From an uncultured Gammaproteobacteria bacterium (GTDB lineage Bacteria > Patescibacteriota > Patescibacteriia > UBA1558 > GWA2-36-10): a stretch of 64,000 nucleotides of DNA. Shown piece after piece: positions 1-64,000 of the stretch. Numbering within the stretch: the first letter of the stretch is position 1; each line of letters begins with the position of its first letter. The notes beneath the pieces are model-generated. The model was not told where the DNA came from. It searched no databases and saw only the letters and a program-made list of their open reading frames with translations. The stretch is taken from positions 30,182 to 94,181 of the forward strand of contig CAZEWH010000002.1 of NCBI GenBank assembly GCA_964515785.1, given 5' to 3'. The translations under genes and the position numbers were made by a program.

Positions 1-307
1 AGAAGTGGTCAAAGATGTTATCTGCATTCTTCGTGAAGATGAGTTGGATACTGGTGGTACAGCGTCTTATACTTGTCGTGATCTTATGCGAGCAGGCGCT
101 TACTTTGTAGAGTTGGTAGTAACTCACATGAAGTGTTCACCCACTTGGAAGCGCAAAATAGTTCGTAACAGTCCTTTTCATAGGATCTATGGTGGTGACA
201 CCATATATCGTGAGTACCAGGATCGAACTGGTGGTTTGGTAGTTGATATCAGTACTGATGTCATCATTGCCGAAAAATTGGCTGAGGTTCTTGATTCTCT
301 AGAATAA
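1..307 (+). CDS. C-terminal fragment of a hypothetical protein; the ORF is open to the window start (GTG at 5 is only the first in-frame start codon, codon 2-4 upstream is sense)
   Basis: Open frame from position 2 to TAA at 305-307. About 45% GC against ~30% for core genes. Followed by a hairpin terminator. Product not recognised. Confidence 0.35.
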   Translation, partial: EVVKDVICILREDELDTGGTASYTCRDLMRAGAYFVELVVTHMKCSPTWKRKIVRNSPFHRIYGGDTIYREYQDRTGGLVVDISTDVIIAEKLAEVLDSLE

Positions 308-312
308 AAAAC

Positions 313-343
313 ACCCGTCAAGATAAAACTTGACGGGTTTTTG
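313..343. terminator. Intrinsic terminator hairpin (acccgtcaag-ataaaa-cttgacgggt) with a flanking A-run and T-run; likely bidirectional
   Basis: Perfect 10-bp stem and 6-nt loop, then TTTTT on + and AAAAA upstream. Sits between convergent ORFs 1..307(+) and 347..970(-). Confidence 0.65.
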
Positions 344-346
344 ATT

Positions 347-970
347 TCAATGAACTCTGAAATCAAAAGGTACTGAGGTCGTGGTCTTGACCGGCTGATT
401 GCGTTGTTTACCAGGCTTGAACTTCCATTTCCAAGCAGCTCTGATGGCTTCATCAACCAGCGTTTGTGGAGCAGTAGTGCTCAAGACTTCGACACCAAAG
501 ACTTTGCCTCGTTCATCGACCATGATCAGGACCATGACCAATCCCTCCATGGCAGCTTCTCGAGCCATTTCAGGATAACGGGGTTTGGCCTTGTAGGTGA
601 CAACTGGTGCTTCATCAAAGGCATAAAAGGTTTTGGGACCTTCTAGCTTACCCATGTCTCTTGGCAGAGGCATGTCGTCCAGATTATCCCAGCTGGTGTC
701 TTCGATAGTTTCGTCGTCTGAAGCATCGTCAGAGACTATCATTTGGTATGGCACCTTGGGCATCTTGATTTCCTGCGGCATAGGCGGGATTTCAATGTCG
801 TCAGGAATATCGACCATTTCCATGGTTTCTTGTTCAAGATGATAGGGGGTTGGTCTAAATTCTGGAGTAAAGGTGAAGGCTGATGTTAGCAATAAGACTG
901 CCAACAGACCACAAAAGATCACAATTTTTCTGTAACCTTTTTTGATTTTCTGTTGCTTAGTCATAATCAT
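347..970 (-). CDS. TonB C-terminal domain protein (energy transducer TonB-like): N-terminal membrane anchor, Pro-rich acidic linker, TonB_C-like C-terminus
   Basis: N-terminal hydrophobic anchor (IVIFCGLLAVLLLTSAF). Pro/Glu/Asp-rich spacer (IPPMPQEIKMPKVP). C-terminus YPEMAREAAMEGLVMVLIMVDERGKV...FDFRV, typical of the TonB C-terminal fold. Higher GC than the core. Confidence 0.6.
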   Translation of the reverse strand: MIMTKQQKIKKGYRKIVIFCGLLAVLLLTSAFTFTPEFRPTPYHLEQETMEMVDIPDDIEIPPMPQEIKMPKVPYQMIVSDDASDDETIEDTSWDNLDDMPLPRDMGKLEGPKTFYAFDEAPVVTYKAKPRYPEMAREAAMEGLVMVLIMVDERGKVFGVEVLSTTAPQTLVDEAIRAAWKWKFKPGKQRNQPVKTTTSVPFDFRVH

Positions 971-1040
971 GACTAAACCTCCTTGTAAAGTACGTAGTTG
1001 TGGGACACTTTTAATATGACATTTTTAATATATTTTGTCA

Positions 1041-1087
1041 ACACGTAAAGCCACGTAAAAGTGTTACACACTCACGTGGCCACGTGT
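1041..1087. promoter_or_regulatory. Imperfect inverted repeat acacgtaaagccacgt ... acgtggccacgtgt (CACGTG-containing) upstream of the TonB-like gene; candidate operator
   Basis: Left arm 1041-1056 and right arm 1074-1087 are reverse complements except for a 2-4 nt internal difference. Lies just upstream of a TTGACA-like -35 (minus strand, ~1035-1040) for the gene starting at 970. Confidence 0.3.
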
Positions 1088-1097
1088 TTTAAATAAA

Positions 1098-1128
1098 TAA
1101 AAAACCGGGGCTGCATTGCAGCACCCGG
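1098..1128 (-). terminator. Intrinsic terminator for minus-strand ORF 1148..1459 (ccgggtgctgcaatgcagccccgg + T-run on minus)
   Basis: GC stem of about 11 bp with one bulge, followed on the minus strand by TTTTTTATTTATTT. Confidence 0.6.
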
Positions 1129-1147
1129 CTTGGGAGGGGTTGGAGGA

Positions 1148-1459
1148 TCAGAGCTGTCCTTGCTGACGATCATAGACCATGCAGGGGAAATCTCCGGGCA
1201 GGTCGATTTGCATGTCGATGCCGTTTGTCATCGTGACATGCATAGAGACATGAGTAGGATGGTCGAGCTGCCAGTCACAGAGACTGGCATATCGCAGCCA
1301 GATTTCCTCGTCATTGATATCACCAGATTCTGCCATAGCCACTTTGATGATCATGGATTTGTCAGGGTCCAGATCAAGCTCGGCCAGGGTGGTGATAGTG
1401 AAGAAACCGTCGTCTGTGTTCCTCTGAAGCATTTCGCGAGCCTGATTGTAGGGATACAT
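1148..1459 (-). CDS. Hypothetical protein (103 aa), acidic, no TM segment
   Basis: AGGAGA Shine-Dalgarno 6 nt upstream of the ATG (revcomp of 1462-1472). Its own terminator at 1098-1128. Higher GC. The overlapping + ORF 1130..1489 lacks these signals. Confidence 0.45.
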   Translation of the reverse strand: MYPYNQAREMLQRNTDDGFFTITTLAELDLDPDKSMIIKVAMAESGDINDEEIWLRYASLCDWQLDHPTHVSMHVTMTNGIDMQIDLPGDFPCMVYDRQQGQL

Positions 1460-1678
1460 ATCAGTTCTCCTGTAGTGAATGGTTTGTAGCCATGCACTTT
1501 CAGGAATATTCGTGAATCTTCAGAAGCGTACTTCTTGAAAGCGCATTTCAGTGTGAAATTGGGGTTTAGTTAGATAGTCGAAATTTCCAGCGCATTCTGA
1601 GCCTCCTTGTGGAGTAAAAAAGGGCAATGAATGAATTATTTAATAATAGCATATTTTAGCTATTTTGTCAAGGATAAG

Positions 1679-1707
1679 TTGTTTTTTAGTATTAATTCTG
1701 TTATAAT
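1679..1707 (+). promoter_or_regulatory. Candidate sigma70 promoter (TTGTTT-N17-TATAAT) for the S8 protease gene
   Basis: TATAAT at 1702-1707 and a -35-like hexamer 17 nt upstream, about 30 nt before the GTG start at 1736. Confidence 0.3.
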
Positions 1708-1735
1708 TTAAGCAAATTATTAAACAAAAAAGCCT

Positions 1736-3757
1736 GTGTTATCTATAAAAAAGATAGCTTTATTTAGCATATTTTCTTTGCTAATAGCTAATATAGCGTA
1801 TGGTTTTTCTCAAGACTATACACCAGAAGATCCAAGTTTATATCATCAGACAGCTTATTTTGATTTGATGAATATAAAACCAAGCTGGTCCAATGATCAT
1901 CAAATAAATAAAGAAATAGTTATAGCTGTTTTAGACTCTGGTGTAGATTTAGATCATCCTGATTTGCTCAACAATCTCTGGAAAAATACTGGAGAAATAC
2001 CAGGCGATGGCATAGACAATGACGAAAATAGTTATATTGATGATATAGATGGCTGGGATTTTATGTCCAGTGACAATAGTCCTGAACCAGATTTGACAGA
2101 AGGATATGACAAAACTGCAGTCAATCATGGTACAGTAGTAGCTGGTATTATTGCAGCTACTGCCAATGATCAAGGTATTGTTGGTATTACTCCTCAAGCC
2201 AAAATAATGCCACTCAAAATTTTGGACGAAACAGGTAAAGGAAATACCTTGGTTTTATCTCAAGCAATTGACTATGCTGTAGAAAATGGTGCTGACATTA
2301 TAAATTTGAGTTTAGTAGGAGATACTTTTACTGAGCATTTAAATGAAGCTATTGCTAATGCTTATAATAATGGTGTGATGATTATTGCTGCTTCTGGTAA
2401 TGAAGATGAAGATGGATTAAATTTAGACATTGATCCGCGTTATCCTGTCTGTGATATAGAAGGTATAAATAGAGTTTTGGGAGTAGCAGCTGTAGATCAA
2501 GATCTAAAACTAACTGAATTTTCAAATTTTGGAAAAGAGTGTATTGATATATCTGCTCCTGGTACTGGTTTTTATTCAACAAATTTTCAAAAAGCTAGTA
2601 CTACAGATTTTCAAACTTATTATTCCAATGGTTGGAATGGTACTTCAGTCGCCGCACCAGTGATTTCTGCAACCGCTGCTCTTATCAAAATGAATTATCC
2701 TGAGCTACGACCTTTTGATATTTATAATATTTTGACAGACAGTACTAAAAGTTTGCAAGCTGCCAATCCTACTCATTATCTTGAGATGGGTACTGGTTTG
2801 ATAGATATTGGTGCAGCTTTAAACTTGGCAAATGATTATGCAAATCAAGCTATTAGGATAGTGGTGGCACCACAAAAGGATCTGGCTCCTGAGATTTTGG
2901 TCATGGATACCAAAGGAAATTTACAGAATTCTTGGCTAGCTTATAGTGAACATTTCAAAGGCGGCGTAAATGTAGCTATAGGTGATGTACATGGAGATGA
3001 TGCTCAAGAGGTTGTTACTGCTCCCAAAAAAGGCGGCGGACCACATATTAGAGTTTTTGATAGTAGGGGCAATATGATTTCAGAATTTTTTGCCTATATG
3101 GCTAGTTTTCATGGAGGAGTCAATATTGCTGTAGCTGATGTAAACAATGACGGTATAGACGAAATTATTACTGCTCCAGGGCCAGGCGGCGGACCACATA
3201 TAAAAGTTTTTGATAAATCTGGTAAAATGTTGACAGAATTTTTTGCTTATAGTGCTAGCTTTGATGGAGGAGTAAATGTAGCCACTGGTGATGTCAACAA
3301 TGACGGTGTTGATGAAATAGTTTTGGCACCTTATAGTAATTATAGCCCACATATAAAAGTTTTTAATAATAAACGTGAACTAAAAGGTAGTTTTATGGCT
3401 TTTGATAGATCTATGACTAGTGGTATAAATATTACTATTGGTGATGTCAACAATGATCAATGGCCAGAGATTGTAGCTACTCCACGTACAGGTCATGCTC
3501 CTGACATAAAATTATTTAGTCTCAAAGGTCGAGACAAAGGAGGATTTTTACCTTATAGTCAATATTTGACAAGTGGTATTGAAATTGTAGCTAGTGATAT
3601 TACTGGTGATGGACGACCAGAGATTATTGCTTTGCCAAACAAAGGCGGAGCTGCTCTACTAAAAGTTTATGATTATAATGGTTTAGAAAAAAATAGTCTT
3701 TATTTACGTAGTCCAGAAGACAAAAATGGTTACAATTTTGGTATCTTAGGTAAATAA
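1736..3757 (+). CDS. Secreted subtilisin-like serine protease (peptidase S8) fused to a C-terminal FG-GAP/beta-propeller repeat region
   Basis: GTG start. Signal peptide (IALFSIFSLLIANIAYG). Catalytic D (VLDSGVDLDHPDL), H (NHGTVVAGIIAA) and S (GTSVAAPVISATAAL) motifs. Six to seven repeats of GGVNVAxGDVNNDGxDEIVxAP...PHIKVFD typical of FG-GAP. Confidence 0.85.
   Translation: MLSIKKIALFSIFSLLIANIAYGFSQDYTPEDPSLYHQTAYFDLMNIKPSWSNDHQINKEIVIAVLDSGVDLDHPDLLNNLWKNTGEIPGDGIDNDENSYIDDIDGWDFMSSDNSPEPDLTEGYDKTAVNHGTVVAGIIAATANDQGIVGITPQAKIMPLKILDETGKGNTLVLSQAIDYAVENGADIINLSLVGDTFTEHLNEAIANAYNNGVMIIAASGNEDEDGLNLDIDPRYPVCDIEGINRVLGVAAVDQDLKLTEFSNFGKECIDISAPGTGFYSTNFQKASTTDFQTYYSNGWNGTSVAAPVISATAALIKMNYPELRPFDIYNILTDSTKSLQAANPTHYLEMGTGLIDIGAALNLANDYANQAIRIVVAPQKDLAPEILVMDTKGNLQNSWLAYSEHFKGGVNVAIGDVHGDDAQEVVTAPKKGGGPHIRVFDSRGNMISEFFAYMASFHGGVNIAVADVNNDGIDEIITAPGPGGGPHIKVFDKSGKMLTEFFAYSASFDGGVNVATGDVNNDGVDEIVLAPYSNYSPHIKVFNNKRELKGSFMAFDRSMTSGINITIGDVNNDQWPEIVATPRTGHAPDIKLFSLKGRDKGGFLPYSQYLTSGIEIVASDITGDGRPEIIALPNKGGAALLKVYDYNGLEKNSLYLRSPEDKNGYNFGILGK
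2918..3686 (+). repeat. Tandem coding repeats (~150 nt unit) of the FG-GAP propeller blades inside the S8 protease gene
   Basis: Near-identical DNA stretches, e.g. ggcggcggaccacatattagagtttttgat (about 3036) and ggcggcggaccacatataaaagtttttgat (about 3186). Protein blades 2 and 3 are >70% identical. Confidence 0.6.
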
Positions 3758-3758
3758 T

Positions 3759-4457
3759 ATGCAAATTTCTGTGGTGATTCCTTGTTATAATGAATCTCAG
3801 GTTATAGTAGAGACAGTAAAAAAAATAAAAAGTTTTTTAATCAAAAATTATTCAGATTTTGAGATTATAGTTGTAGACGACAAATCTACTGATAATACTT
3901 TAGAGATTGTAAGCCAGATAAATAATATAAAAGTTTTACGCAATCTAAAAAACCATGGCAAAGGTTATTCTGTCAAAAAAGGAGTAAGAGCCGCAAGAGG
4001 AGAATGGATTTTATTTATGGATGCTGATAGCTCTACAGATATTAGTGAATTAAATAAATTATCAAAATATCAAGATAAATATAAATTAATAATCGGCTCC
4101 CGAGCTCTACCTGATTCTGATGTAAAAATAAAACAGTCACTATTTAAAATATTATTAGGCAAATTAGGTAATTTATTAGTTAGAACAATATTAGTAACAG
4201 ATATTCGTGATACACAATGTGGTTTTAAATTATTTCATACAGATTTGAAAAATTTGTTTAATAAATTGACTATTTCAGATTGGGGATTTGATTTTGAACT
4301 TATTTGGTTAGCTAAAAAAAATAATTTTAAAATCAAAGAAGTAGGTATAATTTGGTACAATCATCAAGATTCCAAAGTTAAATGGTATGCTTATCTGATT
4401 ACTTTAACCCAAGTATTTAAAGTAAGATTAAATATTTTAATAAATAAATATAAATAA
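3759..4457 (+). CDS. GT2 family glycosyltransferase, polyprenol-phosphate (Dpm1/GtrB-like) sugar transferase
   Basis: VVIPCYNE ... VVDDKSTDNT ... FMDADSS(TD) GT2 A-fold motifs; 232 aa, soluble. Confidence 0.8.
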   Translation: MQISVVIPCYNESQVIVETVKKIKSFLIKNYSDFEIIVVDDKSTDNTLEIVSQINNIKVLRNLKNHGKGYSVKKGVRAARGEWILFMDADSSTDISELNKLSKYQDKYKLIIGSRALPDSDVKIKQSLFKILLGKLGNLLVRTILVTDIRDTQCGFKLFHTDLKNLFNKLTISDWGFDFELIWLAKKNNFKIKEVGIIWYNHQDSKVKWYAYLITLTQVFKVRLNILINKYK

Positions 4458-4463
4458 AATTAT

Positions 4464-5498
4464 ATGACAACAAAAGTTTATTTTGAAAACAAAAACGTTT
4501 TGGTATTAGGAGGAGCTGGATTCATCGGATCATATTTGTGTGAAGAATTGGTCAAAAATGGTGATCAAGTGATTTGTGTTGATAATTTTGTTTCTTCTGA
4601 TGTAGAAAATATTCGTTCTTTATTAGAGTATCCAAATTTTGAATTTATCAAACATGATATTACTGAAGATATAGATTATGAGACTTTGCCTGGTTTGAGA
4701 AAATTTAAAGTTGATGGTCAAGGTATTCAAGAAATTTATAATTTGGCTTGTCCAACTGCACCAAAAGATTTTACAAAGTTTCCTATCAAAACAGCCATGG
4801 CCAATTCTATAGGTGTGATAAAGAGTTTGGAGACTGCCAAACAATACAAAGCTCGTTATTTGTTGGCTTCTACTTCAGCTGTCTATGGTGAGCCACCAAA
4901 AGATGGTTCTGCTATCAAAGAGAATTATTATGGTTTACTTGATTATTTAGGACCACGAGCTTGTTACAATGAAGGTAAACGTTTTGCTGAAACATTGATC
5001 ATGACTTATCGTGATACTTATCAGCTCAATACTAGTATTGCTCGTATTTTTGGTACTTATGGACCAAGGATGCTGCAGCATTCTGGTCGTCAAATCCCTG
5101 ATTTTATTAGATCAGCTGTAGACAATCAAGATATAGAAATTGCTGGTGATGACAAAGCTGCATCTACTTTTTGTTATGTCAAAGATATAGTTGAAGGTAT
5201 GATATCATTGATGGCTTCTGAGGTATCTGATCCTATCAATTTAGGTAGTCCTCATACAAGTACTTATACAGCCATGGCTAATACAATTATTGCTTTGACA
5301 AATTCAACCTCTAAGATTACTTATACTGAGGGTCTGAAGTTTGCTAGTCAGCGTCCTACACCAGATATTTCCAAAGCCAAAGAAGAGCTTAATTGGTTAC
5401 CATTGGTGTCCAATGAGGATGGGCTTAAAGAAGCTATTGATTATTTTAAAGCTACTGCTATATTACATGGTCCGCGTTTAGATCAAGACGAAGAATAA
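4464..5498 (+). CDS. NAD-dependent epimerase/dehydratase (SDR), UDP-glucuronate decarboxylase (UXS)-like
   Basis: GGAGFIGSYLCEEL Rossmann motif, VDNF motif, YxxxK region (YNEGKRFAE). Size and layout match the UXS/ArnA C-terminal family. Confidence 0.65.
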   Translation: MTTKVYFENKNVLVLGGAGFIGSYLCEELVKNGDQVICVDNFVSSDVENIRSLLEYPNFEFIKHDITEDIDYETLPGLRKFKVDGQGIQEIYNLACPTAPKDFTKFPIKTAMANSIGVIKSLETAKQYKARYLLASTSAVYGEPPKDGSAIKENYYGLLDYLGPRACYNEGKRFAETLIMTYRDTYQLNTSIARIFGTYGPRMLQHSGRQIPDFIRSAVDNQDIEIAGDDKAASTFCYVKDIVEGMISLMASEVSDPINLGSPHTSTYTAMANTIIALTNSTSKITYTEGLKFASQRPTPDISKAKEELNWLPLVSNEDGLKEAIDYFKATAILHGPRLDQDEE

Positions 5499-5499
5499 A

Positions 5500-6162
5500 A
5501 TGAAAATATTTATTATCATCCCAGCCTGGAATGAGGAGGAGAGGATTGCTGTAGTTTTAGAGCAACTTTGTGCTTTAGATTATAAAATAATTGTAGTGGA
5601 TGATGGTTCTAGTGATCAGACATACAAGATAGCTAGTAGCTATCCAGTTACTTTGTTGCGTCATAAAATAAATCGTATTCAAGGAGCTGCTTTGCAAACA
5701 GGTAATGATTATGCTCTAGCAAGAGGAGCTGATATTATTGTTCATTTTGATGCTGATGGACAATTTTTAGTTGATGAAATAAAAGATGTTGTTCAACCGA
5801 TTTTAGATAATCAAGCTGATATTGTTTTTGGCTCTAGATTTTTGGACAAGAAATCTGAAATTCCTTGGCTCAAAGAAAAAATTTATTTTCCGATTGGTAG
5901 AATTATAAATAGAGTTTTGTTTGGCATCAAATCTTCAGATCCACAGAGTGGTTTTCGAGCTATGACTGGTCAAACTGCTCGCAAAATCAGGATAGAACAG
6001 GACGATTTTTCTCATTGTACTGAGATTATGGCCAAAGCTTTTGAATATAAATTACGCATCAAAGAAGTACCGATCACAGTTGTTTATCATCGTTTTGGTC
6101 AAAATTTAGCTGGCGGTATTAAGATTGTCAAAGATTTATTGTTTAGTAAAATAATCAAATAA
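5500..6162 (+). CDS. GT2 family glycosyltransferase (GtrB/ArnC-like polyprenol-phosphate glycosyltransferase)
   Basis: IIIPAWNEEERI ... VVDDGSSDQT ... HFDADGQ motifs. Confidence 0.8.
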   Translation: MKIFIIIPAWNEEERIAVVLEQLCALDYKIIVVDDGSSDQTYKIASSYPVTLLRHKINRIQGAALQTGNDYALARGADIIVHFDADGQFLVDEIKDVVQPILDNQADIVFGSRFLDKKSEIPWLKEKIYFPIGRIINRVLFGIKSSDPQSGFRAMTGQTARKIRIEQDDFSHCTEIMAKAFEYKLRIKEVPITVVYHRFGQNLAGGIKIVKDLLFSKIIK

Positions 6163-6165
6163 ATT

Positions 6166-6498
6166 ATGCTGTATTTACAAATTTTAGTTAGTCTATTTAT
6201 AGTCATTATTCTTTTTAAGTTATTTAAACAGCGGCAAGCAAGTAAAATATCTACCAAATCTTTTTTATTATGGATTATTTTATGGTTGATAATAGCTGTA
6301 GTTTTTTGGCAACCAGATACAACTAGTTATTTAGCAAATCTTTTTGGTGTACAACGAGGAGCTGATTTAGCTATCTATGTGTCTATTATAGTTATTTTGT
6401 ATCTATTATTTAGAATTTTTGTCAGATTAAATAAGATCGATTCAGATATTACCAAGCTTGTCAGAGAGGACGCTATCAAGCATGCCAAAGAAAAATAA
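6166..6498 (+). CDS. Small 3-TM membrane protein, DUF2304-like partner of GT2 enzymes
   Basis: 110 aa with three hydrophobic helices and a charged amphipathic C-terminal tail, immediately downstream of a GtrB-like GT2. This arrangement is typical of DUF2304. Confidence 0.45.
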   Translation: MLYLQILVSLFIVIILFKLFKQRQASKISTKSFLLWIILWLIIAVVFWQPDTTSYLANLFGVQRGADLAIYVSIIVILYLLFRIFVRLNKIDSDITKLVREDAIKHAKEK

Positions 6499-7534
6499 AA
6501 TAATTATTATTATACCTTCTTATAATGGCCAAAAATATTGGCCTGATTTATTGCCCACTTTAGTTAAAGAAGACTATGCTGATTTTGATTTAGAAATTGT
6601 AATAGTTGATAATAACTCTCAAGACAATTCAGCTGATTATATAGAACAAAAATTTCCAAGTATTACAGTTATTCGTAATCAAGAAAATACTGGTTATGTA
6701 GGAGCCAACAATATTGGCTATGATTATGCCAAAGATAAAAACGCAGATTTTATTTATTTACTCAATCAAGATACAGAAGTTACTCCAGGCTGGTTACAGC
6801 CTCTCTACAACTTTGCAACTACACATAAGTTTGGCAGTCTGCAATCTAAACTTTTATTACACTCAGATAAAAACAAAATAAATACTCTAGGAAATATAAT
6901 TCACTTTTTAGGTTTTGGTTATGGTCAAGATTCAGACAAGCCAGATAAAAAAAATCAAAGTATTAGTAAAATAAACTATGCTTCCGGAGCTGGAGATTTT
7001 ATTTCTATGCAGGCTTTAAAAAAGCGAGGATACTTGTTTGACGAAACAATGTTTATGTATATAGAAGATTTGGATCTTGGTTGGTCATTAAATTTATTGG
7101 GTTATGACAATTATCTTATTCCTGATTCTGTAGTTTATCATAAATATGAATTTGAGCGATCAATGAAACATGTTTATTGGTTTGAAAGAAACAGACTATG
7201 GGTGATGATAAAAAATTATAAATTATTAAGTTTAATAATTATTCTTCCGGCCTGGATTTTGATGGAACTAGGACAAATATTGTTTGCAATTAAGAATAAA
7301 TATTTAAGTCAAAAGCTAAAAGCTTATACTTGGCTATTTTCTATCAAACAATGGCGTATTTTACTCAAGAAAAGACGTTTGATACAATCATCTAGACAGA
7401 GGAGTGATAGACAAGTAGTAAAGAATTTTAGTGGTCAGATTTTATTTCAGCCACTAAATAGTGGTTTATTAAACATTGCTAATATTATTTTTGGTTTATA
7501 TTGGCAAATTATTAAATTATTTATTTTTTGGTAA
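6482..7534 (+). CDS. GT2 family glycosyltransferase with C-terminal membrane segments. The ORF track starts at 6458; MPKKNKIIIIIPSYNG at 6482 is the more likely start.
   Basis: IIIIIPSYNG ... IVIVDNNSQDNS ... YLLNQDT GT2 motifs; hydrophobic C-terminus. Confidence 0.7.
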   Translation: MPKKNKIIIIIPSYNGQKYWPDLLPTLVKEDYADFDLEIVIVDNNSQDNSADYIEQKFPSITVIRNQENTGYVGANNIGYDYAKDKNADFIYLLNQDTEVTPGWLQPLYNFATTHKFGSLQSKLLLHSDKNKINTLGNIIHFLGFGYGQDSDKPDKKNQSISKINYASGAGDFISMQALKKRGYLFDETMFMYIEDLDLGWSLNLLGYDNYLIPDSVVYHKYEFERSMKHVYWFERNRLWVMIKNYKLLSLIIILPAWILMELGQILFAIKNKYLSQKLKAYTWLFSIKQWRILLKKRRLIQSSRQRSDRQVVKNFSGQILFQPLNSGLLNIANIIFGLYWQIIKLFIFW

Positions 7535-8685
7535 TGCGTATTGCAGTAGTAACATCTACATTTCCTCCTTATAAAGCTGGCATTGGTAATGTGGCTTATT
7601 ATAATGCTTGGTCTTTGACCACGCTTGGTCATGAAGTAACCGTTTTTACACCACAATACAAAAAGATTTCTAGTCAGCATGTAGACGAATATCCTTTTAA
7701 AGTCCAACGTCTTCGTCCTTGGTTTAAATATGGCAATGCTGGTATTTTGCCACAATTGATTTGGAAGTTGTGGAATTTTGATATTATTCATTTGCATTAT
7801 CCTTTTTTTGGCGGCGCTGAGCTTATTTATTTTCTAGACAAAATAAAAGACTTTAAATTAATAGTGACTTATCACATGGATGTAGTAGGTACTGGTTTAT
7901 TGTCAAAGTTTTTCAAGTGGCACACTTCACATGTTTTACCAAAGATCTTAGATAAAGCCAATAAAGTAATTGTTACTTCTTGGGATTATGCTCGTTGTTC
8001 AAACATCAAAGACAGAGTAGAAGATGAGCCAGAAAAATTTGTAGCTATCCCTTGCGGAGTCAATCATTTGATTTATAAACCACGTTATCGTGATAAGACA
8101 TTATTAAACAAACATGATCTACATGGTAAAAAGATTGCTCTATTTGTTGGTGCTTTGGATAAAGCACATTATTTCAAGGGACTTAATATTTTGATACAAG
8201 CTATCAAAAAAATATCTGACAATGATGATTTTCGAGTATTAATAGTAGGTGATGGTGATCTTAAACAATCTTATATGAGTTTGGTAGATAGTCTTGGTTT
8301 GGGCAAAAAAATATTATTTTTGGGTTATATTCCGGATAATCTTTTACCAAAGTATTATAACTTAGCTGATATTTTAGTTTTACCATCTATAGATAAATCA
8401 GAAGCTTTTGGTATTGTATCTTTGGAAGCTATGTCTTCAGGTGTGCCTGTTATTACTTCTGATTTGGCTGGAGTACGTTCTGTGGTTAGCAAAAAGAAAA
8501 CAGGTCTACTAGTCAAACCAAGTAATGTTCAAAATCTAGCTGATATGATTCAATATTTATTAAATAATCCAAAGCTAGCTAAAGAATATGGTAAAGCTGG
8601 TCGAGCCAAGGTTTTGGAAAATTATACCTGGGAACAAATTGGTTATCAATTAGATAATTTGATAAGAAGTATTGCTAAAAAATGA
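7528..8685 (+). CDS. GT4 family (group 1) glycosyltransferase
   Basis: C-terminal E-x7-E region EAFGIVSLEAMSSGVPVITSDLAGVRSVV; GT-B architecture. Confidence 0.8.
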   Translation: MVMRIAVVTSTFPPYKAGIGNVAYYNAWSLTTLGHEVTVFTPQYKKISSQHVDEYPFKVQRLRPWFKYGNAGILPQLIWKLWNFDIIHLHYPFFGGAELIYFLDKIKDFKLIVTYHMDVVGTGLLSKFFKWHTSHVLPKILDKANKVIVTSWDYARCSNIKDRVEDEPEKFVAIPCGVNHLIYKPRYRDKTLLNKHDLHGKKIALFVGALDKAHYFKGLNILIQAIKKISDNDDFRVLIVGDGDLKQSYMSLVDSLGLGKKILFLGYIPDNLLPKYYNLADILVLPSIDKSEAFGIVSLEAMSSGVPVITSDLAGVRSVVSKKKTGLLVKPSNVQNLADMIQYLLNNPKLAKEYGKAGRAKVLENYTWEQIGYQLDNLIRSIAKK

Positions 8686-9908
8686 AAATTGCTATTATTT
8701 CCAATTTATATTCTCCATTTTTACGGGGAGGAGCAGAAATAATTGCTCAAGTAGAAGCAGAGGGTTTGAAAAAAGCCTGGCAGCATGTTTTTGTAATCAG
8801 TACTCGGCCACGCAATGTAAAGATACATGGCAAATCTATAATCAAGCCAGTTCATAATACTGTATCGCATGATGAAATCAATGAAGTACCAATATGGCGT
8901 TTTACTCCTATTAATATTTTTTATTACCTTAATGACTTCAAACACCCTAGTTTTATTAGATTAATCTGGCATTTGCTAGATACTTTTAATATTTTTTCTT
9001 ATTGGACTGTCAAAAAAATCTTACTAAAGCAAAAACCAGATGTGGTTATTACTCACAACATGATGGGTATTGGATTTTTATTGCCAAAACTTTTTCGTAA
9101 ACTAAAAATAAAACATGTTCATACTTTGCATGATGTGCAGTTAGTAACACCCTCTGGTTTGATTATTAAAGATAAAGAAAATAATCTAGAACATAAATTT
9201 TTTAAATTTATTGGCTATATCAAAACCATGCGTTCACTGATGGGTTCTCCAGATATTATTATTTCGCCGTCCAAGTTTTTATTAGATTTTTATAATAAAA
9301 ATAAATTTTTTCCAAAATCAAAAAAGGTTGTACTGCCCAACCCAATAAAAGATTCACTAAATATTCATAAACAATCTTCTTATAATCTTGAATTAGTTTT
9401 TTTGGGACAAGTCAATAAGTCTAAGGGTGTTTTGGATTTGATAACTAATTTCAAAAAGTTGAAACACAAATATATTCGTTTACATATAGTGGGAGTGGGA
9501 GCGGATCTTGCCAAGGCCAAAAAATTGGCAGGCAAAGACAAGCGAATTATTTGGCATGGTTGGTTGCCAAGTGCTCAACTTTTACCATTACTTGCTAAGA
9601 TGGATGTTTTGATTGTACCTTCCTTGTGCTATGAAAATTCTCCAACTGTTATTTATGAATCATTGAGTCTTGGTGTACCAGTTCTAGCTTCTGATATTGG
9701 CGGAGTAGCTGAACTTATTCAAGAAGGACATAATGGTTGGATTTTCCCAGCTGGAGATTTTGATATTATGAATCAAAAAATAAACAATATTTATAAACAA
9801 CGTGATAAATTAAAAAGTTTGAAAACAAATTGTCAACAATCTGTAGCTAAACATCATATAGATAAATATAGCAAAAAAATATTAGAACTTATCGATGAAA
9901 TTAAATAA
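8682..9908 (+). CDS. GT4 family (group 1) glycosyltransferase
   Basis: ENSPTVIYESLSLGVPVLASDIGGVAELIQEGHNGWIF motif; start overlaps the previous stop by 4 nt. Confidence 0.8.
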   Translation: MKIAIISNLYSPFLRGGAEIIAQVEAEGLKKAWQHVFVISTRPRNVKIHGKSIIKPVHNTVSHDEINEVPIWRFTPINIFYYLNDFKHPSFIRLIWHLLDTFNIFSYWTVKKILLKQKPDVVITHNMMGIGFLLPKLFRKLKIKHVHTLHDVQLVTPSGLIIKDKENNLEHKFFKFIGYIKTMRSLMGSPDIIISPSKFLLDFYNKNKFFPKSKKVVLPNPIKDSLNIHKQSSYNLELVFLGQVNKSKGVLDLITNFKKLKHKYIRLHIVGVGADLAKAKKLAGKDKRIIWHGWLPSAQLLPLLAKMDVLIVPSLCYENSPTVIYESLSLGVPVLASDIGGVAELIQEGHNGWIFPAGDFDIMNQKINNIYKQRDKLKSLKTNCQQSVAKHHIDKYSKKILELIDEIK

Positions 9909-11478
9909 ACACAAAAAATTTAATATTATTATAATTATACTATGTATATTATTTTTTGGCCTATATAGTTTTTTAGTATTATCTACTTGGCTACCAAATT
10001 GGCAAGAATTCCAGCATTTGATATTCAATTGGCCTGATGCAAATGCTAATTATTTTTTTAGTATTATTTTTGCTGAGTACAATATTTTTCAATGGTTAGA
10101 ACCTCTCAATGATTTGACTGACAATTTATTGCATACTCGTAGTATCAATGTAATAGATAATAGTCTGGTACCCATGACTTGGCTACCAGCTATTGCTATT
10201 TGGGGTTGGCTAGCCAAATTATTTGGTAGTTTTGGAGCATTATTTATTACGCCAGCTTTGGCTAGTATTAGCGTATATATAGTTTATAAATTAGTATTTT
10301 ATATATTCAAAGACATACATTTAGCATTTTTAGTAGCTTTATTATTATTGCCACTGGCTCCTTGGCTATATTTTGCCAATATTACTATGCTACCGCATAT
10401 ATTGTTTATTTTTTTATTATTAGCAGGCTGGTTGTTGATAATAAAACATTGGCAAAATAATAAAATTTTATATTGGATCTTAGGTAGTTTATTACTTAGT
10501 TTGGCTGTAGTTGTTAGGCCAACAGAAATAATCTGGTTAGCATTGATTAGTATTTTGATTTTATTATGGCAGCGTCAGCATATTAATTTCAAAAAAATAT
10601 TAATATCTTTATTAATATTTACTTTAATAATAGCCTGGTTCTTGTATTTAAATAAATTTACTTACGGAAGTATATTTAGTTTTGGTTATTTGAATTTACA
10701 AACTGGTGGCACAACCAGTGAGCTGACTAATAGCTGGCTGCCTTTTGGTTTTAATTTCAAATTAATTTTAACAAATTTTTTCAAATATTTTATTAGCTTG
10801 CAAAGCTTTCATTTTACTTTTGCTGTGGCTGGATTTATTTTGATGTGGTTTAAAATAAAAAAAGGCACTCATAATGCCACAACACATATTTGGCAAAAAT
10901 ATTTTAAATTAAGTTTAATAATTTTTGTTGTTATATTATTATTCTATGGATCCTGGGATATTGCAGATCCTTTAGTCAAAGAACTAAATACTATTAGTAT
11001 TTCTTATGTCAGGTATTTTTTGCCTTTGTATATTTGGATCTTGCCTTTGGTAGCTCTAGGTATCAAAGTTTTGTTTTATAATAGAGACAAACTAAATTAT
11101 ACAGCTTATTTGATAATGATAATTGGTTTGAGTATTTTTAGTTTTAAAACTGCTTTTTTTGCAAAGCACGATGGCTTGCTGGCCACTAGAGATAATATAA
11201 ATATTTATTATCAACAATTTGCTGCAGTCAAAGATATTGCTCCGCAAAATTCTGTGATGATTACTGATCGCAGTGACAAAATATTTTTTCCTTATTATAA
11301 AGTCGTAGTTCCTCAAGGAGATTTGCCTTTATTTGAACGCTTAGATAATATTGTAGTATATGCCAATATTTATTATTTTACTGATAAAAAATTTGAAGAC
11401 ATAGATCTTAGCCCATTACAAATCACAGAAGAACATATAATAAATAATAATTTTAAATTATATAAAGTAAGTAAGTAA
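9895..11478 (+). CDS. Polytopic membrane protein, putative GT-C fold glycosyltransferase (PMT/ArnT, GT39/GT83-like)
   Basis: About 12 predicted TM helices in the N-terminal 400 aa plus a C-terminal soluble domain. Sits in a glycosyltransferase operon. Family assignment comes from topology only. Confidence 0.5.
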   Translation: MKLNKHKKFNIIIIILCILFFGLYSFLVLSTWLPNWQEFQHLIFNWPDANANYFFSIIFAEYNIFQWLEPLNDLTDNLLHTRSINVIDNSLVPMTWLPAIAIWGWLAKLFGSFGALFITPALASISVYIVYKLVFYIFKDIHLAFLVALLLLPLAPWLYFANITMLPHILFIFLLLAGWLLIIKHWQNNKILYWILGSLLLSLAVVVRPTEIIWLALISILILLWQRQHINFKKILISLLIFTLIIAWFLYLNKFTYGSIFSFGYLNLQTGGTTSELTNSWLPFGFNFKLILTNFFKYFISLQSFHFTFAVAGFILMWFKIKKGTHNATTHIWQKYFKLSLIIFVVILLFYGSWDIADPLVKELNTISISYVRYFLPLYIWILPLVALGIKVLFYNRDKLNYTAYLIMIIGLSIFSFKTAFFAKHDGLLATRDNINIYYQQFAAVKDIAPQNSVMITDRSDKIFFPYYKVVVPQGDLPLFERLDNIVVYANIYYFTDKKFEDIDLSPLQITEEHIINNNFKLYKVSK

Positions 11479-11488
11479 ATATAAACAT

Positions 11489-11896
11489 ATGGACTGCATT
11501 TTTTGTAAAATAATCAACAAAGAAATTCCAAGCTCAATTATCTATGAAGATGATAATTATTTATGCTTTTTAGATATTGCACCAAATACTAGAGGGCATA
11601 GTTTGGTAATTCCAAAACAACATACAAATAATTTTACTGCTCTAGACAATGATAAAGCTGGTGAGCTTGCTAAAACAGTGCATAAATTGGCCCCACAAAT
11701 TGCCAAAGCTCTAGATGCTGATGGTTATAATTTGGGTCTAAACAACGGCGCTGCAGCTGGTCAGATAGTTGACCATGTACACTGGCATATTATTCCACGT
11801 TATGATGGTGACGATCTCAAACATTGGGGTGCTAATGCCAGCGAAGCTGAAAAACTAGATAAAGTTTTTGATATTTTAAAAAATAAAATAAACTAA
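11489..11896 (+). CDS. HIT family (histidine triad) nucleotide hydrolase/transferase
   Basis: HSLVIPKQH and the HVHWHIIPR histidine-triad motif. Confidence 0.8.
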   Translation: MDCIFCKIINKEIPSSIIYEDDNYLCFLDIAPNTRGHSLVIPKQHTNNFTALDNDKAGELAKTVHKLAPQIAKALDADGYNLGLNNGAAAGQIVDHVHWHIIPRYDGDDLKHWGANASEAEKLDKVFDILKNKIN

Positions 11897-12843
11897 TGAA
11901 TATACTTATCACAGGTGGAGCTGGATTTATCGGCTCTAATTTAATTCATTATCTAGCTGAGAAGTATGAAGATTATAATATTATTAATCTTGATTTATTG
12001 ACTTACGCTGGTAATCCAGATAATTTGAAAGATCTTGAAAAAAATAAAAATTATAAATTTTATAAAAGTGATATAAATAATGAAAAACTAGTTGATGAAA
12101 TTATTAGAAATGATAAAATAGATATTATTATTCATCTAGCAGCAGAATCTCATGTAGATAAATCCATAACAGGTCCTGATCAGTTTATAACTACTAATAT
12201 AATTGGTACACACACTTTACTTAAACTTGCCTTAGTAAATGATAAAATAAGATTTCATCATGTTTCGACAGATGAGGTATTTGGATCTTTAAAAGAAGAT
12301 GATCCAAAGTTTATTGAAAGCTCTGCTTATGATCCGCGTAGTCCTTATTCTGCTTCTAAGGCAGCTTCTGATCATCTGGTACGAGCTTATTATCATACTT
12401 TTGATTTACCAATTACAATTAGTAATTGTTCCAATAATTATGGACCATATCAGCATTTAGAAAAAATGATTCCACTATTTATAAATAATTTATTAAATAA
12501 TAAACAGGTGCCAGTCTATGGCGATGGTCGTAATATCAGAGATTGGCTCTATGTGACAGATCATTGTCGGGCTATTGACTTGATTATTCATAAAGGTAAA
12601 ATAGGTGAGACCTATCTGATAGGCGGAGATAGTGAAATACGTAATATCAAGATTGCCAAAATTTTGGCTGACAAGCTTGGTCATAGTGATAATATGATAG
12701 AATTTGTCAAAGATAGACCTGGTCATGATTGGCGTTATGCTATTGATGCTTCCAAGATAAAAAAAGAACTAGGTTGGGAACCACAAGTAAATTTTGAACA
12801 AGGAATAAATAAAACTATTGAATGGTATAAAAATAATTTATGA
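11896..12843 (+). CDS. rfbB: dTDP-glucose 4,6-dehydratase
   Basis: ILITGGAGFIGSN, YSASKAASDHL (YxxxK), NNYGPYQHLEKMIP, GDGRNIRDWLYVTDH. Classic RmlB signatures. Confidence 0.85.
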   Translation: MNILITGGAGFIGSNLIHYLAEKYEDYNIINLDLLTYAGNPDNLKDLEKNKNYKFYKSDINNEKLVDEIIRNDKIDIIIHLAAESHVDKSITGPDQFITTNIIGTHTLLKLALVNDKIRFHHVSTDEVFGSLKEDDPKFIESSAYDPRSPYSASKAASDHLVRAYYHTFDLPITISNCSNNYGPYQHLEKMIPLFINNLLNNKQVPVYGDGRNIRDWLYVTDHCRAIDLIIHKGKIGETYLIGGDSEIRNIKIAKILADKLGHSDNMIEFVKDRPGHDWRYAIDASKIKKELGWEPQVNFEQGINKTIEWYKNNL

Positions 12844-13673
12844 AAATATTGATAATTGGAAATGGATTTATAGGAGGACGTTGTGCTGCCAAATGGGACA
12901 ATGTAGTTTTGTTTGACAAAATGATAGAAGGTGTAGCTGATATTTTACAATTATTGGATCAACACAAACCAGATGTAGTCCTCAACGCGGCTGGTATAGT
13001 CGGCAAACCAAACGTAGATTGGTGTGAGACACATCCAGTCGAAACTTGGCGCGGCAACACTATTTTGCCTTTACAGATTGCCGAAGCTTGCAAGCAACAT
13101 GACATTTATATGTTACATATTGGGACTGGTTGTATTTTTTATGGCGAAGCACCACATGGTCAGCCCTGGAAAGAAGATGATCTAGCCAATCCTTTGGCTG
13201 TTTATACTCGTTGTAAATACGCAGCTGATTTGGTCCTGTCTACTCTAGATAAGGTCGGGATTGCTAGAATACGTATGCCAATAGATAGTAAGCCACATCC
13301 AGCCAATTTAATAGATAAGTTGGTAGCTTTTGATAAAGTCGTTGATGTAGAAAATAGTGTGACTATTGTTGAGGATATGATAGATGTTTTTTATAGCTTA
13401 TTAGAAGAGCAAGCTTCTGGTATTTTTCATGTCACCAATCCTGGTTCTATCAAACATATGGAAATACTATCTATGTACAAAGAGATTGTAGATCCTCAAC
13501 ATCATAACAAATGGATTTCTGCCAAAGATTTGGTTGAACAAGGTTTAGCTGATAAAACCAGGTCAAATAATATTATGCAATCAACAAATTTGGAGAAATA
13601 TAATATTTCTATGCGTCCAGTTAGAGAAGCTTTGCGTGACACTTTAATCAAATATAAAAATTTTAAGAAGTAG
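12840..13673 (+). CDS. dTDP-4-dehydrorhamnose reductase-like (RmlD family) NAD(P)-dependent 4-ketoreductase
   Basis: GNGFIGG glycine motif, YTRCKYAAD (YxxxK), 277 aa, translationally coupled after rfbB. Substrate stereochemistry is uncertain because no rmlC is in the window. Confidence 0.55.
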   Translation: MKILIIGNGFIGGRCAAKWDNVVLFDKMIEGVADILQLLDQHKPDVVLNAAGIVGKPNVDWCETHPVETWRGNTILPLQIAEACKQHDIYMLHIGTGCIFYGEAPHGQPWKEDDLANPLAVYTRCKYAADLVLSTLDKVGIARIRMPIDSKPHPANLIDKLVAFDKVVDVENSVTIVEDMIDVFYSLLEEQASGIFHVTNPGSIKHMEILSMYKEIVDPQHHNKWISAKDLVEQGLADKTRSNNIMQSTNLEKYNISMRPVREALRDTLIKYKNFKK

Positions 13674-13721
13674 TTTTATTATGCCGTTCCGCCGAAGGCG
13701 GAACGGCTAACACACACTTTT

Positions 13722-14450
13722 ATGAAAGGAATTATTTTAGCAGGTGGAGCTGGTACTAGATTGCATCCCTTGACTCGCGTGACTAGCAAACAATTATTAC
13801 CGATCTATGATCAGCCGATGATTTATTATCCTTTACAGACTTTGATTCAAGGAGGTATTTCAGATATTTTGATAATTTCTGATCCAGTCAATATTGGTAA
13901 TTTTGTAAAATTACTAGGCAGTGGTAGAGAATTTGATGTCAAAATAAGTTATGAAATTCAAGATAAACCAGAAGGTCTAGCTCAAGCTTTTTTGATCGGT
14001 GAAAATTTTATTGGATCAGATAATGTTACTATGATTTTGGGTGACAATCTTTTTGTAGGAGATGGAGAGTTTTTGAAACAAGCTATTGTTAGTTTTCAAG
14101 ATGGTGCTAGAATTTTTGCTAAACAAGTAAAAGACCCACATCGTTTTGGTGTAGTAGAGTTTGATGCCAACAAACAAGCAATTAGTATTGAAGAAAAACC
14201 AGATAAGCCAAAGAGTAATTATGCTGTAACGGGTCTTTATATTTATGATAATTCTGTAATAAATAAATCTAAAAATCTCAAACCCTCAAGTAGAGGAGAG
14301 TTGGAAATTACTGATATAAATAATTTGTATTTACAAGAGGCCAAGCTTAATGTTGCAATTTATGAAAATTATTGGTTGGATACTGGGACTTTTGATGCTT
14401 TATTGGAAGCTAGTAACAAAATTGCTAATTTAAAAAATGAACAAAAATAA
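13722..14450 (+). CDS. rfbA: Glucose-1-phosphate thymidylyltransferase
   Basis: [18 protein letters not shown] ... [17 protein letters not shown]-terminal nucleotidyltransferase signature. Confidence 0.8.
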
Positions 14451-14673
14451 TTTAGATAAATTAAATAAAATACTGGACGAAGTTCGTCCAGCTTTACAGC
14501 GAGATGGAGGAGATTTGGATCTAGTAGAATTTGATCAAGACAATGGTATTGTCAAGATTCATTTTACTGGTGCTTGTGCTCAATGTCCTTTGGCTGATGT
14601 GACTCTACATCAGTTGATAGAACAACAGATCAAAGAACAGATGCCAGATGTCAAACAAGTCATGGCAGTCTAA
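14437..14673 (+). CDS. NifU-like (Nfu) Fe-S cluster scaffold domain protein
   Basis: [17 protein letters not shown] ... [11 protein letters not shown] (CxxC) NifU C-terminal domain; overlaps the rfbA stop. Confidence 0.75.
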
Positions 14674-15614
14674 GATTGCTTTTTCATCCAGTCAATTGTA
14701 AATTTTAGACCTTGAACAAAGTCAATGTCTGTTTTGTAATTTAATAATTTTTTAGCTTTGCTTATATCAGCCAGAGAATGTTTGATATCACCAGGTCTTG
14801 GGTTAGACAAAATTGGCTTTATATCTTTTCCTAGAGCTTTATTTATACCAGCTACTAGATCAAGTAAAGAAAAAGCTTGACCACAGGCAATATTGATAGT
14901 TTCGCCTTTACCTACTTTGTCAGAATGCATAGCTAGTATATTTGCTTGGACATTGTTGCTAACATAAGTAAAATCTCGACTCTGAGTACCATCACCAAAG
15001 ATAGTTGGTTGCTGGTCTTCAAGAATAGCTTTTATAAAAAGTGGAATAACAGCAGCATAGTCAGAGACAGGATCTTGTTGAGGACCAAAGACATTAAAAT
15101 ATCTGAGACAAACTGTTTCTATATCATATAGTTCTGCAAAAACTCGGCAGTATTCTTCACCAACAAGTTTGGTAACTGCATAAGGAGATAGAGGGTTGGT
15201 TGTTAAGTCTTCTGATTTATATTTTTCTGATGAGTCACCATAGACAGCTGAAGATGAGGCAAAAACTACTCGCTTTACTTTAGCTAGACGAGCAGCATCC
15301 AAAATATTTATAATACCAGTAGCATTGTTATCATGACTATCTACAGGACTATCTATAGAGCGTGGTACAGATGGCAAGGCAGCTTGATGTAAGACAAAAT
15401 CAATACCAGGCATTATTTTATTTAATAAATCATAATCTGTAATACTGCCTTGTATAAAATTAATCTTATCTTTGATAGTGTCTAAGTTTTTTAGATATCC
15501 AGTGCTCAAGTCATCCAAGATTGTTACTTGATAGCCATCTTTGACAAGTTGGATAGCAATATTGGAGCCAATAAATCCAGCTCCACCGGTTACTAATACA
15601 TGATAATCTTGCAT
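14670..15614 (-). CDS. NAD-dependent epimerase (UDP-glucose/UDP-GlcNAc 4-epimerase family, GalE/WbpP-like)
   Basis: VLVTGGAGFIGSN, YAVTKLVGEEY (YxxxK), 314 aa. Convergent with the end of glycan locus A. Confidence 0.75.
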   Translation of the reverse strand: MQDYHVLVTGGAGFIGSNIAIQLVKDGYQVTILDDLSTGYLKNLDTIKDKINFIQGSITDYDLLNKIMPGIDFVLHQAALPSVPRSIDSPVDSHDNNATGIINILDAARLAKVKRVVFASSSAVYGDSSEKYKSEDLTTNPLSPYAVTKLVGEEYCRVFAELYDIETVCLRYFNVFGPQQDPVSDYAAVIPLFIKAILEDQQPTIFGDGTQSRDFTYVSNNVQANILAMHSDKVGKGETINIACGQAFSLLDLVAGINKALGKDIKPILSNPRPGDIKHSLADISKAKKLLNYKTDIDFVQGLKFTIDWMKKQS

Positions 15615-15638
15615 TTGTCTTTTATTTTATATAATTAA

Positions 15639-15914
15639 GTGATATCATTATTATGTTGCTTTATTAAATTTTTGTCAATTAAAATTATGAAAAAATTAAT
15701 TACTAGTCAGTTTATTATTTTGCTATTAGGCACTTTGTTTGCCTGGGGAAATTTTGCTTATGAATTATTTATTTGGTTACAAGACAAAAATTCAGAGTTA
15801 GGCTGTACTCCTGGGATTACCAATCCGTTTTTAACACCTTGTTTTTTTGGAGCCTTATTTTTTACAGCTGCTTTTGTGTTTAGTGCTATAATACTCAAAA
15901 AATATAAGAAATAA
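15639..15914 (+). CDS. Small membrane protein (91 aa, 3 hydrophobic segments), hypothetical
   Basis: AT-rich; hydrophobic helices; followed by a terminator hairpin. Confidence 0.4.
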   Translation: MISLLCCFIKFLSIKIMKKLITSQFIILLLGTLFAWGNFAYELFIWLQDKNSELGCTPGITNPFLTPCFFGALFFTAAFVFSAIILKKYKK

Positions 15915-15920
15915 AAAGAA

Positions 15921-15946
15921 CCCCTCAAAAGATTTGAGGGGTTATA
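15921..15946. terminator. Bidirectional intrinsic terminator (cccctcaaa-agat-ttgagggg)
   Basis: 8-9 bp GC stem with an A-run upstream and T-rich downstream. Lies between convergent genes 15639..15914(+) and 15950..16723(-). Confidence 0.6.
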
Positions 15947-15949
15947 GAA

Positions 15950-16723
15950 TCAAGAGCGCTGACGAGCAGGTACTAGCTTGAGTAGCTTGACCGAGATCAG
16001 CCAGTAGTTGAGTGCACCCCAGACAGCGCCAATAGTAGCGCCGAGTAGAGGATTGATCGTAAAGTAGCCGATAGCCGCACCAATGGCAGCGTCAATGCCG
16101 CAGAGCAGGCGCAGATCCGAGTGGATCAACTTGAAGAGTGTGACAGTGAACTTGACGGCAAACTTGACGAGCAAGATTGTGCCAAAGAAAATGCCACGTG
16201 GCAGTGAGTAGAAAAAGACGCGAAAAGGATTGCTGTATTTGATCATGGCTTTGAATAATTTGGTGGCGCTTTCATCAGCAGTAGCAAACAGACTACCAAA
16301 AAGTTGGCTAAACAATAAAATGATACATGCTATTGAAATAAGCATGGCTTTGAGTGACATAAACTGCGAGGTAGCTGAGACATCAAAGTCAGACATGATA
16401 TAGCCTAAACCGTATAGCCACATGCAGATTACGAGCATAAGCTGCACACCACGCAGGAAGCTACGCCATTCCTTGATCATGAACTTAAAGTACATAATCA
16501 AGCCACCGAGGCTGTATTTCCAGGTTTCGCGTCTGGCCGTGCGCCAGGCAGTCGGAATATTGCGGATGACCTCTGCAGGATCGTAGGCTAAATAGCCGGC
16601 CAATCCGCCAGCTAACAAGCCGATCCACCAGAAATTGGCAGTGAACTGCAGAGCCACCATAGCCCCGATAAAGGCGCCAGCAAAGACTGCTAGCATGACT
16701 TTAATTACGTTTCGTGTGTGCAC
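15950..16723 (-). CDS. Polytopic membrane protein (257 aa), hypothetical, in a compositionally distinct island
   Basis: GTG start preceded by an AAGGAGG SD. About 50% GC (against ~30% for neighbours). At least 6 hydrophobic helices. No recognisable family. Confidence 0.5.
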   Translation of the reverse strand: MHTRNVIKVMLAVFAGAFIGAMVALQFTANFWWIGLLAGGLAGYLAYDPAEVIRNIPTAWRTARRETWKYSLGGLIMYFKFMIKEWRSFLRGVQLMLVICMWLYGLGYIMSDFDVSATSQFMSLKAMLISIACIILLFSQLFGSLFATADESATKLFKAMIKYSNPFRVFFYSLPRGIFFGTILLVKFAVKFTVTLFKLIHSDLRLLCGIDAAIGAAIGYFTINPLLGATIGAVWGALNYWLISVKLLKLVPARQRS

Positions 16724-16862
16724 AACGTGCCTCCTTTGTGAAAGTACAGATTTCGAACTATGCTGAAATTAACATAATATGCTTATTTTGTCAATTTATA
16801 TAGATTTAGCTGCTCTAGATTTTTTTATTGGATTATGTTAAAATAACTACACATTATCAGCT

Positions 16863-17222
16863 ATGAAGCTACTAAAAACAGCTAAAATATTTTATAAAGA
16901 CAGATTAGCTGCTATTTTGCTTAATATCTCAATTTTGGTTATATTGGCAACTTGGCTGCTTTTTATCTTCTATAAAACAGCCCCAGATCCTTTGACTGCC
17001 TTGCATTACAATATTTATGCTGGGATTGATACTTTGGGTAGCTGGCGTTGGTTATATGTTATTCCAGGTATTGCTTTAGCTATTTCCATCATAGATGTAG
17101 TATTAGCTGTCCTATTTTGGACAAAACAAAGAATGTGGAGTTATTTCTTGTTAATTACTATTTTATTGATAAACGCCGGTGTATTTTATTACTTATATAA
17201 TATTCTTAATTATAATTTCTAA
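16863..17222 (+). CDS. Small membrane protein (119 aa), hypothetical, immediately upstream of and coupled to mraY
   Basis: Three TM segments. Its stop overlaps the mraY start (TAATG). Confidence 0.4.
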   Translation: MKLLKTAKIFYKDRLAAILLNISILVILATWLLFIFYKTAPDPLTALHYNIYAGIDTLGSWRWLYVIPGIALAISIIDVVLAVLFWTKQRMWSYFLLITILLINAGVFYYLYNILNYNF

Positions 17223-18271
17223 TGCCTTATCTTGAAATCATCAAAATATTTGTCCTAACAACCTTTAGCTTTGTGTTAGCTTTTGCTTTGACACCTGCTT
17301 GGACTCATGTTCTCTACAAATACAGATTAGTAAAAAATATTCGTAATGACGGTTCTACACCTTTATTTTCTCGTTTACACAAAGCCAAGGCTGGTACGCC
17401 AGTCATGGGCGGAGTTTTAATCTGGATGACAGTTTTGATTTTGTCTTTGGCGTTTTTCTTTATTTATAAAATTTGGCCTGATTCTTTTCTAGCTACTTTT
17501 AATTTTTTGACTAGAGAAAAAACATTATTACCTCTTGGTGCTTTGATTGCTTCTGCTTTGGTAGGATTACTTGATGATTGGTTCAATGTCAAACGACAGG
17601 GTGGTGGCAAAGGTGGCGGCCTCAATGTCAAGCATCGTTTATTGATTTATACTTTGATTGCTATCTTTGGTGCTTGGTGGTTTTATTTCAAACTTGACTG
17701 GGATATTATTCGTGTACCTTTTGTTGGTGCTTTTAATATGGGTTGGTGGTTTATCCCATTTTTTATTTTTATTTTGGTAGGCACTGCCTTTTCAGTCAAT
17801 GAAGCTGATGGTTTAGATGGTTTAGCTGGTGGCATTGTATTAGCAGCTTTTGCTTCATTTGGAGTGATTGCTTTTATGCAAGGCAATTATAATCTAGCTG
17901 CTTTTTGTGGAGTGATCAGTGGCGCTTTACTGGCATTTTTGTGGTTCAATATTACACCTGCTCGATTTTTTATGGGTGATACAGGATCGATGTCCCTGGG
18001 TATTGCCTTGGGTATTGTAGCTATGCTGACAGGCTATCCTTTATTACTTCCGATTATTGGTTTTTTATTATTATTAGAATCATTATCAGTTATTATTCAA
18101 TTACTTTCCAAAAAATTTCGTAAGAAAAAAGTATTTTTGTCAGCTCCTATTCATCATCATTTTGAAGCCAAGGGTTGGTCTGAAGCTAAGGTAGTTATGC
18201 GTTTTTGGATTATTGCTGCTGTTTTGTCTGTCATGGGTTTGATCATTGCAGTGATTGATCTTAGTTTATGA
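17222..18271 (+). CDS. mraY: Phospho-N-acetylmuramoyl-pentapeptide transferase
   Basis: NEADGLDGLAGG and MGDTGS motifs; 10-TM topology. Confidence 0.9.
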   Translation: MPYLEIIKIFVLTTFSFVLAFALTPAWTHVLYKYRLVKNIRNDGSTPLFSRLHKAKAGTPVMGGVLIWMTVLILSLAFFFIYKIWPDSFLATFNFLTREKTLLPLGALIASALVGLLDDWFNVKRQGGGKGGGLNVKHRLLIYTLIAIFGAWWFYFKLDWDIIRVPFVGAFNMGWWFIPFFIFILVGTAFSVNEADGLDGLAGGIVLAAFASFGVIAFMQGNYNLAAFCGVISGALLAFLWFNITPARFFMGDTGSMSLGIALGIVAMLTGYPLLLPIIGFLLLLESLSVIIQLLSKKFRKKKVFLSAPIHHHFEAKGWSEAKVVMRFWIIAAVLSVMGLIIAVIDLSL

Positions 18272-19671
18272 TAAATAATTTTAAAGACAAAAAAGTTTTG
18301 GTCATGGGTCTAGGGCTCCAGGGCGGAGCTTTGTCAGTTGTAAAATGGCTCCTTAAAAATAAAGCTATTATTACTATTACTGATATCAAAAATAGACAGC
18401 AGCTAAAAGTCACGCTAGACAAAATAAAAAAATTGCCAAGATCAAAAACTATAAAATATACTCTAAATAAACATGATTTAGCAGATTTTGAAGATCAGGA
18501 TTTGATTGTCCAAAATCCTGGAGTACCCAAAGAATCAAAGTATCTTGCCAAAGCAAGGCGTTTGGGTATCCCGATTGTCAATGAAGCTGTCATGTTTTTT
18601 GGTTTGTATAAAGGAAAAGTAATTGGTGTCACCGGCACACGCGGCAAATCAACTACAACTACTTTGATTCATAAGATATTAAAAATTAAAATCAAGCATA
18701 ATCAATTAGCAGGCAATATTGCTGTTAACCCTATGCTCAAAGCTTTAGATACTCTGAAGCCAACTAGTTGGCCAGTAATTGAATTGTCTTCTTGGCATTT
18801 AGAAAATTTGGCAGAATATAATCGCTCTCCCCATATTGCTGTGATTACCAATGTAATGATGGATCATCTAAATAGATATAAAAATTTTAACGAATATAAA
18901 CAAGCTAAGATTTTTAATATTCAGCATCAAAAATCTTCTGACTATGCAGTGCTTAACGCTGACAATAAATATACCAAAAATTTTGGCAAATATACTAAAG
19001 CAAAAACTTATTATTTTTCTTTAACAAAAAAAGTAAAGGGCTGTTATTTACAAAATAATTTTATTTATTTTAATAATAAGCCAGTCATGTCTACTAATAA
19101 AATAAAATTATTAGGCCAACATAATTTAGCCAATATTTTAGCAGCAGTGACGGTCGCCAAAATAATTGGTATTTCTAATACTAATATTGCCAAAGCAATA
19201 AATAATTTTCGAGGCGTAGATTATAGATTGCAATATATCAAAAAATATAAGCACGCTAAAATATATAATGATTCTACTTCTACAACTCCAGATGCAGGCC
19301 GAGCTGCTTTGCTAGCAGTACCTGCCAAAACTATTTTGATCACTGGCGGAGTAGATAAAGGTCTAGATTATTCATCTATGACCAAAGCTATAAAACAAAA
19401 AGCAAGTCTAGTAATTATTTTGTCTGGTAGTGTTAGCAAAAAATTGTTGCCAGAATTAAATAAAATTAAATTTAATAAAAAAAATATTATTTCTAATATA
19501 AGCTCGCTTAATAAAGCTTGGCAACTAGCTAAGAAAAATTTGAGCGACAAAGACAAGAGTATTTTATTTTCGCCAGCTGGTGCTAGCTTTAATATGTTTG
19601 ATAATGAATTTGATCGTGCTCGTCAATTTGATAAATTAGTCAATGGTACGCAGAAGAAAAAAAAGAAATAA
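18268..19671 (+). CDS. murD: UDP-N-acetylmuramoyl-L-alanine--D-glutamate ligase
   Basis: GVTGTRGKSTTTTLI P-loop; Mur ligase middle and C-terminal domains. Confidence 0.9.
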   Translation: MINNFKDKKVLVMGLGLQGGALSVVKWLLKNKAIITITDIKNRQQLKVTLDKIKKLPRSKTIKYTLNKHDLADFEDQDLIVQNPGVPKESKYLAKARRLGIPIVNEAVMFFGLYKGKVIGVTGTRGKSTTTTLIHKILKIKIKHNQLAGNIAVNPMLKALDTLKPTSWPVIELSSWHLENLAEYNRSPHIAVITNVMMDHLNRYKNFNEYKQAKIFNIQHQKSSDYAVLNADNKYTKNFGKYTKAKTYYFSLTKKVKGCYLQNNFIYFNNKPVMSTNKIKLLGQHNLANILAAVTVAKIIGISNTNIAKAINNFRGVDYRLQYIKKYKHAKIYNDSTSTTPDAGRAALLAVPAKTILITGGVDKGLDYSSMTKAIKQKASLVIILSGSVSKKLLPELNKIKFNKKNIISNISSLNKAWQLAKKNLSDKDKSILFSPAGASFNMFDNEFDRARQFDKLVNGTQKKKKK

Positions 19672-20803
19672 TTTATTAGCTTGGCTACTAGAGCCTTTTA
19701 TTTACCGTCGTGGCTTGGTGCAACCGCCTGATATGGCTCTGCTTATTATCATTGGCTTGTTATTGTTTTTGGGTTTGGTTTTTTTATCTTCAGCTTCTTC
19801 TTCATTGGCTTTTTTTAGCTATGGCGATACCTATTATTTTGTCAAACAACAATTATTTGCAATTTTTGTTGGTTTGATCGTTTTTTATATTTTGTTAAGA
19901 ATAAACTATAAACATTATCAAAAGCTTACGCCATTATTATTGATTGTATCTATTATAGTTTTATTATTACCATTGTTTGGACCTTTGCAAGGTGAGTTTG
20001 GTACTGCTCAATCTTGGATTGTGATTGGTGGACATAGTTTTCAGACCAGTGAAATAGCCAAATTATTTTTTATTTTATATTTAGCTGGTACTTTAAGTAA
20101 AAAAGGTACAGCTATCAAAAGTTTCAAAAACGGTACTTTGCCATTTATAATCATATTAGGGATTATTAGCGCTTTGATTGTAATGCAGCCAGATATTGGT
20201 ACTTTGAGTATTGTGGCCTTGACATCTTTGGCTTTGTTTTTTGCAGCTGGTGCTAAATTAAGCCATGTTTTTGCTATTATTATGGCTGGTTTAGCTGGTT
20301 TTTTTGCCCTTATTAAGATGGCCTCTTATCGTTTAGCTCGTATTACTGCTTGGTTGGACCCCAATGCCGATCCACAGGGTATTGGTTATCAGATCAAACA
20401 ATCTTTGATAGCTATTGGCTCAGGTGGTTGGTTTGGTATGGGTTTGGGTAGTTCACGACAAAAGTCTTATTTACCACATCCGGCAAATGATTCTATTTTT
20501 GCTGTTATTGCTGAAGAAATTGGTTTTATTTTTACTATTCTATTTATTATTTTGTTTTTTATCTTGATGTACCGCGGTTTTATTATCGTCAAAAATTCTA
20601 ATGATAATTTTGCTAAATTGATAGCTTTGGGCATCACAATCTGGATTTCTATTCAGTTTTTTATAAATGTAGCTGGTATTATAAAACTTTTACCTTTGAC
20701 GGGTGTGCCATTGCCTTTTGTATCTTTGGGGGGATCCAATCTAGTAGCAACGCTAGCAGCTATGGGCATCTTGGCAAATATTTCTAGATTAGCTAAACAA
20801 TAA
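19643..20803 (+). CDS. ftsW: SEDS-family peptidoglycan glycosyltransferase FtsW/RodA. The true start is possibly downstream of the track start.
   Basis: 10-TM SEDS pattern and a conserved PLP(L/F)VS(Y/L)GGSS-like C-terminal motif (LPLTGVPLPFVSLGGSNL). Confidence 0.85.
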   Translation: MVRRRKKRNNLLAWLLEPFIYRRGLVQPPDMALLIIIGLLLFLGLVFLSSASSSLAFFSYGDTYYFVKQQLFAIFVGLIVFYILLRINYKHYQKLTPLLLIVSIIVLLLPLFGPLQGEFGTAQSWIVIGGHSFQTSEIAKLFFILYLAGTLSKKGTAIKSFKNGTLPFIIILGIISALIVMQPDIGTLSIVALTSLALFFAAGAKLSHVFAIIMAGLAGFFALIKMASYRLARITAWLDPNADPQGIGYQIKQSLIAIGSGGWFGMGLGSSRQKSYLPHPANDSIFAVIAEEIGFIFTILFIILFFILMYRGFIIVKNSNDNFAKLIALGITIWISIQFFINVAGIIKLLPLTGVPLPFVSLGGSNLVATLAAMGILANISRLAKQ

Positions 20804-20805
20804 TT

Positions 20806-21834
20806 ATGAAAACACGTAAACCAAAAATTCTATTAGTTGGTGGAGGGACCTTAGGGTCAGTTAGTCCACTTTTGGCTATTGCTCAAAAATGTGAAGCTGA
20901 TTATTTGTTTGTAGGATCTGAGACTGGCCCTGAAAAGAAAATAGTTGAAGCTCATAATATCGATTTTAAAACCATCAAGAGTGGTAAATTACGACGTTAT
21001 TGGTCATGGCAAAATTTTGTAGATCTTTTTAGAATTAGAATTGCTTTTTGGCAATCTATGCTTATTATTTTAAAATTTAAACCAGATATTATTTTGACAG
21101 CCGGTAGTTTTGTAGCAGTACCGATGGCTTGGGCTGGCAAGTTAATGTATGTACCTGTCATTGTCCATCAACAAGATATTGTAGTTGGTCTAGCCAATAA
21201 ACTTATGGCGCCCTTTGCAAAAAAAATTACAGTTTCATTTCCACAACAACAAACAGATTTTAAGCGTAAAAAAGTAGTAGTAACTGGCAACCCAGTTCGT
21301 AGTTTAGAAACCAATGTCATAGAATATCGCCCGATCGTTGTGATCACTGGTGGCGGACAAGGTGCACGTGGTATGAATGAATTTATTATGCAATTTATTC
21401 CTAAGTTGACTGAGCATTATGAGGTACATCATATTTTGGGACATAATAATTATGATCAAAAACTTAATTTAGAAAATTATTTTGCTTATAAAGAAGTGGC
21501 AGGAAGTATGATGACTCTATTGGCTCGCTCTGAGATTATTATTTCTCGGGCCGGTATGTCGCTAATTACTGAAGCAGCCTCACTCAAAAAAGCTTTAGTA
21601 TTGATTCCTATGCCTGATAGTCATCAGGAGCGCAATGCAGCCTTTTTTGCCAAGAATAATGCGGCTATTATGGTCAAACAAGGTTCTGATAAGATTATGG
21701 AGCGCTATCTAGACAAATTGATACAAGGTGCTAATCTAAGAAAAGCTTTAGCAGAGAATTTATATAATCTTTACCCACATAATGCAGTTAATGACTATAT
21801 TATATTGATTAATAAAATATTAGGTAGAAAATGA
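20806..21834 (+). CDS. murG: Undecaprenyldiphospho-muramoylpentapeptide beta-N-acetylglucosaminyltransferase
   Basis: KILLVGGGTLGSVSPLLAIA N-terminal G-loop; GT28 architecture. Confidence 0.9.
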   Translation: MKTRKPKILLVGGGTLGSVSPLLAIAQKCEADYLFVGSETGPEKKIVEAHNIDFKTIKSGKLRRYWSWQNFVDLFRIRIAFWQSMLIILKFKPDIILTAGSFVAVPMAWAGKLMYVPVIVHQQDIVVGLANKLMAPFAKKITVSFPQQQTDFKRKKVVVTGNPVRSLETNVIEYRPIVVITGGGQGARGMNEFIMQFIPKLTEHYEVHHILGHNNYDQKLNLENYFAYKEVAGSMMTLLARSEIIISRAGMSLITEAASLKKALVLIPMPDSHQERNAAFFAKNNAAIMVKQGSDKIMERYLDKLIQGANLRKALAENLYNLYPHNAVNDYIILINKILGRK

Positions 21835-23198
21835 AGCTAGATTTTGACCAAATAAATAAAGTCTATTTAGCAGGTATTGGTGGCATTGGTTTGTCAGCAA
21901 TAGCTTATTATTTTTTGAATCTAGAAAAACAAGTTCTTGGATCTGATTTATTAGAAACTGAGATTACGCAAAGACTGACAGAAAAACATGTAGATATTTT
22001 TTTCCAACAAGTTGCTAAAAATTTGACAGCAGATATTGATTTGTTTATTTATTCTTCTGCTTTACCGGCTGACCATCCAGAAATAGCTAGGGCTCGGGAA
22101 ATGAAGATCCCAGTATTTAGTTATTTTGAATTTCTTGGCTTGTTGAGTAAGCAATACAAAACTATTGCTGTGACTGGTACCAACGGCAAAACAAGTGTGA
22201 CTGCTATGCTAGGACTGGCTTTGGAAAAAGCTGGGCTTGATCCAACAGTAATTGTCGGCAGTCTAGTACCTGCTTGGAATAGTAATTTTCGTTTGGGCAA
22301 ATCCAATATCTTAGTAGTCGAGGCTTGTGAATGGCAAGCTCATATGTTGGAAATAGATCCAAACATAATTGTCTTGACTAATATTGCTGAAGATCATTTA
22401 GATTTTTATAAAAATCTTGATGATATCAAGAATCATTTTCAAAAGTTTGTAGATAAATTACCTCAAGATGGTATTTTGTTTAAAAACATAGACGATGTAA
22501 ATAGTATTGATATAAAATCTAAAACTAAAATTATAAGTTTTGCTAAAGACAAACAAGCTGATTATTATTTTGATAATTTAGAAATCAGTAAAGCTGAACA
22601 AAAGTTTGATATATTTAAACATCAAGAATTATTTAATAATTTTAGTATAATTATTCCTGGTGAATATAATATTTATAATGCATTAGCTTGCGTTGCAGTA
22701 GCTGACACAGTCGGCGCTAATAAACATCAGATTTGGAATAGCTTGCATGAGTTTAATGGTACTTGGCGGCGTTTTGAAACTTTAGGTGAATACAAATCTA
22801 ATCTTGTAATTTCTGATTATGCTCATCATCCTGATTCTATCAAAGGCTTGCTCAAAGCCACTAAAGACTTTTATCCTGACAAAAAATTGATTGCAATTTT
22901 TCAGCCACATCATCACAATCGGACTCAGACTTTGTTGGATGATTTTGCTCTTAGTTTTGATTTAGCTGATCAAGCTATTATCTCTGAGATTTATCAGGTC
23001 TCTGGTCGTGAGGATCAAAAACACGAAGATGTATCTAGTAAAGATTTGGTAGATAAAATAAAAAACACCAAAGCTTGGTATGCCAAAGACTTTGCTGAAG
23101 TAAAAAATGTTTTTAAAAAAACAAATCCCGTTGATTCTGTGCTATTATTCATCGGAGCAGGGGATATAGATGATTTAGCTAGAGAATTAGTGAAATAA
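21831..23198 (+). CDS. murC: UDP-N-acetylmuramate--L-alanine ligase
   Basis: VYLAGIGGIGLSAIA and IAVTGTNGKTSVTAML motifs. Confidence 0.9.
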   Translation: MKLDFDQINKVYLAGIGGIGLSAIAYYFLNLEKQVLGSDLLETEITQRLTEKHVDIFFQQVAKNLTADIDLFIYSSALPADHPEIARAREMKIPVFSYFEFLGLLSKQYKTIAVTGTNGKTSVTAMLGLALEKAGLDPTVIVGSLVPAWNSNFRLGKSNILVVEACEWQAHMLEIDPNIIVLTNIAEDHLDFYKNLDDIKNHFQKFVDKLPQDGILFKNIDDVNSIDIKSKTKIISFAKDKQADYYFDNLEISKAEQKFDIFKHQELFNNFSIIIPGEYNIYNALACVAVADTVGANKHQIWNSLHEFNGTWRRFETLGEYKSNLVISDYAHHPDSIKGLLKATKDFYPDKKLIAIFQPHHHNRTQTLLDDFALSFDLADQAIISEIYQVSGREDQKHEDVSSKDLVDKIKNTKAWYAKDFAEVKNVFKKTNPVDSVLLFIGAGDIDDLARELVK

Positions 23199-23202
23199 AT
23201 TT

Positions 23203-23808
23203 ATGAGTAAAAGAATTTGTATTTGGGGGGATAGTATTGTTTATGGTGGTGGTGATGTAGAAGAAGGTGGTTGGGTAAATAGACTAGCATTATATTTACG
23301 CAGAGAAGATCGTGACCATCGAGTTTATAATTTGGGTATTTCTGGTGAAATTACAACTGAGACCTTGGTAAGGTTTGAAGTAGAAGCAGCTGCTAGAGAT
23401 TTGGAGCAGGTAGTTTTTGCAATAGGTATAAATGACACCCAACACCTAGTTGCAGAAAATGAGACAAGAGTATTATTAAATGATTTTTCTAATAATATAA
23501 AAGAGCTTATTACAAAAGCTAGAAAATTTTCTAACAAAATAACATTTATAAATTTGACTCCAGTTGACGAAGATAAAACCAATCCGATTCCTTGGCACAC
23601 AAACAGAAGTTATAATAATGAGAGAATAGAAAATTATAATAAGGAGTTAGAAAAAATTTGTCAGAAAGAAAAAATAGAGCATATTGATATTTATAGTAAA
23701 TTTTTAGAAAAAGATGATTATAAAATTTTATTATTTGATGGACTCCATCCCAACGCTGAAGGGCATCAATTAATTTTTGAAGTAGTAAAAGATAATTTGA
23801 AACTATAA
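23203..23808 (+). CDS. SGNH/GDSL-family hydrolase (esterase/lipase-like)
   Basis: ICIWGDSIVYGG (GDS block), GINDT (block III) and DGLHP (block V, catalytic His). Confidence 0.75.
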   Translation: MSKRICIWGDSIVYGGGDVEEGGWVNRLALYLRREDRDHRVYNLGISGEITTETLVRFEVEAAARDLEQVVFAIGINDTQHLVAENETRVLLNDFSNNIKELITKARKFSNKITFINLTPVDEDKTNPIPWHTNRSYNNERIENYNKELEKICQKEKIEHIDIYSKFLEKDDYKILLFDGLHPNAEGHQLIFEVVKDNLKL

Positions 23809-23809
23809 T

Positions 23810-24586
23810 ATGGAAAAAATATTTATAAAAAATAGAAATAATAAGAAACTGTGTGTTTTGTTAGAAAAATCTGACAAGCAAGTAGGCTTGGTTTTTATTG
23901 AACATGGTTTAGGAGGATTTAAAGAACAAAAACATATCCAAGTAATGGCTGATAGTTTTAAAGAAGCTGGTTATACTGTGGTTAGATTTGATACAACTAG
24001 TACTTTAGGGGATAGTGAAGGAAGCTATGAAGATGCTACACTGACAAATTATTATGAAGATCTAGAAGATGTCATCAAATGGGCTAGTGAACAATCATGG
24101 TATCAAGAACCATTTGTGTTAGCAGGGCATAGTTTGGGTAGTTTTAGTATAATTCTATATACTCAAAAGCATCTTAACAAAGTTAAAGCACTGGCTCCAA
24201 CTTCAACTGTAATTTCTGGTAAAATAAGTAATCAAAGATACGATAAAAATAAAGTCAAAGAGTGGGAAGAAACAGGTTGGCGGATTGAACAAAGTGCTTC
24301 TAAGCCAGGAGTTGTAAAAAAGTTAAAATGGCCAAATTTTAGAGATGATATCATTAAATATGATGTATTGCCAGAAGCTCACAAGATTACTCAGCCGATT
24401 TTATTGATTACTGGCAGCAAGGATTATGGTACACCTTACGAAGATCAGAAGTTGCTCTATGATAAAGTATCTGGTGATAAAGAACTGCATGTTATAGAAG
24501 GCTCTGGTCATAATTTTAGAACACCAGAACACTTACAAGAGCTACGAGAGTATTTTGATAATTGGATTAAAAATAAATTAAAATAA
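23810..24586 (+). CDS. Alpha/beta-fold hydrolase (dienelactone-hydrolase/esterase-like), paralog 1
   Basis: GHSLG nucleophile elbow; C-terminal D and H (GSGHNF). Confidence 0.7.
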   Translation: MEKIFIKNRNNKKLCVLLEKSDKQVGLVFIEHGLGGFKEQKHIQVMADSFKEAGYTVVRFDTTSTLGDSEGSYEDATLTNYYEDLEDVIKWASEQSWYQEPFVLAGHSLGSFSIILYTQKHLNKVKALAPTSTVISGKISNQRYDKNKVKEWEETGWRIEQSASKPGVVKKLKWPNFRDDIIKYDVLPEAHKITQPILLITGSKDYGTPYEDQKLLYDKVSGDKELHVIEGSGHNFRTPEHLQELREYFDNWIKNKLK

Positions 24587-24591
24587 ATAAT

Positions 24592-25371
24592 ATGGAAAAA
24601 CTTTTTATTGACAATAGACATGGAAACAAACTATCTGTTTTGGTAGAACAACCTGAAATAAAAGCTAAGGGTTTGGCTTTTGTGATGCACGGTTTGAGTG
24701 CTCATAAAGAGCAAGTAAGTAAACAAGCCATGGTTGATGTTTTATTGGTGCATGGTTATACAACTGTCCGTTTTGATACTACCAATACTTTTGGAGAAAG
24801 TGATGGAGATTATGCAGCAGCGACCCTGACAAATTATTATGAAGATCTAGAAGATGTCATAAAATGGGCTAGTGAGCAAGATTGGTACCAAGAGCCATTT
24901 GTATTAGCAGGGCGTAGCTTGGGTTCTATTAGTATTGTTTTATATACAATCAATAATCCTGACAAAGTCAAAGCTTTGGTACCGACTTCTTGTATAGTAA
25001 TAGGCTCTGTCATCAATCAAAGATATGAAGGTGCTAGTAGAGAAGATTGGGAAGCATCTGGCTGGGAAATAGAGCCTGGCTTTGACAAACCTGATTTTAT
25101 CAATAGATTGGATTGGGAAAATTTTAGTACTGATCTGGCAAAATATGATATTTTATCAGAAGCTCATAAAATTACGCAGCCGGTTTTGTTGGTGACTGGT
25201 GCCAATGACTTGGTGACTACACCAGCTGATCAACAAGCTTTTCATGATAAACTGCAAGGTGATCGCGAATTGCATATTTTGGAAAATTGCGGCCATAGTT
25301 TTGATGGTCATTTTGTTTTAGAAGAATTTAAAAAGATTCTTGACAAATGGTTGAGAAATAAAGTCAAATAA
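24592..25371 (+). CDS. Alpha/beta-fold hydrolase, tandem paralog 2
   Basis: About 50% identical to the previous gene (ATLTNYYEDLEDVIKWASEQ.WYQEPFVLAG.SLGS conserved). GRSLG elbow; CGHSF. Confidence 0.7.
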   Translation: MEKLFIDNRHGNKLSVLVEQPEIKAKGLAFVMHGLSAHKEQVSKQAMVDVLLVHGYTTVRFDTTNTFGESDGDYAAATLTNYYEDLEDVIKWASEQDWYQEPFVLAGRSLGSISIVLYTINNPDKVKALVPTSCIVIGSVINQRYEGASREDWEASGWEIEPGFDKPDFINRLDWENFSTDLAKYDILSEAHKITQPVLLVTGANDLVTTPADQQAFHDKLQGDRELHILENCGHSFDGHFVLEEFKKILDKWLRNKVK

Positions 25372-25372
25372 A

Positions 25373-26293
25373 ATGAAATTACAAAAAAATATACAACTCA
25401 AAGATTATACTACTTTCAAGATAGGCGGGCCGGCTCAGTTTTTTGTTGAAGCTAATAGTATTGATGATGTCAAAGAAGCTCTTGATTATGCAAAAAATAA
25501 TAATCTCAAAATTTTGATATTAGGCGGCGGCAGTAATTTGCTTATTGCAGATTATGGTTTTGCTGGTTTGGTATTAAAATTAAATCTAATCAAACTTGAG
25601 TTTGATAAAAATATAATAACTATTGGTGCTGGTGTACAACTAGCCTTGTTGTTGGACGAAGCTTTGAACAAAAAATTAACTGGTCTAGAATTTGTGGCTG
25701 GCATTCCTGGCACAGTCGGAGGAGCAGTCAGGGGCAATGCTGGTACTTATGGATTGGGTATAGCTGATGTTGTACAAAATATAATTTATCTAGATGAAGA
25801 TAATGAAATTAAAACTATGGATGCCAAGCAAGCTAAATTTGCTTATCGTCATAGTATTTTTAAAGAAAAAAAATATATTATTTTGGAAACAAGTATAAAA
25901 TTAGAATCTGGTGATGCAGCAGCTGCCAGAGCTCTGATCCAAGAAAGATTGCAATATCGCAAAGATACTCAACCAAACCAAGCATCAGCTGGCTGTACTT
26001 TTAAAAATGTTTTATTTAAAGATGTAGATTTGGTTGATTTAAAGAAAAAAGGCTTAGATCTTGATAAATTTTCCAAATTTGAAAAAATTCCAGTAGGATT
26101 TTTGATAGAACAAGCCAATCTTAAGGGTCACAAGATAGGTGGCGCTGAGATTTCTAAGCTTCATGCTAATTATATAGTTAATACTGGAAATGCTAGTGCT
26201 GATGATGTAGTAATGCTTATTAGCTTTATCAAGCAACAAATTCGGGATAAATACGGTATTCAATTGCAAGAAGAAATTCAGATTATCGCCTAA
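25373..26293 (+). CDS. murB: UDP-N-acetylenolpyruvoylglucosamine reductase
   Basis: LKDYTTFKIGGPA ... ILGGGSNLL FAD-binding N-terminus; C-terminal MurB domain. Confidence 0.85.
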   Translation: MKLQKNIQLKDYTTFKIGGPAQFFVEANSIDDVKEALDYAKNNNLKILILGGGSNLLIADYGFAGLVLKLNLIKLEFDKNIITIGAGVQLALLLDEALNKKLTGLEFVAGIPGTVGGAVRGNAGTYGLGIADVVQNIIYLDEDNEIKTMDAKQAKFAYRHSIFKEKKYIILETSIKLESGDAAAARALIQERLQYRKDTQPNQASAGCTFKNVLFKDVDLVDLKKKGLDLDKFSKFEKIPVGFLIEQANLKGHKIGGAEISKLHANYIVNTGNASADDVVMLISFIKQQIRDKYGIQLQEEIQIIA

Positions 26294-26393
26294 AAATAGG
26301 GATAAATAACGATTTATAGTGAATAAAAAATAGCTATTGCCCGCCTTCGCTAAAGCTACGGTGGGCAACATTCGTAGCCTTTGGCGTAGAATG

Positions 26394-26421
26394 TTGACAA
26401 AACAAAAAAAATCTGTATAAT
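26394..26421 (+). promoter_or_regulatory. Consensus sigma70-type promoter TTGACA-N16-TATAAT upstream of infA
   Basis: Exact TTGACA (26394-26399) and TATAAT (26416-26421), about 100 nt upstream of the infA ATG. Confidence 0.5.
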
Positions 26422-26524
26422 ATAGGGGAGCTTATTTTTAAGAGATCTATTAGTAATTTTATCTAATTTAAGCTTAATTCTTATATAATTATAGATTATA
26501 TAAAGAATTTTAGTTTTTGTATAA

Positions 26525-26761
26525 ATGAGTGAAAACGAATCAAAAGTAAACAAAAAAGGATTTTTAGAAACGGAGGGTGAGGTAATAGAGTTATTACCTA
26601 ATGCTTCTTTTAAAGTCATGTTAGACAATGAAGTAGAAATCCTAGCTCATTTGTCTGGTAAAATGCGTATGTACAAAATCCGTATTTTACCTGGTGACAG
26701 AGTCACTGTAGAAATTAGTCCTTATGATATGACTAAGGGTAGAATTACTTATCGTAAATGA
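26525..26761 (+). CDS. infA: Translation initiation factor IF-1
   Basis: S1-like OB fold; [16 protein letters not shown]...EISPYD signature. Confidence 0.9.
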
Positions 26762-26847
26762 CGTAGTCATCCTGAGCGAAGTCGAAGGATCTAGCTAGAT
26801 TTCTCCACTCACTTTGTTTGGTCGAAATGACAAAAATGAAAAACTAT

Positions 26848-26961
26848 ATGAAAGTTCGAGCATCAGTTAAAAAAATGTGTAAAGATTGTAAAATAATCCG
26901 ACGTAAAAATCGGGTTGTTTGTATATGTAAAAATCCTAAACATAAACAAAGACAAGGCTAA
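26848..26961 (+). CDS. rpmJ: 50S ribosomal protein L36 (37 aa). Not in the ORF track because it is under 60 aa.
   Basis: Hand translation gives [37 protein letters not shown] with the Zn-ribbon C-x2-C...C-x-C pattern. Canonical position between infA and rpsM. Confidence 0.85.
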
Positions 26962-26967
26962 ATCAGT

Positions 26968-27046
26968 AACAAGTATAAAGTAAAAAGTAAAATATTTAAA
27001 AATAAATTAACTAACTTTCTACTTTATACTTTAAACTTTTTACTAA
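26968..27046 (+). promoter_or_regulatory. AT-rich long inverted repeat in the rpsM leader; candidate translational-feedback structure for the alpha operon
   Basis: aagtataaagtaaaaagt (about 26970) pairs with actttttac...tttatactt (about 27017-27045). Confidence 0.25.
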
Positions 27047-27052
27047 AAACAT

Positions 27053-27442
27053 ATGGCAAGAATTTCAGGTGTAAACATTCCCAATGACAAGAGAGTAGAA
27101 ATATCATTGACTTATATTCATGGTATTGGTTTAGCTACTGCTCAAAAACTTTTACGTGAGTTAAATATTGACTTTAATACTCGTGTCAAAGATTTGTCTG
27201 ATGAAGATGTCAATAAATTAAGAGTAAGAATTGAAAAAGATATTTATGTTGAGGGTACTTTGCGTCGCAATAAAGCCGCCAATATAAAACGTCTTAAAGA
27301 AATTCGTTCTTATCGTGGTAGTAGACATAGTCGTGCTTTACCAGCTCGTGGCCAACGTAGTAAGACCAACTCCCGTACAGTTCGTGGTAACAAACGTGTG
27401 ACTATGGGTAGTGGTAAAGTTTCAGCCGCTCAAAAGACCTAA
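27053..27442 (+). CDS. rpsM: 30S ribosomal protein S13
   Basis: [26 protein letters not shown]. Confidence 0.95.
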
Positions 27443-27456
27443 TCTGATATTTAGAT

Positions 27457-27840
27457 ATGAAAAAAGTTAAATCAAAAAAGAAAGTAAAGAAAACAATCAA
27501 AAAAGGTAGAGCTACTATCAAAGCTACTTATAATAATACGATTGTGTCTATTGCAGATCAACAAGGCAATGTCCTAGCTTGGTCTTCAGCTGGAGTTAAT
27601 GGTTTTAAAGGACCAAAAAAAGCTACTCCATATGCAGCTGGTGTTATTGTTCGTAATATAGCGGAAAAAGTAAAAGATTTTGGTATAGAAGAAGTCGAGG
27701 TCTTTGTAAAAGGAGTCGGCGCCGGTCGAGAAGCCGCTGTCCGTGCTTTGCATGGCAATGGTATCAAAGTATCATCTATCAAAGACATGACCCCAATTCC
27801 ACATGGTGGATGTCGTCCTAAAAAAACTAGAAGAGTATAA
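27457..27840 (+). CDS. rpsK: 30S ribosomal protein S11
   Basis: ATYNNTIVSIADQQGNVLAWSSAG ... PHGGCRPKK. Confidence 0.95.
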   Translation: MKKVKSKKKVKKTIKKGRATIKATYNNTIVSIADQQGNVLAWSSAGVNGFKGPKKATPYAAGVIVRNIAEKVKDFGIEEVEVFVKGVGAGREAAVRALHGNGIKVSSIKDMTPIPHGGCRPKKTRRV

Positions 27841-27846
27841 AAATAT

Positions 27847-28461
27847 ATGGGTAGAAATTTAAAACCAAGACATAAAGCAAGTCGTAGATTCGGTGAAAAT
27901 ATTGCTGATACTATCAAATCTCCAGTAGATAAAAAAGCTTATCCATCTGGTGCTCATGGCCAAAAAAAGACTTTTGCTAAAGTTTCTGAATATGGTCGTC
28001 AGCTCAAAGAAAAGCAAAAAGCTAAAGCTATCTATGGTTTGCTAGAAAAACAGTTTAAATTGACTTTTGAAAAAGCTAGCAAATTACCAGGTGACTTAGG
28101 TCAAAATCTTTTGATTTTGTTGGAAAGTCGTTTGGACAATGTAGTTTATCGAGCAGGTATGGCTCAGACTAGACGTTTAGCTAGACAATTGGTCAATCAT
28201 GGTCATTTTTTAGTAGACGATACCAAGACCAATATTCCTTCTTATAAGATCAAACCTGGTCAAGTTATCAAAGTAAAGGAAAATAAAGTATCTAAAGGCT
28301 ATTGGAAAGAAATGAGTGAAAAGTTAGCTAAAGCTAATCCAGCTGGCTGGTTGTCATTAGATGCCAAAAATTTTACTGTAACAGTCAATGGTCTACCAAA
28401 TAAAGACGAGTTACCACAAAATATAGAAACTCATTTGATCGTTGAATTTTATTCACGATAA
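27847..28461 (+). CDS. rpsD: 30S ribosomal protein S4
   Basis: N-terminal K/R-rich rRNA-binding region; S4 domain (RLDNVVYRAGMAQTRRLARQLVNHGHFLV). Confidence 0.95.
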   Translation: MGRNLKPRHKASRRFGENIADTIKSPVDKKAYPSGAHGQKKTFAKVSEYGRQLKEKQKAKAIYGLLEKQFKLTFEKASKLPGDLGQNLLILLESRLDNVVYRAGMAQTRRLARQLVNHGHFLVDDTKTNIPSYKIKPGQVIKVKENKVSKGYWKEMSEKLAKANPAGWLSLDAKNFTVTVNGLPNKDELPQNIETHLIVEFYSR

Positions 28462-28487
28462 TTAAAATAAAAAATAATCGCAAATTT

Positions 28488-29261
28488 ATGACAAAAATTA
28501 CATTACCAGACAAAATATCTGTCAAAGATCTCAAAGACAACAAGTATCAAGTGGTCATCGAACCGCTTTATCCTGGTTTTGGGGTCAATTTAGGTAATAC
28601 ATTACGTCGCGTATTATTGTCTTCATTACCTGGTGCGGCCGTGACTTCATTTAAAATTGAAGGAGCACAACACGAATTTGATTCTGTTACTCATGTCAAA
28701 GAAGATTTGGTTGAAATCATGTTAAACCTCAAGCAACTAAGACTCAAAGTTTTTTCTGAAGAACCAGTTAAACTTACTTTAGATACCAAAGGTGAAAAAG
28801 TTGTTACTGCGAAAGATATTGCTAAAAATGCTGATGTAGAGGTAATTAATACAGATTTAGTAATTGCTAATCTTACCGACAAATCTGCCAAATTTAATAT
28901 GGAATTAATGGTAGCTCAAGGTTTGGGTTATGTAACTGTTGAACAACAAGATAATCAAGAAAAATTAGAAATTGGTAATATTGCCATTGATGCCAATTAT
29001 TCTCCTATTTTAAATGTTGGTTATAAAGTGACCAATGTTCGTGTTGGTAAAATGACCAATTATGAAAAATTGACTATGGAAATTTTGACTGACGGCACTA
29101 CAGACGCTGGCAGTGCTATAAGTCAAGCTGCTACTATTTTGCGTGATCATTTTGCTTTATTGATAAATGAAGAAGCTATTGTAGAAGAAAAACCAGCTAA
29201 AAAAGCCGTTAAAAAAACTACCAAAAAAACTAAGAAAGAAGATAAAAAAGAAGAAGAATAA
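28488..29261 (+). CDS. rpoA: DNA-directed RNA polymerase alpha subunit, N-terminal domain only; the alphaCTD is replaced by a Lys/Glu-rich tail
   Basis: LYPGFGVNLGNTLRRVLLSSLPGAAV alphaNTD signature. 257 aa versus about 330 typical. Ends ...PAKKAVKKTTKKTKKEDKKEEE. Confidence 0.9.
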   Translation: MTKITLPDKISVKDLKDNKYQVVIEPLYPGFGVNLGNTLRRVLLSSLPGAAVTSFKIEGAQHEFDSVTHVKEDLVEIMLNLKQLRLKVFSEEPVKLTLDTKGEKVVTAKDIAKNADVEVINTDLVIANLTDKSAKFNMELMVAQGLGYVTVEQQDNQEKLEIGNIAIDANYSPILNVGYKVTNVRVGKMTNYEKLTMEILTDGTTDAGSAISQAATILRDHFALLINEEAIVEEKPAKKAVKKTTKKTKKEDKKEEE

Positions 29262-29273
29262 ATAATAATAATC

Positions 29274-29627
29274 ATGAGACACCGAAAATCCCACAAAATA
29301 TTGGATCGTGCTAAAGCGCCACGAGAAGCTATGCTAAATAATTTAGCTACTTCTTTGATTTTGTATGAAAAGGTTGTAACGACAGAAGCAAAAGCCAAAG
29401 CAGTCCGTCCAGTTGTTGAAAAGTTGATTAGTAAAGGACGAATAAAATCAGTCCACACTAAACAACAGTTAAATAGATTTCTTCAAGATAAAAAAGCTGT
29501 TCAGAAAACATTGGACGTCTTGGGTCCAAAATACAAAGATAGAAAAGGTGGTTATACTCGGATTATCAAGATTGGTGGTCAAAGAGTTGGTGATGGTGCT
29601 AAAATGGCTCAGATTGAATTAGTATAA
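29274..29627 (+). CDS. rplQ: 50S ribosomal protein L17
   Basis: MRHRKSHKILDRAKAPREAMLNNLATSLILYEKVVTT. Confidence 0.95.
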   Translation: MRHRKSHKILDRAKAPREAMLNNLATSLILYEKVVTTEAKAKAVRPVVEKLISKGRIKSVHTKQQLNRFLQDKKAVQKTLDVLGPKYKDRKGGYTRIIKIGGQRVGDGAKMAQIELV

Positions 29628-29631
29628 AATT

Positions 29632-29979
29632 ATGAAAAGAGAAACACATAAAATTGATGCAGTAGATAAAATTGGTGGTCGTTTGGCCTCTGAGATTGCT
29701 GTATTGCTACAAGGTAAACACAAAGTTTCTTATCAATCTCATATTGATGGTGGTGATTTTGTTGAAGTAACAAATGTCAAAGACATGAAATTTTCTGGTA
29801 AAAAATTGGACCAAAAACTTTATCATCGCAATACTGGATATCCAAGTGGTATTCGTACAAAACAGCTCAAAGATATGATGATCAATGATCCGTCTGAAGT
29901 TTTACATAAGATGGTTTATAATATGCTTCCAAAAAATAGACTGAGAGCTAATATGATTAAACGTTTAATTATCAAATAA
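29632..29979 (+). CDS. rplM: 50S ribosomal protein L13 (short form, 115 aa)
   Basis: [24 protein letters not shown]...NMLPKNRL L13 motifs. Confidence 0.9.
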
Positions 29980-29981
29980 AT

Positions 29982-30395
29982 ATGGCACAAAAGAAAACCA
30001 ATAAAGATTATATTCCAGCTGTTGGCAAACGCAAGACTTCTATTGCTCGTGTTCGTCTTTTGCATGACAAAGTCAATAGCATTAAGATAGTTATTAATAA
30101 TAAAGATTATACAGAGTATTTACCATACTTTGAATTACAAAATATTGTCTTAGAGCCTTTGAAAAAAGTAGGTCAAGACAAAGTATCTATTTCTGTCAAA
30201 GTACATGGTGGTGGTCCAAAAGGCCAAGCTGAAGCTATCCGACATGGTATTTCTCGTGCTTTACTCAAACTAGACGAAGAATTACGTCCAACTTTGAAAA
30301 AAGAAGGATTCTTAACTCGCGATGCTCGTCGTAAAGAACGTAAGAAACCAGGTTTGAAAAAAGCCCGCAAAGCCCCACAGTGGAGCAAACGTTAA
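29982..30395 (+). CDS. rpsI: 30S ribosomal protein S9
   Basis: [19 protein letters not shown]...[11 protein letters not shown]-terminus. Confidence 0.95.
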
Positions 30396-30410
30396 ATTTT
30401 TATATAATCA

Positions 30411-30436
30411 AAACCCCAGAGATGGGGTTTTTTGTT
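30411..30436 (+). terminator. Intrinsic terminator of the rplM-rpsI unit (aacccca-gaga-tggggtt + TTTTTT)
   Basis: 7-bp GC stem with a GAGA loop, followed by a T-run. Confidence 0.6.
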
Positions 30437-30439
30437 TTA

Positions 30440-30497
30440 TACCCCCACTGTCCTTCGGACATCTCCCCCTAGATTAGGGGGAGACAGAGAGGGGGTA
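30440..30497. other. GC-rich multi-hairpin element (~58 nt): outer stem taccccc/gggggta enclosing a UUCG-tetraloop hairpin gtccttcggac and a hairpin ctcccccta-gat-tagggggag. Possible small RNA or attachment-site structure.
   Basis: All three stems verified by reverse complement. GC-rich in an AT-rich spacer. Immediately abuts the 22-bp direct repeat. Confidence 0.3.
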
Positions 30498-30513
30498 TTA
30501 TTTTAATAAAAAA
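30492..30513. repeat. Direct repeat copy 1 (ggggtattattttaataaaaaa, 22 nt)
   Basis: Exact 22-mer also present at 30998-31019; overlaps the 3' end of the structured element. Confidence 0.7.
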
Positions 30514-30540
30514 ATCCCTCACACAATTGTGTGAGGGAAA
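30508..30540 (-). terminator. Intrinsic terminator for the minus-strand 107-aa gene (gggttttccctcacacaattgtgtgagggattttttt on minus)
   Basis: Perfect 8-bp stem ccctcaca/tgtgaggg followed by a T-run on the minus strand, directly after the stop at 30545. Confidence 0.6.
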
Positions 30541-30544
30541 ACCC

Positions 30545-30868
30545 TTAGGTTGTTGTAGGGAAGGCGAAGACGCCGATTGTTTGGAAGAGCGCTTCGATGA
30601 TTTCAAAGGGAACTGGTTTCTTTTGACCACTTTCCCAGTCGGGGGTGTACAGCTCTTTGACCTCCAGGGTCACCTCATATGTCGGTAAGGCCGTTTCCTT
30701 GCCGTGGGGTTGCTTATTGGGGTTGCTTTTTGAACTGACGATCTTGATGATATAGCGTTGATGATTTTTTTCAGCAGACTCTGGTTCATGGTATAGATTC
30801 CAATTGCCTTGCAAAAAAACATGAAGATCGTTGAGTTGTGCGACCGAAAGACTGGTTTTTAGCAACAT
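30545..30868 (-). CDS. Hypothetical protein (107 aa from the ATG at 30868; the ORF track extends to a TTG at 30919), cargo of a direct-repeat-flanked mini-island
   Basis: Perfect AGGAGG SD 6 nt upstream of the ATG (MLLKTSLSVAQL...). About 45% GC. Own terminator. No recognisable family. Confidence 0.5.
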   Translation of the reverse strand: MLLKTSLSVAQLNDLHVFLQGNWNLYHEPESAEKNHQRYIIKIVSSKSNPNKQPHGKETALPTYEVTLEVKELYTPDWESGQKKPVPFEIIEALFQTIGVFAFPTTT

Positions 30869-30928
30869 GATTTTCCTCCTGATTACAGGCACCGCCTGCG
30901 GTTGTCTTGGCACCGCCAAGATCAGGTT

Positions 30929-30953
30929 ATGAAGCCTTAAAAAGGCTTCATAG
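30929..30953. other. Perfect hairpin tatgaagcc-ttaaaaa-ggcttcata upstream of the 107-aa gene, next to a ggcaccgcc x2 direct repeat
   Basis: 9-bp perfect inverted repeat. ggcaccgcctgcggttgtcttggcaccgcc sits immediately 5' (plus coordinates 30888-30917). Confidence 0.3.
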
Positions 30954-30997
30954 TATTATATGATACATCTTTTATTATGTCAATTTTGCTAACAGTA

Positions 30998-31019
30998 GGG
31001 GTATTATTTTAATAAAAAA
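30998..31019. repeat. Direct repeat copy 2 (ggggtattattttaataaaaaa, 22 nt)
   Basis: Exact match to 30492-30513. The two copies bracket about 485 bp containing the 107-aa gene. Confidence 0.7.
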
Positions 31020-31066
31020 GAGACCCGTTGATTCGGATCTCAGTTAGGACGGCAGACATGCCAGAC

Positions 31067-31282
31067 CTAAGATTTGAGGAGCTTGAGGAGCTGCTCGCGT
31101 TGGAGATGCGTATTCAGCATGGCAGTGAATGTGGCTAGGAAAATCAGGGCAATTGCCATGAAGGCGATAGTCAGCCAGAGATTGACGTCATTTTGCATAT
31201 CCATCCAGACGTCCAGTTGTATGATCGCCATGAAGACGAAAAATAGAAAAGCGAATATCACGATGGTCATGTTGGCTTTCAT
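31067..31282 (-). CDS. Small 2-TM membrane protein (71 aa from the SD-preceded ATG; the track starts at 31303)
   Basis: GGGAGGG SD 5 nt upstream of the ATG (MKANMTIVIFAFLFF...). Two hydrophobic helices. Higher GC. Confidence 0.45.
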   Translation of the reverse strand: MKANMTIVIFAFLFFVFMAIIQLDVWMDMQNDVNLWLTIAFMAIALIFLATFTAMLNTHLQREQLLKLLKS

Positions 31283-31406
31283 TTTTGCCCTCCCACGGGC
31301 CATTAGAATTGAAGAACGGATGAATTATTCTATAATAGCACATATTTAGTGTTTTGTCAATAGTAGTAAACTATTATTTTATAGGCTATTTTGCTATAAT
31401 TAGAGC

Positions 31407-32846
31407 ATGGTTACAGCTCGTAGGATCACTGCAAATACCTCATTTTTTATGGTAGCTTTGATATTTCAAAAGCTGCTATCTTTTGTTTATTTCACTATTT
31501 TGGCAAGATCTTTAGGAGCAGAAGGGATTGGTCAATACTTTTTTGCTATTTCGTTTGCTACTATGTTTTCAGTATTGATAGATCTAGGATTGTCGCCAGT
31601 TTTGATCAGAGAAGTATCTAAAGATGAAGGAAACGGCCAGCGTTGGTTTTCTCAAGTATTTACTCTAAAAATATGGCTAGCTTTAGGTACTGCTTTGCTG
31701 ATGATAATTTTAAACTCCTGGCTTTTTTATAGTGATGCAGTTAGAAATTTAATATATCTTACTACTTTAATAATTATAATAGACAGTTTTACTTTATTAT
31801 TTTATGCTTATATTCGAGGACGACAAAGCCTCAAATTTGAATCATGGGGTGTAATAATTTTTCAAATCATTGTCTTAGCAATGGGTCTAGGCCTGTTGCA
31901 GGTTACTAAAAATATTTTTGTTTTATTAACTGTCTTATTAGTAGCCAGTGCTTTCAACATGTTTTTTTCTGGCTTTATTTTAAGACTCAAATACAAAGTT
32001 AAGTTCAAATTATTTTATTCCAAAGAGTTTGTCAAAAAAATATTTATTATTACCTTACCCTTTGCTTTATCAGCTATCTTTGCTAGAGTCTATGGCTATA
32101 TAGATACTTTTATGCTCAAAATGTTTTTAGGTGATGCTCAGGTAGGATTTTATGGAGTAGCTTATAAGGTGACTTTTGCTTTACAGTTTATACCATTGGC
32201 TTTTGTAGCAGCTCTGTATCCAGCTTTTTCCAACTTTTTCAAAGAAAAAAGTGCAAAACTTGAAAGTACTTTTGTAAAATCATTTAATTATTTGTCTTTT
32301 ATTGCTATACCAGTCACCTTTGGTGTGATTGCTCTAGCCAATGAAGTGGTTTCCAAGCTTTATACTTCTGAATTTAGTATGTCTATTTTCCCATTACAAG
32401 TTTTGATTGCTAGTATTCCGTTTTTGTTTGTAAATTTTTCTTTATCTAGTTTTTTGAATGCCACTAATAGACAAAAAATAAATACTCGCAATCTTGGTAT
32501 TATTATGGTCTTTAATATTATTTTAAATTTAATATTAATTCCAAAATTAGGCGTTTGGGGGGCTAGTTTATCTTCTACTATTAGTACTGTATTGTTATTT
32601 ACTATGAACTTAAAAGCTGTCTTAAATATAGTAAAACTCAAATCTAGAATGTTTAAGCCACTGATAGGCACTATTTTGTCTAGTATTATTATGTTTTTGC
32701 TAGTATTTTGGGTCAAAGATTATATTCATTGGACATTAGCTATGTTAGTTGGTATTGTAATTTATTTTGTATTAATGCTGATTACTAAGACACTCAAAAA
32801 AGAAGATATATTATTTGTAAAAAATTCTGTATTTAAAGCCCAATAA
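31407..32846 (+). CDS. Polysaccharide biosynthesis protein / oligosaccharide flippase (Wzx-like, MOP superfamily)
   Basis: 479 aa, about 12-14 TM helices, Wzx-type layout. First gene of a GT-rich operon. Confidence 0.7.
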   Translation: MVTARRITANTSFFMVALIFQKLLSFVYFTILARSLGAEGIGQYFFAISFATMFSVLIDLGLSPVLIREVSKDEGNGQRWFSQVFTLKIWLALGTALLMIILNSWLFYSDAVRNLIYLTTLIIIIDSFTLLFYAYIRGRQSLKFESWGVIIFQIIVLAMGLGLLQVTKNIFVLLTVLLVASAFNMFFSGFILRLKYKVKFKLFYSKEFVKKIFIITLPFALSAIFARVYGYIDTFMLKMFLGDAQVGFYGVAYKVTFALQFIPLAFVAALYPAFSNFFKEKSAKLESTFVKSFNYLSFIAIPVTFGVIALANEVVSKLYTSEFSMSIFPLQVLIASIPFLFVNFSLSSFLNATNRQKINTRNLGIIMVFNIILNLILIPKLGVWGASLSSTISTVLLFTMNLKAVLNIVKLKSRMFKPLIGTILSSIIMFLLVFWVKDYIHWTLAMLVGIVIYFVLMLITKTLKKEDILFVKNSVFKAQ

Positions 32847-32847
32847 T

Positions 32848-33933
32848 ATGAGAAAAACTTTATTACTTACTCACGAATATTATCCTTTCAAAGGTGGTGT
32901 AGCAAATTATTGTTATAATTTGTTTAAACATCTTCATAAAAAAGATTATTTAGTCATTAGTGATAATGAACAGGTCAAAACTCAAGAAAATATTTACAAT
33001 ATAAAATTAACAAATCATTTAATCAGGCCTAGTTGGATAAGTGGGTATTTTAAAATTAAAAAAATAATCAAGCTGCAAAATATTAAAGTTATTTTTACAC
33101 CAAATATTTTGCCTTTAGGTACTATGGCTTATTTTCTTAAAATCCCATATGTTATTTCTCTACATGGTCTGGATATAAATCTAGCTTTGAAAAATAGACC
33201 AAGATTGACTCGTAAGATTCTCAATAAAGCTGAGCGAGTAATAGTCAATAGCCGTTATACTTATGAGATTGTTAAAAAATTAAAAATAGATTCCAAAAAA
33301 ATTCATTTACTTTATCCTACTACACAGATAGATACTTATATTATTCCAGAAAAAACCCAGCAACTCAAAAGAGACTTATCATTGGGATCTGAAGATAAGA
33401 TTTTATTGACTGTTGGTCGTTTGAGTAGGCGCAAAGCTCAGGATTTAGTTATCCAAGCTGTAGCCAAACTAAACAATCCTCATCTTAAATATTTTATTGT
33501 AGGTAGTGGTCCTATGGAAAAAAATTTACGCAAGATGATAAAGGATTATAATTTGGAAAAACAAGTTTTTGTTTTGACTGATGTTGCTGACAATAATTTG
33601 CCATATTATTATAATTTGGCTGATATTTTTGTTTTACCACATCGTCATGAAAAAGAAGATATAGAGGGTTTTGGAATTGTTTTTTTGGAAGCAGCTATGT
33701 TTGGTTTACCAATTATTGCAGGATCCAGTGGAGGAGTGACTGATATTTTGACTGATCAAAAAAATGCTTTGTTAGTAAAAAATGATGATTTAGACGGCTT
33801 GACAAGGCAAGTAGATTCTTTGTTGAATAATACTGAACTTTCTGCTAAACTGGGCTCACAAGCCAAAGCTAGGACAAGTGATTTTCCTACTGCTAAAGAA
33901 CAGAGCTTAATGTTAAAAGAAATATTATCATGA
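32848..33933 (+). CDS. GT4 family glycosyltransferase
   Basis: EGFGIVFLEAAMFGLPIIAGSSGGVTDIL E-x7-E region. Confidence 0.8.
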   Translation: MRKTLLLTHEYYPFKGGVANYCYNLFKHLHKKDYLVISDNEQVKTQENIYNIKLTNHLIRPSWISGYFKIKKIIKLQNIKVIFTPNILPLGTMAYFLKIPYVISLHGLDINLALKNRPRLTRKILNKAERVIVNSRYTYEIVKKLKIDSKKIHLLYPTTQIDTYIIPEKTQQLKRDLSLGSEDKILLTVGRLSRRKAQDLVIQAVAKLNNPHLKYFIVGSGPMEKNLRKMIKDYNLEKQVFVLTDVADNNLPYYYNLADIFVLPHRHEKEDIEGFGIVFLEAAMFGLPIIAGSSGGVTDILTDQKNALLVKNDDLDGLTRQVDSLLNNTELSAKLGSQAKARTSDFPTAKEQSLMLKEILS

Positions 33934-35099
33934 AAAAATTTGATCTTATATTGTTTAATATGTCCAATTATTCTGAATGGGATGAAGGTGTTTCCAATCG
34001 GAATTATCATGTTTTAAAGCAATTATTACAACGTGAAGAAATTGGCAAAATTTTGGCGATTGATTATTTGCCATTGACTTTTAAAAGAGCTGTTCGTAAC
34101 TATAAAGAAGATTTAGTTCTTAATGTAGAAGATAGTAAAATAATCAAACGTAGTTTGACTCATAAGGTTAGTCAGGTTTCTGACAAGCTTTATGTTTATT
34201 CTGATGTCAATTTTTTCTTGCGTCCCAAACAAGCACTTAAAAATATAAAAAAAACAGCTCTTGATCTCAATTTTGGTGATTTTGTTGTCTGGTCTTTTTA
34301 TCCTTTTGTAGCTCCATATTGGCAAAGCTTGGGACAAAAATTAACTGTTTTTGATGCTGTTGATAATTGGCTTTTACATTCTTCTTATGACAAGTACAAA
34401 GCCAAACTGCAAGAAGCTTATGATGTTATAAAAAATGATACTGATTTGATTTTTACTGTTTCCAATAATTTATTAACTTTTTTTGATAATCAACCAAATG
34501 TATATTGGATACCCAACGGTGTTGATGTCAAACATTATAATCAAAAATTTTCTTTAGTAAATCGTGATATTGCAGATATTCCCAAGCCAATTATTGGTTA
34601 TATTGGAGTAATTCAGGAAAAAGTAGATATTGATTTGGTAAAATATTTGGCTCGCCAAAATCCTAAAAAATCTTTTGTTCTGGTAGGACCTGTTTGGAAT
34701 GAACAAGACAGAGCTAAAACTGAATTAGACAAAGAAGATAATGTTTATTTTCTTGGTTACAAAAAATATAGTGAAGCTCCTATGTACATACAGCAATTTG
34801 ATGTTGGTATTATTCCTCACAAACAAGAAGCATTTGCAGCTTCTACCAATCCTATGAAAATGTACGAATATTTAGCTTGTGGTAAACCGGTTGTAACAAG
34901 TCAAGGGGCTGGTACTGAAAATATTTCTGACATGCTAGCTGTTGCTGAGAGTCATGAAGATTGGCATGATAAAATAAACGAAGCTTTAAAAAATAATAGT
35001 CAAGAAGTGAAAGTATCTAGACAAGAGTTTGTAAAACAATATTCTTGGCTCAACACTGTCAATAAAATGATGGATTTGATAAATAATAAATTATCTTAA
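33930..35099 (+). CDS. GT-B fold glycosyltransferase (GT4-like)
   Basis: C-terminal PMKMYEYLACGKPVVTS motif typical of the group 1 GT C-domain. Confidence 0.65.
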   Translation: MKKFDLILFNMSNYSEWDEGVSNRNYHVLKQLLQREEIGKILAIDYLPLTFKRAVRNYKEDLVLNVEDSKIIKRSLTHKVSQVSDKLYVYSDVNFFLRPKQALKNIKKTALDLNFGDFVVWSFYPFVAPYWQSLGQKLTVFDAVDNWLLHSSYDKYKAKLQEAYDVIKNDTDLIFTVSNNLLTFFDNQPNVYWIPNGVDVKHYNQKFSLVNRDIADIPKPIIGYIGVIQEKVDIDLVKYLARQNPKKSFVLVGPVWNEQDRAKTELDKEDNVYFLGYKKYSEAPMYIQQFDVGIIPHKQEAFAASTNPMKMYEYLACGKPVVTSQGAGTENISDMLAVAESHEDWHDKINEALKNNSQEVKVSRQEFVKQYSWLNTVNKMMDLINNKLS

Positions 35100-35102
35100 G
35101 AT

Positions 35103-35969
35103 ATGTCTAGACCAGATTTTTCTATTATTATTGTTAATTGGAAAGTTAGAGCATTATTAGAAAAATGCTTAGATTCTATATATAAAAATAGTCAGGATAT
35201 CAATCTAGAAATAATTGTAGTAGACAATGATTCTCGTGATGGCACTTCAGAAATGATGATGATGCAATATCCTGATGCTAAAATGATTGCTTTGGCACAC
35301 AACTCTGGTTTTGCCAAGGCCAATAATTTGGCTATTAATCAAGCTAAAGGAAAATATTTATTTATATTAAATCCTGATACTGAAGTTTTACCAGATTTTT
35401 TTAGTATTACTAAACAATATCTGGATAATCATCCAGATGTATCTATAATGGGTCCGAAGATATTGAACCCTGACAAGACTTTGCAATTGTCTATTCGTAA
35501 ATTTCCAAATCTATTGTCACAGGTTTTTATTATGTTGAAATTACGTAATATTTTGGTAGATAGCAAGTTGTTGGCCAATTATTTATTGTTTGATTTTGAT
35601 TATGACAAAGAACAAGATGTAGAGCAGATTATGGGGGCAGCTATGGTAATCCGTCGTGAAACTTTTGATAAGATCGGTTTGTTTGATGAAAGGTTTTTCG
35701 TATGGTTTGAAGAAATTGATTTATGTAAACGAACTCATCAAGCTGGATTTAGGATTAGATATTTTCCTGGAGCACAGATTATTCATCATGGTGGCTCTAG
35801 TTTTAATAAATCAAAAGTATTTTATAAGCAGTTGATTTTTGATAGTAGTTTGATTAAATATTTTTTCAAGCACAAGCCAATTTGGCAATTGTTAGTAATT
35901 TTATTAATAGTGCCTATTAATTTATTTTTGACTTTATTGTATGTTATTTTTCTCTACAACAAAGAATAA
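35103..35969 (+). CDS. GT2 family glycosyltransferase
   Basis: FSIIIVNW ... VVDNDSRDGT ... ILNPDT GT2 motifs. Confidence 0.8.
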   Translation: MSRPDFSIIIVNWKVRALLEKCLDSIYKNSQDINLEIIVVDNDSRDGTSEMMMMQYPDAKMIALAHNSGFAKANNLAINQAKGKYLFILNPDTEVLPDFFSITKQYLDNHPDVSIMGPKILNPDKTLQLSIRKFPNLLSQVFIMLKLRNILVDSKLLANYLLFDFDYDKEQDVEQIMGAAMVIRRETFDKIGLFDERFFVWFEEIDLCKRTHQAGFRIRYFPGAQIIHHGGSSFNKSKVFYKQLIFDSSLIKYFFKHKPIWQLLVILLIVPINLFLTLLYVIFLYNKE

Positions 35970-37374
35970 ATTTTTATTTTGGACTAGTATATTTTTGTTA
36001 GCTGAAATTTTTTCTTGGCTAGCTTTTTATTTTAATTGGTTAAATTTATTTGTTTTATTAATTATAGCTTTTCTTACTATTATACTAATTTGGCGGAAAC
36101 CAATTTTTATGATTTATATTCCCTTGGCAGAAATTGTTTGGGGTTCACTAGGACATAGTTTTGATTATGGGTTTTTTAGTATTAGATTAGTTATTTTTTT
36201 AATAGTTGTTTTAATTTGGTTTGGTAGAAACATTTTTAAAATTAAAAAATGGCGAATTGTTAATGACACTAGATTGTGGCCAGTTTATTTATTAATTATT
36301 TTTTTGATTATATTAGGTATAGCGTCTGGATATTATAAAGGTTTTTCAAAGCTTGATATTTTCTTGGATGTTAATGCTTATTTTTATTTATTATATTTAC
36401 CAATTTGGCATCAAGTTTATGATAAAAAATATTTAAAAAATATTTTTATTATTATCAAAGCAGCTGTTTTAGTTATTACCCTCAAGACTTTAATAGTTTT
36501 CAATATTTTTAGTCAGTATTTGCATGGTATAGATAATGATTTTTATCGCTGGATTAGAGATACACGCACAGGAGAAATTACAGATATGGGTAATAATTTT
36601 TATAGAATATTTTTTCAATCACAATTTTATTTGTTGATAGCTTGGTTTTGGTTGTTTATAAAAAATTGGCAAAAATTTATTTGGCCAAGATTTATTTTCT
36701 TAAGTTTGATATCAGCCGCTTTATTAATAAGTCTATCGCGTAGTTTTTGGTTAGGTGGAGCAGTGGCTTTAGTGTTTTTATTTATTAATTTATTGATTTT
36801 AAATAAACAAAAATTTTGGCTGCATGTTTTGCGAGTATTAGCTATAGGCTGTAGTGCTTTTTTGCTAGTTCAGATTTTTTATAATGTTCCCCATATAAAT
36901 ACTATAAATGTTTTACAGCAACGCCCTACAAATATTGATGAACCAGCAGTCAATAGTCGTCTGCAATTATGGAATCCTATATTGCAGGGGATAAAGCAAT
37001 ATCCTGTTACTGGTCATGGTTTTGGTAAACAAATTACTTATTATTCTCAAGATCCTCGTATAAATGGCTCACATTCAGTCTATGCTTTTGAATGGGGTTG
37101 GTTGGATATGTGGCTCAAAGGTGGCTTTATTTTTGTCTTGTCTTTTCTTTATTGGTTGTATTTGCTTTATAAGCGATCCTATGGCATCATAAAGCATGAT
37201 ATTCAAACTAGTTTATTTGTATTATCTAGTATTACTAGTTTGATAGTTATTCATTTTTTTACACCATATCTCAATCATCCACTTGGATTTGCTTTATTAA
37301 TTTTAGTTACCATTTTACTTATCTATGAACAAACAACCGATCATCACTATAAGTCTTTTAACTTGGAACGGTGA
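35941..37374 (+). CDS. O-antigen ligase/polymerase-like polytopic membrane protein (Wzy/WaaL family)
   Basis: 477 aa, at least 10 TM helices, with a large loop containing R/H residues (SLSRSFWLGG...HGFG) as in the Wzy_C family. Family call is from topology and context. Confidence 0.5.
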   Translation: MLFFSTTKNKFLFWTSIFLLAEIFSWLAFYFNWLNLFVLLIIAFLTIILIWRKPIFMIYIPLAEIVWGSLGHSFDYGFFSIRLVIFLIVVLIWFGRNIFKIKKWRIVNDTRLWPVYLLIIFLIILGIASGYYKGFSKLDIFLDVNAYFYLLYLPIWHQVYDKKYLKNIFIIIKAAVLVITLKTLIVFNIFSQYLHGIDNDFYRWIRDTRTGEITDMGNNFYRIFFQSQFYLLIAWFWLFIKNWQKFIWPRFIFLSLISAALLISLSRSFWLGGAVALVFLFINLLILNKQKFWLHVLRVLAIGCSAFLLVQIFYNVPHINTINVLQQRPTNIDEPAVNSRLQLWNPILQGIKQYPVTGHGFGKQITYYSQDPRINGSHSVYAFEWGWLDMWLKGGFIFVLSFLYWLYLLYKRSYGIIKHDIQTSLFVLSSITSLIVIHFFTPYLNHPLGFALLILVTILLIYEQTTDHHYKSFNLER

Positions 37375-38320
37375 GCGCTATTTACCATGGCTGCTCAAGA
37401 GTCTAAAAGCCCAGACATTTAGTGACTGGAAGCTTTTGGTATTGGATAATGCTTCTTCTGATAGGTCTTTGGATATTGTTAAAGAAGAAGTACCACAAGC
37501 CAAAATTATTCAACAAAAGAAAAACATTGGTTTTGACAAAGGTCATAATATGTTGATCAATTGGTCTAATTCTGAATATGTTTTAGTTTTGAATCAAGAT
37601 ATTATTTTGGATAAAGATTATCTATCTAAGTTGGTTACTTTTATGGAAGTCAATAAAAAAGTAGCTTCTTGTGCGGGTAAAATTATGCATTGGGATTTTG
37701 ACGAAGGTCTAAAAACAAAAATCATTGATTCCTTTGGCATCAAGGTTGATCGCAAAAGATCTGCTGTTGATATTGCTCAGGGTAAGCAAGATTATAAAGT
37801 AGGTAATCGGGAAGTTTTTGGTTTATCAGCAGCTGCGACCCTATATCGTCGTCAGGCTTTAGATCTTGTAGCTTTTAGTCATGGTAGTGGTAATCTAGAA
37901 TATTTTGATGAAGATTATTTTGCTTATAAAGAAGATATAGATTTGTCTTGGAGATTACGTCTTTGTGGTTGGGAAAATTGGATGGTCTCTAGTACCAAGG
38001 CTTATCATCATCGGACTGTTTCTGGTAATGGATCTTTACGTGCCAAACGTAAACTAAGAACTACAGTCAACAAATTGTCATATCGTAATCACCTTATGAC
38101 TATTTATAAAAATAGTTTTTTCAAGAATTATATTAAAGATTATTGGTATATAAAATTTTATGAATTCAAAAAATTTATTTATTTCTTAATTTTTGAAAGG
38201 TCAACTCTAAGTGGTCTGACAGAATTTATAAAATCAATTCCTAGATTAAATAAAAAAAGAAAATATATAAAAAAACATCGTCGTGTCAAAGCAGACGATA
38301 TTTATCGGTGGTTTGCCTAA
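37325..38320 (+). CDS. GT2 family glycosyltransferase (the start is probably an internal Met downstream of the track start)
   Basis: ITISLLTWNGERYL ... LVLDNASSDRS ... VLNQDI motifs. Confidence 0.75.
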   Translation: MNKQPIITISLLTWNGERYLPWLLKSLKAQTFSDWKLLVLDNASSDRSLDIVKEEVPQAKIIQQKKNIGFDKGHNMLINWSNSEYVLVLNQDIILDKDYLSKLVTFMEVNKKVASCAGKIMHWDFDEGLKTKIIDSFGIKVDRKRSAVDIAQGKQDYKVGNREVFGLSAAATLYRRQALDLVAFSHGSGNLEYFDEDYFAYKEDIDLSWRLRLCGWENWMVSSTKAYHHRTVSGNGSLRAKRKLRTTVNKLSYRNHLMTIYKNSFFKNYIKDYWYIKFYEFKKFIYFLIFERSTLSGLTEFIKSIPRLNKKRKYIKKHRRVKADDIYRWFA

Positions 38321-38323
38321 AAT

Positions 38324-39151
38324 ATGGATTTATCAATTGTTATATTAAATTATAAAAACAAAAACCTTATCAAAGAATTATTAAAAAACTTTGCTGAGTT
38401 AAAATTGCATTATAATTATGAAATTATTGTAGTTGATAATAATTCTAGAGACGGAGTAGAGGAGATAGCCAAAAAATTTAATGTAAAATTTATCCAGAGC
38501 AAAAAAAACAAAGGTTTTGCTGCTGGCAATAATATTGGTATTAAGCAAGCTTTAGGAAAATATATTATAATTTGTAATCCTGATTTGGCTATTTTGTCTG
38601 ATGCTATTCAGGTCATGTATAATTATATGGAAATTCATCCAGAAGTAGGTCTAGCTGGCCCACGACTGATCAATGCTGACAAATCAATCCAATATTCTTG
38701 TACCCGATTTCCTGATTGGCATTTGCCCATCTATCGTCGTACAAGTTTGGGTAAGGGTCGCCGTGGCCAGGCTTGGCTGGATAATTATTTGATGAAAGAT
38801 ATTAATCATAAACAAAATTTTTATACTCCAGCTTTATTTGGTGCTTGTATGATTATTAGACAATCTGCCTTAGAAAAAGTTGGCTTATTAGACGAACGTT
38901 ATTTTATGTATATGGAAGATCTTGATTGGTCACGAAGATTTTGGGAAAATAATTATAAAGTAGCTTATATTGGACAAGCTGAGATTATTCATTTGCATCG
39001 TCGCGAATCTGCAGAGTCAAATATCTTCAAATCTTTATTTGCTAAATCTGCTCGCTATCATATTTTTAGTTTTATAAAATATCTCAAAAAATTTAAAGGT
39101 AAACAATTACCTCGTGTCATCTCTACTGAAACGGAGAGATCTGAAAGATAG
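38324..39151 (+). CDS. GT2 family glycosyltransferase
   Basis: LSIVILNYKN ... VVDNNSRDG ... ICNPDL motifs. Confidence 0.8.
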   Translation: MDLSIVILNYKNKNLIKELLKNFAELKLHYNYEIIVVDNNSRDGVEEIAKKFNVKFIQSKKNKGFAAGNNIGIKQALGKYIIICNPDLAILSDAIQVMYNYMEIHPEVGLAGPRLINADKSIQYSCTRFPDWHLPIYRRTSLGKGRRGQAWLDNYLMKDINHKQNFYTPALFGACMIIRQSALEKVGLLDERYFMYMEDLDWSRRFWENNYKVAYIGQAEIIHLHRRESAESNIFKSLFAKSARYHIFSFIKYLKKFKGKQLPRVISTETERSER

Positions 39152-39188
39152 ATTTTTCGACTTTGCTTGAAATGACAATAAAAATAAA

Positions 39189-39209
39189 AAACTCCTCGTT
39201 GTGAGGAGT
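39189..39209. terminator. Hairpin aactcctc-gttg-gaggagtt; terminator of the minus-strand small-protein pair and probably also of the + GT operon
   Basis: 8-bp stem with a T-rich tract on the minus side (revcomp of 39170-39188). Confidence 0.5.
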
Positions 39210-39409
39210 TAATACAAAGGCTTTCTGGATATCCATTGCTTTTGGAATAATTTCCAAAATTTTTTGACAGGTTCACCAAATAAGATAACAGCTCCTATGA
39301 TTGGTAATACTATCTTATACATCCACCACAGTGGTTCAAAGAGGAAACTGAGGAACATCAGAAAAAGTAAAGTAGTTATGATCAGGGCTGGCAAGAAGTG
39401 TTTGAACAT
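39209..39409 (-). CDS. Small 2-TM membrane protein (66 aa), hypothetical
   Basis: Hydrophobic helices ALIITTLLFLMFLSFLF and IVLPIIGAVILFG. Higher GC than the core. Confidence 0.45.
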   Translation of the reverse strand: MFKHFLPALIITTLLFLMFLSFLFEPLWWMYKIVLPIIGAVILFGEPVKKFWKLFQKQWISRKPLY

Positions 39410-39412
39410 ATA

Positions 39413-39580
39413 TCAATCCCTTCCAAGTTGAGTAGCCAAATATGGCGGTGTGAATATAATCCCAAGGACTGCTAAGATTATTAAACCAACTACCCAAGTA
39501 GCTAGTATGCCTACAGTTAAGAAGGCAAAAAGACTAGAGATCATAAAGAATGCTTTGAACAGAGACAGTATGGCACGCAT
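39413..39580 (-). CDS. Small 2-TM membrane protein (55 aa); not in the ORF track. Co-transcribed upstream partner of the 66-aa protein.
   Basis: Hand translation gives MRAILSLFKAFFMISSLFAFLTVGILATWVVGLIILAVLGIIFTPPYLATQLGRD. AGGGGGG SD upstream. Its stop lies 3 nt before the next ATG. Confidence 0.4.
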   Translation of the reverse strand: MRAILSLFKAFFMISSLFAFLTVGILATWVVGLIILAVLGIIFTPPYLATQLGRD

Positions 39581-39618
39581 TTTGCCCCCCTTTCAGTGAA
39601 GAGAACTAAGAACAAAAT

Positions 39619-39647
39619 AAGCCTAGCAAGCTATAGATTTTTTGTCA
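39619..39647 (-). promoter_or_regulatory. Candidate promoter TTGACA-N17-TAGGCT for the small-protein pair (minus strand)
   Basis: Exact TTGACA (revcomp of 39642-39647) overlapping the T-run of the upstream terminator; 17-nt spacer. Confidence 0.35.
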
Positions 39648-39680
39648 AAAAAATCCCCCGACCAAGTTTCAGTCGAGGGG
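39648..39680 (-). terminator. Intrinsic terminator of the 141-aa gene (cccctcgac...gtcggggg + TTTTTTT on minus)
   Basis: GC stem with one bulge followed by a 7-nt T-run on the minus strand. Confidence 0.55.
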
Positions 39681-40094
39681 TTTGTATATTCTGCGTAGCC
39701 TAGATATTAGCGCTACGCTAGGAACTTTCTTAGATATTAATTCCCAGTCTTCTAGGGAACAATCACCCAAGTGAAGTAATTCACGAGCAGCTTGCTCGCG
39801 TAATTCTGGTACTAGGTCAATAATACATCTTAAATGTAATTTGATCGGGCAATCTTGTAGAAGAACTAGGGCTGCATCCTTGCGAAAATCTGGAACAGTT
39901 TCGATAATAGCACCGATTTGCCGAAAATTAGGTTTACGCAGCTTTTGATGATGATAGCGGCGCAAAAGCTCTTTGGCAGATTGGCGAGCATGAAATCTGT
40001 TTCCGTAGACCAATTTCTTGAGATAGAAATTGGAGTAAAAGTGGTGTAACCTCCAGTTTTGCCACCAGTCTCGAAGTTTTTCGAGTGTGTACAT
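39669..40094 (-). CDS. Hypothetical basic protein (141 aa)
   Basis: AGGGAG SD 7 nt upstream of the ATG. About 45% GC. No TM segment. Rich in R/H/L. No family recognised. Confidence 0.5.
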   Translation of the reverse strand: MYTLEKLRDWWQNWRLHHFYSNFYLKKLVYGNRFHARQSAKELLRRYHHQKLRKPNFRQIGAIIETVPDFRKDAALVLLQDCPIKLHLRCIIDLVPELREQAARELLHLGDCSLEDWELISKKVPSVALISRLRRIYKPLD

Positions 40095-40243
40095 GGTGAA
40101 CTCCCTATTTGTAGACGAAAAGAATGTGCTAGAGAATACTTATTAGTATATCATATTTATAGCGTTTTGTCAACGTATAGTGTTTTGTGGTTGATTTTTA
40201 GCCCAAAATTAGCTATCATTATTGTATAATTTAATTAGATTTT

Positions 40244-41740
40244 ATGCCGCAAACAAAACAAAACAGCACTGATATTAACGACGAATATCAGCAAAGATTA
40301 GCTAAAATGGAACAATTACAAGACAGTATAGACCCTTATCCTGCTCGTACAAAGCGTAGTTTATTAGTGGCTGATTTTTTATCTAAATTTAAAGATTTAC
40401 TCAAATCCCAGAAAAAACAAGTTTTAGCTGGTCGGATTATTAGTATTCGCTTGCAAGGCGGTTCTTGTTTTCTTAATTTTGTAGATGAATCTGGTAAATT
40501 ACAAGCTTTTTTACGTAAAGATAATTTAGGTGAAGATAAATTTAAAGATTTTAAAAAGAATTTTGATCAAGGTGATTTTGTAGAATTTACAGGTACTGCT
40601 TTTGAAACTAAGACTAAAGAATCAAGTATTTTGGTATCTGATATCAAAATGTTGTCAAAGACTTTGATGCCTTTACCAGATGAATATTATGGCCTCAAAG
40701 ATCCTGATCTTAGATATAGAAAACGTTATCTTGATTTACTAGTTAATCCCGAAGTTAAGAAAATTTTTGACTTACGTAGTCAGATTTTCAAGTTTATTAG
40801 AAATTATTTTGATAAACAAGGTTTTACAGAAGTAGATACTCCTATTTTGCAATCTGTAGCAGGAGGCGCTACTGCTCAACCTTTTATTACTCATCACAAA
40901 GCTTTAGATATTGATTTGTATTTACGGGTAGCCCCAGAACTTTATCTCAAAAGACTTATAATCGGCGGTTATGAAAAAGTCTATGAAATGGCTCGCTGTT
41001 TTCGTAATGAAGGCATAGATTATCAACACAATCCAGAATTTACCCAGATTGAATTTTATTGGGCTTACAAAGATTATGAATTTTTGATGGGCTTTATGGA
41101 AAAATTTATGGCCGCTCTAGTCAAAGAAGTGAATGGCGGCAAACTCAAAGTCAAAAATGGCAAAGATATTTTAGATTTTACTCCGCCATATCCTCGGATA
41201 GATTTTAAAGAAGCTTTAGATAAAGCTCTAAACATAGACATTGACAAGACTAGTGATAAAGATCTAGCTGATTTAGCCAAAAAAGCTAAACTGCCAATAG
41301 ATAAAACTTGGGGTAGAGGAAAGTTGCTTGATGAACTTTACAAAAAATATGTTCGCCAAGATATTATACAGCCAGCGTTTTTGATCAATCATCCTCTTGA
41401 GTTATCGCCATTATCTAAAAAGATTCCAGACAGACCAAACTATGTAGAGCGTTTTCAACTCTTGGTCAAAACCGCTGAAGTTTGTAATGCTTTTTCAGAG
41501 CTAAATGATCCTATTGATCAGGAAGAACGATTTAAAGAACAAAAGAAACTTCGTGAAGCAGGGGATGAAGAAGCTCAAGGTGCTGATGCAGAGTTTGTCG
41601 AAGCTCTCAAACATGGTATGCCACCAACCGCTGGGCTTGGTATGGGCATTGATAGATTAGTGATGTTATTGGGTGATATAGAAAATATCAAAGAAGTTAT
41701 TTTATTTCCAACTATGAGACCTAAAAATGAGAATAAATAA
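40244..41740 (+). CDS. lysS: Lysine--tRNA ligase (class II)
   Basis: N-terminal OB anticodon-binding domain. Class II motifs (FRNEG..., GGLGMGIDRLVMLL). Confidence 0.9.
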   Translation: MPQTKQNSTDINDEYQQRLAKMEQLQDSIDPYPARTKRSLLVADFLSKFKDLLKSQKKQVLAGRIISIRLQGGSCFLNFVDESGKLQAFLRKDNLGEDKFKDFKKNFDQGDFVEFTGTAFETKTKESSILVSDIKMLSKTLMPLPDEYYGLKDPDLRYRKRYLDLLVNPEVKKIFDLRSQIFKFIRNYFDKQGFTEVDTPILQSVAGGATAQPFITHHKALDIDLYLRVAPELYLKRLIIGGYEKVYEMARCFRNEGIDYQHNPEFTQIEFYWAYKDYEFLMGFMEKFMAALVKEVNGGKLKVKNGKDILDFTPPYPRIDFKEALDKALNIDIDKTSDKDLADLAKKAKLPIDKTWGRGKLLDELYKKYVRQDIIQPAFLINHPLELSPLSKKIPDRPNYVERFQLLVKTAEVCNAFSELNDPIDQEERFKEQKKLREAGDEEAQGADAEFVEALKHGMPPTAGLGMGIDRLVMLLGDIENIKEVILFPTMRPKNENK

Positions 41741-42320
41741 ATTATTAATAGCTAGTCAAAATCCAGGAAAGTTTGCAGAAATATCAGAACATTTGGCCAA
41801 GACAGGTATTGATTTGGTATCTTTGCATGATTTGAATATTACTCAAGACTATGAAGAAACTGGTACTACTTTTGAGGAAAATGCTGTAGCTAAAGCTAGA
41901 TTTTACCATCAATTATCGGGATTACCCACTTTGGCCGATGATTCTGGTTTATCTGTTGATGCTTTAAACGGAGAGCCTGGCATACATTCTCGCCGTTGGC
42001 CTGGCTATGCGGCTTCTGATCAAGAATTATTAGATATGTTGATGTCTAAGCTTGAAAGCACACCATTAGAAGATAGAACAGCTAAATTTAGAACTGTAAC
42101 TGCTATTGTCGATGAACAAAATATGTGGATTGGACAAGGACAAATAGCTGGGACTATTTTAGAAAAACCAGCTTCTGAAATAGAAGAAGGCTTGCCATTT
42201 AGCTGTGTTTTTCAACCCGATGGTTATAACAAAGTTTTTTCCCAACTAACAAACCAAGAAAAAAATAGTATTAGCCATCGTGGCCATGCTATCGAAGAAT
42301 TAATTAAACAATTATTTTAA
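41727..42320 (+). CDS. rdgB: Non-canonical purine NTP pyrophosphatase (RdgB/Ham1 family)
   Basis: [13 protein letters not shown] ... SHRGHA Ham1 signatures. Confidence 0.85.
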
Positions 42321-42324
42321 AAAT

Positions 42325-42885
42325 ATGAGAAACGCAATTTTACTTATTTTATCTATAATTATTGTCATTTTAGGTTATTATTTTTTAATTAAAACAAACG
42401 ATATGAAAACAGCTATTATCAAAACAAACAAAGGTGATATAGAACTAGAACTTTACCATGATAAAGTTCCTAAGACAGTAGAAAATTTTGTCAAACTTGC
42501 CAAAGAAGGATTTTATGATGGAGTATATTTTCATCGTGTTATTCCTAATTTTATGATCCAGACTGGTGATCCTCAAGCCAAAGGAGTAGAGGGTCAAGAT
42601 TTTGTTTATGAGCCAGATGGTAGTAGTCTACCAATTGCAGGTACTGGCGGACCAGATTACAAATTTGCTGACGAATTTCATCCAGAGCTAAAACATGATG
42701 TTCCTGGTATTTTGTCCATGGCAAATTCAGGACCAAATACCAATGGTTCGCAATTTTTTATTACTCATGTAGCTACTCCATGGCTTGATAACAAGCACTC
42801 TGTCTTTGGCAAAGTTGTCGTGGGTATGGAAGTAGTTAATAATATTATTAGAGGAGATAAAATAGAAACAATTATTATAAAATAA
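42325..42885 (+). CDS. Membrane-anchored cyclophilin-type peptidyl-prolyl cis-trans isomerase
   Basis: N-terminal TM helix followed by [15 protein letters not shown] ... [17 protein letters not shown] cyclophilin motifs. Confidence 0.85.
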
Positions 42886-42889
42886 TTAT

Positions 42890-44128
42890 ATGTTGGATAT
42901 AAATTTGATCCGTAATAATAAAAAAGAAATTACCAAAGCTTTATTGAAACGGGTCGACAAAAAAGATCTTGATCTTGATAAAATTATCAAGCTAGATGAT
43001 GAGCGTAAAAAAATATTGCAACAAGTAGAAGAATTAAAGTCTCAGCGCAATAAATCATCAAAAACAAAACCAGATGCCAAGACTATCAAAATGATGAAAA
43101 AACTTGGTGATGATATCAAAGATCTTGATACTAAATTATCAAAAATAGAGGATGATCTAAATACTCACTTATCTGCTTTACCAAATGTTCCAGCTGATGA
43201 TGTTGCAGCTGGTGGAAAAGAAAATAATAAAGTTATCAAGACTTTTGGATCAAAACCTGGTTTTGAGTTTAAACCTAAAGATCATGTTGAATTAGCGACT
43301 GATTTGGGCTTGATTGATTACAAACGAGGTGCCAAGATGTCAGGAGCTGGATTTTGGGTATACATAGGTGATGGAGCTTTGCTTGAATGGGCTTTATTAA
43401 ATTATTTTGTAGATTTTCATAAGCAAAATAATTATCAATTTATGATTCCGCCGTATTTGTTATCAGAAAAATCTGCTTATATCTCTGGGCATTTGCCAAA
43501 GTTTAGAGATGATCTTTATTGGACACAAGATAAGCTTTGTCTCAATGCTACTAGTGAAATGATGTTAGGCAATTATCATGTGGATGAAATTTTAAATGAT
43601 TTGCCCAAAAAGTATTTTGCTTTTTCTCCTTGCTTTCGTCGTGAAGCTGGAGCTTATCGCAAAGAAGAAAGAGGTATGATTCGTGGTCATCAATTTAATA
43701 AGATCGAAATGTTCCAGTTGACTACTCCTGACAAATCATGGGATGCTTTTGCAGAATTACAAGACAATACTGAAAAATTAGTAGAAGGCCTAGGCTTGCA
43801 TTATACTAGTGTGCAGCTTGCAGCTAAAGATGCTAGTGCTGCTATGGCCAAAACTATTGATATTGAAATCTGGCTACCAAGTATGAATACCTATAAAGAA
43901 GTATCTAGTGTATCCAATGCTTTGGATTATCAGGCTCGCCGAGGTAATATAAAATTCAAAGACGAGGATGGTCAAAATAAATTTGTTCATACACTCAATG
44001 CTTCTGGTCTAGCTACTAGCCGTGTTTTACCAGCTATTTTAGAACAATTTCAACAAGCTGATGGTTCTGTGATTATCCCTAAAGTTTTACAAAAGTACAT
44101 GGGGGGTCAAAAAATCTTAAAACCATAA
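42890..44128 (+). CDS. serS: Serine--tRNA ligase
   Basis: N-terminal coiled-coil arm and a class II core (FRREAGAYRKEERGMIRGHQFNKIE, GLATSRVL). Confidence 0.9.
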   Translation: MLDINLIRNNKKEITKALLKRVDKKDLDLDKIIKLDDERKKILQQVEELKSQRNKSSKTKPDAKTIKMMKKLGDDIKDLDTKLSKIEDDLNTHLSALPNVPADDVAAGGKENNKVIKTFGSKPGFEFKPKDHVELATDLGLIDYKRGAKMSGAGFWVYIGDGALLEWALLNYFVDFHKQNNYQFMIPPYLLSEKSAYISGHLPKFRDDLYWTQDKLCLNATSEMMLGNYHVDEILNDLPKKYFAFSPCFRREAGAYRKEERGMIRGHQFNKIEMFQLTTPDKSWDAFAELQDNTEKLVEGLGLHYTSVQLAAKDASAAMAKTIDIEIWLPSMNTYKEVSSVSNALDYQARRGNIKFKDEDGQNKFVHTLNASGLATSRVLPAILEQFQQADGSVIIPKVLQKYMGGQKILKP

Positions 44129-44131
44129 ACA

Positions 44132-45220
44132 ATGCTAACTTGGATAGAGCTTAATAAAAAAAATCTCTTACATAATATTCAGCAATTTAAAAATATAGCT
44201 CCGCAGTCTGCTATTTGGCCGGTAGTCAAATCTAATGCTTATGGTCATGGGGTCAAAGAAGTTGTTGAAATTTTAAACAAAGACAAAAATACTACTGGGT
44301 TTATGGTAGTAAATTTAGATGAGGCTTTAGAATTATCAGATTATACTAGCAAGCCTATCATGGTATTGAGTTATTTTACTAGAGCAGGGGAGAGTCTAAA
44401 AATAGCAGCTGAAAAAAATATATCTTTGCCACTTTGTAGTCTAGAGTGTGCAGATTATTTGGATAGTTTGAATAAAAACTTTTTAGTAAATATAAAAATA
44501 GATACTGGTACTTCGCGACTTGGTTTTACAGTAGAGGAGAGTGAAGAAGCTATCAAATATATTCAAAACAAAAAAAATCTAAAAATAAATAGCATTTATA
44601 CTCATTATGCTGAATCAGAAAGTGCTGATCTAGATTTTACTAAGCAGCAATTTAAAATTTTTAAAAATATTACTAATCAATATTCTGATATTAAAAGCCA
44701 TTCTGTATGTTCAGCAGCTGCTATTTCTTTACCACAAGCCCAGAGTGATATAGTCAGATTAGGTATATCATTGTATGGTTTATGGCCAAGTCAAGAAACC
44801 AAAGATAGAAATAGTATTGATCTTAGGCCAGTATTATCTTGGCAGACAAAAATTATTCAAATCAAAGATATTAAAGCTGGTCAGACTATCGGCTATAATA
44901 GAACATATAAATGCGAGCAGGATTGTAAAATTGCCATCTTACCTGTTGGATATTATGAAGGTTACTCGCGTAGTTTATCTAATAAATCTCAAGTTATTAT
45001 CAAAAATAAAAAATATAATATCAAAGGTAATATTTGTATGAACCTAATGATGATAGAATTGCCTCAAGATACAAATATCAAAGTAGGGGAAGTAGCTACA
45101 CTCTTGGGTAAGCAAGGAGATCAAAAAATTACTGCTGAAGACTTAGCTAGTTTATCTCAGACTATAAATTATGAAATAATTACAAAAATAAATTATAATT
45201 TACCCCGTGTGATTGTTTAA
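44132..45220 (+). CDS. alr: Alanine racemase
   Basis: PVVKSNAYGHGV PLP-binding Lys motif; 362 aa. Confidence 0.85.
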   Translation: MLTWIELNKKNLLHNIQQFKNIAPQSAIWPVVKSNAYGHGVKEVVEILNKDKNTTGFMVVNLDEALELSDYTSKPIMVLSYFTRAGESLKIAAEKNISLPLCSLECADYLDSLNKNFLVNIKIDTGTSRLGFTVEESEEAIKYIQNKKNLKINSIYTHYAESESADLDFTKQQFKIFKNITNQYSDIKSHSVCSAAAISLPQAQSDIVRLGISLYGLWPSQETKDRNSIDLRPVLSWQTKIIQIKDIKAGQTIGYNRTYKCEQDCKIAILPVGYYEGYSRSLSNKSQVIIKNKKYNIKGNICMNLMMIELPQDTNIKVGEVATLLGKQGDQKITAEDLASLSQTINYEIITKINYNLPRVIV

Positions 45221-45273
45221 TATTAAATATTTAACGACACATATATAAACTAAAGAAATCAGAGAGTAGAGTA

Positions 45274-46101
45274 ATGTCAAGAATTAAGACAAAAACTACC
45301 TGGCAACGTCACTTACCACAAAAACCCCGTAGGGTGTACCGTGGCTATTATCAGGCACAGAAAAAAAAATCAAACAAAAAAATTATTCGTATTATTTGGT
45401 TGATAGTTTTTATTTTTTTGTTGCAAAGTATATGGCAATTGCCGTTTTTACGTATAGATAATATAAATATTCATAACAATCAAGATACAACTATTCAAGA
45501 GATCAAAGAATCTATTGAACCTGAGCTTACAGTCAGTCGTTGGTTGATATTCAAAAACAATAATTACTTTTTATTTGATAGTCAGTCCATGAAAGACATA
45601 CTGATACTTGAATATAATCTGGATGATGTTGTTATTACAAAAAAATTTCCAAATACTATTGATGTTACTGTTCATGAAAAAGTTTCTCATTTTATTTGGC
45701 AAAAAGATGATACTTTATACCTTTTGGATAGCAATGGGGCCTTAAATCGCCAAATAAGAGCTTTGGATAATAAATACCTTATTTTACGGGACCTAAGAAC
45801 ATCTACATCTAATAATGATATAAAATTTAGTCCCGAAGAGATAAATATTATTCATCAAATATATCTGAAGTGGTTTGAACTAGTTGGCTCCAAAGCCAAA
45901 CTTGTTAGAATTGATATAGACGATGACTGGAATTTATTAGAATTGTATACTGAAGTTGGTTATTATGTAAAACTAGATGCTAGTGAAGATATTACAGAAC
46001 AATTAGATAACTTAAATAAAATATTATTTGCCGGCAATATAACTGGAGTAGATATAGACTATATTGATATACGCTTTGGTGATAAGGTCTTTTTTAAATA
46101 A
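45274..46101 (+). CDS. Cell division protein FtsQ/DivIB-like (N-terminal TM + POTRA)
   Basis: Basic N-terminus, one TM helix (IIWLIVFIFLLQSIW), then a ...KFPNTIDVTVHEK POTRA-like segment. Confidence 0.55.
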   Translation: MSRIKTKTTWQRHLPQKPRRVYRGYYQAQKKKSNKKIIRIIWLIVFIFLLQSIWQLPFLRIDNINIHNNQDTTIQEIKESIEPELTVSRWLIFKNNNYFLFDSQSMKDILILEYNLDDVVITKKFPNTIDVTVHEKVSHFIWQKDDTLYLLDSNGALNRQIRALDNKYLILRDLRTSTSNNDIKFSPEEINIIHQIYLKWFELVGSKAKLVRIDIDDDWNLLELYTEVGYYVKLDASEDITEQLDNLNKILFAGNITGVDIDYIDIRFGDKVFFK

Positions 46102-46199
46102 TAAGCTATTATTGCTTATTATTTTTTATTACACTAATTGAGTATAATATCTCTTACACTCAGTTTGACATAGTATATTTTATTATATATACTTAAAAC

Positions 46200-47165
46200 A
46201 TGGCTAAAACAAAGCAAAGCAAACAAAAGCATCATCTTCCCCTCTTGGACGAGTTCTTGGAGAATATTCAGTCTAATAACTACTCCCCAGAGACTGTTTA
46301 CAATTATGAACGGGACTTAAATACTTTTGCCAATTTTTTGAACGAAGATATTAAGACAGCTTTTAATAAACTTACTAAGCGATCAATTATAAAGTTTAAG
46401 GCTTACCTCTCCTCTACTTCCAGACGGACAGCCCTACATGAAGCTGGTCAAAGAAAATTATCAAGTTATAGTATCAATAGAATTTTGTCGGCTTTGAGGT
46501 CTTATCTCAAATTTTTGGTTGATATGGATCAACATCCACCTATTACAGCTGATGCAGTCAAGATGCTTAAAACAGAAAAGAAGTATGGTCAGGTACCAGA
46601 GATGACTGAACTTATCAAACTTATAGAAGCACCAAATAAATTTGAAAAAGATTCAAATATAGCTTTACGTAATCGAGCTATGTTAGAAACTTTATTTGCT
46701 ACTGGTATGCGTATTTCTGAATTATTATCTCTCAAGCGTCAGCAACTTGATCAATCTGGTCGGATTTATGTGATGGGTAAAGGTAAAAAACAACGTTTTG
46801 TTTATTTGACTCCTCGCGCTATCAAACATATTTCTGCTTATCTTAAGACTAGACATGATGATTCACCTTTTTTGTTTATTCCTTATCGTGGTCGCAACAA
46901 TGCTAATAAAAACAAAAAAATATCAACTAATTATTTGCAATACAAAATAAAACGCTATCGTGAGTTGTTGTCTATAAATATTCCAATTTCAGCTCACTCT
47001 ATTAGACATAGTTTTGCTACTTATTTGGCAGAGTCAGGTGCTAATCCAGCTGCTATCCAGATTTTACTTGGTCACGAGTCTTTGGATACTACCACTCGTT
47101 ATGTACATGCTTCTGATAGATATGCAGAAAAAAGTCATACTAAATATCATCCACTTAAATCATAA
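46200..47165 (+). CDS. Tyrosine site-specific recombinase (XerC/XerD family)
   Basis: R...HxxR...Y catalytic set: RNRAMLETLFATGMRISEL, HSIRHSFATYL, LLGHESLDTTTRYVH. Confidence 0.8.
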   Translation: MAKTKQSKQKHHLPLLDEFLENIQSNNYSPETVYNYERDLNTFANFLNEDIKTAFNKLTKRSIIKFKAYLSSTSRRTALHEAGQRKLSSYSINRILSALRSYLKFLVDMDQHPPITADAVKMLKTEKKYGQVPEMTELIKLIEAPNKFEKDSNIALRNRAMLETLFATGMRISELLSLKRQQLDQSGRIYVMGKGKKQRFVYLTPRAIKHISAYLKTRHDDSPFLFIPYRGRNNANKNKKISTNYLQYKIKRYRELLSINIPISAHSIRHSFATYLAESGANPAAIQILLGHESLDTTTRYVHASDRYAEKSHTKYHPLKS

Positions 47166-47178
47166 AATAAAAACCCCG

Positions 47179-47268
47179 CTAGTTGGCAGGGTTGTAGATC
47201 CAGAGCACATAAGCTGATCTGATCAGGATCAGCGAAGCTGCTAGGATAAAAGCTATGGCTGGAACCAT
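47179..47268 (-). CDS. Tiny hydrophobic ORF (29 aa), weakest of three
   Basis: MVPAIAFILAASLILIRSAYVLWIYNPAN. No clear SD. Listed for completeness. Confidence 0.2.
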   Translation of the reverse strand: MVPAIAFILAASLILIRSAYVLWIYNPAN

Positions 47269-47335
47269 AATTTTTTTGGATACTTTGATGTCAATGCATT
47301 TGACTTTGTTGTGTTGCTCCAAAATGTTTCTCCGT

Positions 47336-47440
47336 TTATTTGAATGTAATTAAGATCATAGCTACTATAGCTAGAGCTATCAGGATGACCGTTGCTCTTG
47401 GTTTTATTAGCCACCTGAGCAGTTCTCCTAAGAGATACAT
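47336..47440 (-). CDS. Tiny hydrophobic peptide (34 aa) with a strong SD
   Basis: AAGGAGAT SD 6 nt upstream of the ATG; MYLLGELLRWLIKPRATVILIALAIVAMILITFK (single TM helix). Confidence 0.35.
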   Translation of the reverse strand: MYLLGELLRWLIKPRATVILIALAIVAMILITFK

Positions 47441-47483
47441 GTGATTATCTCCTTGTGCAAGGAACAGTGAACTAAAGTAGTTT

Positions 47484-47512
47484 AAATAAAAAAGGGAGTC
47501 TTGTCAACTCCC
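47484..47512 (-). terminator. Intrinsic terminator after the 26-aa peptide gene (gggagt-tgacaag-actccc + TTTTTTATTT on minus)
   Basis: 6-bp perfect stem followed by a T-run on the minus strand, 12 nt after the stop codon. Confidence 0.45.
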
Positions 47513-47524
47513 AGGAAAAAGGGC

Positions 47525-47605
47525 TTAGACAGCAGTGAAATGGGCTGCCAGAGCCATGACTATGAAAAAACCGAGCCAAGATAAGAAAAAGATTCTGCGA
47601 AACAT
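47525..47605 (-). CDS. Tiny hydrophobic peptide (26 aa) with its own consensus promoter, SD and terminator
   Basis: TAGGAGAA SD 6 nt upstream of the ATG; MFRRIFFLSWLGFFIVMALAAHFTAV. TTGACA-N17-TATACT promoter 55-80 nt upstream. Confidence 0.4.
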   Translation of the reverse strand: MFRRIFFLSWLGFFIVMALAAHFTAV

Positions 47606-47658
47606 GTTGTGTTCTCCTAAGGTTGTGGTGCAGTTTCTCCCTGTTATCAATGATATTA

Positions 47659-47687
47659 AGTATAGCATATTTTATATATTTTGTCAA
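47659..47687 (-). promoter_or_regulatory. Consensus sigma70-type promoter TTGACA-N17-TATACT (minus strand) driving the 26-aa peptide gene
   Basis: TTGACA is the revcomp of 47682-47687; TATACT is the revcomp of 47659-47664; exact 17-nt spacer. Confidence 0.45.
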
Positions 47688-47693
47688 GGATAT

Positions 47694-47735
47694 AAAACAA
47701 CCTCGAAGGTTTTTAAACCTTCGAGGTTGTTTAGT
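47694..47735. terminator. Strong hairpin (16-bp perfect stem aacaacctcgaaggtt/aaccttcgaggttgtt), terminator of the M23 peptidase gene
   Basis: Verified perfect inverted repeat with a 4-nt loop, directly downstream of the minus-strand stop at 47741. Confidence 0.7.
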
Positions 47736-47740
47736 AGATT

Positions 47741-49012
47741 TTATGGCAAATAGTTTAAAGGATTAACTGGTACACCATTAACACGTGTTTCAAAGTGTAA
47801 ATGAGGTCCAGATGATAATGGGCCAGCTCCTCTAGTACCAGGCATACCACCACTATAAGCAATTATTTGACCCTTAGAAACAAATTGGTCAGTAGATACT
47901 GAAAATTGATTAACATGACCATAAACAGTAGATAAATTATTGGCATGAACAACCATAATATAACTATAACCAGTTTGTCCTCCATCTTTTATTTTAGCCA
48001 CATAACCAGATTCTGCAGCCCTGAGAGGTGTGCCTTGTGGTACAGCAATATCTATAGCTGGATGTTCAAATATCCATCTGTATGGATAATCTGGATCATG
48101 GAAATAAGCAGTAATAGTTCGAGCTGATACTGGCCACATCAAACCATTACTTTCCAAACCAACTTGTTGTAATTCTCGATTAAGTTTTTCTCTAGCAATT
48201 TTTTCTAAATAAACTATGTCGTTGTTGATTTGTTCTTGTTCTTCTTTTGTTTGCTGGAGTAAAGCTTGAAAATTTGCTTCTTGACCTTCAGTAATAGACA
48301 TTAGATTGTATTTGGCAGATTTTTGTGAATCTAGTGTACCTTTTTTACCCTCTAGGACACTTTCTAAAATATCAAGCTCGCTTATTTCTGTTTTTAAATT
48401 ATCTTTGTCATTGTTCAGGGCCAATTTTATTTCATTTAGATCTTCGACTTCTTTGACTAGACTATCTTGCATGTTTTCTAGATGATCTATCTCAGCTAAA
48501 AAGTCAGAAAAATTATCATTGAGCAATAGGATTTCTACCATATTACTATCTTGTTGTTTACGATGTAGAGTACGGATAATTTCTGCAACAATTTCTTTTT
48601 GATCTTCAATTTCTCTTTCTTTGGCTTGGATTTTGAGTTCTGTGTTTTCTATTTTAAGATCTAGAGTTTCCATTTCTAATCCTACTTTGTCTACTTCCAG
48701 ATTGATCTTACCAATACTTTCATTCAAAGTACTGACTTGATTGGAAAGACTAGTCAACTCTCGTTGTTTAGCACTAATATTTTTTTTATAAACATCAATT
48801 TGGCGAGTAAGTTCTTGGATCTCTGACCTCTTTTCATTGATATCTTGGTTGATTTGCCAGGTTTCAACACTATTTAGATCATCTATAGTATATTCAGTAG
48901 CTTGAGTGGGGAGAGTATAAAAAACAGCACTAATAAAAGTGCTAATTAAGAAGATGTTTATAAATTTATTTGTTTTTGTTTTAACTAACATGTATAAGAG
49001 TATTTTTAGCAT
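47741..49012 (-). CDS. M23-family metallopeptidase with N-terminal coiled-coil (EnvC/murein-hydrolase-activator-like)
   Basis: N-terminal anchor, long coiled-coil (QxxLxxL heptads), C-terminal LytM domain (HANNLSTVYGHVN ... GPHLHFETRVNGVPVNP). Confidence 0.85.
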   Translation of the reverse strand: MLKILLYMLVKTKTNKFINIFLISTFISAVFYTLPTQATEYTIDDLNSVETWQINQDINEKRSEIQELTRQIDVYKKNISAKQRELTSLSNQVSTLNESIGKINLEVDKVGLEMETLDLKIENTELKIQAKEREIEDQKEIVAEIIRTLHRKQQDSNMVEILLLNDNFSDFLAEIDHLENMQDSLVKEVEDLNEIKLALNNDKDNLKTEISELDILESVLEGKKGTLDSQKSAKYNLMSITEGQEANFQALLQQTKEEQEQINNDIVYLEKIAREKLNRELQQVGLESNGLMWPVSARTITAYFHDPDYPYRWIFEHPAIDIAVPQGTPLRAAESGYVAKIKDGGQTGYSYIMVVHANNLSTVYGHVNQFSVSTDQFVSKGQIIAYSGGMPGTRGAGPLSSGPHLHFETRVNGVPVNPLNYLP

Positions 49013-49135
49013 ATATTATTATACCATAAAATATAAATTATAGCAAGTTATAACTTATCCACATACCTACGCTACCGTGCTTCGCCATAGCGGCTACGCG
49101 ACGGCAAGAAGCTTCGGCAATGCAGACAGCTAATA

Positions 49136-50530
49136 TTATAGCTTATCAATGGCTTGTTTTATTCTTTTTAAGCTTTCTTCTTTTCCTAAAAACTCAAGTA
49201 TTTCTACTGGAGAGGGAGATTTTTCTAGACCAGATAAAGCCATACGTAATGGCCAAAAAACATCGCCAGGGTTGAGTTTATTTTTTTCAACTACTTCAGT
49301 TATGACTATATTTAGATTATCTTGTGTCCAATCATCTGTTGTTTCCAGAATTTGATAAGAAGAATTTAGACCTAGTTTAGTTTTTTTCTCATCACTTTTT
49401 TTGAAAATCAATAATTTACCAGGATATTCTGGTAATTGCCACAAAAAAGCAGACAGCTCTTTGAGCTCAGCTAAATTATTTATTCTAGAGCCAAAAAGTT
49501 TTAATATTTCTTCTGGTTTATTATCTACAAAATTGCTAGTAAGTTTTATTAGATTATTATAATCGTCTCCTCTACTCTTTAAAATTTGTCGGATATATTC
49601 AGCATTAAACCAATTTAGTTTTTGTAAATCAAAAACCGCGCCAGCTTTATTTATTTGTTTAGTGTTAAATGCTTTCATTAATTCTTCTAAAGAAAACAAC
49701 TCTTGGTCATTGCCAGGATTCCAGCCCAGAAGAGCTACATAATTGAGTAAAGCTTGAGGTAAATAGCCTTTAGCCAAAAAGTCTTCAACTGCTACATCAC
49801 CTTGGCGTTTGGATAATTTTGATTTATCTGGATTTAATAATAGTGGAAGATGTATAAATACAGGCAATTTATAATCTAAAGCATCGTATAATAGTTTATG
49901 TTTAGGTAGAGATGGTAGCCATTCTTCACCTCTGATCACATGAGAGATTTTCATGGCATAATCATCTATAACATTGGCTAGATGATAAGTTGGCCAGCCA
50001 TCAGATTTAAGAATTACAAAATCATCCAAGTCTTCAGACTTTACAGAAATTTTACCATGAACACTATCCTCTACTTCGATAATTTGATTGGCAGGAATTT
50101 TGAATCTAATTACAAATTTGTTTTTATTATCTGGTTCTGCTTCCAAATCACGGCAATGATTGTCATATTTTGGTACTTGTTTATTGGCTTGTTGTTTTTC
50201 TCGTAATTCTTTGAGTCTTTCAGAAGAACAGTAGCACTTATAAGCTATTTTTTTATTGACTAATTCTTCAGCAATTGCCTGATAAGTTTTTAGTCTATCT
50301 GATTGCTTGATAATTTTGTTATCATGTTCAAGATTTAAATCAACTAGAGTTTTGATAAGTTTTTTTTCAGCGCCAGCTACCAGACGGGCTTGGTCTGTGT
50401 CCTCTATTCGTAAAACAAATTCACCTTTGTTTTGTTTGGCAAATAAATAGTTAAACAAGGCTGTCCGTAAACCGCCAATATGCAAATATCCTGTTGGACT
50501 GGGAGCAAATCTAGTTTTTATTTTTGACAT
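49136..50530 (-). CDS. gltX: Glutamate--tRNA ligase
   Basis: FAPSPTGYLHIGGLRTALFNY (HIGH region) and KLSKRQG (KMSKS-like). Confidence 0.9.
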   Translation of the reverse strand: MSKIKTRFAPSPTGYLHIGGLRTALFNYLFAKQNKGEFVLRIEDTDQARLVAGAEKKLIKTLVDLNLEHDNKIIKQSDRLKTYQAIAEELVNKKIAYKCYCSSERLKELREKQQANKQVPKYDNHCRDLEAEPDNKNKFVIRFKIPANQIIEVEDSVHGKISVKSEDLDDFVILKSDGWPTYHLANVIDDYAMKISHVIRGEEWLPSLPKHKLLYDALDYKLPVFIHLPLLLNPDKSKLSKRQGDVAVEDFLAKGYLPQALLNYVALLGWNPGNDQELFSLEELMKAFNTKQINKAGAVFDLQKLNWFNAEYIRQILKSRGDDYNNLIKLTSNFVDNKPEEILKLFGSRINNLAELKELSAFLWQLPEYPGKLLIFKKSDEKKTKLGLNSSYQILETTDDWTQDNLNIVITEVVEKNKLNPGDVFWPLRMALSGLEKSPSPVEILEFLGKEESLKRIKQAIDKL

Positions 50531-51248
50531 ATCTATTTTTAAATATTAAAAAAGGGAAAATAACTACAGCTTTATAAATTCTAATGATCCTATGTGGCTT
50601 TGGTCTACAAAGTAAACGCCAAAACCATTCCATTCCCAAACTACGTATTATTTTTGGGGCTCTTTTAATTGTACCAGATAAAAAATCAAAAGTCCCGCCT
50701 ACTCCGACTGCTATTTTGACACTAGGTAGTTTATTTATATTTTCATAAATCCACATATCCTGATAAGGTGCACCAAAGCCTACCAACAAAATATCTGGTT
50801 TAAAAATATCACATTTTTCTTGAGCTGTACTTTCAGTAGCTACTTGAAAGTCTAATTGAGGATATTTTTCTTTGATACCAATAAAGAAGTTGTCAGGATT
50901 AGTCAAACCATATTCGTTTAATAAAAAAAGTATTTTGTGATTATTGGCTACACTAAATTTTATGAGTATTTTACTCAATGAAACGCCGGTCATGCGGTCA
51001 TCTAAAGTGACTTTGTGACCCATTGTTTGTAAGGCTTTGATAATACCAGCACCATCTATAGTAGCTAGACTAGCTTCATTGATGACATTGAGAAATTTTT
51101 TATCTTTTTGAGCACCAACTACAAATTCAGGATTGACTGTTACTACTTGATGTTGGTTATCTGACTGTAAAAAAGTCCGCAATAGTTGTTTTACTATATG
51201 GCGGGGAAGAGTTTGAACTTTGACATTTAAGATTCTGTATTCTTTCAT
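50511..51248 (-). CDS. WecB/TagA/CpsF family glycosyltransferase (GT26, N-acetylmannosaminyl/glucosyl transferase-like)
   Basis: GFGAPYQDMWI and GMEWFWRLLCRPKPH family signatures. Confidence 0.8.
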   Translation of the reverse strand: MKEYRILNVKVQTLPRHIVKQLLRTFLQSDNQHQVVTVNPEFVVGAQKDKKFLNVINEASLATIDGAGIIKALQTMGHKVTLDDRMTGVSLSKILIKFSVANNHKILFLLNEYGLTNPDNFFIGIKEKYPQLDFQVATESTAQEKCDIFKPDILLVGFGAPYQDMWIYENINKLPSVKIAVGVGGTFDFLSGTIKRAPKIIRSLGMEWFWRLLCRPKPHRIIRIYKAVVIFPFLIFKNRYVKNKN

Positions 51249-51796
51249 AAGTCAAAACTTTGTAAAGTAGTATAATGGGGACCTTTTTTGCTTAGAACAC
51301 TTTCTATTAAAACGAAAGAATTTATACTAAATATTTTGTTTGTTTTAAAATTTTGCCAGTCAGTAAATTCATCCATAGTAGCACTTTGTTTGACACGGGC
51401 TATAGTCAGATGTGGCTTGAAACGACGAACCTCTTTGTGAGCTAGACCAGCGTCAAATAAGCTTTGGTCTATTTTATTATATAATTCTTGTAGTGTTTCA
51501 TTGGTTTGTAGGCCAATACTCAAAACTTGTGGCCTTTTTTCATTAAAAATTTGAGTCTTATCAGTGATAAGTTCTATATTATCTTCAGATAATTTAATTT
51601 TTTGTAAAGCATTAATAATATCTGGAATTTTTTCAATAGGCGTTGGTCCCAAAAATTTGAGAGTCAGGTGCATATTGTCTGGTTCTACTATTTTTAATTT
51701 TTCCCACGGCAAATCTAGAGATTCGAATCCTTTGTGGATATCTCTAGTTAAGGCGCCTTCCAAGGGCAAACTTATAAACAATCTAGCTTGATCCAT
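51245..51796 (-). CDS. RNA 2',3'-cyclic phosphodiesterase / 2'-5' RNA ligase (2H phosphoesterase, LigT/ThpR)
   Basis: Two H-x-T/S-x motifs: HLTLKFLG and HLTIARVK. Confidence 0.8.
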   Translation of the reverse strand: MDQARLFISLPLEGALTRDIHKGFESLDLPWEKLKIVEPDNMHLTLKFLGPTPIEKIPDIINALQKIKLSEDNIELITDKTQIFNEKRPQVLSIGLQTNETLQELYNKIDQSLFDAGLAHKEVRRFKPHLTIARVKQSATMDEFTDWQNFKTNKIFSINSFVLIESVLSKKGPHYTTLQSFDL

Positions 51797-51895
51797 GGCT
51801 TTATTCTATCTGAAAAACAACTAAAAATCAATTGGCGATTTTTTTCATTTTTTGTTATAATATGGATACTAAAAATTAATAATTAACAAAAATAA

Positions 51896-53335
51896 ATGAA
51901 CAAAATTTTTATTATATTTTTATTATTTATTATAGCTTTACCTAGTACTAGTCTAGCAGCTGATTATAATAATATTATATCTGATGAAGATGTTTCTTAT
52001 TATGAATCAATGACTCAAGTTGAGATCAAAGATTTTTTGCGTAGCAATAACAGTTATTTAGCTAATTATTGGTATACTGGTGACAATCCTGGTCCAGTTG
52101 AACTAGCCAATGACCCAGAAGCTGAGGAAGATTATATCAAACAACGTTCAGCTACTGAGATTATTTATAATGCAGCTTATGAATCAAAAATTAATCCTCA
52201 ATTTTTGCTAACTATGTTGCAAAAAGAAATGGGCTTAGTAGAAGACGCTGATCCAGTAGAAAATCAACTGGCCTATGCCATGGGTTATGATTGTCCAGAC
52301 TCTGGTGGTTGTAATTTTCGTACCAAAGGTTTTGGTAAACAAGTTCGGGCTACTGCTCAACAATTTCGTTGGTATATAGACAATATCAATCAGTATAATT
52401 GGCGACCAGGTGTGCCAGCTTGTGCTGATGATCCCAATCCTTTTACTCCTTGTACTTCTCAAGGTACTTTAGTCACCCCAGCCAATGCTATTACAGCTGC
52501 TATGTATCTCTATACTCCTCATATCCATGGTAATACTTTATTCGCTACTCTATGGGATAAATATGGTTTTAGTGGTAGCGTACCTATTGCTAGTCTGACT
52601 GGTATTTTTCCTAGTGGTGCTCTAGTAAAAGCTATTGACGGTGAAGACATTTTCTTGATTTCTGATGGAGTCAAAAGACAATTTGCTTCTATGAGTGCTC
52701 TGATCTCTCGTTATGATCCACAAAAAGTCTTGGCAGTAGATGCTACTGAACTCACCAAATATGAAGATGGTAATGAAATTGCTTTTACCAATTATTCTGT
52801 CCTAGAAAATGCAACTGGTGATCGTTATTTAATAGACGGTTTACAAAAACGTCTAATAGTTTCTGATGAAGCTTTTCGTCAATTAGGATTCAATGTTGCT
52901 GAAGTAGAATCAGCTACTGCTAGTGAATTGGCTAGTTTTTCAGATGGAGCCGATCTTGATGAAGACAGCTCTAGTCCTTTTGCTGAAGTTTGGCAAGATA
53001 GTGCGTCAGAAAAATATTTCTATATCAAAGATGGTACCAAAGCCCCACTTATTGATTTATCTATAGTAGAGTCCAATTTTCCAGATTTTGTAGTAAAAGA
53101 AGTAACTCCTTTTACTCTAGAAAATCTAGACCAGGTTGCTCCTGTCAAATTACTTGATGGTACTTTGATTAAAAAAGCCACTGATTCTCGAGTTTATGTT
53201 ATTTCTGATGGTTTACGCCGCTTGATCCCTGATGAAGCAGTCTTTACAGCTATGGGTTATAGCTGGACCAATATCATAACTATGCCAAACAAAGTCATGA
53301 ATTTTCATGCTTTGGGTCAAGAATTAAGTCTCTAA
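51896..53335 (+). CDS. Secreted hypothetical protein with four C-terminal ~45-aa repeats
   Basis: Signal peptide (IIFLLFIIALPSTSLA). Cys-containing central domain. Repeats of pattern (F/Y)(L/V)I(S/D)DG.(K/R)R.I.......(L/M)G(F/Y) appear four times. Confidence 0.5.
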   Translation: MNKIFIIFLLFIIALPSTSLAADYNNIISDEDVSYYESMTQVEIKDFLRSNNSYLANYWYTGDNPGPVELANDPEAEEDYIKQRSATEIIYNAAYESKINPQFLLTMLQKEMGLVEDADPVENQLAYAMGYDCPDSGGCNFRTKGFGKQVRATAQQFRWYIDNINQYNWRPGVPACADDPNPFTPCTSQGTLVTPANAITAAMYLYTPHIHGNTLFATLWDKYGFSGSVPIASLTGIFPSGALVKAIDGEDIFLISDGVKRQFASMSALISRYDPQKVLAVDATELTKYEDGNEIAFTNYSVLENATGDRYLIDGLQKRLIVSDEAFRQLGFNVAEVESATASELASFSDGADLDEDSSSPFAEVWQDSASEKYFYIKDGTKAPLIDLSIVESNFPDFVVKEVTPFTLENLDQVAPVKLLDGTLIKKATDSRVYVISDGLRRLIPDEAVFTAMGYSWTNIITMPNKVMNFHALGQELSL

Positions 53336-53342
53336 ATAATTT

Positions 53343-54131
53343 ATGATAGTTTTCTCTTGTTTTGTACCACACTCTCCTCTGCTGATTCCTGAAGTTGGTC
53401 AAGACAAACTAACAGATTTAGAACAAACTAGCAAAGCTTATCAGGCTTTGGAGGATGATCTTTATACAGCCAAACCTGATGTGATTGTGGTTATTTCTCC
53501 TCATGCAAATGGACATGAGGATGCTTTTGTTATCAATCAACAGCCCAATTTTAGTGCTGACTTTAAAGATTTTGGTGATCTAGTGACCAAACTTGATTTT
53601 AGCAATGACACAGCTTTGGGTTATAAAATAAAAGAAGCAGCTGAGACTTCTTTGCCGATTTTTTTGACAGCCTCTGATAAACTTGATTATGGAGTGGGAG
53701 TGCCTTTGTATTTTTTGACTCAACATTTACAAAATATAAAAATTGTTCAGATTAGCTATGATGGTATGAAGACTGAAGATTATATCAAATTTGGTGAGTT
53801 ACTTAAAGAAGAAATTCATAAATATGACAAGCGTGTAGCTATAGTTGCTTCTGGTGATCTGTCTCATAGATTATCACAAGATTCTCCGGCTGGGTTTTCT
53901 CCTCAAGGCCAAGACTTTGATGATCAGATCAAAAAATATTTGGATAAAAAAGAGATCAATAAAATTATTGATCTAAAACCCGAGTTTGTAGAAGCGGCTG
54001 GAGAATGCGGCTATCGTTCGCTGTTGATTTTATTGGGAGCTATCAAAAATATAAATTTTGAACCACAGCAACTCAGCTACGAATCCCCTTTTGGTATTGG
54101 TTATTTAGTAGAGAATTTTGATTTAAAATAA
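53343..54131 (+). CDS. MEMO1/LigB-family protein (class III extradiol dioxygenase subunit B-like; AmmeMemoRadiSam system protein B-like)
   Basis: CFVPHSPLLIPEVG ... VISPHANGHED ... SGDLSHRL His-rich metal-site pattern and the size of the family. Confidence 0.5.
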   Translation: MIVFSCFVPHSPLLIPEVGQDKLTDLEQTSKAYQALEDDLYTAKPDVIVVISPHANGHEDAFVINQQPNFSADFKDFGDLVTKLDFSNDTALGYKIKEAAETSLPIFLTASDKLDYGVGVPLYFLTQHLQNIKIVQISYDGMKTEDYIKFGELLKEEIHKYDKRVAIVASGDLSHRLSQDSPAGFSPQGQDFDDQIKKYLDKKEINKIIDLKPEFVEAAGECGYRSLLILLGAIKNINFEPQQLSYESPFGIGYLVENFDLK

Positions 54132-54187
54132 TATATTATATTTTAAACTATCTCACTTTTTGGTGGGGTGTTTTTTGTTAGATTGAC

Positions 54188-54216
54188 AAAATATATATAA
54201 TACATTATAACTATAT
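54188..54216 (+). promoter_or_regulatory. Candidate promoter TTGACA-N17-TATAAC for the 147-aa gene
   Basis: Exact TTGACA at 54188-54193, about 45 nt upstream of an AAAAGGAG SD and the ATG at 54264. Confidence 0.35.
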
Positions 54217-54263
54217 TATAAAAAGTACCTTAACTTTATCCTAGTTTCAAAAAGGAGCGCAAT

Positions 54264-54707
54264 ATGGAGGGACCAGTAGTAGTTTTTTGGTTTTTGGTTG
54301 TCAGCGCTATTCTTTGGATAATTTTTGGCGATTTTATAAAATCGAACAAGAAATCCACTTCATCAGTCAAACAGAAGGAGGAGACTGTGAACAGTAATCA
54401 GTTACCGGTTGTGACACCGGACATTTTGCCAGCTCGTCGGTCTATTCTGGATTCGTATGGTTGGAATAATACGCCAACTGTGATATCATCTCCGGAACCA
54501 GAAGCAGTCTTAGCTAGTCATAATCCGCGTATAGCTCTTAAGGTTTTGAAAACTGCTCAGCAGGGTGAGTTTGCTCGCATTACTGCTCTGCAGATGGCTG
54601 GTGTAGCTAGTCAGGCCTTGCTCGTCAATCCACAGGTTCGTGAGATTGAGTTCAATCTCAAAGTTAGTGGTGGCTTTAAAGCCAAGGGCAAGGTGAGGTT
54701 ACGGTGA
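54264..54707 (+). CDS. Hypothetical protein (147 aa) with an N-terminal TM anchor
   Basis: AAAGGAG SD; N-terminal hydrophobic helix (VVFWFLVVSAILWIIFG). About 44% GC. No family recognised. Confidence 0.45.
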   Translation: MEGPVVVFWFLVVSAILWIIFGDFIKSNKKSTSSVKQKEETVNSNQLPVVTPDILPARRSILDSYGWNNTPTVISSPEPEAVLASHNPRIALKVLKTAQQGEFARITALQMAGVASQALLVNPQVREIEFNLKVSGGFKAKGKVRLR

Positions 54708-54731
54708 AATCCATAACCTTTAACCATATAA

Positions 54732-54772
54732 CCCCCTAAGTCGTTGGTATACGTCTAGGGGGTAATTTTTTT
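54732..54772. terminator. Bidirectional intrinsic terminator (cccccta ... taggggg + TAATTTTTTTA)
   Basis: 7-bp GC stem with a long loop then a T-run. Lies between the convergent 147-aa (+) and 86-aa (-) genes. Confidence 0.5.
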
Positions 54773-55031
54773 ATTTATCACTAATTAATTTAAAAAAGTA
54801 TTTCCACTTTTCTCCACCCTCGGCTAATTCTTTGGTATCATCTAAACATTTTTCTACAAAATTTTTGTCGTTGTCTTTGCAGATTTTAAAAATAGAATTG
54901 CGCTTGAACCCTGGTATACCCAGTTCATCGATAATACGTAAAGCCAAATCCTGCCACTGATAAGCAGGGGGCTTTTTCACAGGCTTTTTGTCTTCTTTTT
55001 TTTCTTGAAATATATCGGCTATTTGTTGCAT
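54771..55031 (-). CDS. Hypothetical small soluble protein (86 aa), K/E-rich
   Basis: AT-rich like the host. No motifs recognised. Confidence 0.35.
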   Translation of the reverse strand: MQQIADIFQEKKEDKKPVKKPPAYQWQDLALRIIDELGIPGFKRNSIFKICKDNDKNFVEKCLDDTKELAEGGEKWKYFFKLISDK

Positions 55032-55050
55032 ATTGTAATTATAGCAGAGA

Positions 55051-55079
55051 TTGACAAAAAATCATAAATATTTTATAAT
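55051..55079 (+). promoter_or_regulatory. Consensus sigma70-type promoter TTGACA-N17-TATAAT upstream of def
   Basis: Exact hexamers at 55051-55056 and 55074-55079. Confidence 0.45.
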
Positions 55080-55086
55080 ATAAGCT

Positions 55087-55584
55087 ATGTTAAAAATAAC
55101 TAAATATCCAGCCGAAATTTTACGTCAAAACGCTAAGCCAATTAGCGAATTTGATGATGCTTTGAAAAAATTGGCTGAAGATATGGCCAAGATCATGTAT
55201 GAAGATGATGGTATTGGTCTGGCTGGGCCACAAGTATCTTTGTCCAAAAATATTATTATAATTGGTGATCAAGACGGCAAATCTTGGCAAGCTTATATAA
55301 ATCCAGTGATTACTTATATTTCTAAAAACACTACTACTACTGAAGAAGGTTGCTTATCTTTACCTGATATATTTGGTAATGTGACTCGTCCCAAAAAGAT
55401 TAGATTCAAATATCAAGATCTTGATGGCAAGACTCATAAGGCTAAAGCTAAAGGTCTAGATGCTATAATTGTCCAACATGAGATAGATCATCTCAACGGC
55501 GTGCTGTTTATTGATAGAGCTGATAAAATAACTAAAGGCCAAGAAATTTTAGATAGTTTAAAAAATAATGCAAACAATAAATAA
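55087..55584 (+). CDS. def: Peptide deformylase
   Basis: GIGLAGPQV, EGCLSLPD and QHEIDHLNG motifs. Confidence 0.9.
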   Translation: MLKITKYPAEILRQNAKPISEFDDALKKLAEDMAKIMYEDDGIGLAGPQVSLSKNIIIIGDQDGKSWQAYINPVITYISKNTTTTEEGCLSLPDIFGNVTRPKKIRFKYQDLDGKTHKAKAKGLDAIIVQHEIDHLNGVLFIDRADKITKGQEILDSLKNNANNK

Positions 55585-56482
55585 AAAAATTATCTTTTGG
55601 GGCACTCCCCTTTTTGCATTGCCAAGTCTCAAAGTTTTGCATGATTTAGATTTAGTAGCTGCTGTAGTTACTCAAGCAGATAAACCAGCTGGCCGTGGAA
55701 AAAAAATATTAGCTAGCCCTGTCAAAGAATTTGCTAAAAATAATAATATAGATATTTTAGAGCCTCTTAAATTAGATGAGGCTTTTATTGATGATTTAGA
55801 AAAATATTTGCCAGCCAATTTTGTGGTAGTAGCTTATGGTAAGATAATTCCTCAAGAAATTTTGGATTTATCTAAGATGCCAGCTATAAATATTCATCCC
55901 TCTATGCTCCCAATTTTGCGTGGGCCATCCCCTATTCAAACTGCCATTTTAAGGGGTTTTGACTCTACTGGAGTATCTTTGATGCAATTGGATAAAAAGA
56001 TGGACCATGGGCCAATTTTAGGCCAAATTCAGGTCAAAATAGGGCCAAATGAGGACTATTTTGACCTATCTGAGCGTTTGGCTAAACTAGGAGCAGATTT
56101 ACTCAAAAATAATATTGTCTCTTATCTAGAGTGTCAGCTCAATGCCAAATTTCAAGATGATACAAAAGCTACTTTTTGTCAGATGATTGCCAAAGCAGAT
56201 GGTCAAATAAGCTGGCAAAAAACCGCTCAAGAATTGCACAATCAAGTACGAGCCTATATAGAATGGCCAGGTAGTTTTGTTAAATTAAATAATTTAGATC
56301 TAAAAATTATTCAAACTAAAATTTCAGATCAAGATTTAGAGCCTGGTAAAATTTTAATAAATAATAATAAATTATTTATAGGTACTAATAATAAATCTCT
56401 AGAAATATTAAAAATTCAACCGGCTGGTAAAAAAGTCATGACAGCTGATGAATTTATACGAGGTTATAAAAATAAATTATAA
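55568..56482 (+). CDS. fmt: Methionyl-tRNA formyltransferase
   Basis: IIFWGTP ... N-terminal formyltransferase domain (HPSMLP...RG) and a C-terminal domain; def-fmt synteny. Confidence 0.9.
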   Translation: MQTINKKIIFWGTPLFALPSLKVLHDLDLVAAVVTQADKPAGRGKKILASPVKEFAKNNNIDILEPLKLDEAFIDDLEKYLPANFVVVAYGKIIPQEILDLSKMPAINIHPSMLPILRGPSPIQTAILRGFDSTGVSLMQLDKKMDHGPILGQIQVKIGPNEDYFDLSERLAKLGADLLKNNIVSYLECQLNAKFQDDTKATFCQMIAKADGQISWQKTAQELHNQVRAYIEWPGSFVKLNNLDLKIIQTKISDQDLEPGKILINNNKLFIGTNNKSLEILKIQPAGKKVMTADEFIRGYKNKL

Positions 56483-56484
56483 TA

Positions 56485-56516
56485 TCAAAAAACCGGGCCT
56501 AGGCCCGGTTTTTTAT
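56485..56516. terminator. Bidirectional intrinsic terminator (A-run, ccgggcc-ta-ggcccgg, T-run)
   Basis: Perfect 7-bp GC palindrome flanked by A7 and T6. Lies between convergent fmt and the S41 peptidase gene. Confidence 0.7.
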
Positions 56517-58063
56517 TTTAATAAATTTTGAGCTTTTTGTAATTGCAGATCAGTTGTTTCACTATTTTCAATAATATAGTCTGGTTCAAAGCCAATTTGT
56601 TCTACAGATAAGCCAGTTGGTGTTAGCCATTCCAAAATAGTATATTTCAAAGATGAGTTATCTGCAAAAGATACTAAAGATTGTCCAGTACCTTTACCTT
56701 GAGTAGTTGCACCAACTACTTGAGCTGCTCCATTTTCAGATAAAGCAGTAGTAAATATTTCTGCAGCTGAAGCAGTATTATTATTTACTAATATAATAGT
56801 TGGTAGATCAAGTACTATACCTAATTTTGATTTATGTTCAATTGTTTTATAAGGATATTTTTCTTGGACTAACATTACATTTCTTGGTACCCAATAATCT
56901 GCCAGATCATAAGCCGCAAAAGTATAACCTCCAGGATTATTTCTCAGATCAATAATAATTCCTTGAGTTGTATCATCAATAATTTCTTGTCTAATTTTAT
57001 CAAACTCATTTCTTAAATTAACAGAAAAAGTATTGATTTTAAAATAAGCAATATTATTGTTTAATTTTTTACCATTGACCATAGGTACAGTAATTTTGTC
57101 TCTGATAATGCTCACGGTAAATTTTTTTTGGCTACTAGGTCGATAAATTTCCAAAACAACTTTGCTACCTCGTGGGCCTTTAATTAAACTAATACTGTCT
57201 TGCAAACTAAAGCCAGTGATACTTATTCCATCTACTGTCCAAACTTCGTCGCCTGGTTTGAGACCAGCTGCTTCAGCTGGACTTTTTGGTAATGGCGCAG
57301 AAATTATTAGTTGTTTGTTTTTTGTTTCTACCATGGCACCAATACCCTCTACTGAACCTTCAAGTTCATTATAAAATTCATTAGTTTTTTGTGGGCTAAA
57401 AAATTGGGTATAAGGATCATCAAAAGCATCGGCCATACCTTTTAAGGAGCTGTAATACATATTAGTAATATCTACTTTGTCAGATTGGAAATAATTGTCT
57501 TTAAGTATATCCCAAGTTTGCCAATAAGTAGAAAAATCTAAATTTTCGTCTGATTTATTTAATCTAAAATTAGGCTGACTAGTAATAGCAATAGTACTTA
57601 ATTTGTCAGCGCGTATTTCTAAAGCTAATTTTTTCAAAGTTTTCAAACCTGCTTTGCCATTGGCTATAAAATAACGGTTGTTATCCAATGGATTTATATA
57701 CCAAGCTTCACCATTTTCTTCTACCTGTAAGAGGAATTTTCCACGCATCTCAAAAGTGAGCTTATAGTCTATGTTATTAATATTATCTTCACTTAAAATA
57801 CTGGCTAAGTTTTTGTTATCAATACCTTGACCAAAATTTTTCAATAAATATGAAACAGCTTTACCGTCTTTTAGTAAAAAACGTTTGTTGGTATCTGGAT
57901 CAACGTACCAATAATTTTGATCTAAATCATCAGCTGAGGTAATTATGCTGCCAGCATATGTCTGAGCAGTAGATTTACCTTCAATAATAATAAGTGCTTT
58001 AGAATTTTCAGCATAAAGAAAAATAGCTACAAAAGCTATTAAAGCAATTAAAATTTTTCGCAT
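56513..58063 (-). CDS. C-terminal processing peptidase (S41, tail-specific protease) with PDZ domain, secreted
   Basis: Signal peptide; PDZ (GLKPGDEVWTVDGISITG); S41 catalytic region (NNNTASAAEIF ... Lys). Confidence 0.85.
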   Translation of the reverse strand: MRKILIALIAFVAIFLYAENSKALIIIEGKSTAQTYAGSIITSADDLDQNYWYVDPDTNKRFLLKDGKAVSYLLKNFGQGIDNKNLASILSEDNINNIDYKLTFEMRGKFLLQVEENGEAWYINPLDNNRYFIANGKAGLKTLKKLALEIRADKLSTIAITSQPNFRLNKSDENLDFSTYWQTWDILKDNYFQSDKVDITNMYYSSLKGMADAFDDPYTQFFSPQKTNEFYNELEGSVEGIGAMVETKNKQLIISAPLPKSPAEAAGLKPGDEVWTVDGISITGFSLQDSISLIKGPRGSKVVLEIYRPSSQKKFTVSIIRDKITVPMVNGKKLNNNIAYFKINTFSVNLRNEFDKIRQEIIDDTTQGIIIDLRNNPGGYTFAAYDLADYWVPRNVMLVQEKYPYKTIEHKSKLGIVLDLPTIILVNNNTASAAEIFTTALSENGAAQVVGATTQGKGTGQSLVSFADNSSLKYTILEWLTPTGLSVEQIGFEPDYIIENSETTDLQLQKAQNLLK

Positions 58064-58081
58064 ATATTTGTTATTATTTAT

Positions 58082-59593
58082 TTAAACTTTCTTTTTTTCT
58101 GTGACCAAAAATCCCATGTATTTACCGAGCATCAAGCGAGTTTGAGCGTCAACTGCTGGGATAGAACCAAAAATAATCATAGTAATAGGGAAAATAATCC
58201 ATTGCAAAAACATTAGTAGATAGCGGACAATTTTGCTCCAAAATTTTGTTTTCATTTTTTTGGGTATAGGTGGTAGTATAATTACACTCATCAAGGCTAC
58301 AATAAATAGACCAATCATACCAAAGCGCATCAAATTTTCTAGTAAGAGTGGAGCATTTTGGGTTAAGACTGTGGTAGCTGTATTTTTTTCTGCCATCCAC
58401 AATGGTAATTGTCCCATGATTAGAATAATAATTGGTGCTGTAGCCCAAGAATAAACACCTTCTGTTTGATTCCAAATATAAACTATTTTCTTTTTAAAAG
58501 GAATTTGTTTATTTTTTTTGAAACGCCAGACCATATAAGGAAAGTGCTCTACTCCCCAAGCCCAACGGCGCATTTGTTTGTATTGATTTTTTAAGCTACG
58601 CCATAAGTTACCAACATAAACAGTATTCATTGAAACTGGAATATGCATCGGAGCTACTTGATAATCACCATTATAATGAATCAAGCATTGTAAAAAAATA
58701 CGAGAATCCTCTGTTACAATATTATTTTGCCAAAAACCAACATCAACTATAGCCTGCCAACTCATACTATGTGAAGAAAAAGTAAAAAGTCTGTCAGGGC
58801 GAGCTAAATCAGTCAACAACCAAAAAGTTGTAGAGTTGGCTACCACTCGAGTGATCATATCTGATTCCCAGACATTGTTATGATAAAAAGCCATAGGCTG
58901 AAAACTAGCTCTGTATGGATTTGGGTGGGATATAAATTTGTGGGTAAGATAAGCAAAATAATCGGGGTGAGTAATAGTATCTATATCAAAAGCTGAAACT
59001 ATTAGTTTTTTGTAATCAATTCCCCAATTGTCAACATATTTTTTTGTCTCATGTCCAGCGTGGTATAGATTAGAACCTTTACCAGGAATTTCATCTGGCA
59101 GTCCACTAGGGTGGACAGTAATTAAAATGTCTTTAAAATATTTACTATATTTTTCTTTTATTTTGTTAGAAATTGATAGGAATTCATCTTTGAATTTTTC
59201 TTCACCAGCTAAAATAATAACTAATTTACTTAGGTCATAATTACTTTTTCTAAAATTATCAAAAGTAATATCAACTATTTCATAAGATTCACCAGCAGTT
59301 GGTAAAAATATAAGATGATAGTATCCAGACCAGGTCTGATGTTTATCTTTTAGATATTGCCACCAATCAGTTTTAGCAGCTTGTCTATATTGCGACCAAG
59401 ATATTAATAAAAAAATTAATAAATATAAAATTCTCAAAATCCAATAAATATCAAAAGCAATAATAATATAAATGCCTGTTAGTGGTTGCCAAATAGAAAT
59501 AAAAATAACTATAGCAAAAGTCAACCAGACAGCCAGTCCTGGAACAATTTCTAAAAATCTATAAAAATAATAATTTTTATGAGTATTGGTCAT
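58082..59593 (-). CDS. Membrane-embedded processive GT2 beta-glycosyltransferase (cellulose/chitin/hyaluronan synthase-like)
   Basis: TM helices flanking a cytoplasmic GT-A domain with DxD (FDID), TED (TEDSRI) and QxxRW (QMRRWAWG) motifs. Confidence 0.7.
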   Translation of the reverse strand: MTNTHKNYYFYRFLEIVPGLAVWLTFAIVIFISIWQPLTGIYIIIAFDIYWILRILYLLIFLLISWSQYRQAAKTDWWQYLKDKHQTWSGYYHLIFLPTAGESYEIVDITFDNFRKSNYDLSKLVIILAGEEKFKDEFLSISNKIKEKYSKYFKDILITVHPSGLPDEIPGKGSNLYHAGHETKKYVDNWGIDYKKLIVSAFDIDTITHPDYFAYLTHKFISHPNPYRASFQPMAFYHNNVWESDMITRVVANSTTFWLLTDLARPDRLFTFSSHSMSWQAIVDVGFWQNNIVTEDSRIFLQCLIHYNGDYQVAPMHIPVSMNTVYVGNLWRSLKNQYKQMRRWAWGVEHFPYMVWRFKKNKQIPFKKKIVYIWNQTEGVYSWATAPIIILIMGQLPLWMAEKNTATTVLTQNAPLLLENLMRFGMIGLFIVALMSVIILPPIPKKMKTKFWSKIVRYLLMFLQWIIFPITMIIFGSIPAVDAQTRLMLGKYMGFLVTEKKKV

Positions 59594-60681
59594 TATAAAT
59601 TATATTTATTTGCTTCAATACCTACAGCTTGTGATATATGACTAAAATTATTTTTTTGTAATAATTTGTCTAGATCTTTGTTTATTTTTTTGATACTACA
59701 TGGGCCGTTATAAATAAAACCAGTAGCAATTTGTAAAAGATGAGCTCCTGCTTTGATTTTGTCATAAGCATCAGTACCTGAAAATATACCACCTACTCCA
59801 ATTATTTTAAATTTATCTTCAGAGTTTTTATATAAATAACTAATAACTTTATTGGCATGTTGAGTAATTACTTGGCCAGATACTCCGCCTGGTTTATTTT
59901 TATTTGCTGATTTTAAATTAAGATGAGATTTTTCTTTAGCCAAATTTACAGCTACAATAGCAGCTATATTATATTGCTTGCTCAGAGAAATTATATCGTC
60001 TAATTGCTGTTTATTCAGGTCATAGCTTATTTTGAGCCAGATAGGTTTATTATTTTTATTAAGTTCAGTAATTTTTTGTAAAATTGGCTCAAGAGTGGCT
60101 CGTTTTTGTAAGCCAGCAAAATCTTCTATATTGGGACAACTTAGATTCAAAGTAATAATATCTCCATGAGATTCTAAAATTTTGAAAGATTCTGCATAAT
60201 CTGCAGCTGCAGCTTGCATGGCTATTTTGCTGGTTTTGGCAATACTAATAGATAACAAACCTCTATAATTTTTTGTTTTAGATAATTTATTAGCTACAGC
60301 TTGAGCGCCAATATTGGGGATGCCATAGTAAACTACTATGCCCTTGTCTTTAGGAAGACGCCAAAGTCTAGGTTTGGGATTACCTGGTTGAGCTTGATGT
60401 GTCACAGAACCAAGCTGGGCCCAAGCAAAATCAAAAGCACTCCAGGCAGTAGCTGCTGTAGCATTTTTATCCATACCAGCTGTCAGACCAATTGGAGTCC
60501 TAAAATACAATCCCCAAATTTTTTGTTTGATTCTGGGTGAAGTAAAATTTTTAGTTCTAAATACTAAATTATTTAAAAATTGGCTTTTGTCTAAAATAGA
60601 CAAAAGCTTGAGAGTAAAATTATGGACTTTTTCTGGATCAAAGCAAAAAAGTATTGGTCTGATAATTTTTTGATAAAGCAT
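59593..60681 (-). CDS. pyrD: Dihydroorotate dehydrogenase (quinone), class 2
   Basis: Membrane-association N-terminal helix (YQKIIRPILFCFDPEKVH), FMN-binding barrel, GGIFSG...ATGFIYNGP. Confidence 0.85.
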   Translation of the reverse strand: MLYQKIIRPILFCFDPEKVHNFTLKLLSILDKSQFLNNLVFRTKNFTSPRIKQKIWGLYFRTPIGLTAGMDKNATAATAWSAFDFAWAQLGSVTHQAQPGNPKPRLWRLPKDKGIVVYYGIPNIGAQAVANKLSKTKNYRGLLSISIAKTSKIAMQAAAADYAESFKILESHGDIITLNLSCPNIEDFAGLQKRATLEPILQKITELNKNNKPIWLKISYDLNKQQLDDIISLSKQYNIAAIVAVNLAKEKSHLNLKSANKNKPGGVSGQVITQHANKVISYLYKNSEDKFKIIGVGGIFSGTDAYDKIKAGAHLLQIATGFIYNGPCSIKKINKDLDKLLQKNNFSHISQAVGIEANKYNL

Positions 60682-60726
60682 AAGTAGCTATAATCTAGCA
60701 GAAAATTGTCTATTTTTCAAGGTCTA

Positions 60727-61389
60727 TTATATAGGGAGTGCTTCTATTACTAGTCGCTGATCAGTAGTATAGACAGGGTGACAGGTAAATAAAGTCAATT
60801 TTTCTTGGCCAGTGTCTTGTAAAATACTAATTTCATCAGGCTCGACAATTCGGATATTGTTTACTTGATATTTATATTCTTGATCTTGCCAAAATACTTG
60901 GATAATGTCCCCTGTTTGGACTTTATCTAGATTGAAAAAAGTATTTGGTCCAGAAGTATAAAGATAGCGATGACCACTAAGTACCATATTTTTGTAGCCA
61001 TCCGGATTATCTGGAGTACCAGAGCCAGGGATGTGCCAAGCACCTTGTAGTAAAGCATTTTTTTCATTATCACCAAAAACTATAGCCATATCAACACCGA
61101 TAGATGAAATAACAACACGATATTGATCTTGGTTAATATTTTCAACTTGATTTTCTTCTTCTGTTTGTTCCTTTACTATTTGTTCTTCTTGATTTTCTTT
61201 GTCTTGAGACAAATCACTTGGCATGTTGTCTGGATTTTTTTGTGAAGTTTCATAATCAATATTAAGACCGGTAGTAGTAGATAATACATCTTGATGGCTA
61301 GTTGTTTGAGTTTGCCAAATAAAAAATAAAGCCACTAGTCCCAAGACTATTAGTAGATAACTTGTTATTTTGGCATTTTTATAAGACAT
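60727..61389 (-). CDS. Sortase-family cysteine transpeptidase
   Basis: N-terminal anchor; catalytic His (VLSGHRY), TLFTCHP cysteine motif, downstream Arg. Confidence 0.75.
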   Translation of the reverse strand: MSYKNAKITSYLLIVLGLVALFFIWQTQTTSHQDVLSTTTGLNIDYETSQKNPDNMPSDLSQDKENQEEQIVKEQTEEENQVENINQDQYRVVISSIGVDMAIVFGDNEKNALLQGAWHIPGSGTPDNPDGYKNMVLSGHRYLYTSGPNTFFNLDKVQTGDIIQVFWQDQEYKYQVNNIRIVEPDEISILQDTGQEKLTLFTCHPVYTTDQRLVIEALPI

Positions 61390-61460
61390 AAATTAATTTT
61401 ATACTATAGGGCTCCGTAAATCTACGGAGCCCAAGTAGTTTTTATTTTGTAACAAAGATT

Positions 61461-64000
61461 TTAAGTCTTGCTATAAAACTTTATTTTTAAATATACGCCA
61501 GACCAAATCATTAAGCAGGCTATCATCCACAAATAATTATAATTTGGCATTTCTGGCCCACCAGTAGCTGGTAATTCTTTAAAACCAAGGACTTCTGGGG
61601 TTGGTTCAATCTTGACACCCAAAACTTCTTCTATTAAACAAAGGCTAGAACAACCATCACCATTACTGATATTACCATCATCACATTGTTCTAGGTCTTG
61701 GTTTATCATATTATCGCCACAATATGGTGATGGAGTTTGATTGCCACTACCATAGAAAAATCCTCCACCACCTCCACCACCTTCAGTGGTACAAGTCGCC
61801 GAACAACCATCACCGTCTTCATTATTGCCGTCATCACATTGTTCACTTGATTGATTTACGTATCCGTCACCACAAAATGGTTCTGGAGGTTCTGTATATT
61901 GGTTTAAGAAATAAATAATTGGATTTTGCATTTCACCATCGATAGTCACGGTCATAGAGCCATCACTTTCCAAGATACCATTACCTTCACCGCCTGTTTG
62001 GTTCCAATTGGCTTGCATTTCTTCAGTAACATTGTATGTGTCATAAGGCAAGTCAATAAATACACAGCCATTTTCAGCTAGATATTCATTATCACCGATA
62101 TAGAACATCCAACCAGGTACAACTGGTTCACCATTATCTAGTATTCCATCACCGTTTAAATCTTCTTGTTTACAAATAGTCAAAGTACCTTCGAGTGGTG
62201 GTTCTTCTTCAATTTGGCATTGAGCAGAACAACCATCACCGTCTTCATTATTGCCGTCATCGCATTGTTCCCATTCTTGATTTATAATACCATCACCACA
62301 ATATGGTTCTTCAATAATTTCTTGATAGTTACCAAAGTTGACTTCTGGGTCTTGGCCGCCTTCTAGGAGGACTTGTTGGCAGATTGGTGTTGTATTTATC
62401 CAATCATCTCTTATTTCTTCACAAACATGATAATAACCATTAGGTACATCTTCAAAACAATAACCATCTTCGCCAGTTTCAGTTTCATAAGTTTCTTCAG
62501 CTAGATTATAACAATGAATAGCTCGGACACCATCAACATCATAGCCATCTGCAACCCTACCTTCAAAGTCATCAGGGTTAGTAATGTCTACTAATTTGAT
62601 ATATTTAGCCCAAGCAAGTGAACCAAGATCAAAAGTACCATCTAGGCAAGAAGTGCCAATATCTTCCCAAGTATTGCCATCTTGTGAAGCATATACCTGA
62701 ACATATTCTGGATAAGCATCACAGCTAGGACTACCATAAGTAGTTTCAATAACTTCGACGTCGTTTCCGTCTCCGTTTTCTATTAGATTATCAAAGCCTA
62801 GGATCAAAGTACCGCCAAAACCTAGAGATACAAAATTGATAGTATCATTGTCTTGAGCCTCACCTAGAGCATTGTTTGGATCACTACGTTCTGGTAAGAC
62901 AGGTGTTCCGTTATTACGGAGACCTTGTTCAAAGTCAACAACAGTGTCAGCCCATTGATCACCCTCTTCACACATTAATTTTTCAGCCATAGTGATTCCC
63001 CAGCCAGCAATATTATAATCATCATTATCATATTCTCCATTTTGATCAGCATCGTAAAATTTCATACCACAAATATTATTTTCGCAATCTTCGACAATTT
63101 CCCATTCTGTATAATATCCGTCATCAGCTGTAGTAGTTGTTAACCAGAAAAATGATTTATTATCATCTTCAGTCCAAACTTCATCATTACCAGCATTATA
63201 TTGGCCAACACCAGTACCATCAAAGCCATTTTCTAATCGATTATTGCCAGGATAATCATTTGATTCATCACTGACTTGTCCAGTGACAGTTGCATTATAA
63301 AATTCTATATTACCATGGACATGTTCTTTGTCGTGTCCTGGGTGTGTACCATACATTACAACTCGCAAACCATCTTCAGATCTTTGGACAGCTAGACCAG
63401 GTACATCTTCATAGCCAGAAATATCTGGATCAAAATAATGGTTACCGTTCCAGTATAAAGCTATCCAAACATTATTTGGAATAACATATGAATCAGAGCC
63501 AAGATAAATATCATCGGTCATATCACTAGCAGGATCAAAGTTAATAACTTCTTCCATGTTTATTTTAGCTACAACTAAATCATTGCATTCTGGGATAACA
63601 TATTGACAGTGTTGAGAACAACCAGGCAGATCAGAGTCACATTGTTCCCATTCTTGATTGATTTCTCCGTCACCACAATATGGATCATATGGTGGTTCTT
63701 CTGGATCAGCAATTTTACAAAGGCGGACATTATCAACATAAGTTCCATAACTATCACTTGGCCCAATATCTTCCAGAGCTATATTTGTATTTGTGCTATC
63801 AGCAATAAATGTATAATTAGATTGTGTCCAATCTTCTTGAGCTAAAGGTGCGCTACCTGTGGCTGGGCCATTGGTAGCTACTTGAGTGCCATCTACTTTG
63901 ACTGCTAGATGATTTTGTTCAGCACCAATATTGTGGCGTGGTGCAAAAGACCAAAATAGTTTGTATTCTGCACCTTCTTCAGTAACTACATCTTGGTGGA
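61461..64000 (-). CDS. Large cell-surface protein with Myxococcus-type cysteine-rich repeats (CGDGxxNQxxEQCDDGNxxxGDGCSxxC) and a C-terminal LPATG sorting signal. The N-terminus lies beyond the window end; the track start at 63557 is an internal Met.
   Basis: The frame stays open from 63557 to 64000 with no stop. It contains a fourth CGDGEINQEWEQCDSDLPGCSQHC repeat and a ...YGTYVDNVRL lectin-like segment. The C-terminus is LPATGG + hydrophobic stretch + KIKFYSKT. Confidence 0.75.
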   Translation of the reverse strand, partial: HQDVVTEEGAEYKLFWSFAPRHNIGAEQNHLAVKVDGTQVATNGPATGSAPLAQEDWTQSNYTFIADSTNTNIALEDIGPSDSYGTYVDNVRLCKIADPEEPPYDPYCGDGEINQEWEQCDSDLPGCSQHCQYVIPECNDLVVAKINMEEVINFDPASDMTDDIYLGSDSYVIPNNVWIALYWNGNHYFDPDISGYEDVPGLAVQRSEDGLRVVMYGTHPGHDKEHVHGNIEFYNATVTGQVSDESNDYPGNNRLENGFDGTGVGQYNAGNDEVWTEDDNKSFFWLTTTTADDGYYTEWEIVEDCENNICGMKFYDADQNGEYDNDDYNIAGWGITMAEKLMCEEGDQWADTVVDFEQGLRNNGTPVLPERSDPNNALGEAQDNDTINFVSLGFGGTLILGFDNLIENGDGNDVEVIETTYGSPSCDAYPEYVQVYASQDGNTWEDIGTSCLDGTFDLGSLAWAKYIKLVDITNPDDFEGRVADGYDVDGVRAIHCYNLAEETYETETGEDGYCFEDVPNGYYHVCEEIRDDWINTTPICQQVLLEGGQDPEVNFGNYQEIIEEPYCGDGIINQEWEQCDDGNNEDGDGCSAQCQIEEEPPLEGTLTICKQEDLNGDGILDNGEPVVPGWMFYIGDNEYLAENGCVFIDLPYDTYNVTEEMQANWNQTGGEGNGILESDGSMTVTIDGEMQNPIIYFLNQYTEPPEPFCGDGYVNQSSEQCDDGNNEDGDGCSATCTTEGGGGGGGFFYGSGNQTPSPYCGDNMINQDLEQCDDGNISNGDGCSSLCLIEEVLGVKIEPTPEVLGFKELPATGGPEMPNYNYLWMIACLMIWSGVYLKIKFYSKT

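Follow-up and report, generated by a model that had tools for sequence, protein, structure and literature searches.

Small bacterial membrane proteins that join larger membrane complexes as accessory or modulatory subunits, exemplified by AcrZ, KdpF, MgtS, and CydX, are among the closest described counterparts of the two mini-proteins encoded at the locus analyzed here. The known proteins and ours have in common a length of about 30-70 aa, one or two hydrophobic helices, basic termini, and genes that often go unannotated and are often restricted to one lineage. However, AcrZ and the others are mostly encoded by single genes, usually in or beside the operon of their partner, whereas our locus carries two unrelated mini-proteins with a predicted promoter and terminator of their own, no sequence similarity to AcrZ, KdpF, MgtS, or CydX, and no identifiable partner. 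Class II holins and their antiholins, such as S68/S71 of phage 21, provide a second point of comparison, and type I toxins a third. Bacterial accessory small membrane proteins are also treated in bioRxiv 10.1101/511675. With ORFans, as reviewed in PMC12315717, the mini-ORF pair shares a lack of homologs beyond a very narrow clade, short genes, an atypical composition, rapid evolution, and a position in a variable intergenic slot; that label refers to origin, not function, and the pair goes beyond it in being an organized operon with conserved regulatory signals. Full-text searches of the literature on small membrane proteins in Patescibacteria gave nothing specific.

The locus covers positions 39150-40243 of the window, by which we mean the whole 64,000-nt stretch of DNA that was analyzed, and occupies the slot between the GT2 gene of a glycan-biosynthesis locus and lysS; the neighboring genes encode glycosyltransferases (GT2), Wzy, LysS, Ham1, PPIase, SerS, and Alr. 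Read along the minus strand, a 141-aa gene and its terminator are followed by a promoter, a Shine-Dalgarno sequence, and two ORFs of 55 and 66 aa set 3 nt apart, with a second terminator behind them. These features, with the evidence for each, are as follows.

40145..40173, minus strand: predicted promoter of the 141-aa gene, TTGACA, 17 nt, TG-extended TATACT (consensus scan, 11/12 positions)
39669..40094, minus strand: 141-aa gene, predicted basic α-solenoid product (ORF list, repeat family, alignment, AF2, synteny)
39649..39679, minus strand: predicted intrinsic terminator of the 141-aa gene, including the T7 tract (11 pairs, 39679..39655; dG -15.9 kcal/mol, z -3.4)
39620..39648, minus strand: predicted mini-operon promoter, TTGACA -35 (39648..39643), 17-nt spacer, TG-extended -10 TAGGCT (39625..39620; TGcTAGGCT) (sequence and lineage B conservation)
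39585..39591, minus strand: Shine-Dalgarno sequence AGGGGGG, 4 nt 5' of the ATG of the 55-aa ORF (sequence; the lineage B equivalent is AAGGAG)
39413..39580, minus strand: ORF of the 55-aa hydrophobic protein (ORF list, lineage B ortholog, coding pattern, AF2)
39209..39409, minus strand: ORF of the 66-aa protein (ORF list, lineage B ortholog, coding pattern, hydropathy)
39190..39210, minus strand: predicted intrinsic terminator of the mini-operon, overlapping the stop of the 66-aa ORF (dG -11.2 kcal/mol, z -4.4)

The region is best explained as two independent transcription units, not as one cassette. The stop codon of the 141-aa gene sits within the 5' arm of its terminator stem, and the T7 tract of this terminator abuts the -35 hexamer of the mini-operon promoter. 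The original prediction had described a terminator and T7 tract that run into an exact TTGACA, followed after 17 nt by TAGGCT and then by AGGGGGG; all of these elements are present in that order, and its structural reading, a separate promoter placed right after the 141-aa terminator and ahead of two close small hydrophobic ORFs, holds. On the other side, the mini-operon terminator and the end of the convergent GT2 gene are 39 nt apart, and lineage B, a sister lineage of the one represented in the window (lineage A), carries an equivalent hairpin. Terminator-like sites are more numerous than expected in the 2.5-kb region (5 versus 1.3), and promoter-like sites are at chance level (10 versus 9.5). 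The mini-operon promoter combines an exact TTGACA with a weak -10 (3/6 versus TATAAT) and scores under the threshold of the consensus scan; what supports it is that 43 of the 48 positions of the promoter block (90%) are identical in lineage B, compared with 61-67% of the nucleotides in the ORFs. No RNA features emerged from Rfam and tRNA scans of the window.

The three genes also stand out in composition. The GC content of the span 39150-40243 is 37.5%, compared with a window mean of 33.3%, and it reaches a maximum of 41.8% in the 141-aa gene, with 39.9% in the 55-aa ORF and 34.8% in the 66-aa ORF; the value of about 45% first proposed for the cassette is therefore too high. GC3 is clearly raised in all three genes, at 0.34-0.43 versus 0.20-0.23 in the flanking genes.

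On comparative sequence evidence, both mini-ORFs are genuine genes, because they are conserved in the sister lineage with the same gap between them, because their substitutions are of the coding type, and because the promoter block ahead of them is nearly unchanged. The 55-aa ORF, on whose conservation the original prediction hinged, has a lineage B ortholog of identical length (56% identity) preceded by a canonical AAGGAG, and the 66-aa protein has one with 63% identity and a truncated basic tail. Lineage B keeps the first ORF at 55 codons, and the start position, the Shine-Dalgarno site, and the 3-nt gap, the last of which had been correctly noted, are likewise preserved. In this single pairwise comparison, with lineages A and B as the only two carriers and dS saturated, the in-frame pN/pS is 0.42 for the 55-aa ORF and 0.28 for the 66-aa ORF, the other two frames contain 2-13 stops and yield a pN/pS of 0.69-1.08, and changes at third codon positions dominate (28 versus 20 and 16, and 27 versus 16 and 11, for the two mini-ORFs). 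Polymorphism within lineages is uninformative on selection because the lineages are clonal (0-1 SNP).

Evolution at the locus is fast, with 56-65% identity versus 78-92% for nine flanking genes, and the mini-ORFs are atypical in both composition and synonymous divergence: 79% of the codons for conserved residues are identical in the 141-aa gene, versus 43% in the pair. From these sequence comparisons, the pair is best described as fast-evolving yet under purifying selection, that is, as a young or rapidly diverging ORFan pair. ENA called neither mini-ORF and JGI called a 43-aa truncation (P0004), making the pair a concrete case of small genes overlooked by standard gene callers.

Both mini-proteins are strongly hydrophobic (GRAVY of 1.56 for the 55-aa protein and 0.87 for the 66-aa protein), with a pI of about 10 and charges confined to the termini. 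The description of both as two-TM proteins fits one of them. In the 66-aa protein, hydropathy delineates segments at about residues 5-24 and 27-45, the second of them short (13 strongly hydrophobic residues), followed by a basic, amphipathic C-terminal tail (muH 0.66-0.77); from hydropathy only, the protein resembles a tailed hairpin of N-in/C-in topology. The 55-aa protein, in contrast, is hydrophobic over one uninterrupted run of 42 residues, has a moderately amphipathic N-terminus, and is modeled by AF2 as one continuous helix (residues 2-54, pLDDT 91); its topology would be either a tight hairpin or one long TM helix whose N-terminus is amphipathic. A profile-profile comparison of the alignments of the two proteins gave a probability of 0.4%, so that they are not recognizable as duplicates of each other.

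In the collections searched, relatives of the mini-proteins are confined to lineages A and B. No homolog outside these two was found among 5.8 billion protein clusters, in a JGI metagenome DNA scan, or by tblastn against 80 lysS-anchored GTDB loci, and PDB sequence searches returned no match. Family scans of all three proteins with Pfam, PHROGs, NCBIfam, and PADLOC gave nothing above threshold; the 66-aa protein aligned with positions 57-90 of the 107 of DUF4870 (PF09685) at 15.2 bits, under the gathering threshold of 25 bits.

The 141-aa protein is basic, as had been proposed (pI 9.8, 26 K+R versus 16 D+E), and contains ∼3.5 copies of a ∼28-aa helical-hairpin repeat with the consensus L..II..VP.LREEAA..LL...P...D. 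Its AF2 model (pLDDT 85) has nine helices, and we are confident in predicting a small α-solenoid of stacked helical hairpins, a statement about fold class and not family membership. The top Foldseek matches of the model were PUF, PPR, and ARM/importin-α proteins, with query-normalized TM-scores of 0.44-0.56 and E values of at least 0.96 throughout. Stacked helical hairpins are thus common to this protein and the HEAT, ARM, PUF, and PPR α-solenoids, from which it differs by its ∼28-aa period and its own consensus. It has no Pfam or NCBIfam match, ten of its relatives likewise match no curated repeat model, and a PDB profile search gave a best E value of 0.036, to an unrelated exported protein. 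Multi-repeat relatives occur in orphan-rich CPR-like contigs, whose context offers no functional hint. The predicted promoter of the gene has a lineage B counterpart (TTGACA-17-TGaTATAGT), TTGACA-type promoters also lie upstream of the homologs in two more distant relatives (L093 and L094), and the terminator stem is kept in lineages A, B, and C.

The original prediction of a three-gene cassette finds no support in comparison with related genomes. In lineage C (L095/L096), L094, and L093, about 22-27 nt separate the 141-aa homolog from the convergent GT2 gene that comes next, and tblastn at these homologs found no mini-ORFs. In lineage B, a 226-aa gene intervenes between the 143-aa homolog of the 141-aa protein and the mini-ORF pair; this unrelated gene, whose product has a signal peptide and a C-terminal anchor, possesses its own TTGACA-17-TATAAA promoter and terminator. 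In the window, a strong promoter and a terminator likewise belong to the 141-aa gene itself. In two additional relatives, the slot is empty (L014) or occupied by an unrelated lipoprotein and an unrelated 67-aa 2-TM protein (L015). Across closely related lineages, the GT2-lysS junction behaves as a small variable slot, with zero to four small envelope-protein genes that are unrelated to one another and promoted separately.

Taking these observations together, we favor, with moderate confidence, a self-contained bicistronic accessory (ORFan) mini-operon that is separate from the 141-aa unit and whose products probably form a hetero-oligomer acting on the envelope. The 141-aa gene, with its predicted small basic α-solenoid product, would be the older, ancestral occupant of the slot. 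The second unit, running from promoter through Shine-Dalgarno sequence, 55-aa ORF, 3-nt gap, and 66-aa ORF to terminator, would have been added 3' of the first unit's terminator, and this only in certain sister lineages within the Patescibacteria clade concerned. The signals in the DNA suggest that the mini-operon is expressed, and the close spacing of the ORFs would probably lead to near-equal amounts of two small, very hydrophobic, basic proteins, which may insert into the cytoplasmic membrane. There they could assemble into a small hetero-oligomeric helical bundle with an effect on the envelope; its likeliest role would be that of an accessory or modulatory subunit within some larger membrane protein or process. 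These last two steps we infer from the gene arrangement and from general knowledge of small membrane proteins.

The alternative that survives best, although still unlikely, is a membrane-permeabilizing module in which one mini-protein is a holin-like or type-I-toxin-like disruptor that the other counteracts as antiholin, antitoxin, or immunity protein. In broad outline, the 66-aa protein resembles a class II holin, with two hydrophobic segments, a predicted N-in/C-in topology, and a basic tail, and it is co-encoded with a second small membrane protein. With type I toxins, such as TimP of the TimP/TimR system (PMC7667032), which illustrates that toxic membrane proteins of this size are known in bacteria, the pair shares small size, hydrophobicity, predicted membrane targeting, patchy distribution, and a usual lack of annotation. 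A selfish or horizontally exchanged element would fit the patchy distribution, the atypical GC3, and the deeper synonymous divergence, and the strong constitutive-looking -35 and good Shine-Dalgarno sequence may be compatible with a toxic or lytic product neutralized by its partner. The holin/antiholin, bacteriocin, and toxin/immunity analogies initially drawn for the pair nevertheless find no family match: no holin or toxin family was detected in Pfam, PHROGs, NCBIfam, or PADLOC, with no holin family in Pfam or PHROGs at E values up to 10, and neither the IMG/VR viral contigs nor tblastn against GenBank phages and plasmids revealed a relative. Nor does the setting fit, since none of the neighboring genes listed above encodes an endolysin or a prophage function, no lysis cassette or dual-start motif is present, and the basic tail of the 66-aa protein is not kept in the sister lineage. 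Type I toxins are usually single-TM proteins controlled by an antisense or overlapping sRNA, whereas here there are two protein genes, no Rfam match, and a promoter and Shine-Dalgarno sequence that look suited to steady expression; the sole antisense promoter-like site found by the consensus scan (39433-39460) is not kept in lineage B, as established by direct reading, in a region where promoter-like sites are no more frequent than chance.

A related and slightly more speculative idea, which we regard as a long shot, is that episymbiotic CPR bacteria possess in this pair a new two-component membrane module, arisen de novo or by extreme divergence, which is exchanged between lineages as a self-contained cassette from promoter to terminator and is involved in conflict or interaction, for instance as a holin-like/immunity system or as a surface factor for interaction with host or phage. 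If that were true, allelic exchange or diversifying turnover of the cassette would account for the ORFs being synonymously more diverged than their flanks, beside a promoter that is 90% conserved.

Quite improbable, in our view, is a single functional module of all three genes in which the 141-aa α-solenoid is a cytoplasmic partner or regulator of the mini-proteins. The three genes do lie near one another on the same strand in lineages A and B, and all of them evolve faster than their neighbors and share the raised GC3. Against this, three other lineages have 141-aa homologs with no mini-ORFs beside them, promoter and terminator are present separately for each of the two units, the 226-aa gene separates the units in lineage B, and their synonymous divergence is opposite (the 79% versus 43% codon identity given above). 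The synteny already largely refutes this reading.

We give no greater credence to the view that the mini-ORFs are non-functional, either chance frames in a T-rich transcribed spacer or decaying genes. Hydrophobic ORFs readily arise from T-rich DNA, and these ones are orphan, very short, fast-evolving, and skipped by most gene callers; the origins of ORFans are discussed in PMC12315717. Yet both frames have stayed open, and free of indels in the first 50-55 codons, at 33-39% nucleotide divergence, the in-frame pN/pS (0.28-0.42) contrasts with that of the other, stop-rich frames, and the starts, Shine-Dalgarno sites, gap, and terminators are all conserved.

A shade less credible again is a split or recoded single gene of ∼123 aa, whether expressed by UGA read-through or derived from a former single gene and kept by termination-reinitiation. 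The two ORFs share one reading frame, with the ATG of the second 3 nt past the stop of the first, the junction being TGA-TAT-ATG in lineage A and TGA-CAC-ATG in lineage B, and the ATG-to-ATG distance is 171 nt in both (39580 to 39409 in lineage A, 7335 to 7506 of L001 in lineage B); moreover, the weak DUF4870 match of the 66-aa protein falls on the second half of the profile. Such a coincidence of frame has, however, a prior of 1/3 and is inherited, so that the two lineages do not count as independent observations, and the second ORF begins at an ATG of its own, upstream of which the sequence is rich in purines. TGA is a normal stop in this genome, terminating 8 of the 49 long ORFs, and the ORFs are intact under table 11. 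A TGA read-through fusion is itself unsupported because joining the two sequences weakens the DUF4870 signal from 15.2 to 9.2 bits (E 1.6), with no other Pfam match.

Finally, a two-peptide (class IIb-like) bacteriocin or bacteriocin immunity pair, suggested by a shared promoter ahead of adjacent genes for two small, cationic, hydrophobic peptides, is very improbable: direct reading finds no double-glycine leader and no GxxxG in either peptide, the family scans gave no match, no ABC exporter/peptidase, immunity, or regulatory genes occur within at least 8 kb on either side, no linked immunity gene or dedicated ABC exporter is found at the locus in lineages A, B, and C, and over stretches of 40 or more residues the proteins greatly exceed secreted bacteriocin peptides in hydrophobicity.

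Understood as an accessory mini-operon, the locus represents an ordinary accessory gene pair and opens no long-standing question. The ∼28-aa helical repeat of the neighboring 141-aa protein is without a curated family and could merit a Pfam entry. Of more general use is the GT2-lysS slot, a convenient natural system in which to follow how ORFan membrane proteins are gained, are lost, and diverge rapidly. If expressed, the mini-ORF pair would add two more unannotated small membrane proteins to the Patescibacteria, whose reduced genomes are rich in uncharacterized envelope proteins.

The minus strand was read from 40500 to 38900, with its ORFs listed, and the anatomy originally described for the junction between the last GT2 gene of the glycan locus and lysS was borne out:

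40173..40145, minus: promoter of the 141-aa gene, TTGACA-17-TATACT with an upstream TG (11/12 consensus positions)
40094..39669, minus: 141-aa ORF
39679..39655, minus: terminator of the 141-aa gene, an 11-bp hairpin then T7 (dG -15.9 kcal/mol, z -3.4 versus shuffles)
39648..39643 and 39625..39620, minus: promoter of the mini-operon, TTGACA, 17 nt, TAGGCT, with a TG before the -10 (extended -10 hexamer)
39591..39585, minus: AGGGGGG, 4 nt 5' of the ATG of the 55-aa ORF
39580..39413, minus: 55-aa ORF, ending in TGA
39409..39209, minus: 66-aa ORF, starting 3 nt past the TGA of the 55-aa ORF
39210..39190, minus: second hairpin with a T-run, overlapping the stop of the 66-aa ORF (dG -11.2, z -4.4)

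The stop codon of the 141-aa gene falls within the 5' arm of its terminator hairpin, and the terminal T's of the T7 tract open the exact TTGACA of the mini-operon promoter. Five terminator-like sites lie in the 2.5-kb region, versus 1.3 expected. The GC content claimed for 39150-40243, about 45%, was too high: we computed 37.5% (141-aa gene, 41.8%; 55-aa ORF, 39.9%; 66-aa ORF, 34.8%; window mean, 33.3%). Of note, TTTTTTGACA has 6 copies in the window (3971, 9008, 32030, 39260, 39643, and 53660) versus 0.92 expected from shuffles; it is 3' of a terminator at 39643 only, the remaining copies being intragenic.

The two mini-ORFs act like protein-coding genes behind a conserved promoter, their expression being predicted. 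Contigs of lineage B (L001-L010, carrying P0002, a relative of the 141-aa protein) are syntenic with the window and have both, at 55 aa (56% identity, identical length) and 54 aa (63% identity), and they keep the 3-nt gap, a canonical AAGGAG Shine-Dalgarno site, and the terminal hairpin. A Nei-Gojobori comparison of lineage A (the window and its 99% twins) with lineage B supports the ORFs as coding, with in-frame pN/pS of 0.42 for the 55-aa ORF (20/16/28 differences at codon positions 1/2/3) and 0.28 for the 66-aa ORF (16/11/27); their two alternative frames contain 2-13 stops and give 0.69-1.08. The 48-nt block from the 3' arm of the terminator through the -35 and -10 to the start of the transcribed sequence is identical at 43 of 48 positions between A and B, with the mini-ORFs only 61-67% identical in nucleotides. 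The 55-aa gene, which the original prediction said annotation had overlooked and whose conservation it set as a test, is present, with a lineage B ortholog and coding-type substitutions, and it is very improbable that these ORFs are non-functional. Gene callers disagree on the pair: on the ENA contigs neither ORF is called, Logan calls the 55-aa ORF only, and JGI calls a 43-aa truncation (P0004) starting at Met13. The lineage B contigs come from ten different ENA/JGI/Logan samples and are 99.9-100% identical across the cassette.

Scans with Pfam, PHROGs, NCBIfam, and PADLOC gave no match for the 55-aa, 66-aa, or 141-aa protein. Outside lineages A and B, no homolog of the mini-proteins was found in the protein database (5.8 billion clusters), JGI metagenome DNA, IMG/VR viral contigs, GenBank phages, GenBank plasmids, or PDB sequences. 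The two mini-proteins were also considered as paralogs, and no relationship between them was detectable.

The original prediction joined the pair to the 141-aa gene in a three-gene cassette and named co-occurrence of the trio in relatives as a check. Only P0001 (99% twin) and P0002 (65%) are related to the 141-aa protein among the 5.8 billion protein clusters. HMMER with the 141/143-aa alignment as query, run exhaustively over 1.84 billion representatives, added further full-length homologs: P0005/P0048 of lineage C (contigs L095/L096; 143 aa, 66% identity), P0007 (121 aa, about 38%), and P0025 (141 aa, about 33%). The homologs on L095/L096 and on the more distant L094 and L093 likewise adjoin a convergent GT2 gene, whose end is only about 22-27 nt from the homolog's stop, and tblastn found no trace there of the mini-proteins or of a 226-aa protein that lineage B encodes between its 143-aa gene and the pair. 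This extra gene (L001 6525-7205) has its own TTGACA-17-TATAAA promoter directly past the terminator of the 143-aa gene and its own terminator; the orphan product has an N-terminal signal peptide, a C-terminal hydrophobic membrane anchor ending RIIIIRK, and no Pfam family match. Since homologs of the 141-aa gene thus occur without the pair, and the 226-aa gene intervenes in lineage B, a three-gene module is highly unlikely. The same junction holds, in each lineage:

Window, 39152-40243: 141-aa, 55-aa, and 66-aa genes
Lineage B, L001 5852-7681: 143-aa, 226-aa, 55-aa, and 54-aa genes
Lineage C, L096 7852-8454: 143-aa gene only
Distant relative L014, 5890-6000: empty (111 nt)
Distant relative L015, 4836-5979: an unrelated lipoprotein (225 aa) and an unrelated two-segment membrane protein (67 aa), encoded on the strand of the window's cassette

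These differing contents identify the GT2-lysS junction as a small variable slot where genes for small envelope proteins collect, each with its own promoter; the 141-aa gene and the mini-operon occupy it independently. Since A, B, and C stand at about the same distance from one another (LysS 91-92% identical), with mosaic signals from other genes, the pair has one of two histories: gain after divergence from the more distant relatives followed by loss in C, or gain in an ancestor of A and B.

The 141-aa protein (pI 9.8), encoded by a relatively fast-evolving gene (dN/dS 0.41), is, as modelled, a small basic α-solenoid of an undescribed helical-repeat family. Remote HMMER matches cover query residues ~55-128 several times per target, and inspection revealed a ~28-aa repeat (consensus L..II..VP.LREEAA..LL...P...D), with about 3.5 copies in the 141-aa protein; in relatives the number of matched stretches rises to 7 or more. 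At E<1e-3 the family (relatives P0006-P0047) takes in about 44 representative clusters, none with a Pfam family; some are proteins of 200-500 aa in which 3-7 stretches match. AlphaFold2 confidently predicts nine helices in stacked hairpins (pLDDT 85, pTM 0.76), for which Foldseek against the PDB returned only generic α-solenoids (PUF, PPR, ARM/importin-α; E >= 0.96, TM-scores 0.44-0.56). Pfam repeat families did not match the protein or ten relatives, a profile search of PDB sequences was negative, and the gene contexts of two multi-repeat relatives were uninformative.

We also compared codons at residues conserved between A and B in the region 39209-40094 with those of nine flanking genes (35103-45220). 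Identical codons make up 68% in the flanking genes, as against 43% in the mini-ORFs (Fisher p = 4×10⁻⁵) and 79% for the 141-aa gene (p = 0.04). GC3 is distinctly higher in all three cassette genes (0.34-0.43) than in the flanking ones (0.20-0.23), and within-lineage polymorphism is nil. Together with the 90% conserved promoter, these values could reflect either a deeper coalescence of the mini-ORFs than of the flanking genes, with cassette alleles exchanged between lineages, or weak codon-usage constraint, which two lineages cannot separate.

Both mini-proteins had been described as having two transmembrane segments. Hydropathy agrees with this for the 66-aa protein, with hydrophobic segments at about 5-24 and 27-45 and a basic, strongly amphipathic tail (muH 0.66-0.77), but two segments are not demonstrable in the 55-aa protein, modelled by AlphaFold2 on a two-sequence alignment as one unbroken helix (residues 2-54, pLDDT 91), with a single 42-residue hydrophobic run by hydropathy and the first ~12-16 residues of that run moderately amphipathic. 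In both lineages the two ORFs share a reading frame, a TGA and one codon apart (window 39409-39580, minus strand; L001 7335-7670), and a hypothetical read-through product would have about 123 aa and up to four hydrophobic segments. Because this fusion has no Pfam match and the window's genome uses TGA as a normal stop, we regard the layout as ordinary tight ORF spacing, which leaves a small residual chance for recoding or a split gene.

When GTDB species representatives were scanned with LysS as anchor, the window fell in the Patescibacteria (CPR), the best matches being Patescibacteria-group MAGs at 69-76% LysS identity. The surrounding genes are housekeeping or glycan biosynthesis genes (a Wzx-like flippase, GT4/GT1, three GT2 genes, and Wzy on one flank; LysS, Ham1, PPIase, SerS, and Alr on the other), and scanning the window for Rfam families and tRNAs found nothing. 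In lineages B and C, lysS and the Ham1-like gene are separated by a gene for a NUDIX hydrolase (139-144 aa; L001 3937-4356, L096 5933-6367); this gene is missing from the window and from the 99% twins L011/L012, where lysS and Ham1 overlap by 14 nt (window 41727-41740).

A holin-like or toxin module is improbable: the 66-aa protein has the gross features of a class II holin and the distribution is patchy, but all testable membership features except topology came out negative. The lysis, bacteriocin, or toxin flavour of the original prediction found no support, given the lack of family matches and of phage, lysis, bacteriocin-export, or defence genes among the surrounding genes, and a bacteriocin is less probable still. 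Overall, we lean slightly towards a lineage-restricted bicistronic accessory operon whose membrane products would form an envelope-modulating hetero-oligomer, a reading whose four steps fall in certainty. The mini-ORFs very probably constitute a real, independently transcribed bicistronic operon; this operon is likely accessory and lineage-restricted, with no relation to the 141-aa gene; its products, judging fairly securely from composition, would insert into the cytoplasmic membrane; and, much more tentatively, they might form a hetero-oligomer modulating an envelope function, as suggested only by how tightly the ORFs are spaced, their position on the margin of the glycan locus, and general knowledge of bacterial small membrane proteins.

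The earlier observation is thus largely correct and its three-gene interpretation unsupported, which leaves two predicted mini membrane proteins, orphan and fast-evolving, whose genes occupy a variable slot in a CPR genome. Such mini membrane-protein pairs are common in CPR genomes.

Follow-up and report, generated by a model that had tools for sequence, protein, structure and literature searches.

Bacterial small membrane proteins of up to 50 amino acids, as exemplified by AcrZ, KdpF, CydX, MgtS and the divisome-associated Blr, are the described systems that most closely resemble the predicted products of a 575-bp spacer (positions 47166-47740) in the 64,000-nucleotide stretch of Patescibacteria DNA analysed here (the window). 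Like the members of this class, the three predicted peptides of the spacer are short (26-47 aa), with a single hydrophobic helix, a basic, putatively cytoplasmic end and a ribosome-binding site of their own; they are likewise missed by annotation, conserved in a narrow clade, and encoded adjacent to genes of the envelope and of cell division. Unlike them, they show no sequence relationship to any of these proteins, combine three unrelated peptides in one cassette with two promoters, occur in a Patescibacteria host, and differ in codon and Shine-Dalgarno (SD) usage from the rest of their genome. A survey of the literature recovered no report of type I toxin-antitoxin systems or of such small-protein genes in CPR bacteria. 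We consider it probable (roughly 0.6) that the spacer is a cassette of three genuine mini-genes for single-pass small membrane proteins, which might act as partners or modulators of envelope proteins.

The spacer is bounded by the convergent xerC gene and the gene of an M23 peptidase, in a neighborhood comprising xerC, M23 (EnvC-like), gltX, ftsQ and alr, and the mini-genes lie directly downstream of the M23 gene on the same strand (Table 1). The initial annotation had described it as richer in GC than its flanks and devoid of ORFs longer than 72 aa, and both statements hold: the GC content is 0.38 versus 0.32 in housekeeping genes, and the longest ORF within the spacer is of 72 aa. The promoter P1, the terminator T1, the SD sites and the 26-aa and 34-aa ORFs that it had listed were likewise recovered at the same coordinates; the hexamers and 17-nt spacing of P1 are as described, but the promoter called exact agrees at 11 of 12 positions. 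Its weak third ORF of 29 aa is really one of 47 aa: the TTG start, the SD and the N-terminal part of this longer frame are kept in all four lineages in which the module was found (see below), while the internal ATG is not. Two further alternatives were rejected, namely an upstream extension of pep1 (a 47-aa ORF from an ATG at 47668) and ORFs of 71-72 aa, which begin within the promoter or encounter stops in the same frames of other lineages. As had been anticipated, gene callers miss the peptides: the spacer is blank in each of the six identical contigs that were examined, and the gene index has no record of the products of 34 and 47 aa. The six contigs with an identical XerC protein also have identical spacers, which are hence uninformative on population variation.

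Table 1. Features of the spacer and of its borders, with coordinates in the window; promoters, terminators and SD sites are predictions
Feature	Coordinates	Strand	Description
xerC	46200-47165	+	Pfam Phage_integrase and SAM-like domain
Terminator T2	47162..47193	-	AACCCTG-loop-CGGGGTT, then T-run; overlaps the pep3 stop codon
pep3, 47 aa	47179..47322	-	MEQHNKVKCIDIKVSKKIMVPAIAFILAASLILIRSAYVLWIYNPAN; TTG start
SD of pep3	47330..47333	-	GGAG, 7 nt before TTG; a few nt past the pep2 stop
pep2, 34 aa	47336..47440	-	MYLLGELLRWLIKPRATVILIALAIVAMILITFK; ATG start
SD of pep2	47449..47453	-	AGGAG, 8 nt before ATG
Promoter P2	47479..47507	-	TTGACA, 17-nt spacer, TAAACT; 10/12 positions
Terminator T1	47484..47512	-	Intrinsic; GGGAGTT-loop-GACTCCC, then T-run
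pep1, 26 aa	47525..47605	-	MFRRIFFLSWLGFFIVMALAAHFTAV; ATG start
SD of pep1	47614..47618	-	AGGAG, 8 nt before ATG
Leader element	47631..47645	-	AACAGGGAGAAACTG; 14/15 positions invariant, single A/G change
Promoter P1	47659..47687	-	TTGACA-N17-TATACT; 11/12 positions, TG preceding the -10
M23-gene terminator hairpin	47695..47732	-	18-bp perfect arms; upstream boundary of the module
M23 peptidase gene	47741-49012	-	Flanks the spacer, upstream of the minus-strand module

The occurrence of the three ORFs goes far beyond what chance would yield. When the count was restricted to ORFs of at least 25 aa that follow a GGAG at a distance of 5-10 nt and reach a mean hydropathy of 2.2 or more over 17 residues, the spacer contained three on one strand and the entire window seven on both strands. 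Among 5000 dinucleotide-preserving shuffles of the spacer a single such ORF on a strand appeared in 0.14% and two or more appeared in none (0/5000), so that an origin at the rate of random sequence, against which the initial annotation had cautioned, was not borne out.

Blastn, tblastn and profile HMM searches recovered neither the spacer nor the peptides in any of 37 xerC-anchored loci from GTDB species representatives. The xerC gene itself is conserved and syntenic in these 37 related genomes, which deprives the neighboring tyrosine recombinase of the suggestive character ascribed to it earlier: it is a core gene, and none of its 37 loci carries the module. The result at the 37 loci first resembled non-conservation; nearer relatives were then reached via homologues of the M23 peptidase. 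The module is also present in three other lineages, A (L046-48, L052), B (L044, L045, L051, L055) and C (L049, L050), with a nucleotide identity of 78%, 74% and 68%, respectively, and within these loci the peptides are recovered by tblastn with E-values of 1e-6 to 1e-16. The window and these three make four lineages in all, which belong to one Patescibacteria clade and are phylogenetically non-independent. The slot occupied by the module is variable between relatives: in Magasanikbacteria-like relatives it holds ddl, in L007 and L008 an apparently non-coding transcript, and in lineage A a PGA_cap gene is present between M23 and the module.

All three frames are open in the four lineages, as a check proposed with the initial annotation had called for. 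In pep1 the amino acid identity is 56-71%, with pN of 0.11-0.30 versus pS of 0.46-0.75; pep2 (32-35 aa, with indels of 3 and 6 nt) has pN of 0.13-0.40 versus pS of 0.41-0.76, and pep3 (46-51 aa, with indels of 3 and 12 nt) pN of 0.15-0.36 versus pS of 0.28-0.56. For every ORF pN is lower than pS in six of six lineage pairs. The claimed frames contain zero stops in any lineage and have the lowest pN/pS among the sense frames, the others showing 1-28 stops, and substitutions are most frequent at third, then first, then second codon positions (e.g. 27/14/39 and 41/29/55 at positions 1/2/3). One antisense frame shows a lowish pN/pS (0.48-0.60), which is expected because third positions coincide, and it has stops in pep2 and pep3. 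The internal indels of the ORFs (3, 6 and 12 nt) are all multiples of three; in the window, pep1 differs in its final one or two residues through a 1-nt indel. The pooled dN/dS of 0.25-0.45 across about 102 codons indicates a fairly relaxed constraint, and the peptides are 51-74% identical where the M23 peptidase is 87-91% identical. What is looked for in genes of small membrane proteins, namely a short ORF with an initiation signal that is kept open under purifying selection, was found here. Thus, the earlier proposal of stand-alone mini-genes for hydrophobic peptides with promoter, SD and terminator is upheld by conservation, purifying selection and the chance test, and the three ORFs are very likely to be real, selected protein-coding genes, their transcription and translation being deduced from sequence signals and from the traces of selection.

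The three peptides have no mutual similarity and comprise dissimilar hydrophobic anchors, the mean hydropathy of which reaches 2.4-3.0 in 17-residue windows. The peptide pep1 is basic at its N-terminus (RR) and has a hydrophobic core of 17 residues as well as a conserved A-x-A and a tail that reads [AV]H[FV]T; pep2 displays an amphipathic basic N-terminus (R.LIKPR), a conserved P[KR]AT, one predicted transmembrane segment and a C-terminal Lys; and pep3 has a basic, K-rich N-terminal tail of 18 residues, one predicted transmembrane segment and an invariant C-terminal WIYNP. In each case, basic residues are conserved N-terminal to the predicted helix, a pattern that, as judged by hydropathy, corresponds to one helix following the positive-inside rule. 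The profile searches suggested along with the initial annotation, against Pfam, NCBIfam and PHROGs, gave no match to type I toxins or to any other family but only sub-threshold noise (LHC at E=0.03; phrog_9768 at E=0.009). A word-index search with the pep3 alignment and an exhaustive phmmer search with pep3, over large sets of 5.8 billion and 1.84 billion (representative) proteins, returned no matches, and phages and plasmids were equally negative by tblastn with all three peptides. A single copy of the module is present, and the window contains no paralogues of it.

By its sequence signals the minus strand of the spacer is predicted to be organized into two transcription units. The first would run from P1 through an SD and pep1 to T1, and the second from P2 through an SD and pep2, then a second SD and pep3, to T2. 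P1, with a predicted transcription start around 47652, is invariant at 25 of 29 positions (86%) across the four lineages, and its -35 TTGACA is situated inside the extended motif TTGACAAAA. The latter occurs 14 times in the window versus 2.7 expected, among other places upstream of infA-rpmJ, and is an enriched native -35 motif. The leader element AACAGGGAGAAACTG may serve as a standby SD or as an operator, or have a structural role; a putative conserved pairing of it shows one compensatory pair, with a weak covariation term of -0.12. For the SD of pep1, the window and lineage A have AGGAG, and lineages B and C have AAGGA. The -35 TTGACA of P2 is at the same time the loop of T1, and its -10 is TAAACT in the window and TAATAT in two relatives. 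The pep3 SD is placed a few nucleotides past the pep2 stop, on account of which pep3 is probably translationally coupled to pep2. T2 appears to be a bidirectional terminator, common to the module and the convergent xerC, with invariant stems and a variable loop. P1, P2, T1 and T2 were each detected independently in the window, L046 and L049. The combined T1/P2 block is invariant at 70% of positions and the block following pep3, with T2, at 79%, as against 10% in the neighboring, non-functional spacer following M23, where the sequence of the M23-gene terminator hairpin also varies between lineages. These regulatory elements are better conserved than the peptides, and an additional role of the module at the level of RNA is therefore possible. 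Scans of metagenomes and viruses with the invariant 25-nt T1/P2 element as query returned the known lineages together with unrelated genomes having only the terminator/promoter design, in which the -10 box is always 17-18 nt downstream. Homology was rejected for the latter in favor of convergence, and two 'viral' matches likewise lack the module.

The above-described layouts provide clues regarding the potential action of the peptides. The basic N-termini (RR, R.LIKPR and the K-rich 18-residue tail) are followed by 17-18 hydrophobic residues, which would place the peptides in the cytoplasmic membrane, their N-termini on the inner side. The conserved polar, aromatic and small residues (F6-W10-F14-A18-H22 in pep1, a T in pep2, and an S and the WIYNP in pep3) argue for specific helix packing. 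The peptides might assist or modulate envelope proteins as partners embedded in the membrane, or might form a small hetero-oligomer. Given the neighborhood (alr, ftsQ and the EnvC-like M23 peptidase, with ddl in the slot of relatives), the machinery of the cell wall or of division would be the most plausible arena for the peptides. By analogy and by neighborhood, they are rather likely to be benign membrane partners and not toxins or secreted signals.

The cassette also stands out from the rest of the genome in its mode of expression. An SD is present in 4 of 65 large ORFs (absent from 61) versus all three of the mini-ORFs, and the GC3 of the mini-genes is 0.44-0.62 in the four lineages versus 0.19-0.26 in M23 and gltX. 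A synonymous-codon log-likelihood ratio places them with a GC3-rich 'islet' class by +6.7 to +20 bits, where the 99th percentile of housekeeping genes is +1.6. Genes of this class share a promoter of their own, a leader of about 45 nt, a strong SD and high GC3, and a second unit with promoter, SD and terminator is observed at 39209-39648, with ORFs of 55 and 66 aa for two-helix products. The best reading of these compositional data would be that the cassette is one of several distinct islets, which mostly encode small membrane proteins. High-expression codon bias was rejected as the source of the GC3, because the ribosomal-protein genes have a GC3 of 0.13-0.25. Recent import from a host was unsupported for the one islet gene tested, that of a 257-aa protein: its family extends across the Patescibacteria, and the lineage C orthologue, preceded by the same promoter and SD, retains a GC3 of 0.68. 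For the peptide genes, an import followed by slow amelioration is conceivable. A comparable exception is known from Flavobacterium johnsoniae, where rpsU bears an SD in an otherwise SD-blind genome, the anti-SD being sequestered by bS21, bS18 and bS6 (PMC7797042, PMC9976891, PMC13000453). As in F. johnsoniae, most genes here lack an SD and a small set has strong ones; unlike in F. johnsoniae, the organism is of another phylum and the SD-bearing set consists of high-GC3 small membrane or envelope proteins and not of a ribosomal protein. The window contains no 16S rRNA gene. On the analogy of bS21-controlled SD use in Bacteroidia, the cassette might be the visible tip of a separate, switchable, SD-dependent expression regime, set against an SD-less, low-GC3 and apparently largely leaderless genome, with pep1 as a membrane-active or secreted effector in episymbiosis that pep2 and pep3 would assist as partners or neutralize as immunity proteins; we regard this as doubtful.

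Of comparable, low probability is that pep1 or all three peptides depolarize or permeabilize the membrane when made, in the manner of type I toxins, and are restrained at the level of RNA, by sequestration of the leader and SD or by an antitoxin RNA, or have pep2 and pep3 as immunity functions. As in Hok, Ldr, TisB, Fst, AapA1 and ZorO, a gene for a small hydrophobic peptide (below 60 aa, with a single helix) has its own promoter and intrinsic terminator, and the single-sequence fold predicts a pairing between the leader and the region of translation initiation. Compared with shuffled sequences, the pep1 mRNA has a more stable fold (z = -2.5), in which U-rich codons pair with the SD and leader; the leader contains an invariant element, with one compensatory change in the predicted pairing to the start-codon region, and the module is clade-restricted and in a variable slot. 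However, the consensus structure is weak over the four sequences, with the covariation term given above, and differs from the single-sequence fold. In a sigma-70-like scan the antisense strand has no promoter-like site in the window and L049 and a single weak one (9/12) in L046; complementary sequence is absent across the window, and the region upstream of P1 is not conserved, which speaks against a divergent sRNA gene. Thus, the type I toxin-antitoxin suggestion of the initial annotation is not sustained: unlike in the above systems, no antisense or adjacent RNA gene was found, none of the Pfam and NCBIfam models, those of Hok, Ldr, TisB, Fst and Ibs included, gives a match, and the module is single-copy. 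Moreover, P1 and the SD are near consensus, which suggests high constitutive expression, and the conserved residues resemble packing surfaces.

A still less probable alternative is that pep1 is the precursor of a secreted Phr- or SHP-like signal of 5-6 residues. By eye, its first 20 residues can be parsed as an n-h-c signal peptide (MFRR / IFFLSWLGFFIVM / A-L-A), and cleavage past the A-x-A would free AHFTAV, or AHFTG, VHFTG or VHVTS in the other lineages. As in the RRNPP-associated Phr/SHP precursors, this is a very short ORF in which a signal-like sequence is followed by a few conserved residues. A18-x-A20, H22 and T24 are invariant in all four lineages despite their extreme C-terminal position, the hydrophobic core, of 13-17 residues, would rank among the shorter membrane anchors, and the ORF has its own strong promoter and terminator. 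Against this, precursors such as Phr, PapR and NprX are longer and contain a pro-region, which pep1 lacks, and the host is not a Firmicute. No gene for a cognate receptor (an RRNPP/TPR-type regulator or histidine kinase), for processing or for export is adjacent, the neighbors being housekeeping genes; pep2 and pep3, which lack a cleavage motif, are left unexplained by this reading; and many bona fide small membrane proteins resemble uncleaved signal peptides.

The initial annotation had also mentioned holin or lysis peptides and leaderless bacteriocins. Very improbable, and already largely refuted by context, is a set of phage-type holin or lysis peptides working with the adjacent M23 peptidase, or a multi-peptide leaderless bacteriocin. 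Hydrophobic peptides are indeed encoded directly downstream of a peptidoglycan hydrolase gene on the same strand, and some leaderless bacteriocins consist of three peptides in tandem. But M23 belongs to the core genes, and its synteny with gltX is conserved in many relatives without the module; the PGA_cap gene parts M23 from the module in lineage A, and the context contains no phage genes. PHROGs gave no match above noise, and tblastn none in phages or plasmids. The peptides are uninterrupted hydrophobic anchors rather than cationic amphipathic helices and are not mutually paralogous, and no ABC exporter or immunity gene is present nearby. A mobile-element origin of the module was also considered and rejected. 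A 23-nt imperfect inverted repeat flanks it (the P1 region versus the 3' end of xerC), but relatives without the module have the xerC arm too, as ordinary coding sequence that is conserved, and the frequency of such repeats is reachable by chance (2 observed versus 0.9 +/- 0.8 in shuffles). Just as improbable is that the ORFs are untranslated and incidental to a non-coding RNA locus or to the decayed remains of a larger gene for a membrane protein: the spacer exceeds its surroundings in GC, like structured RNAs in AT-rich genomes, its regulatory blocks are better conserved than its ORFs and the L007/L008 slot appears non-coding, but Rfam recovers no family (nothing at E<=1 on 46000-49000 and nothing at gathering on the full window or ten relatives) and ARAGORN neither a tRNA nor a tmRNA, the chance test and the frame-specific substitutions, low pN, stop-free frames, kept starts and SDs and in-frame indels speak against incidental ORFs, and a single decayed gene could not contain the conserved terminator/promoter that separates pep1 from pep2.

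The cassette of mini-genes for small membrane proteins, if correctly identified, would add three previously uncalled genes to a streamlined CPR genome and three new small-protein families, which have no relatives among 1.84 billion representative proteins. The locus also offers clean examples of the native promoter, with an extended -35 (TTGACAAAA) and an extended -10, and of a terminator the loop of which is the -35 of the next promoter. The genome shows a sharp two-class structure, an SD-less low-GC3 core as opposed to SD-led high-GC3 islets, which might guide the search for more unannotated genes and for the way in which translation initiation is divided up in these organisms. GC-richer 'empty' spacers in AT-rich Patescibacteria may thus be dense coding cassettes, and not RNA genes or junk, and the small membrane proteins that they would encode represent a poorly charted layer of envelope regulation.

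The spacer between the convergent xerC and M23 peptidase genes is best explained as a two-promoter cassette encoding three clade-restricted, single-pass small membrane proteins, pep1, pep2 and pep3, in an otherwise AT-rich window (GC 33%). The initial annotation had read the spacer as a series of mini-genes; the observation is confirmed and this interpretation is correct. Its coordinates are likewise all correct, except that the third ORF is a 47-aa TTG-initiated frame and not the proposed 29-aa ATG frame. XerC shares no more than 84% identity with its counterparts in species representatives, and the nearest records are MAGs under the labels Parcubacteria, Komeilibacteria or Patescibacteria. 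The hairpin terminating the M23 gene, whose sequence is not kept in sister lineages where other hairpins serve, gave spurious sub-threshold Rfam matches (His_leader, psRNA14 and mir-374).

Features of the cassette and related elements, with the fraction of invariant positions in four-way alignment A1 (window plus three lineages)
Feature	Position	Strand	Description	Invariant
xerC	46200-47165	+	convergent with M23 gene, flanks module	
M23 peptidase gene	47741-49012	-	other flank of module	
M23 terminator hairpin	47732-47695	-	perfect palindrome, 18-bp arms, 2-nt loop, unusually long	
Segment just after M23				10%
P1 promoter	47687-47659	-	TTGACA-17-TATACT, TG before -10, 11/12 positions	86%
pep1 leader	between P1 and pep1	-	~45 nt, AGGAG at its end	
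Leader element AACAGGGAGAAACTG	47631-47645	-	~25 nt upstream of pep1 start	14/15 positions
pep1	47605..47525	-	26 aa	39-52% (three ORFs)
T1 terminator	47512-47484	-	after pep1	70% (T1/P2)
P2 promoter	47507-47479	-	-35 TTGACA is the T1 loop; 10/12 positions	70% (T1/P2)
pep2	47440..47336	-	34 aa, preceded by AGGAG	39-52% (three ORFs)
pep3	47322..47179	-	47 aa, TTG start, GGAG 7 nt upstream	39-52% (three ORFs)
T2 terminator	47193-47162	-	overlaps pep3 stop, also serves xerC	79% (T2 block)
Second compact unit	39209-39648	-	own promoter and terminator, below usual annotation size	
55-aa two-helix ORF	39580..39413	-	second compact unit	
66-aa two-helix ORF	39409..39209	-	second compact unit, start 3 nt past first stop	
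Islet ORFs (examples)	347-970, 1148-1459, 15950-16723, 30545-30868, 31067-31282, 39669-40094	-		
Islet ORF (example)	54264-54707	+		
TTGACAAAA (examples)	1033-1041, 16786-16794, 31352-31360, 40165-40173, 47679-47687	-		
TTGACAAAA (examples)	26394-26402, 54183-54191, 55051-55059	+		
GGGAGTTGACAARACTCCCTTTTTT elsewhere (loci of other genomes)	L053:204-228, L054:956-980, L056:667-691, L057:5685-5709, L058:8216-8240			

Comparison of 37 xerC-anchored loci from species-representative genomes showed that the synteny serS-alr-ftsQ-xerC | M23-gltX-wecG is kept, while the module is present in none of them. The spacer is 100% identical in six contigs with an identical XerC protein. Use of the faster-evolving M23 protein as a query recovered intermediate relatives with M23 identities of 91, 88 and 87% and module nucleotide identities of 74% (lineage B), 78% (lineage A) and 68% (lineage C), in addition to the window. 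In all four lineages the frames are open (pep1 25-26 aa, pep2 32-35 aa, pep3 46-51 aa), with conserved start codons, including the TTG of pep3, and conserved Shine-Dalgarno sequences (SDs); the N-terminal KVKC.[DE]I[KR].SKK of pep3 is kept in three of the four, and the internal ATG is not conserved. Internal indels measure 3, 6 or 12 nt, and the lone 1-nt indel, two codons before the pep1 stop, alters only the last one or two C-terminal residues. The almost invariant leader element upstream of pep1 is distinct from the SD used by this gene.

The xerC-M23 junction varies in content, and its gap ranges in length from 98 to 1957 bp (L002, L005-L016, L023, L044-L049). This slot holds ddl in Magasanikbacteria-like genomes; in Komeilibacteria-like genomes it is either empty or filled by other small ORFs. 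In lineage A a PGA_cap gene lies between M23 and the module, and both lineages A and B carry, between ftsQ and the xerC orthologue, a 189-aa ORF and a further tyrosine recombinase of 317 aa that shares 32% identity with xerC. Two relatives without the module (L007:4990-5215, + strand, and the equivalent in L008) have in this slot a GC-rich segment of ~190 nt flanked by a TTGACAAAAAAAA...TGCTAAGAT promoter and a strong terminator (GGGGGACGCGCTTCGGCACGTCCCC followed by a T-run). Since a 5-nt indel separates the two genomes the segment appears to be non-coding; it may be a small RNA gene missed by annotation, and matches no Rfam family.

Nei-Gojobori counts for each ORF across the six lineage pairs gave pN<pS for pep1, pep2 and pep3 in every pair, with a pooled dN/dS of 0.25-0.45 (~102 codons) and differences in the order third>first>second codon position (e.g. 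27/14/39 at first, second and third positions). In the two other sense frames, taken as a control, pN/pS was 0.66-2.3 and stop codons numbered 1-28. Lowish pN/pS was otherwise confined to the antisense frame with coinciding third positions, which is interrupted by stops in pep2 and pep3. This frame-specific selection, taken together with the control frames, makes it close to certain that the three ORFs are protein-coding. The peptides (51-74% identity) evolve faster than the neighboring housekeeping M23 protein (87-91%). A random origin of the ORFs, which the initial annotation had considered, is argued against by a count of ORFs that reach 25 aa, carry GGAG at a distance of 5-10 nt before the start and include a 17-residue window resembling a transmembrane segment. 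Among 5000 dinucleotide-preserving shuffles of the spacer, a single ORF of this kind per strand arose in 0.14%, and two or more in none, as against three, all on one strand, in the real spacer and only seven in the whole 64-kb window.

All three peptides begin with a basic segment that leads into a stretch of 17-18 hydrophobic residues, a layout suggestive of single-pass insertion with the N-terminus inside. The invariant residues of pep1 are R3, R4, I5, F6, L8, W10, F14, A18, A20, H22 and T24, of which the i/i+4 series F6-W10-F14-A18-H22 might form a packing face. Those of pep2 are a P.AT motif (P[KR]AT) before the helix and a C-terminal K, and those of pep3 are F-I-L, S, L-I and a C-terminal WIYNP. 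Alternatively, pep1 could be an n-h-c signal peptide and the precursor of a secreted pentapeptide, given a conserved A-x-A with five or six residues behind it; however, no receptor gene is found near the module. The three peptides yielded only noise against Pfam, NCBIfam and PHROGs, and tblastn searches of phage and plasmid DNA recovered no match. No match to pep3 was recovered when 5.8 billion proteins were searched by word-indexed HMMER with the four-sequence alignment (E<=10) or when phmmer was run exhaustively against 1.84 billion representatives (E<=0.001). Rfam and ARAGORN likewise found nothing. As had been anticipated, no gene had been called in the spacer in any copy examined, and an index of 153 billion gene positions lacks the 34-aa and 47-aa products.

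There are 14 copies of the extended -35 sequence TTGACAAAA in the window, a five-fold excess over the 2.7 expected (none of 100 shuffles reached 14), mostly in intergenic positions upstream of ORFs of both gene classes, including infA-rpmJ. It is thus probably the promoter consensus of the organism, which P1 matches in its extended form. The 25-nt T1/P2 element GGGAGTTGACAARACTCCCTTTTTT, a terminator hairpin with the -35 box as its loop, is also found between unrelated genes in unrelated genomes (locus GC 0.38-0.51), two IMG/VR viral contigs among them, and is there always followed 17-18 nt on by a -10 box (TATTAT, TACAAT or TATAAT). This supports the dual function inferred for T1/P2, and such compact fusions of a terminator with a promoter look as though they arose by convergence.

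The earlier proposals of a toxin, holin, bacteriocin or recombinase link are unsupported. With respect to type I toxin-antitoxin systems, the peptide side of the definition is present but the RNA-antitoxin side is not. An antisense-strand promoter-like site is lacking in the window and in L049 (lineage C), with one weak 9-of-12 site in L046 (lineage A); the DNA upstream of P1 is unconserved, and no complement of the invariant leader or initiation region occurs within the 64-kb window. The predicted fold of the pep1 mRNA is somewhat more stable than those of shuffled sequences (z = -2.5), but the four-lineage consensus, with a covariation of -0.12 and one compensatory pair, is weak and does not agree with the fold of the single sequence. 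A holin/lysis cassette is disfavored by the core, syntenic nature of M23, by the PGA_cap gene intervening in lineage A and by the absence of anything phage-like. Against leaderless bacteriocins, the three peptides are mutually unrelated hydrophobic anchors with no exporter nearby. The recombinase neighbor is a core gene, without the module in any of the 37 loci. An imperfect inverted repeat flanking the module, which hinted at a mobile element, is accounted for by conserved xerC coding sequence and chance.

A GGAG, GAGG or AGGA core between positions -16 and -4 precedes just 4 of the 65 large ORFs of the window, the other 61 being without an SD, so that the SDs of the three mini-ORFs are remarkable. 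The housekeeping genes show a GC3 of 0.22 +/- 0.03. Set apart from these are isolated "islet" genes, with a TTGACAAAA-type promoter, ~45-nt leader, strong SD, GC of 0.42-0.50 and GC3 of 0.34-0.67, most of which encode small membrane proteins. pep1-3 belong to this class: their codon usage lies +6.7 to +20 bits towards that of islet genes, as against a housekeeping 99th percentile of +1.6. Ordinary expression-linked codon bias is ruled out, because ribosomal-protein genes are of the low-GC3 class (0.13-0.25). The mini-ORFs keep a GC3 of 0.44-0.62 in all four lineages despite a pS of 0.45-0.63, and the lineage-C orthologue of a 257-aa islet protein, a member of a Patescibacteria-wide family, has a GC3 of 0.68 (neighbors 0.20-0.36) and retains promoter and SD. 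Thus, the signature looks like a maintained gene property rather than a fading mark of import, with slow amelioration as a less likely alternative.

In the second compact unit (39209-39648), the -35 TTGACAAAA is fused to the T-run of an upstream terminator and followed by GGGGGG; the unit ends in the terminator AACTCCTC..GAGGAGTT with a T-run, and neither of its ORFs has a family match. The SD-led, high-GC3 gene at 347-970 encodes a protein of 207 aa that combines a membrane helix at its N-terminus with a TonB C-terminal domain (Pfam E = 8.5e-19), unexpected in Patescibacteria, a lineage not thought to possess an outer membrane. Several housekeeping genes, e.g. the M23 gene, xerC and 55087-55584 (+), lack an SD and have a TATAAT-like box just 5-7 nt upstream of the start codon, giving the impression that leaderless mRNAs might be common in this genome. 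Genomes of Bacteroidia are documented to ignore SDs save at a few genes (PMC7797042, PMC9976891, PMC13000453), and by analogy the confinement of SDs to few genes here may be a parallel.

The three peptides fall in the known class of unannotated small membrane proteins, and, judging from analogy and neighborhood, probably act with the envelope or division machinery. As a lead, the genome-wide division into a core without SDs and SD-led islets rich in GC3 is more unusual than the cassette itself.

Follow-up and report, generated by a model that had tools for sequence, protein, structure and literature searches.

The end of the DNA stretch analysed here (64,000 nucleotides, hereafter the window) carries a sortase gene beside the gene of a large surface protein. 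This raises the question of whether the two genes work together and of what the surface protein could be for. The preliminary description of this DNA had reported a sortase and an adjoining sortase-substrate surface protein, and both are indeed present. By its housekeeping homologues, the organism is a patescibacterium; the named relatives of its SerRS at 70-75% identity are all Patescibacteria. How such bacteria recognise and hold other cells is little understood beyond a few cultivated Saccharibacteria, in which type IV pili and close-range surface adhesins have been implicated (PMC11623550). Both sortases and large exported proteins rich in cysteine have been described from this radiation before. 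Over half of CPR genomes are reported to encode sortases, and the DsbA-like and VKOR families are enriched in CPR genomes (PMC6744442). For one CPR lineage, a sortase had been described along with large cysteine-rich proteins that are exported and resemble the Myxococcus repeat (PMC4736985).

The surface protein gene lies on the minus strand, as do the sortase gene and all protein features discussed below. Its frame from 61461 to 63998 comprises 846 codons (845 sense codons and a stop at 61463-61461), contains no internal stop and stays open to the window end. The segment 61461..64000 corresponds to the C-terminal 845 codons and the stop, the first 461 codons lying beyond the window end. The same locus is present in three other assemblies (L056, L058 and L060). 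In L056, positions 53738..64000 of the window (10.3 kb) are matched at 100% identity, with 0 DNA mismatches in the 2540 nt of the surface protein gene that the two share, and the sequence of L056 extends further. Each of the three assemblies carries an uninterrupted 1306-aa ORF, the DNA of which does not differ from the window where the two overlap. The preliminary description had argued from the frame, open upstream of the annotated Met, that the N-terminus falls outside the window. This is proven by the 1306-aa ORF of L056, on a contig that continues past the window. With its 1306 aa, the protein is better called large than "giant", the word initially used.

The 698-aa ORF listed for this region (61461..63557) starts at an internal Met of the 1306-aa frame. 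One could suppose that the gene is broken, as a pseudogene or by a frameshift, and that this C-terminal 698-aa piece is the sole product, as would fit the deposited assembly L001, where the gene is called as two, encoding 481 and 698 aa. However, the split in L001 falls precisely where the scaffold has 10 consecutive N, a 698-aa product would be devoid of a signal peptide, and the three assemblies identical to the window carry a single unbroken ORF. An upstream stop or frameshift was looked for and is absent from these three independent assemblies. A broken gene is therefore extremely improbable, and for the assemblies examined this reading is refuted. The 10-N scaffold gap of one deposited assembly has produced the 698-aa ORF as an artefact. 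Because this fragment is the representative of its 90% cluster, it masks the real 1306-aa product.

The 1306-aa protein is very acidic (pI 4.05). It comprises a DUF11 domain, a choice-of-anchor-C/DUF642-like domain, four TIGR02232/DUF4215 cysteine repeats, a domain without annotation (domain X), a CBM32/discoidin-like domain nested in an SdrD-B-like domain, and an LPATG signal. The N-terminus of the full-length ORF in L056, L058 and L060, MKKLIKKGLYFVSVFSLIVWSTGFTPQALA, resembles a Sec signal peptide as judged by eye. DUF11 (Pfam PF01345) matches residues 92-192 of the N-terminal part, outside the window (L001 and L056), with 31.6 bits for a cut-off of 24.6. The C-terminus, LPATGGPEMPNYNY-LWMIACLMIWSGVYL-KIKFYSKT, was found as written in the preliminary description, which had recognised a canonical sortase substrate. 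Read from the sequence, the cell-wall sorting signal (61464..61574) consists of LPATG (61560-61574), a 9-residue spacer, the 15-residue hydrophobic segment LWMIACLMIWSGVYL (61488-61532) and the basic tail KIKFYSKT (61464-61487). The surface protein is the sole ORF of the whole window with a C-terminal LPXTG-type signal. Curated LPXTG-anchor HMMs gave no match in it (Pfam Gram_pos_anchor at E<=0.1, NCBIfam LPXTG anchor at E<=1). Orthologues, which end in LPATGG, a hydrophobic stretch and QKKN, scored 13.4 and 17.5 bits with such HMMs, below the cut-off of 20.

The sortase gene (60727..61389) is an intact ORF of 220 aa plus stop adjoining the substrate gene, and it encodes the TLFTCHP motif by which it had first been recognised. 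Its product scores 86.6 bits with Pfam Sortase (cut-off 26.6) and 74.5 bits with TIGR01076 (cut-off 39.35). It begins with a membrane anchor at the N-terminus, which an acidic linker of low complexity connects to the catalytic domain. The hydrophobic segment ITSYLLIVLGLVALFFIW (residues 8-25; 61315..61368) was read by eye as a signal anchor, and a hydrophobic N-terminus is found in 17/17 aligned sortase relatives. The catalytic domain comprises residues 90-218 (60736..61122), with the catalytic residues His140 (60970-60972), Cys203 of TLFTCHP (60781-60783) and Arg212 (60754-60756). As these three residues are invariant across an alignment of 17 sequences, the sortase is a pseudogene neither here nor in relatives. 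Almost all sortase relatives come from Patescibacteria. The closest PDB relatives are class C sortases (E 2e-15). Nevertheless, the scores against the NCBIfam classes are all below cut-off (class C, 87.9 for 160; SrtD, 80.4 for 140; class E, 68.3 for 160; class D, 67.8 for 165; class F, 24.1 for 166). By its sequence, the enzyme is thus outside every curated NCBIfam class, so that its substrate preference is not readable from class.

We compared 15 related loci in which the sortase shows 40% identity or more and the upstream sequence measures 1.5 kb or more. In 10 of them, the gene directly upstream of the sortase encodes a protein with a sorting signal, while the remaining 5 are without an adjacent substrate. 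The sorting motifs of the paired loci are LPATG, LPETG, IPDTG, LAATG and VPNTG. Identity among relatives is 64-83% for the surface protein, 67-75% for the sortase and 78-92% for the flanking genes. Surface protein and sortase diverge faster than the flanking genes, and modules are swapped or added in close relatives.

Three canonical cysteine modules of the form CGDG..NQ..EQCDDGN..DGDGCS..C are located at fragment residues 567-594, 709-736 and 760-787, in agreement with the "at least three" of the preliminary description. They are repeat 2, CGDGIINQEWEQCDDGNNEDGDGCSAQC (62217..62300), repeat 3, CGDGYVNQSSEQCDDGNNEDGDGCSATC (61791..61874), and repeat 4, CGDNMINQDLEQCDDGNISNGDGCSSLC (61638..61721). 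Repeat 1, CGDGEINQEWEQCDSDLPGCSQHC (63606..63677; fragment residues 108-131), is degenerate; it is the fourth module that had been noticed upstream of the annotated Met, and the fourth TIGR02232 stretch of the full-length protein. With a cut-off of 20.8, the TIGR02232 (myxo_disulf_rpt) search that had been suggested scored the window fragment at 122.1 bits and the full-length protein at 118.1 bits, the latter in four stretches. DUF4215 gave 73.3 bits for a cut-off of 27. As in the Myxococcus cysteine-rich acidic repeat, each copy has four cysteines and an acidic D-D-G-N/D-G-D-G core. Unlike the long arrays formed by that repeat, however, the copies here are few (four) and space unrelated domains, and the first is a degenerate variant (NQEWEQCD) that in homologues always precedes domain X. 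As to the glycine-rich linkers also reported, a G7 run is present (61761..61781, read from the sequence) but it is single.

The first candidate ligand-binding module is a choice-of-anchor-C/DUF642-like jelly roll at residues 393-553 of the full-length protein, the C-terminal part of which lies in the window (63723..63998). With the full-length protein, TIGR04362 aligned over positions 1-156 of its 157 (E 2.5e-11, 44.1 bits). Since this match spans the whole profile, it indicates homology to choice-of-anchor C; since 44 bits compare with a curated cut-off of 120, the domain is only remotely related and falls outside the family by the NCBI criterion. The DUF642 match is weak, 15.7 bits for this protein and 25 bits for its orthologue P0001 (cut-off 27). 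The HMM search identified the lectin-like YGTYVDNVRL segment of the preliminary description as the C-terminal end of this domain. As the family name implies, the C-terminal anchors differ: some relatives of the surface protein have LPXTG at their end, others multi-pass TM tails, and others neither.

Structure prediction, also proposed earlier, yielded AlphaFold2 models of fragment 300-562 (pLDDT 91.6, pTM 0.86) and of domain X (pLDDT 87.6). The first model contains an SdrD-B-like beta-sandwich in two halves, N-terminal at 62955..63080 and C-terminal at 62319..62507, interrupted by a nested domain (62508..62954). With this model, Foldseek matched the SdrD structures 4jdz, 8vdk and 10ps (E 4e-4), the TM-scores being low because the query holds two nested domains. 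The Pfam SdrD_B match is weak (15.5 bits for a cut-off of 29.7); homologue P0005 and the L004 protein exceed this cut-off. The nested domain matched with Foldseek probability 1.0 the CBM32 structure 2j7m, the muskelin discoidin domain, 4a41 and 4pqq, the best E value being 8e-5 (3f2z). By Foldseek, it shares the jelly-roll fold of the CBM32/discoidin modules of C. perfringens GH84C and GH89 and of the Bacteroides chitobiase C-terminal domain (3f2z), with target-normalised TM-scores of 0.5-0.6. In contrast to these modules, it is nested inside another domain, its Pfam F5_F8_type_C match remains below cut-off (16.4 bits for 28.2), and its close family is common to Bacteroidia T9SS proteins, with tandem domains of which it is about 50% identical. 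A second stalk module (61884..62213) gave no Pfam match and was assigned as SdrD-B/CnaB-like by motif only; the L006 orthologue contains an extra inserted copy, 38% identical.

Domain X (63081..63599) is a 173-aa beta-sandwich. No match was detected in Pfam, NCBIfam or PDB sequences, nor by Foldseek in PDB or BFVD, and matches occur in just 313 clusters among 1.84 billion protein cluster representatives. In the sister protein P0003, a PA14 domain cleanly occupies its exact position. The confident model, the lack of a neighbour in Pfam, NCBIfam, PDB or viral structures, the small number of clusters, the preceding NQEWEQCD repeat and the PA14 domain in the same place allow the tentative suggestion, which we regard as rather doubtful, that domain X could be an undescribed ligand-binding fold confined to Patescibacteria surface proteins, and that domain X and the nested CBM32-like domain could be exchangeable host-specificity cassettes of a sortase-anchored adhesin.

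For the locus as a whole, we consider it likely that the two genes form a dedicated sortase-substrate pair of the patescibacterium, producing a wall-anchored, probably glycan-binding adhesin with module exchange between strains. The 1306-aa pre-protein would be exported by Sec via its signal peptide MKKLIKKGLYFVSVFSLIVWSTGFTPQALA; the hydrophobic segment and the lysine-rich tail at its C-terminus would keep it in the membrane. The membrane-anchored sortase would then cut LPATG between Thr and Gly, using Cys203, His140 and Arg212, and pass the protein to lipid II, resulting in a covalent link to peptidoglycan. MraY, MurD, FtsW, MurG and MurC are encoded in the window (17222-23198), so that lipid II is available. 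The mature protein (pI about 4) would form a stalk whose beta-sandwich modules (DUF11 and two of SdrD-B-like type) are spaced by the four small four-cysteine repeats, probably disulfide-bonded, and by a Gly7 hinge. It would bear three candidate ligand-binding modules: the choice-of-anchor-C/DUF642-like jelly roll, domain X and the nested CBM32/discoidin-like domain. Its most likely role would be adhesion to glycans of a host cell or of another surface, with a binding specificity that may be tuned through module exchange between strains. A host-attachment factor is plausible in view of the CBM32-like, PA14-swappable and choice-of-anchor modules and of the fast modular divergence.

Other roles have to be weighed against adhesion. 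Polymerisation of the protein head to tail by a class-C-like sortase, through lysine-to-LPXTG isopeptide bonds, before anchoring would make it a pilus or fibre subunit. The top NCBIfam and PDB matches of the sortase are indeed to class C, and CnaB/SdrD-B-like modules are typical of pilins. However, the class C score is far from its cut-off (87.9 for 160), and the enzyme has neither a DP[WFY] lid motif nor a C-terminal TM helix, ending 8 residues past the catalytic Arg. Moreover, the YPK pilin motif is absent across all 1306 aa, and the locus comprises one substrate gene and one sortase, with no minor pilins. A pilus subunit is thus very unlikely.

A structural coat protein of the envelope or S-layer type, covering the cell instead of binding a partner, would suit a large, very acidic, repeat-rich protein predicted to be wall-anchored. 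S-layers have been reported for CPR cells, and S-layer genes are mentioned in PMC4736985. Yet Pfam and NCBIfam profile searches found no S-layer-type domain, folds of the carbohydrate-binding type dominate (CBM32-like and choice-of-anchor C here, PA14 in the sister strain), and module swaps between 90%-related strains suit a specificity determinant more than a lattice subunit, all of which makes a coat improbable. We give about the same small chance to a wall-anchored protein that would capture glycans or tether substrates, holding polysaccharides, or particles covered with them, for nutrient scavenging with no part in host attachment. CBM32-like and PA14-type modules are frequent in glycoside hydrolases and polysaccharide-utilisation proteins, and T9SS-secreted proteins of Bacteroidia contain the domains about 50% identical to the nested one. 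On the other hand, no catalytic domain was found in the surface protein or the adjoining genes (SecA, sortase, DHODH, GT2 and S41 peptidase). Sequence alone cannot tell glycan capture from adhesion to host glycans.

As a putative adhesin, the protein can be compared with LPXTG-anchored S. aureus MSCRAMMs such as SdrD and their sortase A. Both systems have a Sec signal peptide (here as judged by eye), a C-terminal LPXTG with hydrophobic segment and basic tail, a membrane-anchored Cys/His/Arg transpeptidase, and a beta-sandwich stalk, here predicted to be SdrD-B-like, bearing ligand-binding domains, here candidate ones. Unlike SdrD, the present protein has no A-domain and no SD-repeat region, and its stalk modules are interspersed with cysteine repeats. 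The sortase and substrate genes are adjacent here, and the sortase, in no curated class, is nearer by sequence to classes C and D than to class A. Within the same radiation, the closest parallels are the cysteine-rich proteins and sortase A of Peregrinibacteria (Anantharaman et al. 2016, PMC4736985) and the CPR sortase family fam000526 (Meheust et al. 2019, PMC6744442). There, too, large cysteine-rich proteins carry signal peptides and resemble the Myxococcus repeat, the genome encodes a sortase, and there is a tie to extracellular disulfide-forming enzymes. In contrast to the "very weak" repeat match of the Peregrinibacteria proteins, the match is strong here (118-122 bits), and the protein itself bears the sorting signal and adjoins the sortase as a conserved pair. 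The locus offers a clean and complete candidate close-range adhesin with its would-be anchoring enzyme, from an uncultivated lineage of Parcubacteria type. Module-swapped alleles in near relatives form a natural series, which could be set against host range; the sortase domain and the modules, as recombinant proteins, are of a size that permits direct testing.

The sortase gene lies downstream of the substrate gene, as had been described; the distance from substrate stop to sortase start, given as 70 nt, measures 71 nt. This spacer contains a perfect 10-bp GC-rich hairpin (61409..61432, without assigned strand; RNA fold z-score -4.8), and the gene strand shows no U-tract. The stem of the hairpin is kept in L002, an orthologous locus 72% identical.

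The frame of the surface-protein gene stays open on the minus strand over 845 sense codons, from the window end down to the stop codon at 61463-61461. A mechanical ORF list starting at the first Met gives just a 698-aa piece (61461..63557). This agrees with the preliminary description, in which the annotated Met was internal, the frame remained open above it to position 64000 and the true start lay beyond the window. A homologue search returned P0002, which is the exact 698-aa sequence, and P0001, a protein of 1317 aa that is 86% identical and with which the alignment of the window fragment begins at residue 468. The contig carrying P0002 (L001, scaffold ERZ23499124 scaffold_6149) differs from the window at one SNP and contains a run of 10 N at positions 1487-1496, inside the surface-protein gene and exactly at the window end (64000), which explains the gene caller's split into products of 481 aa and 698 aa.

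Three further assemblies (L056, L058 and L060) were retrieved via an exact-sequence look-up of the neighbouring DHODH protein. L056 is 100% identical to window positions 53738..64000 over 10,263 nt and extends another 6.7 kb. In all three assemblies, a single unbroken ORF of 1306 aa was observed, with 0 DNA mismatches in the 2540 nt common with the window; the junction across the window end reads ...DGDHSTRIHQDVV.... Therefore, a pseudogene or split-gene reading is refuted. The exact 1306-aa protein occurs in five contigs across NCBI, JGI and ENA, the longest being 371 kb. As representative of the protein's 90% cluster, the truncated 698-aa entry hides the true product and accounts for the internal start of the ORF track. 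An exact 48-mer across the window end gave 0 matches in the metagenome contig collection, an artefact of the collection, as the JGI contig Ga0115656_1001286 (L058) does contain it; exact-match negatives from this collection were not taken as absence. The N-terminus of the 1306-aa ORF, MKKLIKKGLYFVSVFSLIVWSTGFTPQALA, was judged by eye and is a predicted Sec signal peptide. The upstream neighbour of the gene is SecA (2252-4999 in L056, with the surface-protein gene from 5301).

At its C-terminus, the protein carries LPATG, a 9-residue spacer, LWMIACLMIWSGVYL and KIKFYSKT, as expected from the LPATG-type sorting signal and adjacent sortase described initially. The sortase gene (60727..61389, minus strand) starts 71 nt downstream of the substrate gene and encodes 220 aa containing TLFTCHP. 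A six-frame scan of the 64 kb revealed no second ORF with an LPXTG-type C-terminal signal. The sortase scored above the Pfam Sortase and TIGR01076 cut-offs. No class-specific NCBIfam sortase model was reached, the top one being class C with 87.9 bits for a cut-off of 160, and among solved structures the closest relatives belong to class C (E about 1e-15). In alignment A1, composed of 17 sortase relatives, His140, Cys203 and Arg212 are invariant and the N-terminus is hydrophobic in every sequence (17/17). Named relatives are almost all Patescibacteria. On these comparisons, the sortase appears to be a member of an unclassified clade, outside curated libraries.

Ahead of LPATG, two copies of a short (E/K)VLGxK motif were found at window positions 61575-61640 (EEVLGVKIEPTPEVLGFKE). 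The motif precedes LPXTG in many family members (P0008, P0011, P0019, P0020, P0021, P0082) and is present too in relatives lacking LPXTG. It may correspond to an extended sorting or linker signature.

The whole protein has 41 Cys and a pI of 4.05. Myxococcus-type cysteine repeats had been proposed, and HMM searches recovered them: TIGR02232 reached 118-122 bits (cut-off 20.8), in four stretches of the full-length protein, and DUF4215 passed its curated cut-off with 73 bits. Three modules are canonical and one, upstream of the annotated Met, is degenerate. As for the GGGGGGG linkers mentioned with them, a run of seven glycines does exist, as a single run and not several. DUF11 also passed its curated cut-off (31.6 bits), in the part of the protein beyond the window. 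Residues 393-553 match the whole choice-of-anchor-C profile (E 2.5e-11), with a score under the curated cut-off.

Fragment residues 300-562 were modelled with AlphaFold2 at a pLDDT of 91.6 and a pTM of 0.86. Using this model, Foldseek retrieved discoidin/CBM32 modules at probability 1.0, and SdrD B-domain structures as well. The CBM32-like part (fragment 349-497, window 62508-62954) shares about 50% identity with domains of Bacteroidia T9SS (Por_Secre_tail) proteins, hundreds of which carry two to four tandem copies, and many patescibacterial homologues align over both of its flanks as well. Taken together, the tandem copies, the fold matches and the flank-spanning homologues lead us to read the modelled region as a stalk domain into which a putative domain of carbohydrate-binding type is inserted. 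The nested CBM32-like module corresponds to full-length residues 768-1021. A second stalk module gave no match against Pfam and is putatively SdrD-B-like. An identity of about 50% between two phyla is high for the CBM32-like domain; this extracellular module could have been transferred horizontally between Patescibacteria and Bacteroidia.

Domain X, the 173-aa segment at window 63081-63599 (fragment 134-306, full-length residues 595-767), gave a confident beta-sandwich model with AlphaFold2 (pLDDT 87.6). It matched nothing in Pfam or NCBIfam, either in the 1306-aa protein or in 15 relatives. A profile search of PDB sequences returned nothing below E=1, Foldseek with the model found no significant neighbour in PDB or BFVD, and profile-profile comparison showed no relation to the CBM32-like domain. 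Domain X and the nested CBM32-like domain family are both absent from curated libraries and join the sortase clade as elements of the locus outside them. It is conceivable, though rather unlikely, that domain X represents a new, exchangeable ligand-binding fold.

The N-terminal 460 aa (L056 5301-6680, beyond the window) contain two recurrent elements without annotation, seen in many homologues: a 'K-I/Y-T-I/V-C-H ... G-H-F ... H' motif directly behind the signal peptide, and a domain of about 170 aa with the pattern 'AHKIVC..DLPNW...W.FQWG...GYIPF...SAE.WC..DVLNYDNYD...YYCVAFNV'.

The same locus is carried by three lineages with SerRS 89-92% identical. Between lineages, identity is 78-92% for flanking genes, 64-83% for the surface protein and 67-75% for the sortase. 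The orthologue P0003, whose contig is L002, is collinear with the 1306-aa protein, save that a PA14 domain stands in place of domain X (residues 593-763), and the L006 orthologue is longer by one stalk module, about 108 aa in size. In L002, as in L056, SecA is the immediate upstream neighbour of the surface-protein gene. On the P0001 contig, two extra genes lie between them, one for a 687-aa protein that matches VWA_2 and CobT_C faintly, the other for a 699-aa AAA_5 ATPase.

The diversity of A1 made it unsuitable for finding loci, and a narrower alignment, A2, was used instead; scanning genome contigs with it gave 2 loci only. The survey of substrate-sortase pairs covered sortase loci from genome and metagenome collections plus L002, and counted those in which the sortase is 40% identical or more and 1.5 kb or more of sequence lies upstream of it (n=15). 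In 10 of the 15 loci, an ORF with an LPXTG-type end lies immediately upstream of the sortase on the same strand. The sorting motifs were LPATG, LPETG, IPDTG, LAATG and VPNTG. Substrate domains vary between loci (VWA, cadherin-like/Big_9, SdrD_B, DUF11, FN3-like), with DUF4215 cysteine repeats recurrent. Just upstream of distant sortases (28-44% identity), the opposite strand carries a conserved ORF, about 315 aa (~317 aa) in length (L015, L017, L018, L020, L028-L032, L036, L038, L041-L043, L046, L047, L049, L053). Its 'LPVAA'/'IPVAA' matches, produced by a loose motif filter, were left out of the substrate count, and it is probably not a sortase substrate.

A perfect, GC-rich hairpin of 10 bp lies in the spacer that separates the substrate stop codon from the sortase start (61409-61432). 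Its stem is kept at the 72%-identical orthologous locus L002 (12154-12181), with a different loop and flanks, and is absent from the more distant L004. A terminator scan flagged it solely on the strand opposite to the genes, and the gene strand has no U-tract; the hairpin was therefore not called a terminator. It may be an attenuator or mRNA-stability element setting the substrate-to-sortase ratio.

Overall, the locus most likely encodes a Sec-exported, sortase-anchored modular surface adhesin with its dedicated sortase. The observation behind the initial reading of a sortase-anchored cysteine-repeat adhesin is confirmed and its interpretation supported; we infer the adhesin role. Anchoring chemistry, disulfides and binding function would follow from what is established for sortase systems and for the matched folds. 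A pilus role is unlikely: the sortase lacks the DP[WFY] lid motif and a C-terminal TM helix, its close relatives terminating directly past the catalytic domain, the full 1306-aa protein has no YPK pilin motif, and the locus holds one substrate gene only. It is possible that the protein serves as an envelope coat or in nutrient-glycan capture.

Sortases have been reported from over half of CPR genomes, in which DsbA-like and VKOR families are enriched (PMC6744442). Peregrinibacteria are reported to encode large exported cysteine-rich proteins weakly similar to the Myxococcus repeat, plus sortase A (PMC4736985), and the repeat family is known also from adhesive proteins elsewhere (bioRxiv 10.1101/2023.03.06.531300). 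The sortase-anchored adhesin locus therefore adds an unusually clean example to a known type of system.

ARAGORN detected no tRNA or tmRNA gene over window 1-64000. At 70-75% identity, every named SerRS relative belongs to Patescibacteria (Parcubacteria, Magasanikbacteria, Falkowbacteria, Komeilibacteria, Buchananbacteria, Kuenenbacteria). A division/cell-wall cluster at 17222-23198 encodes MraY, MurD, FtsW, MurG and MurC, indicating that the lipid II acceptor is available, and is followed by a GDSL-like lipase/acylhydrolase. At 1736-3757, a 673-aa Peptidase_S8 subtilase with FG-GAP repeats is a probable further secreted or surface protein.
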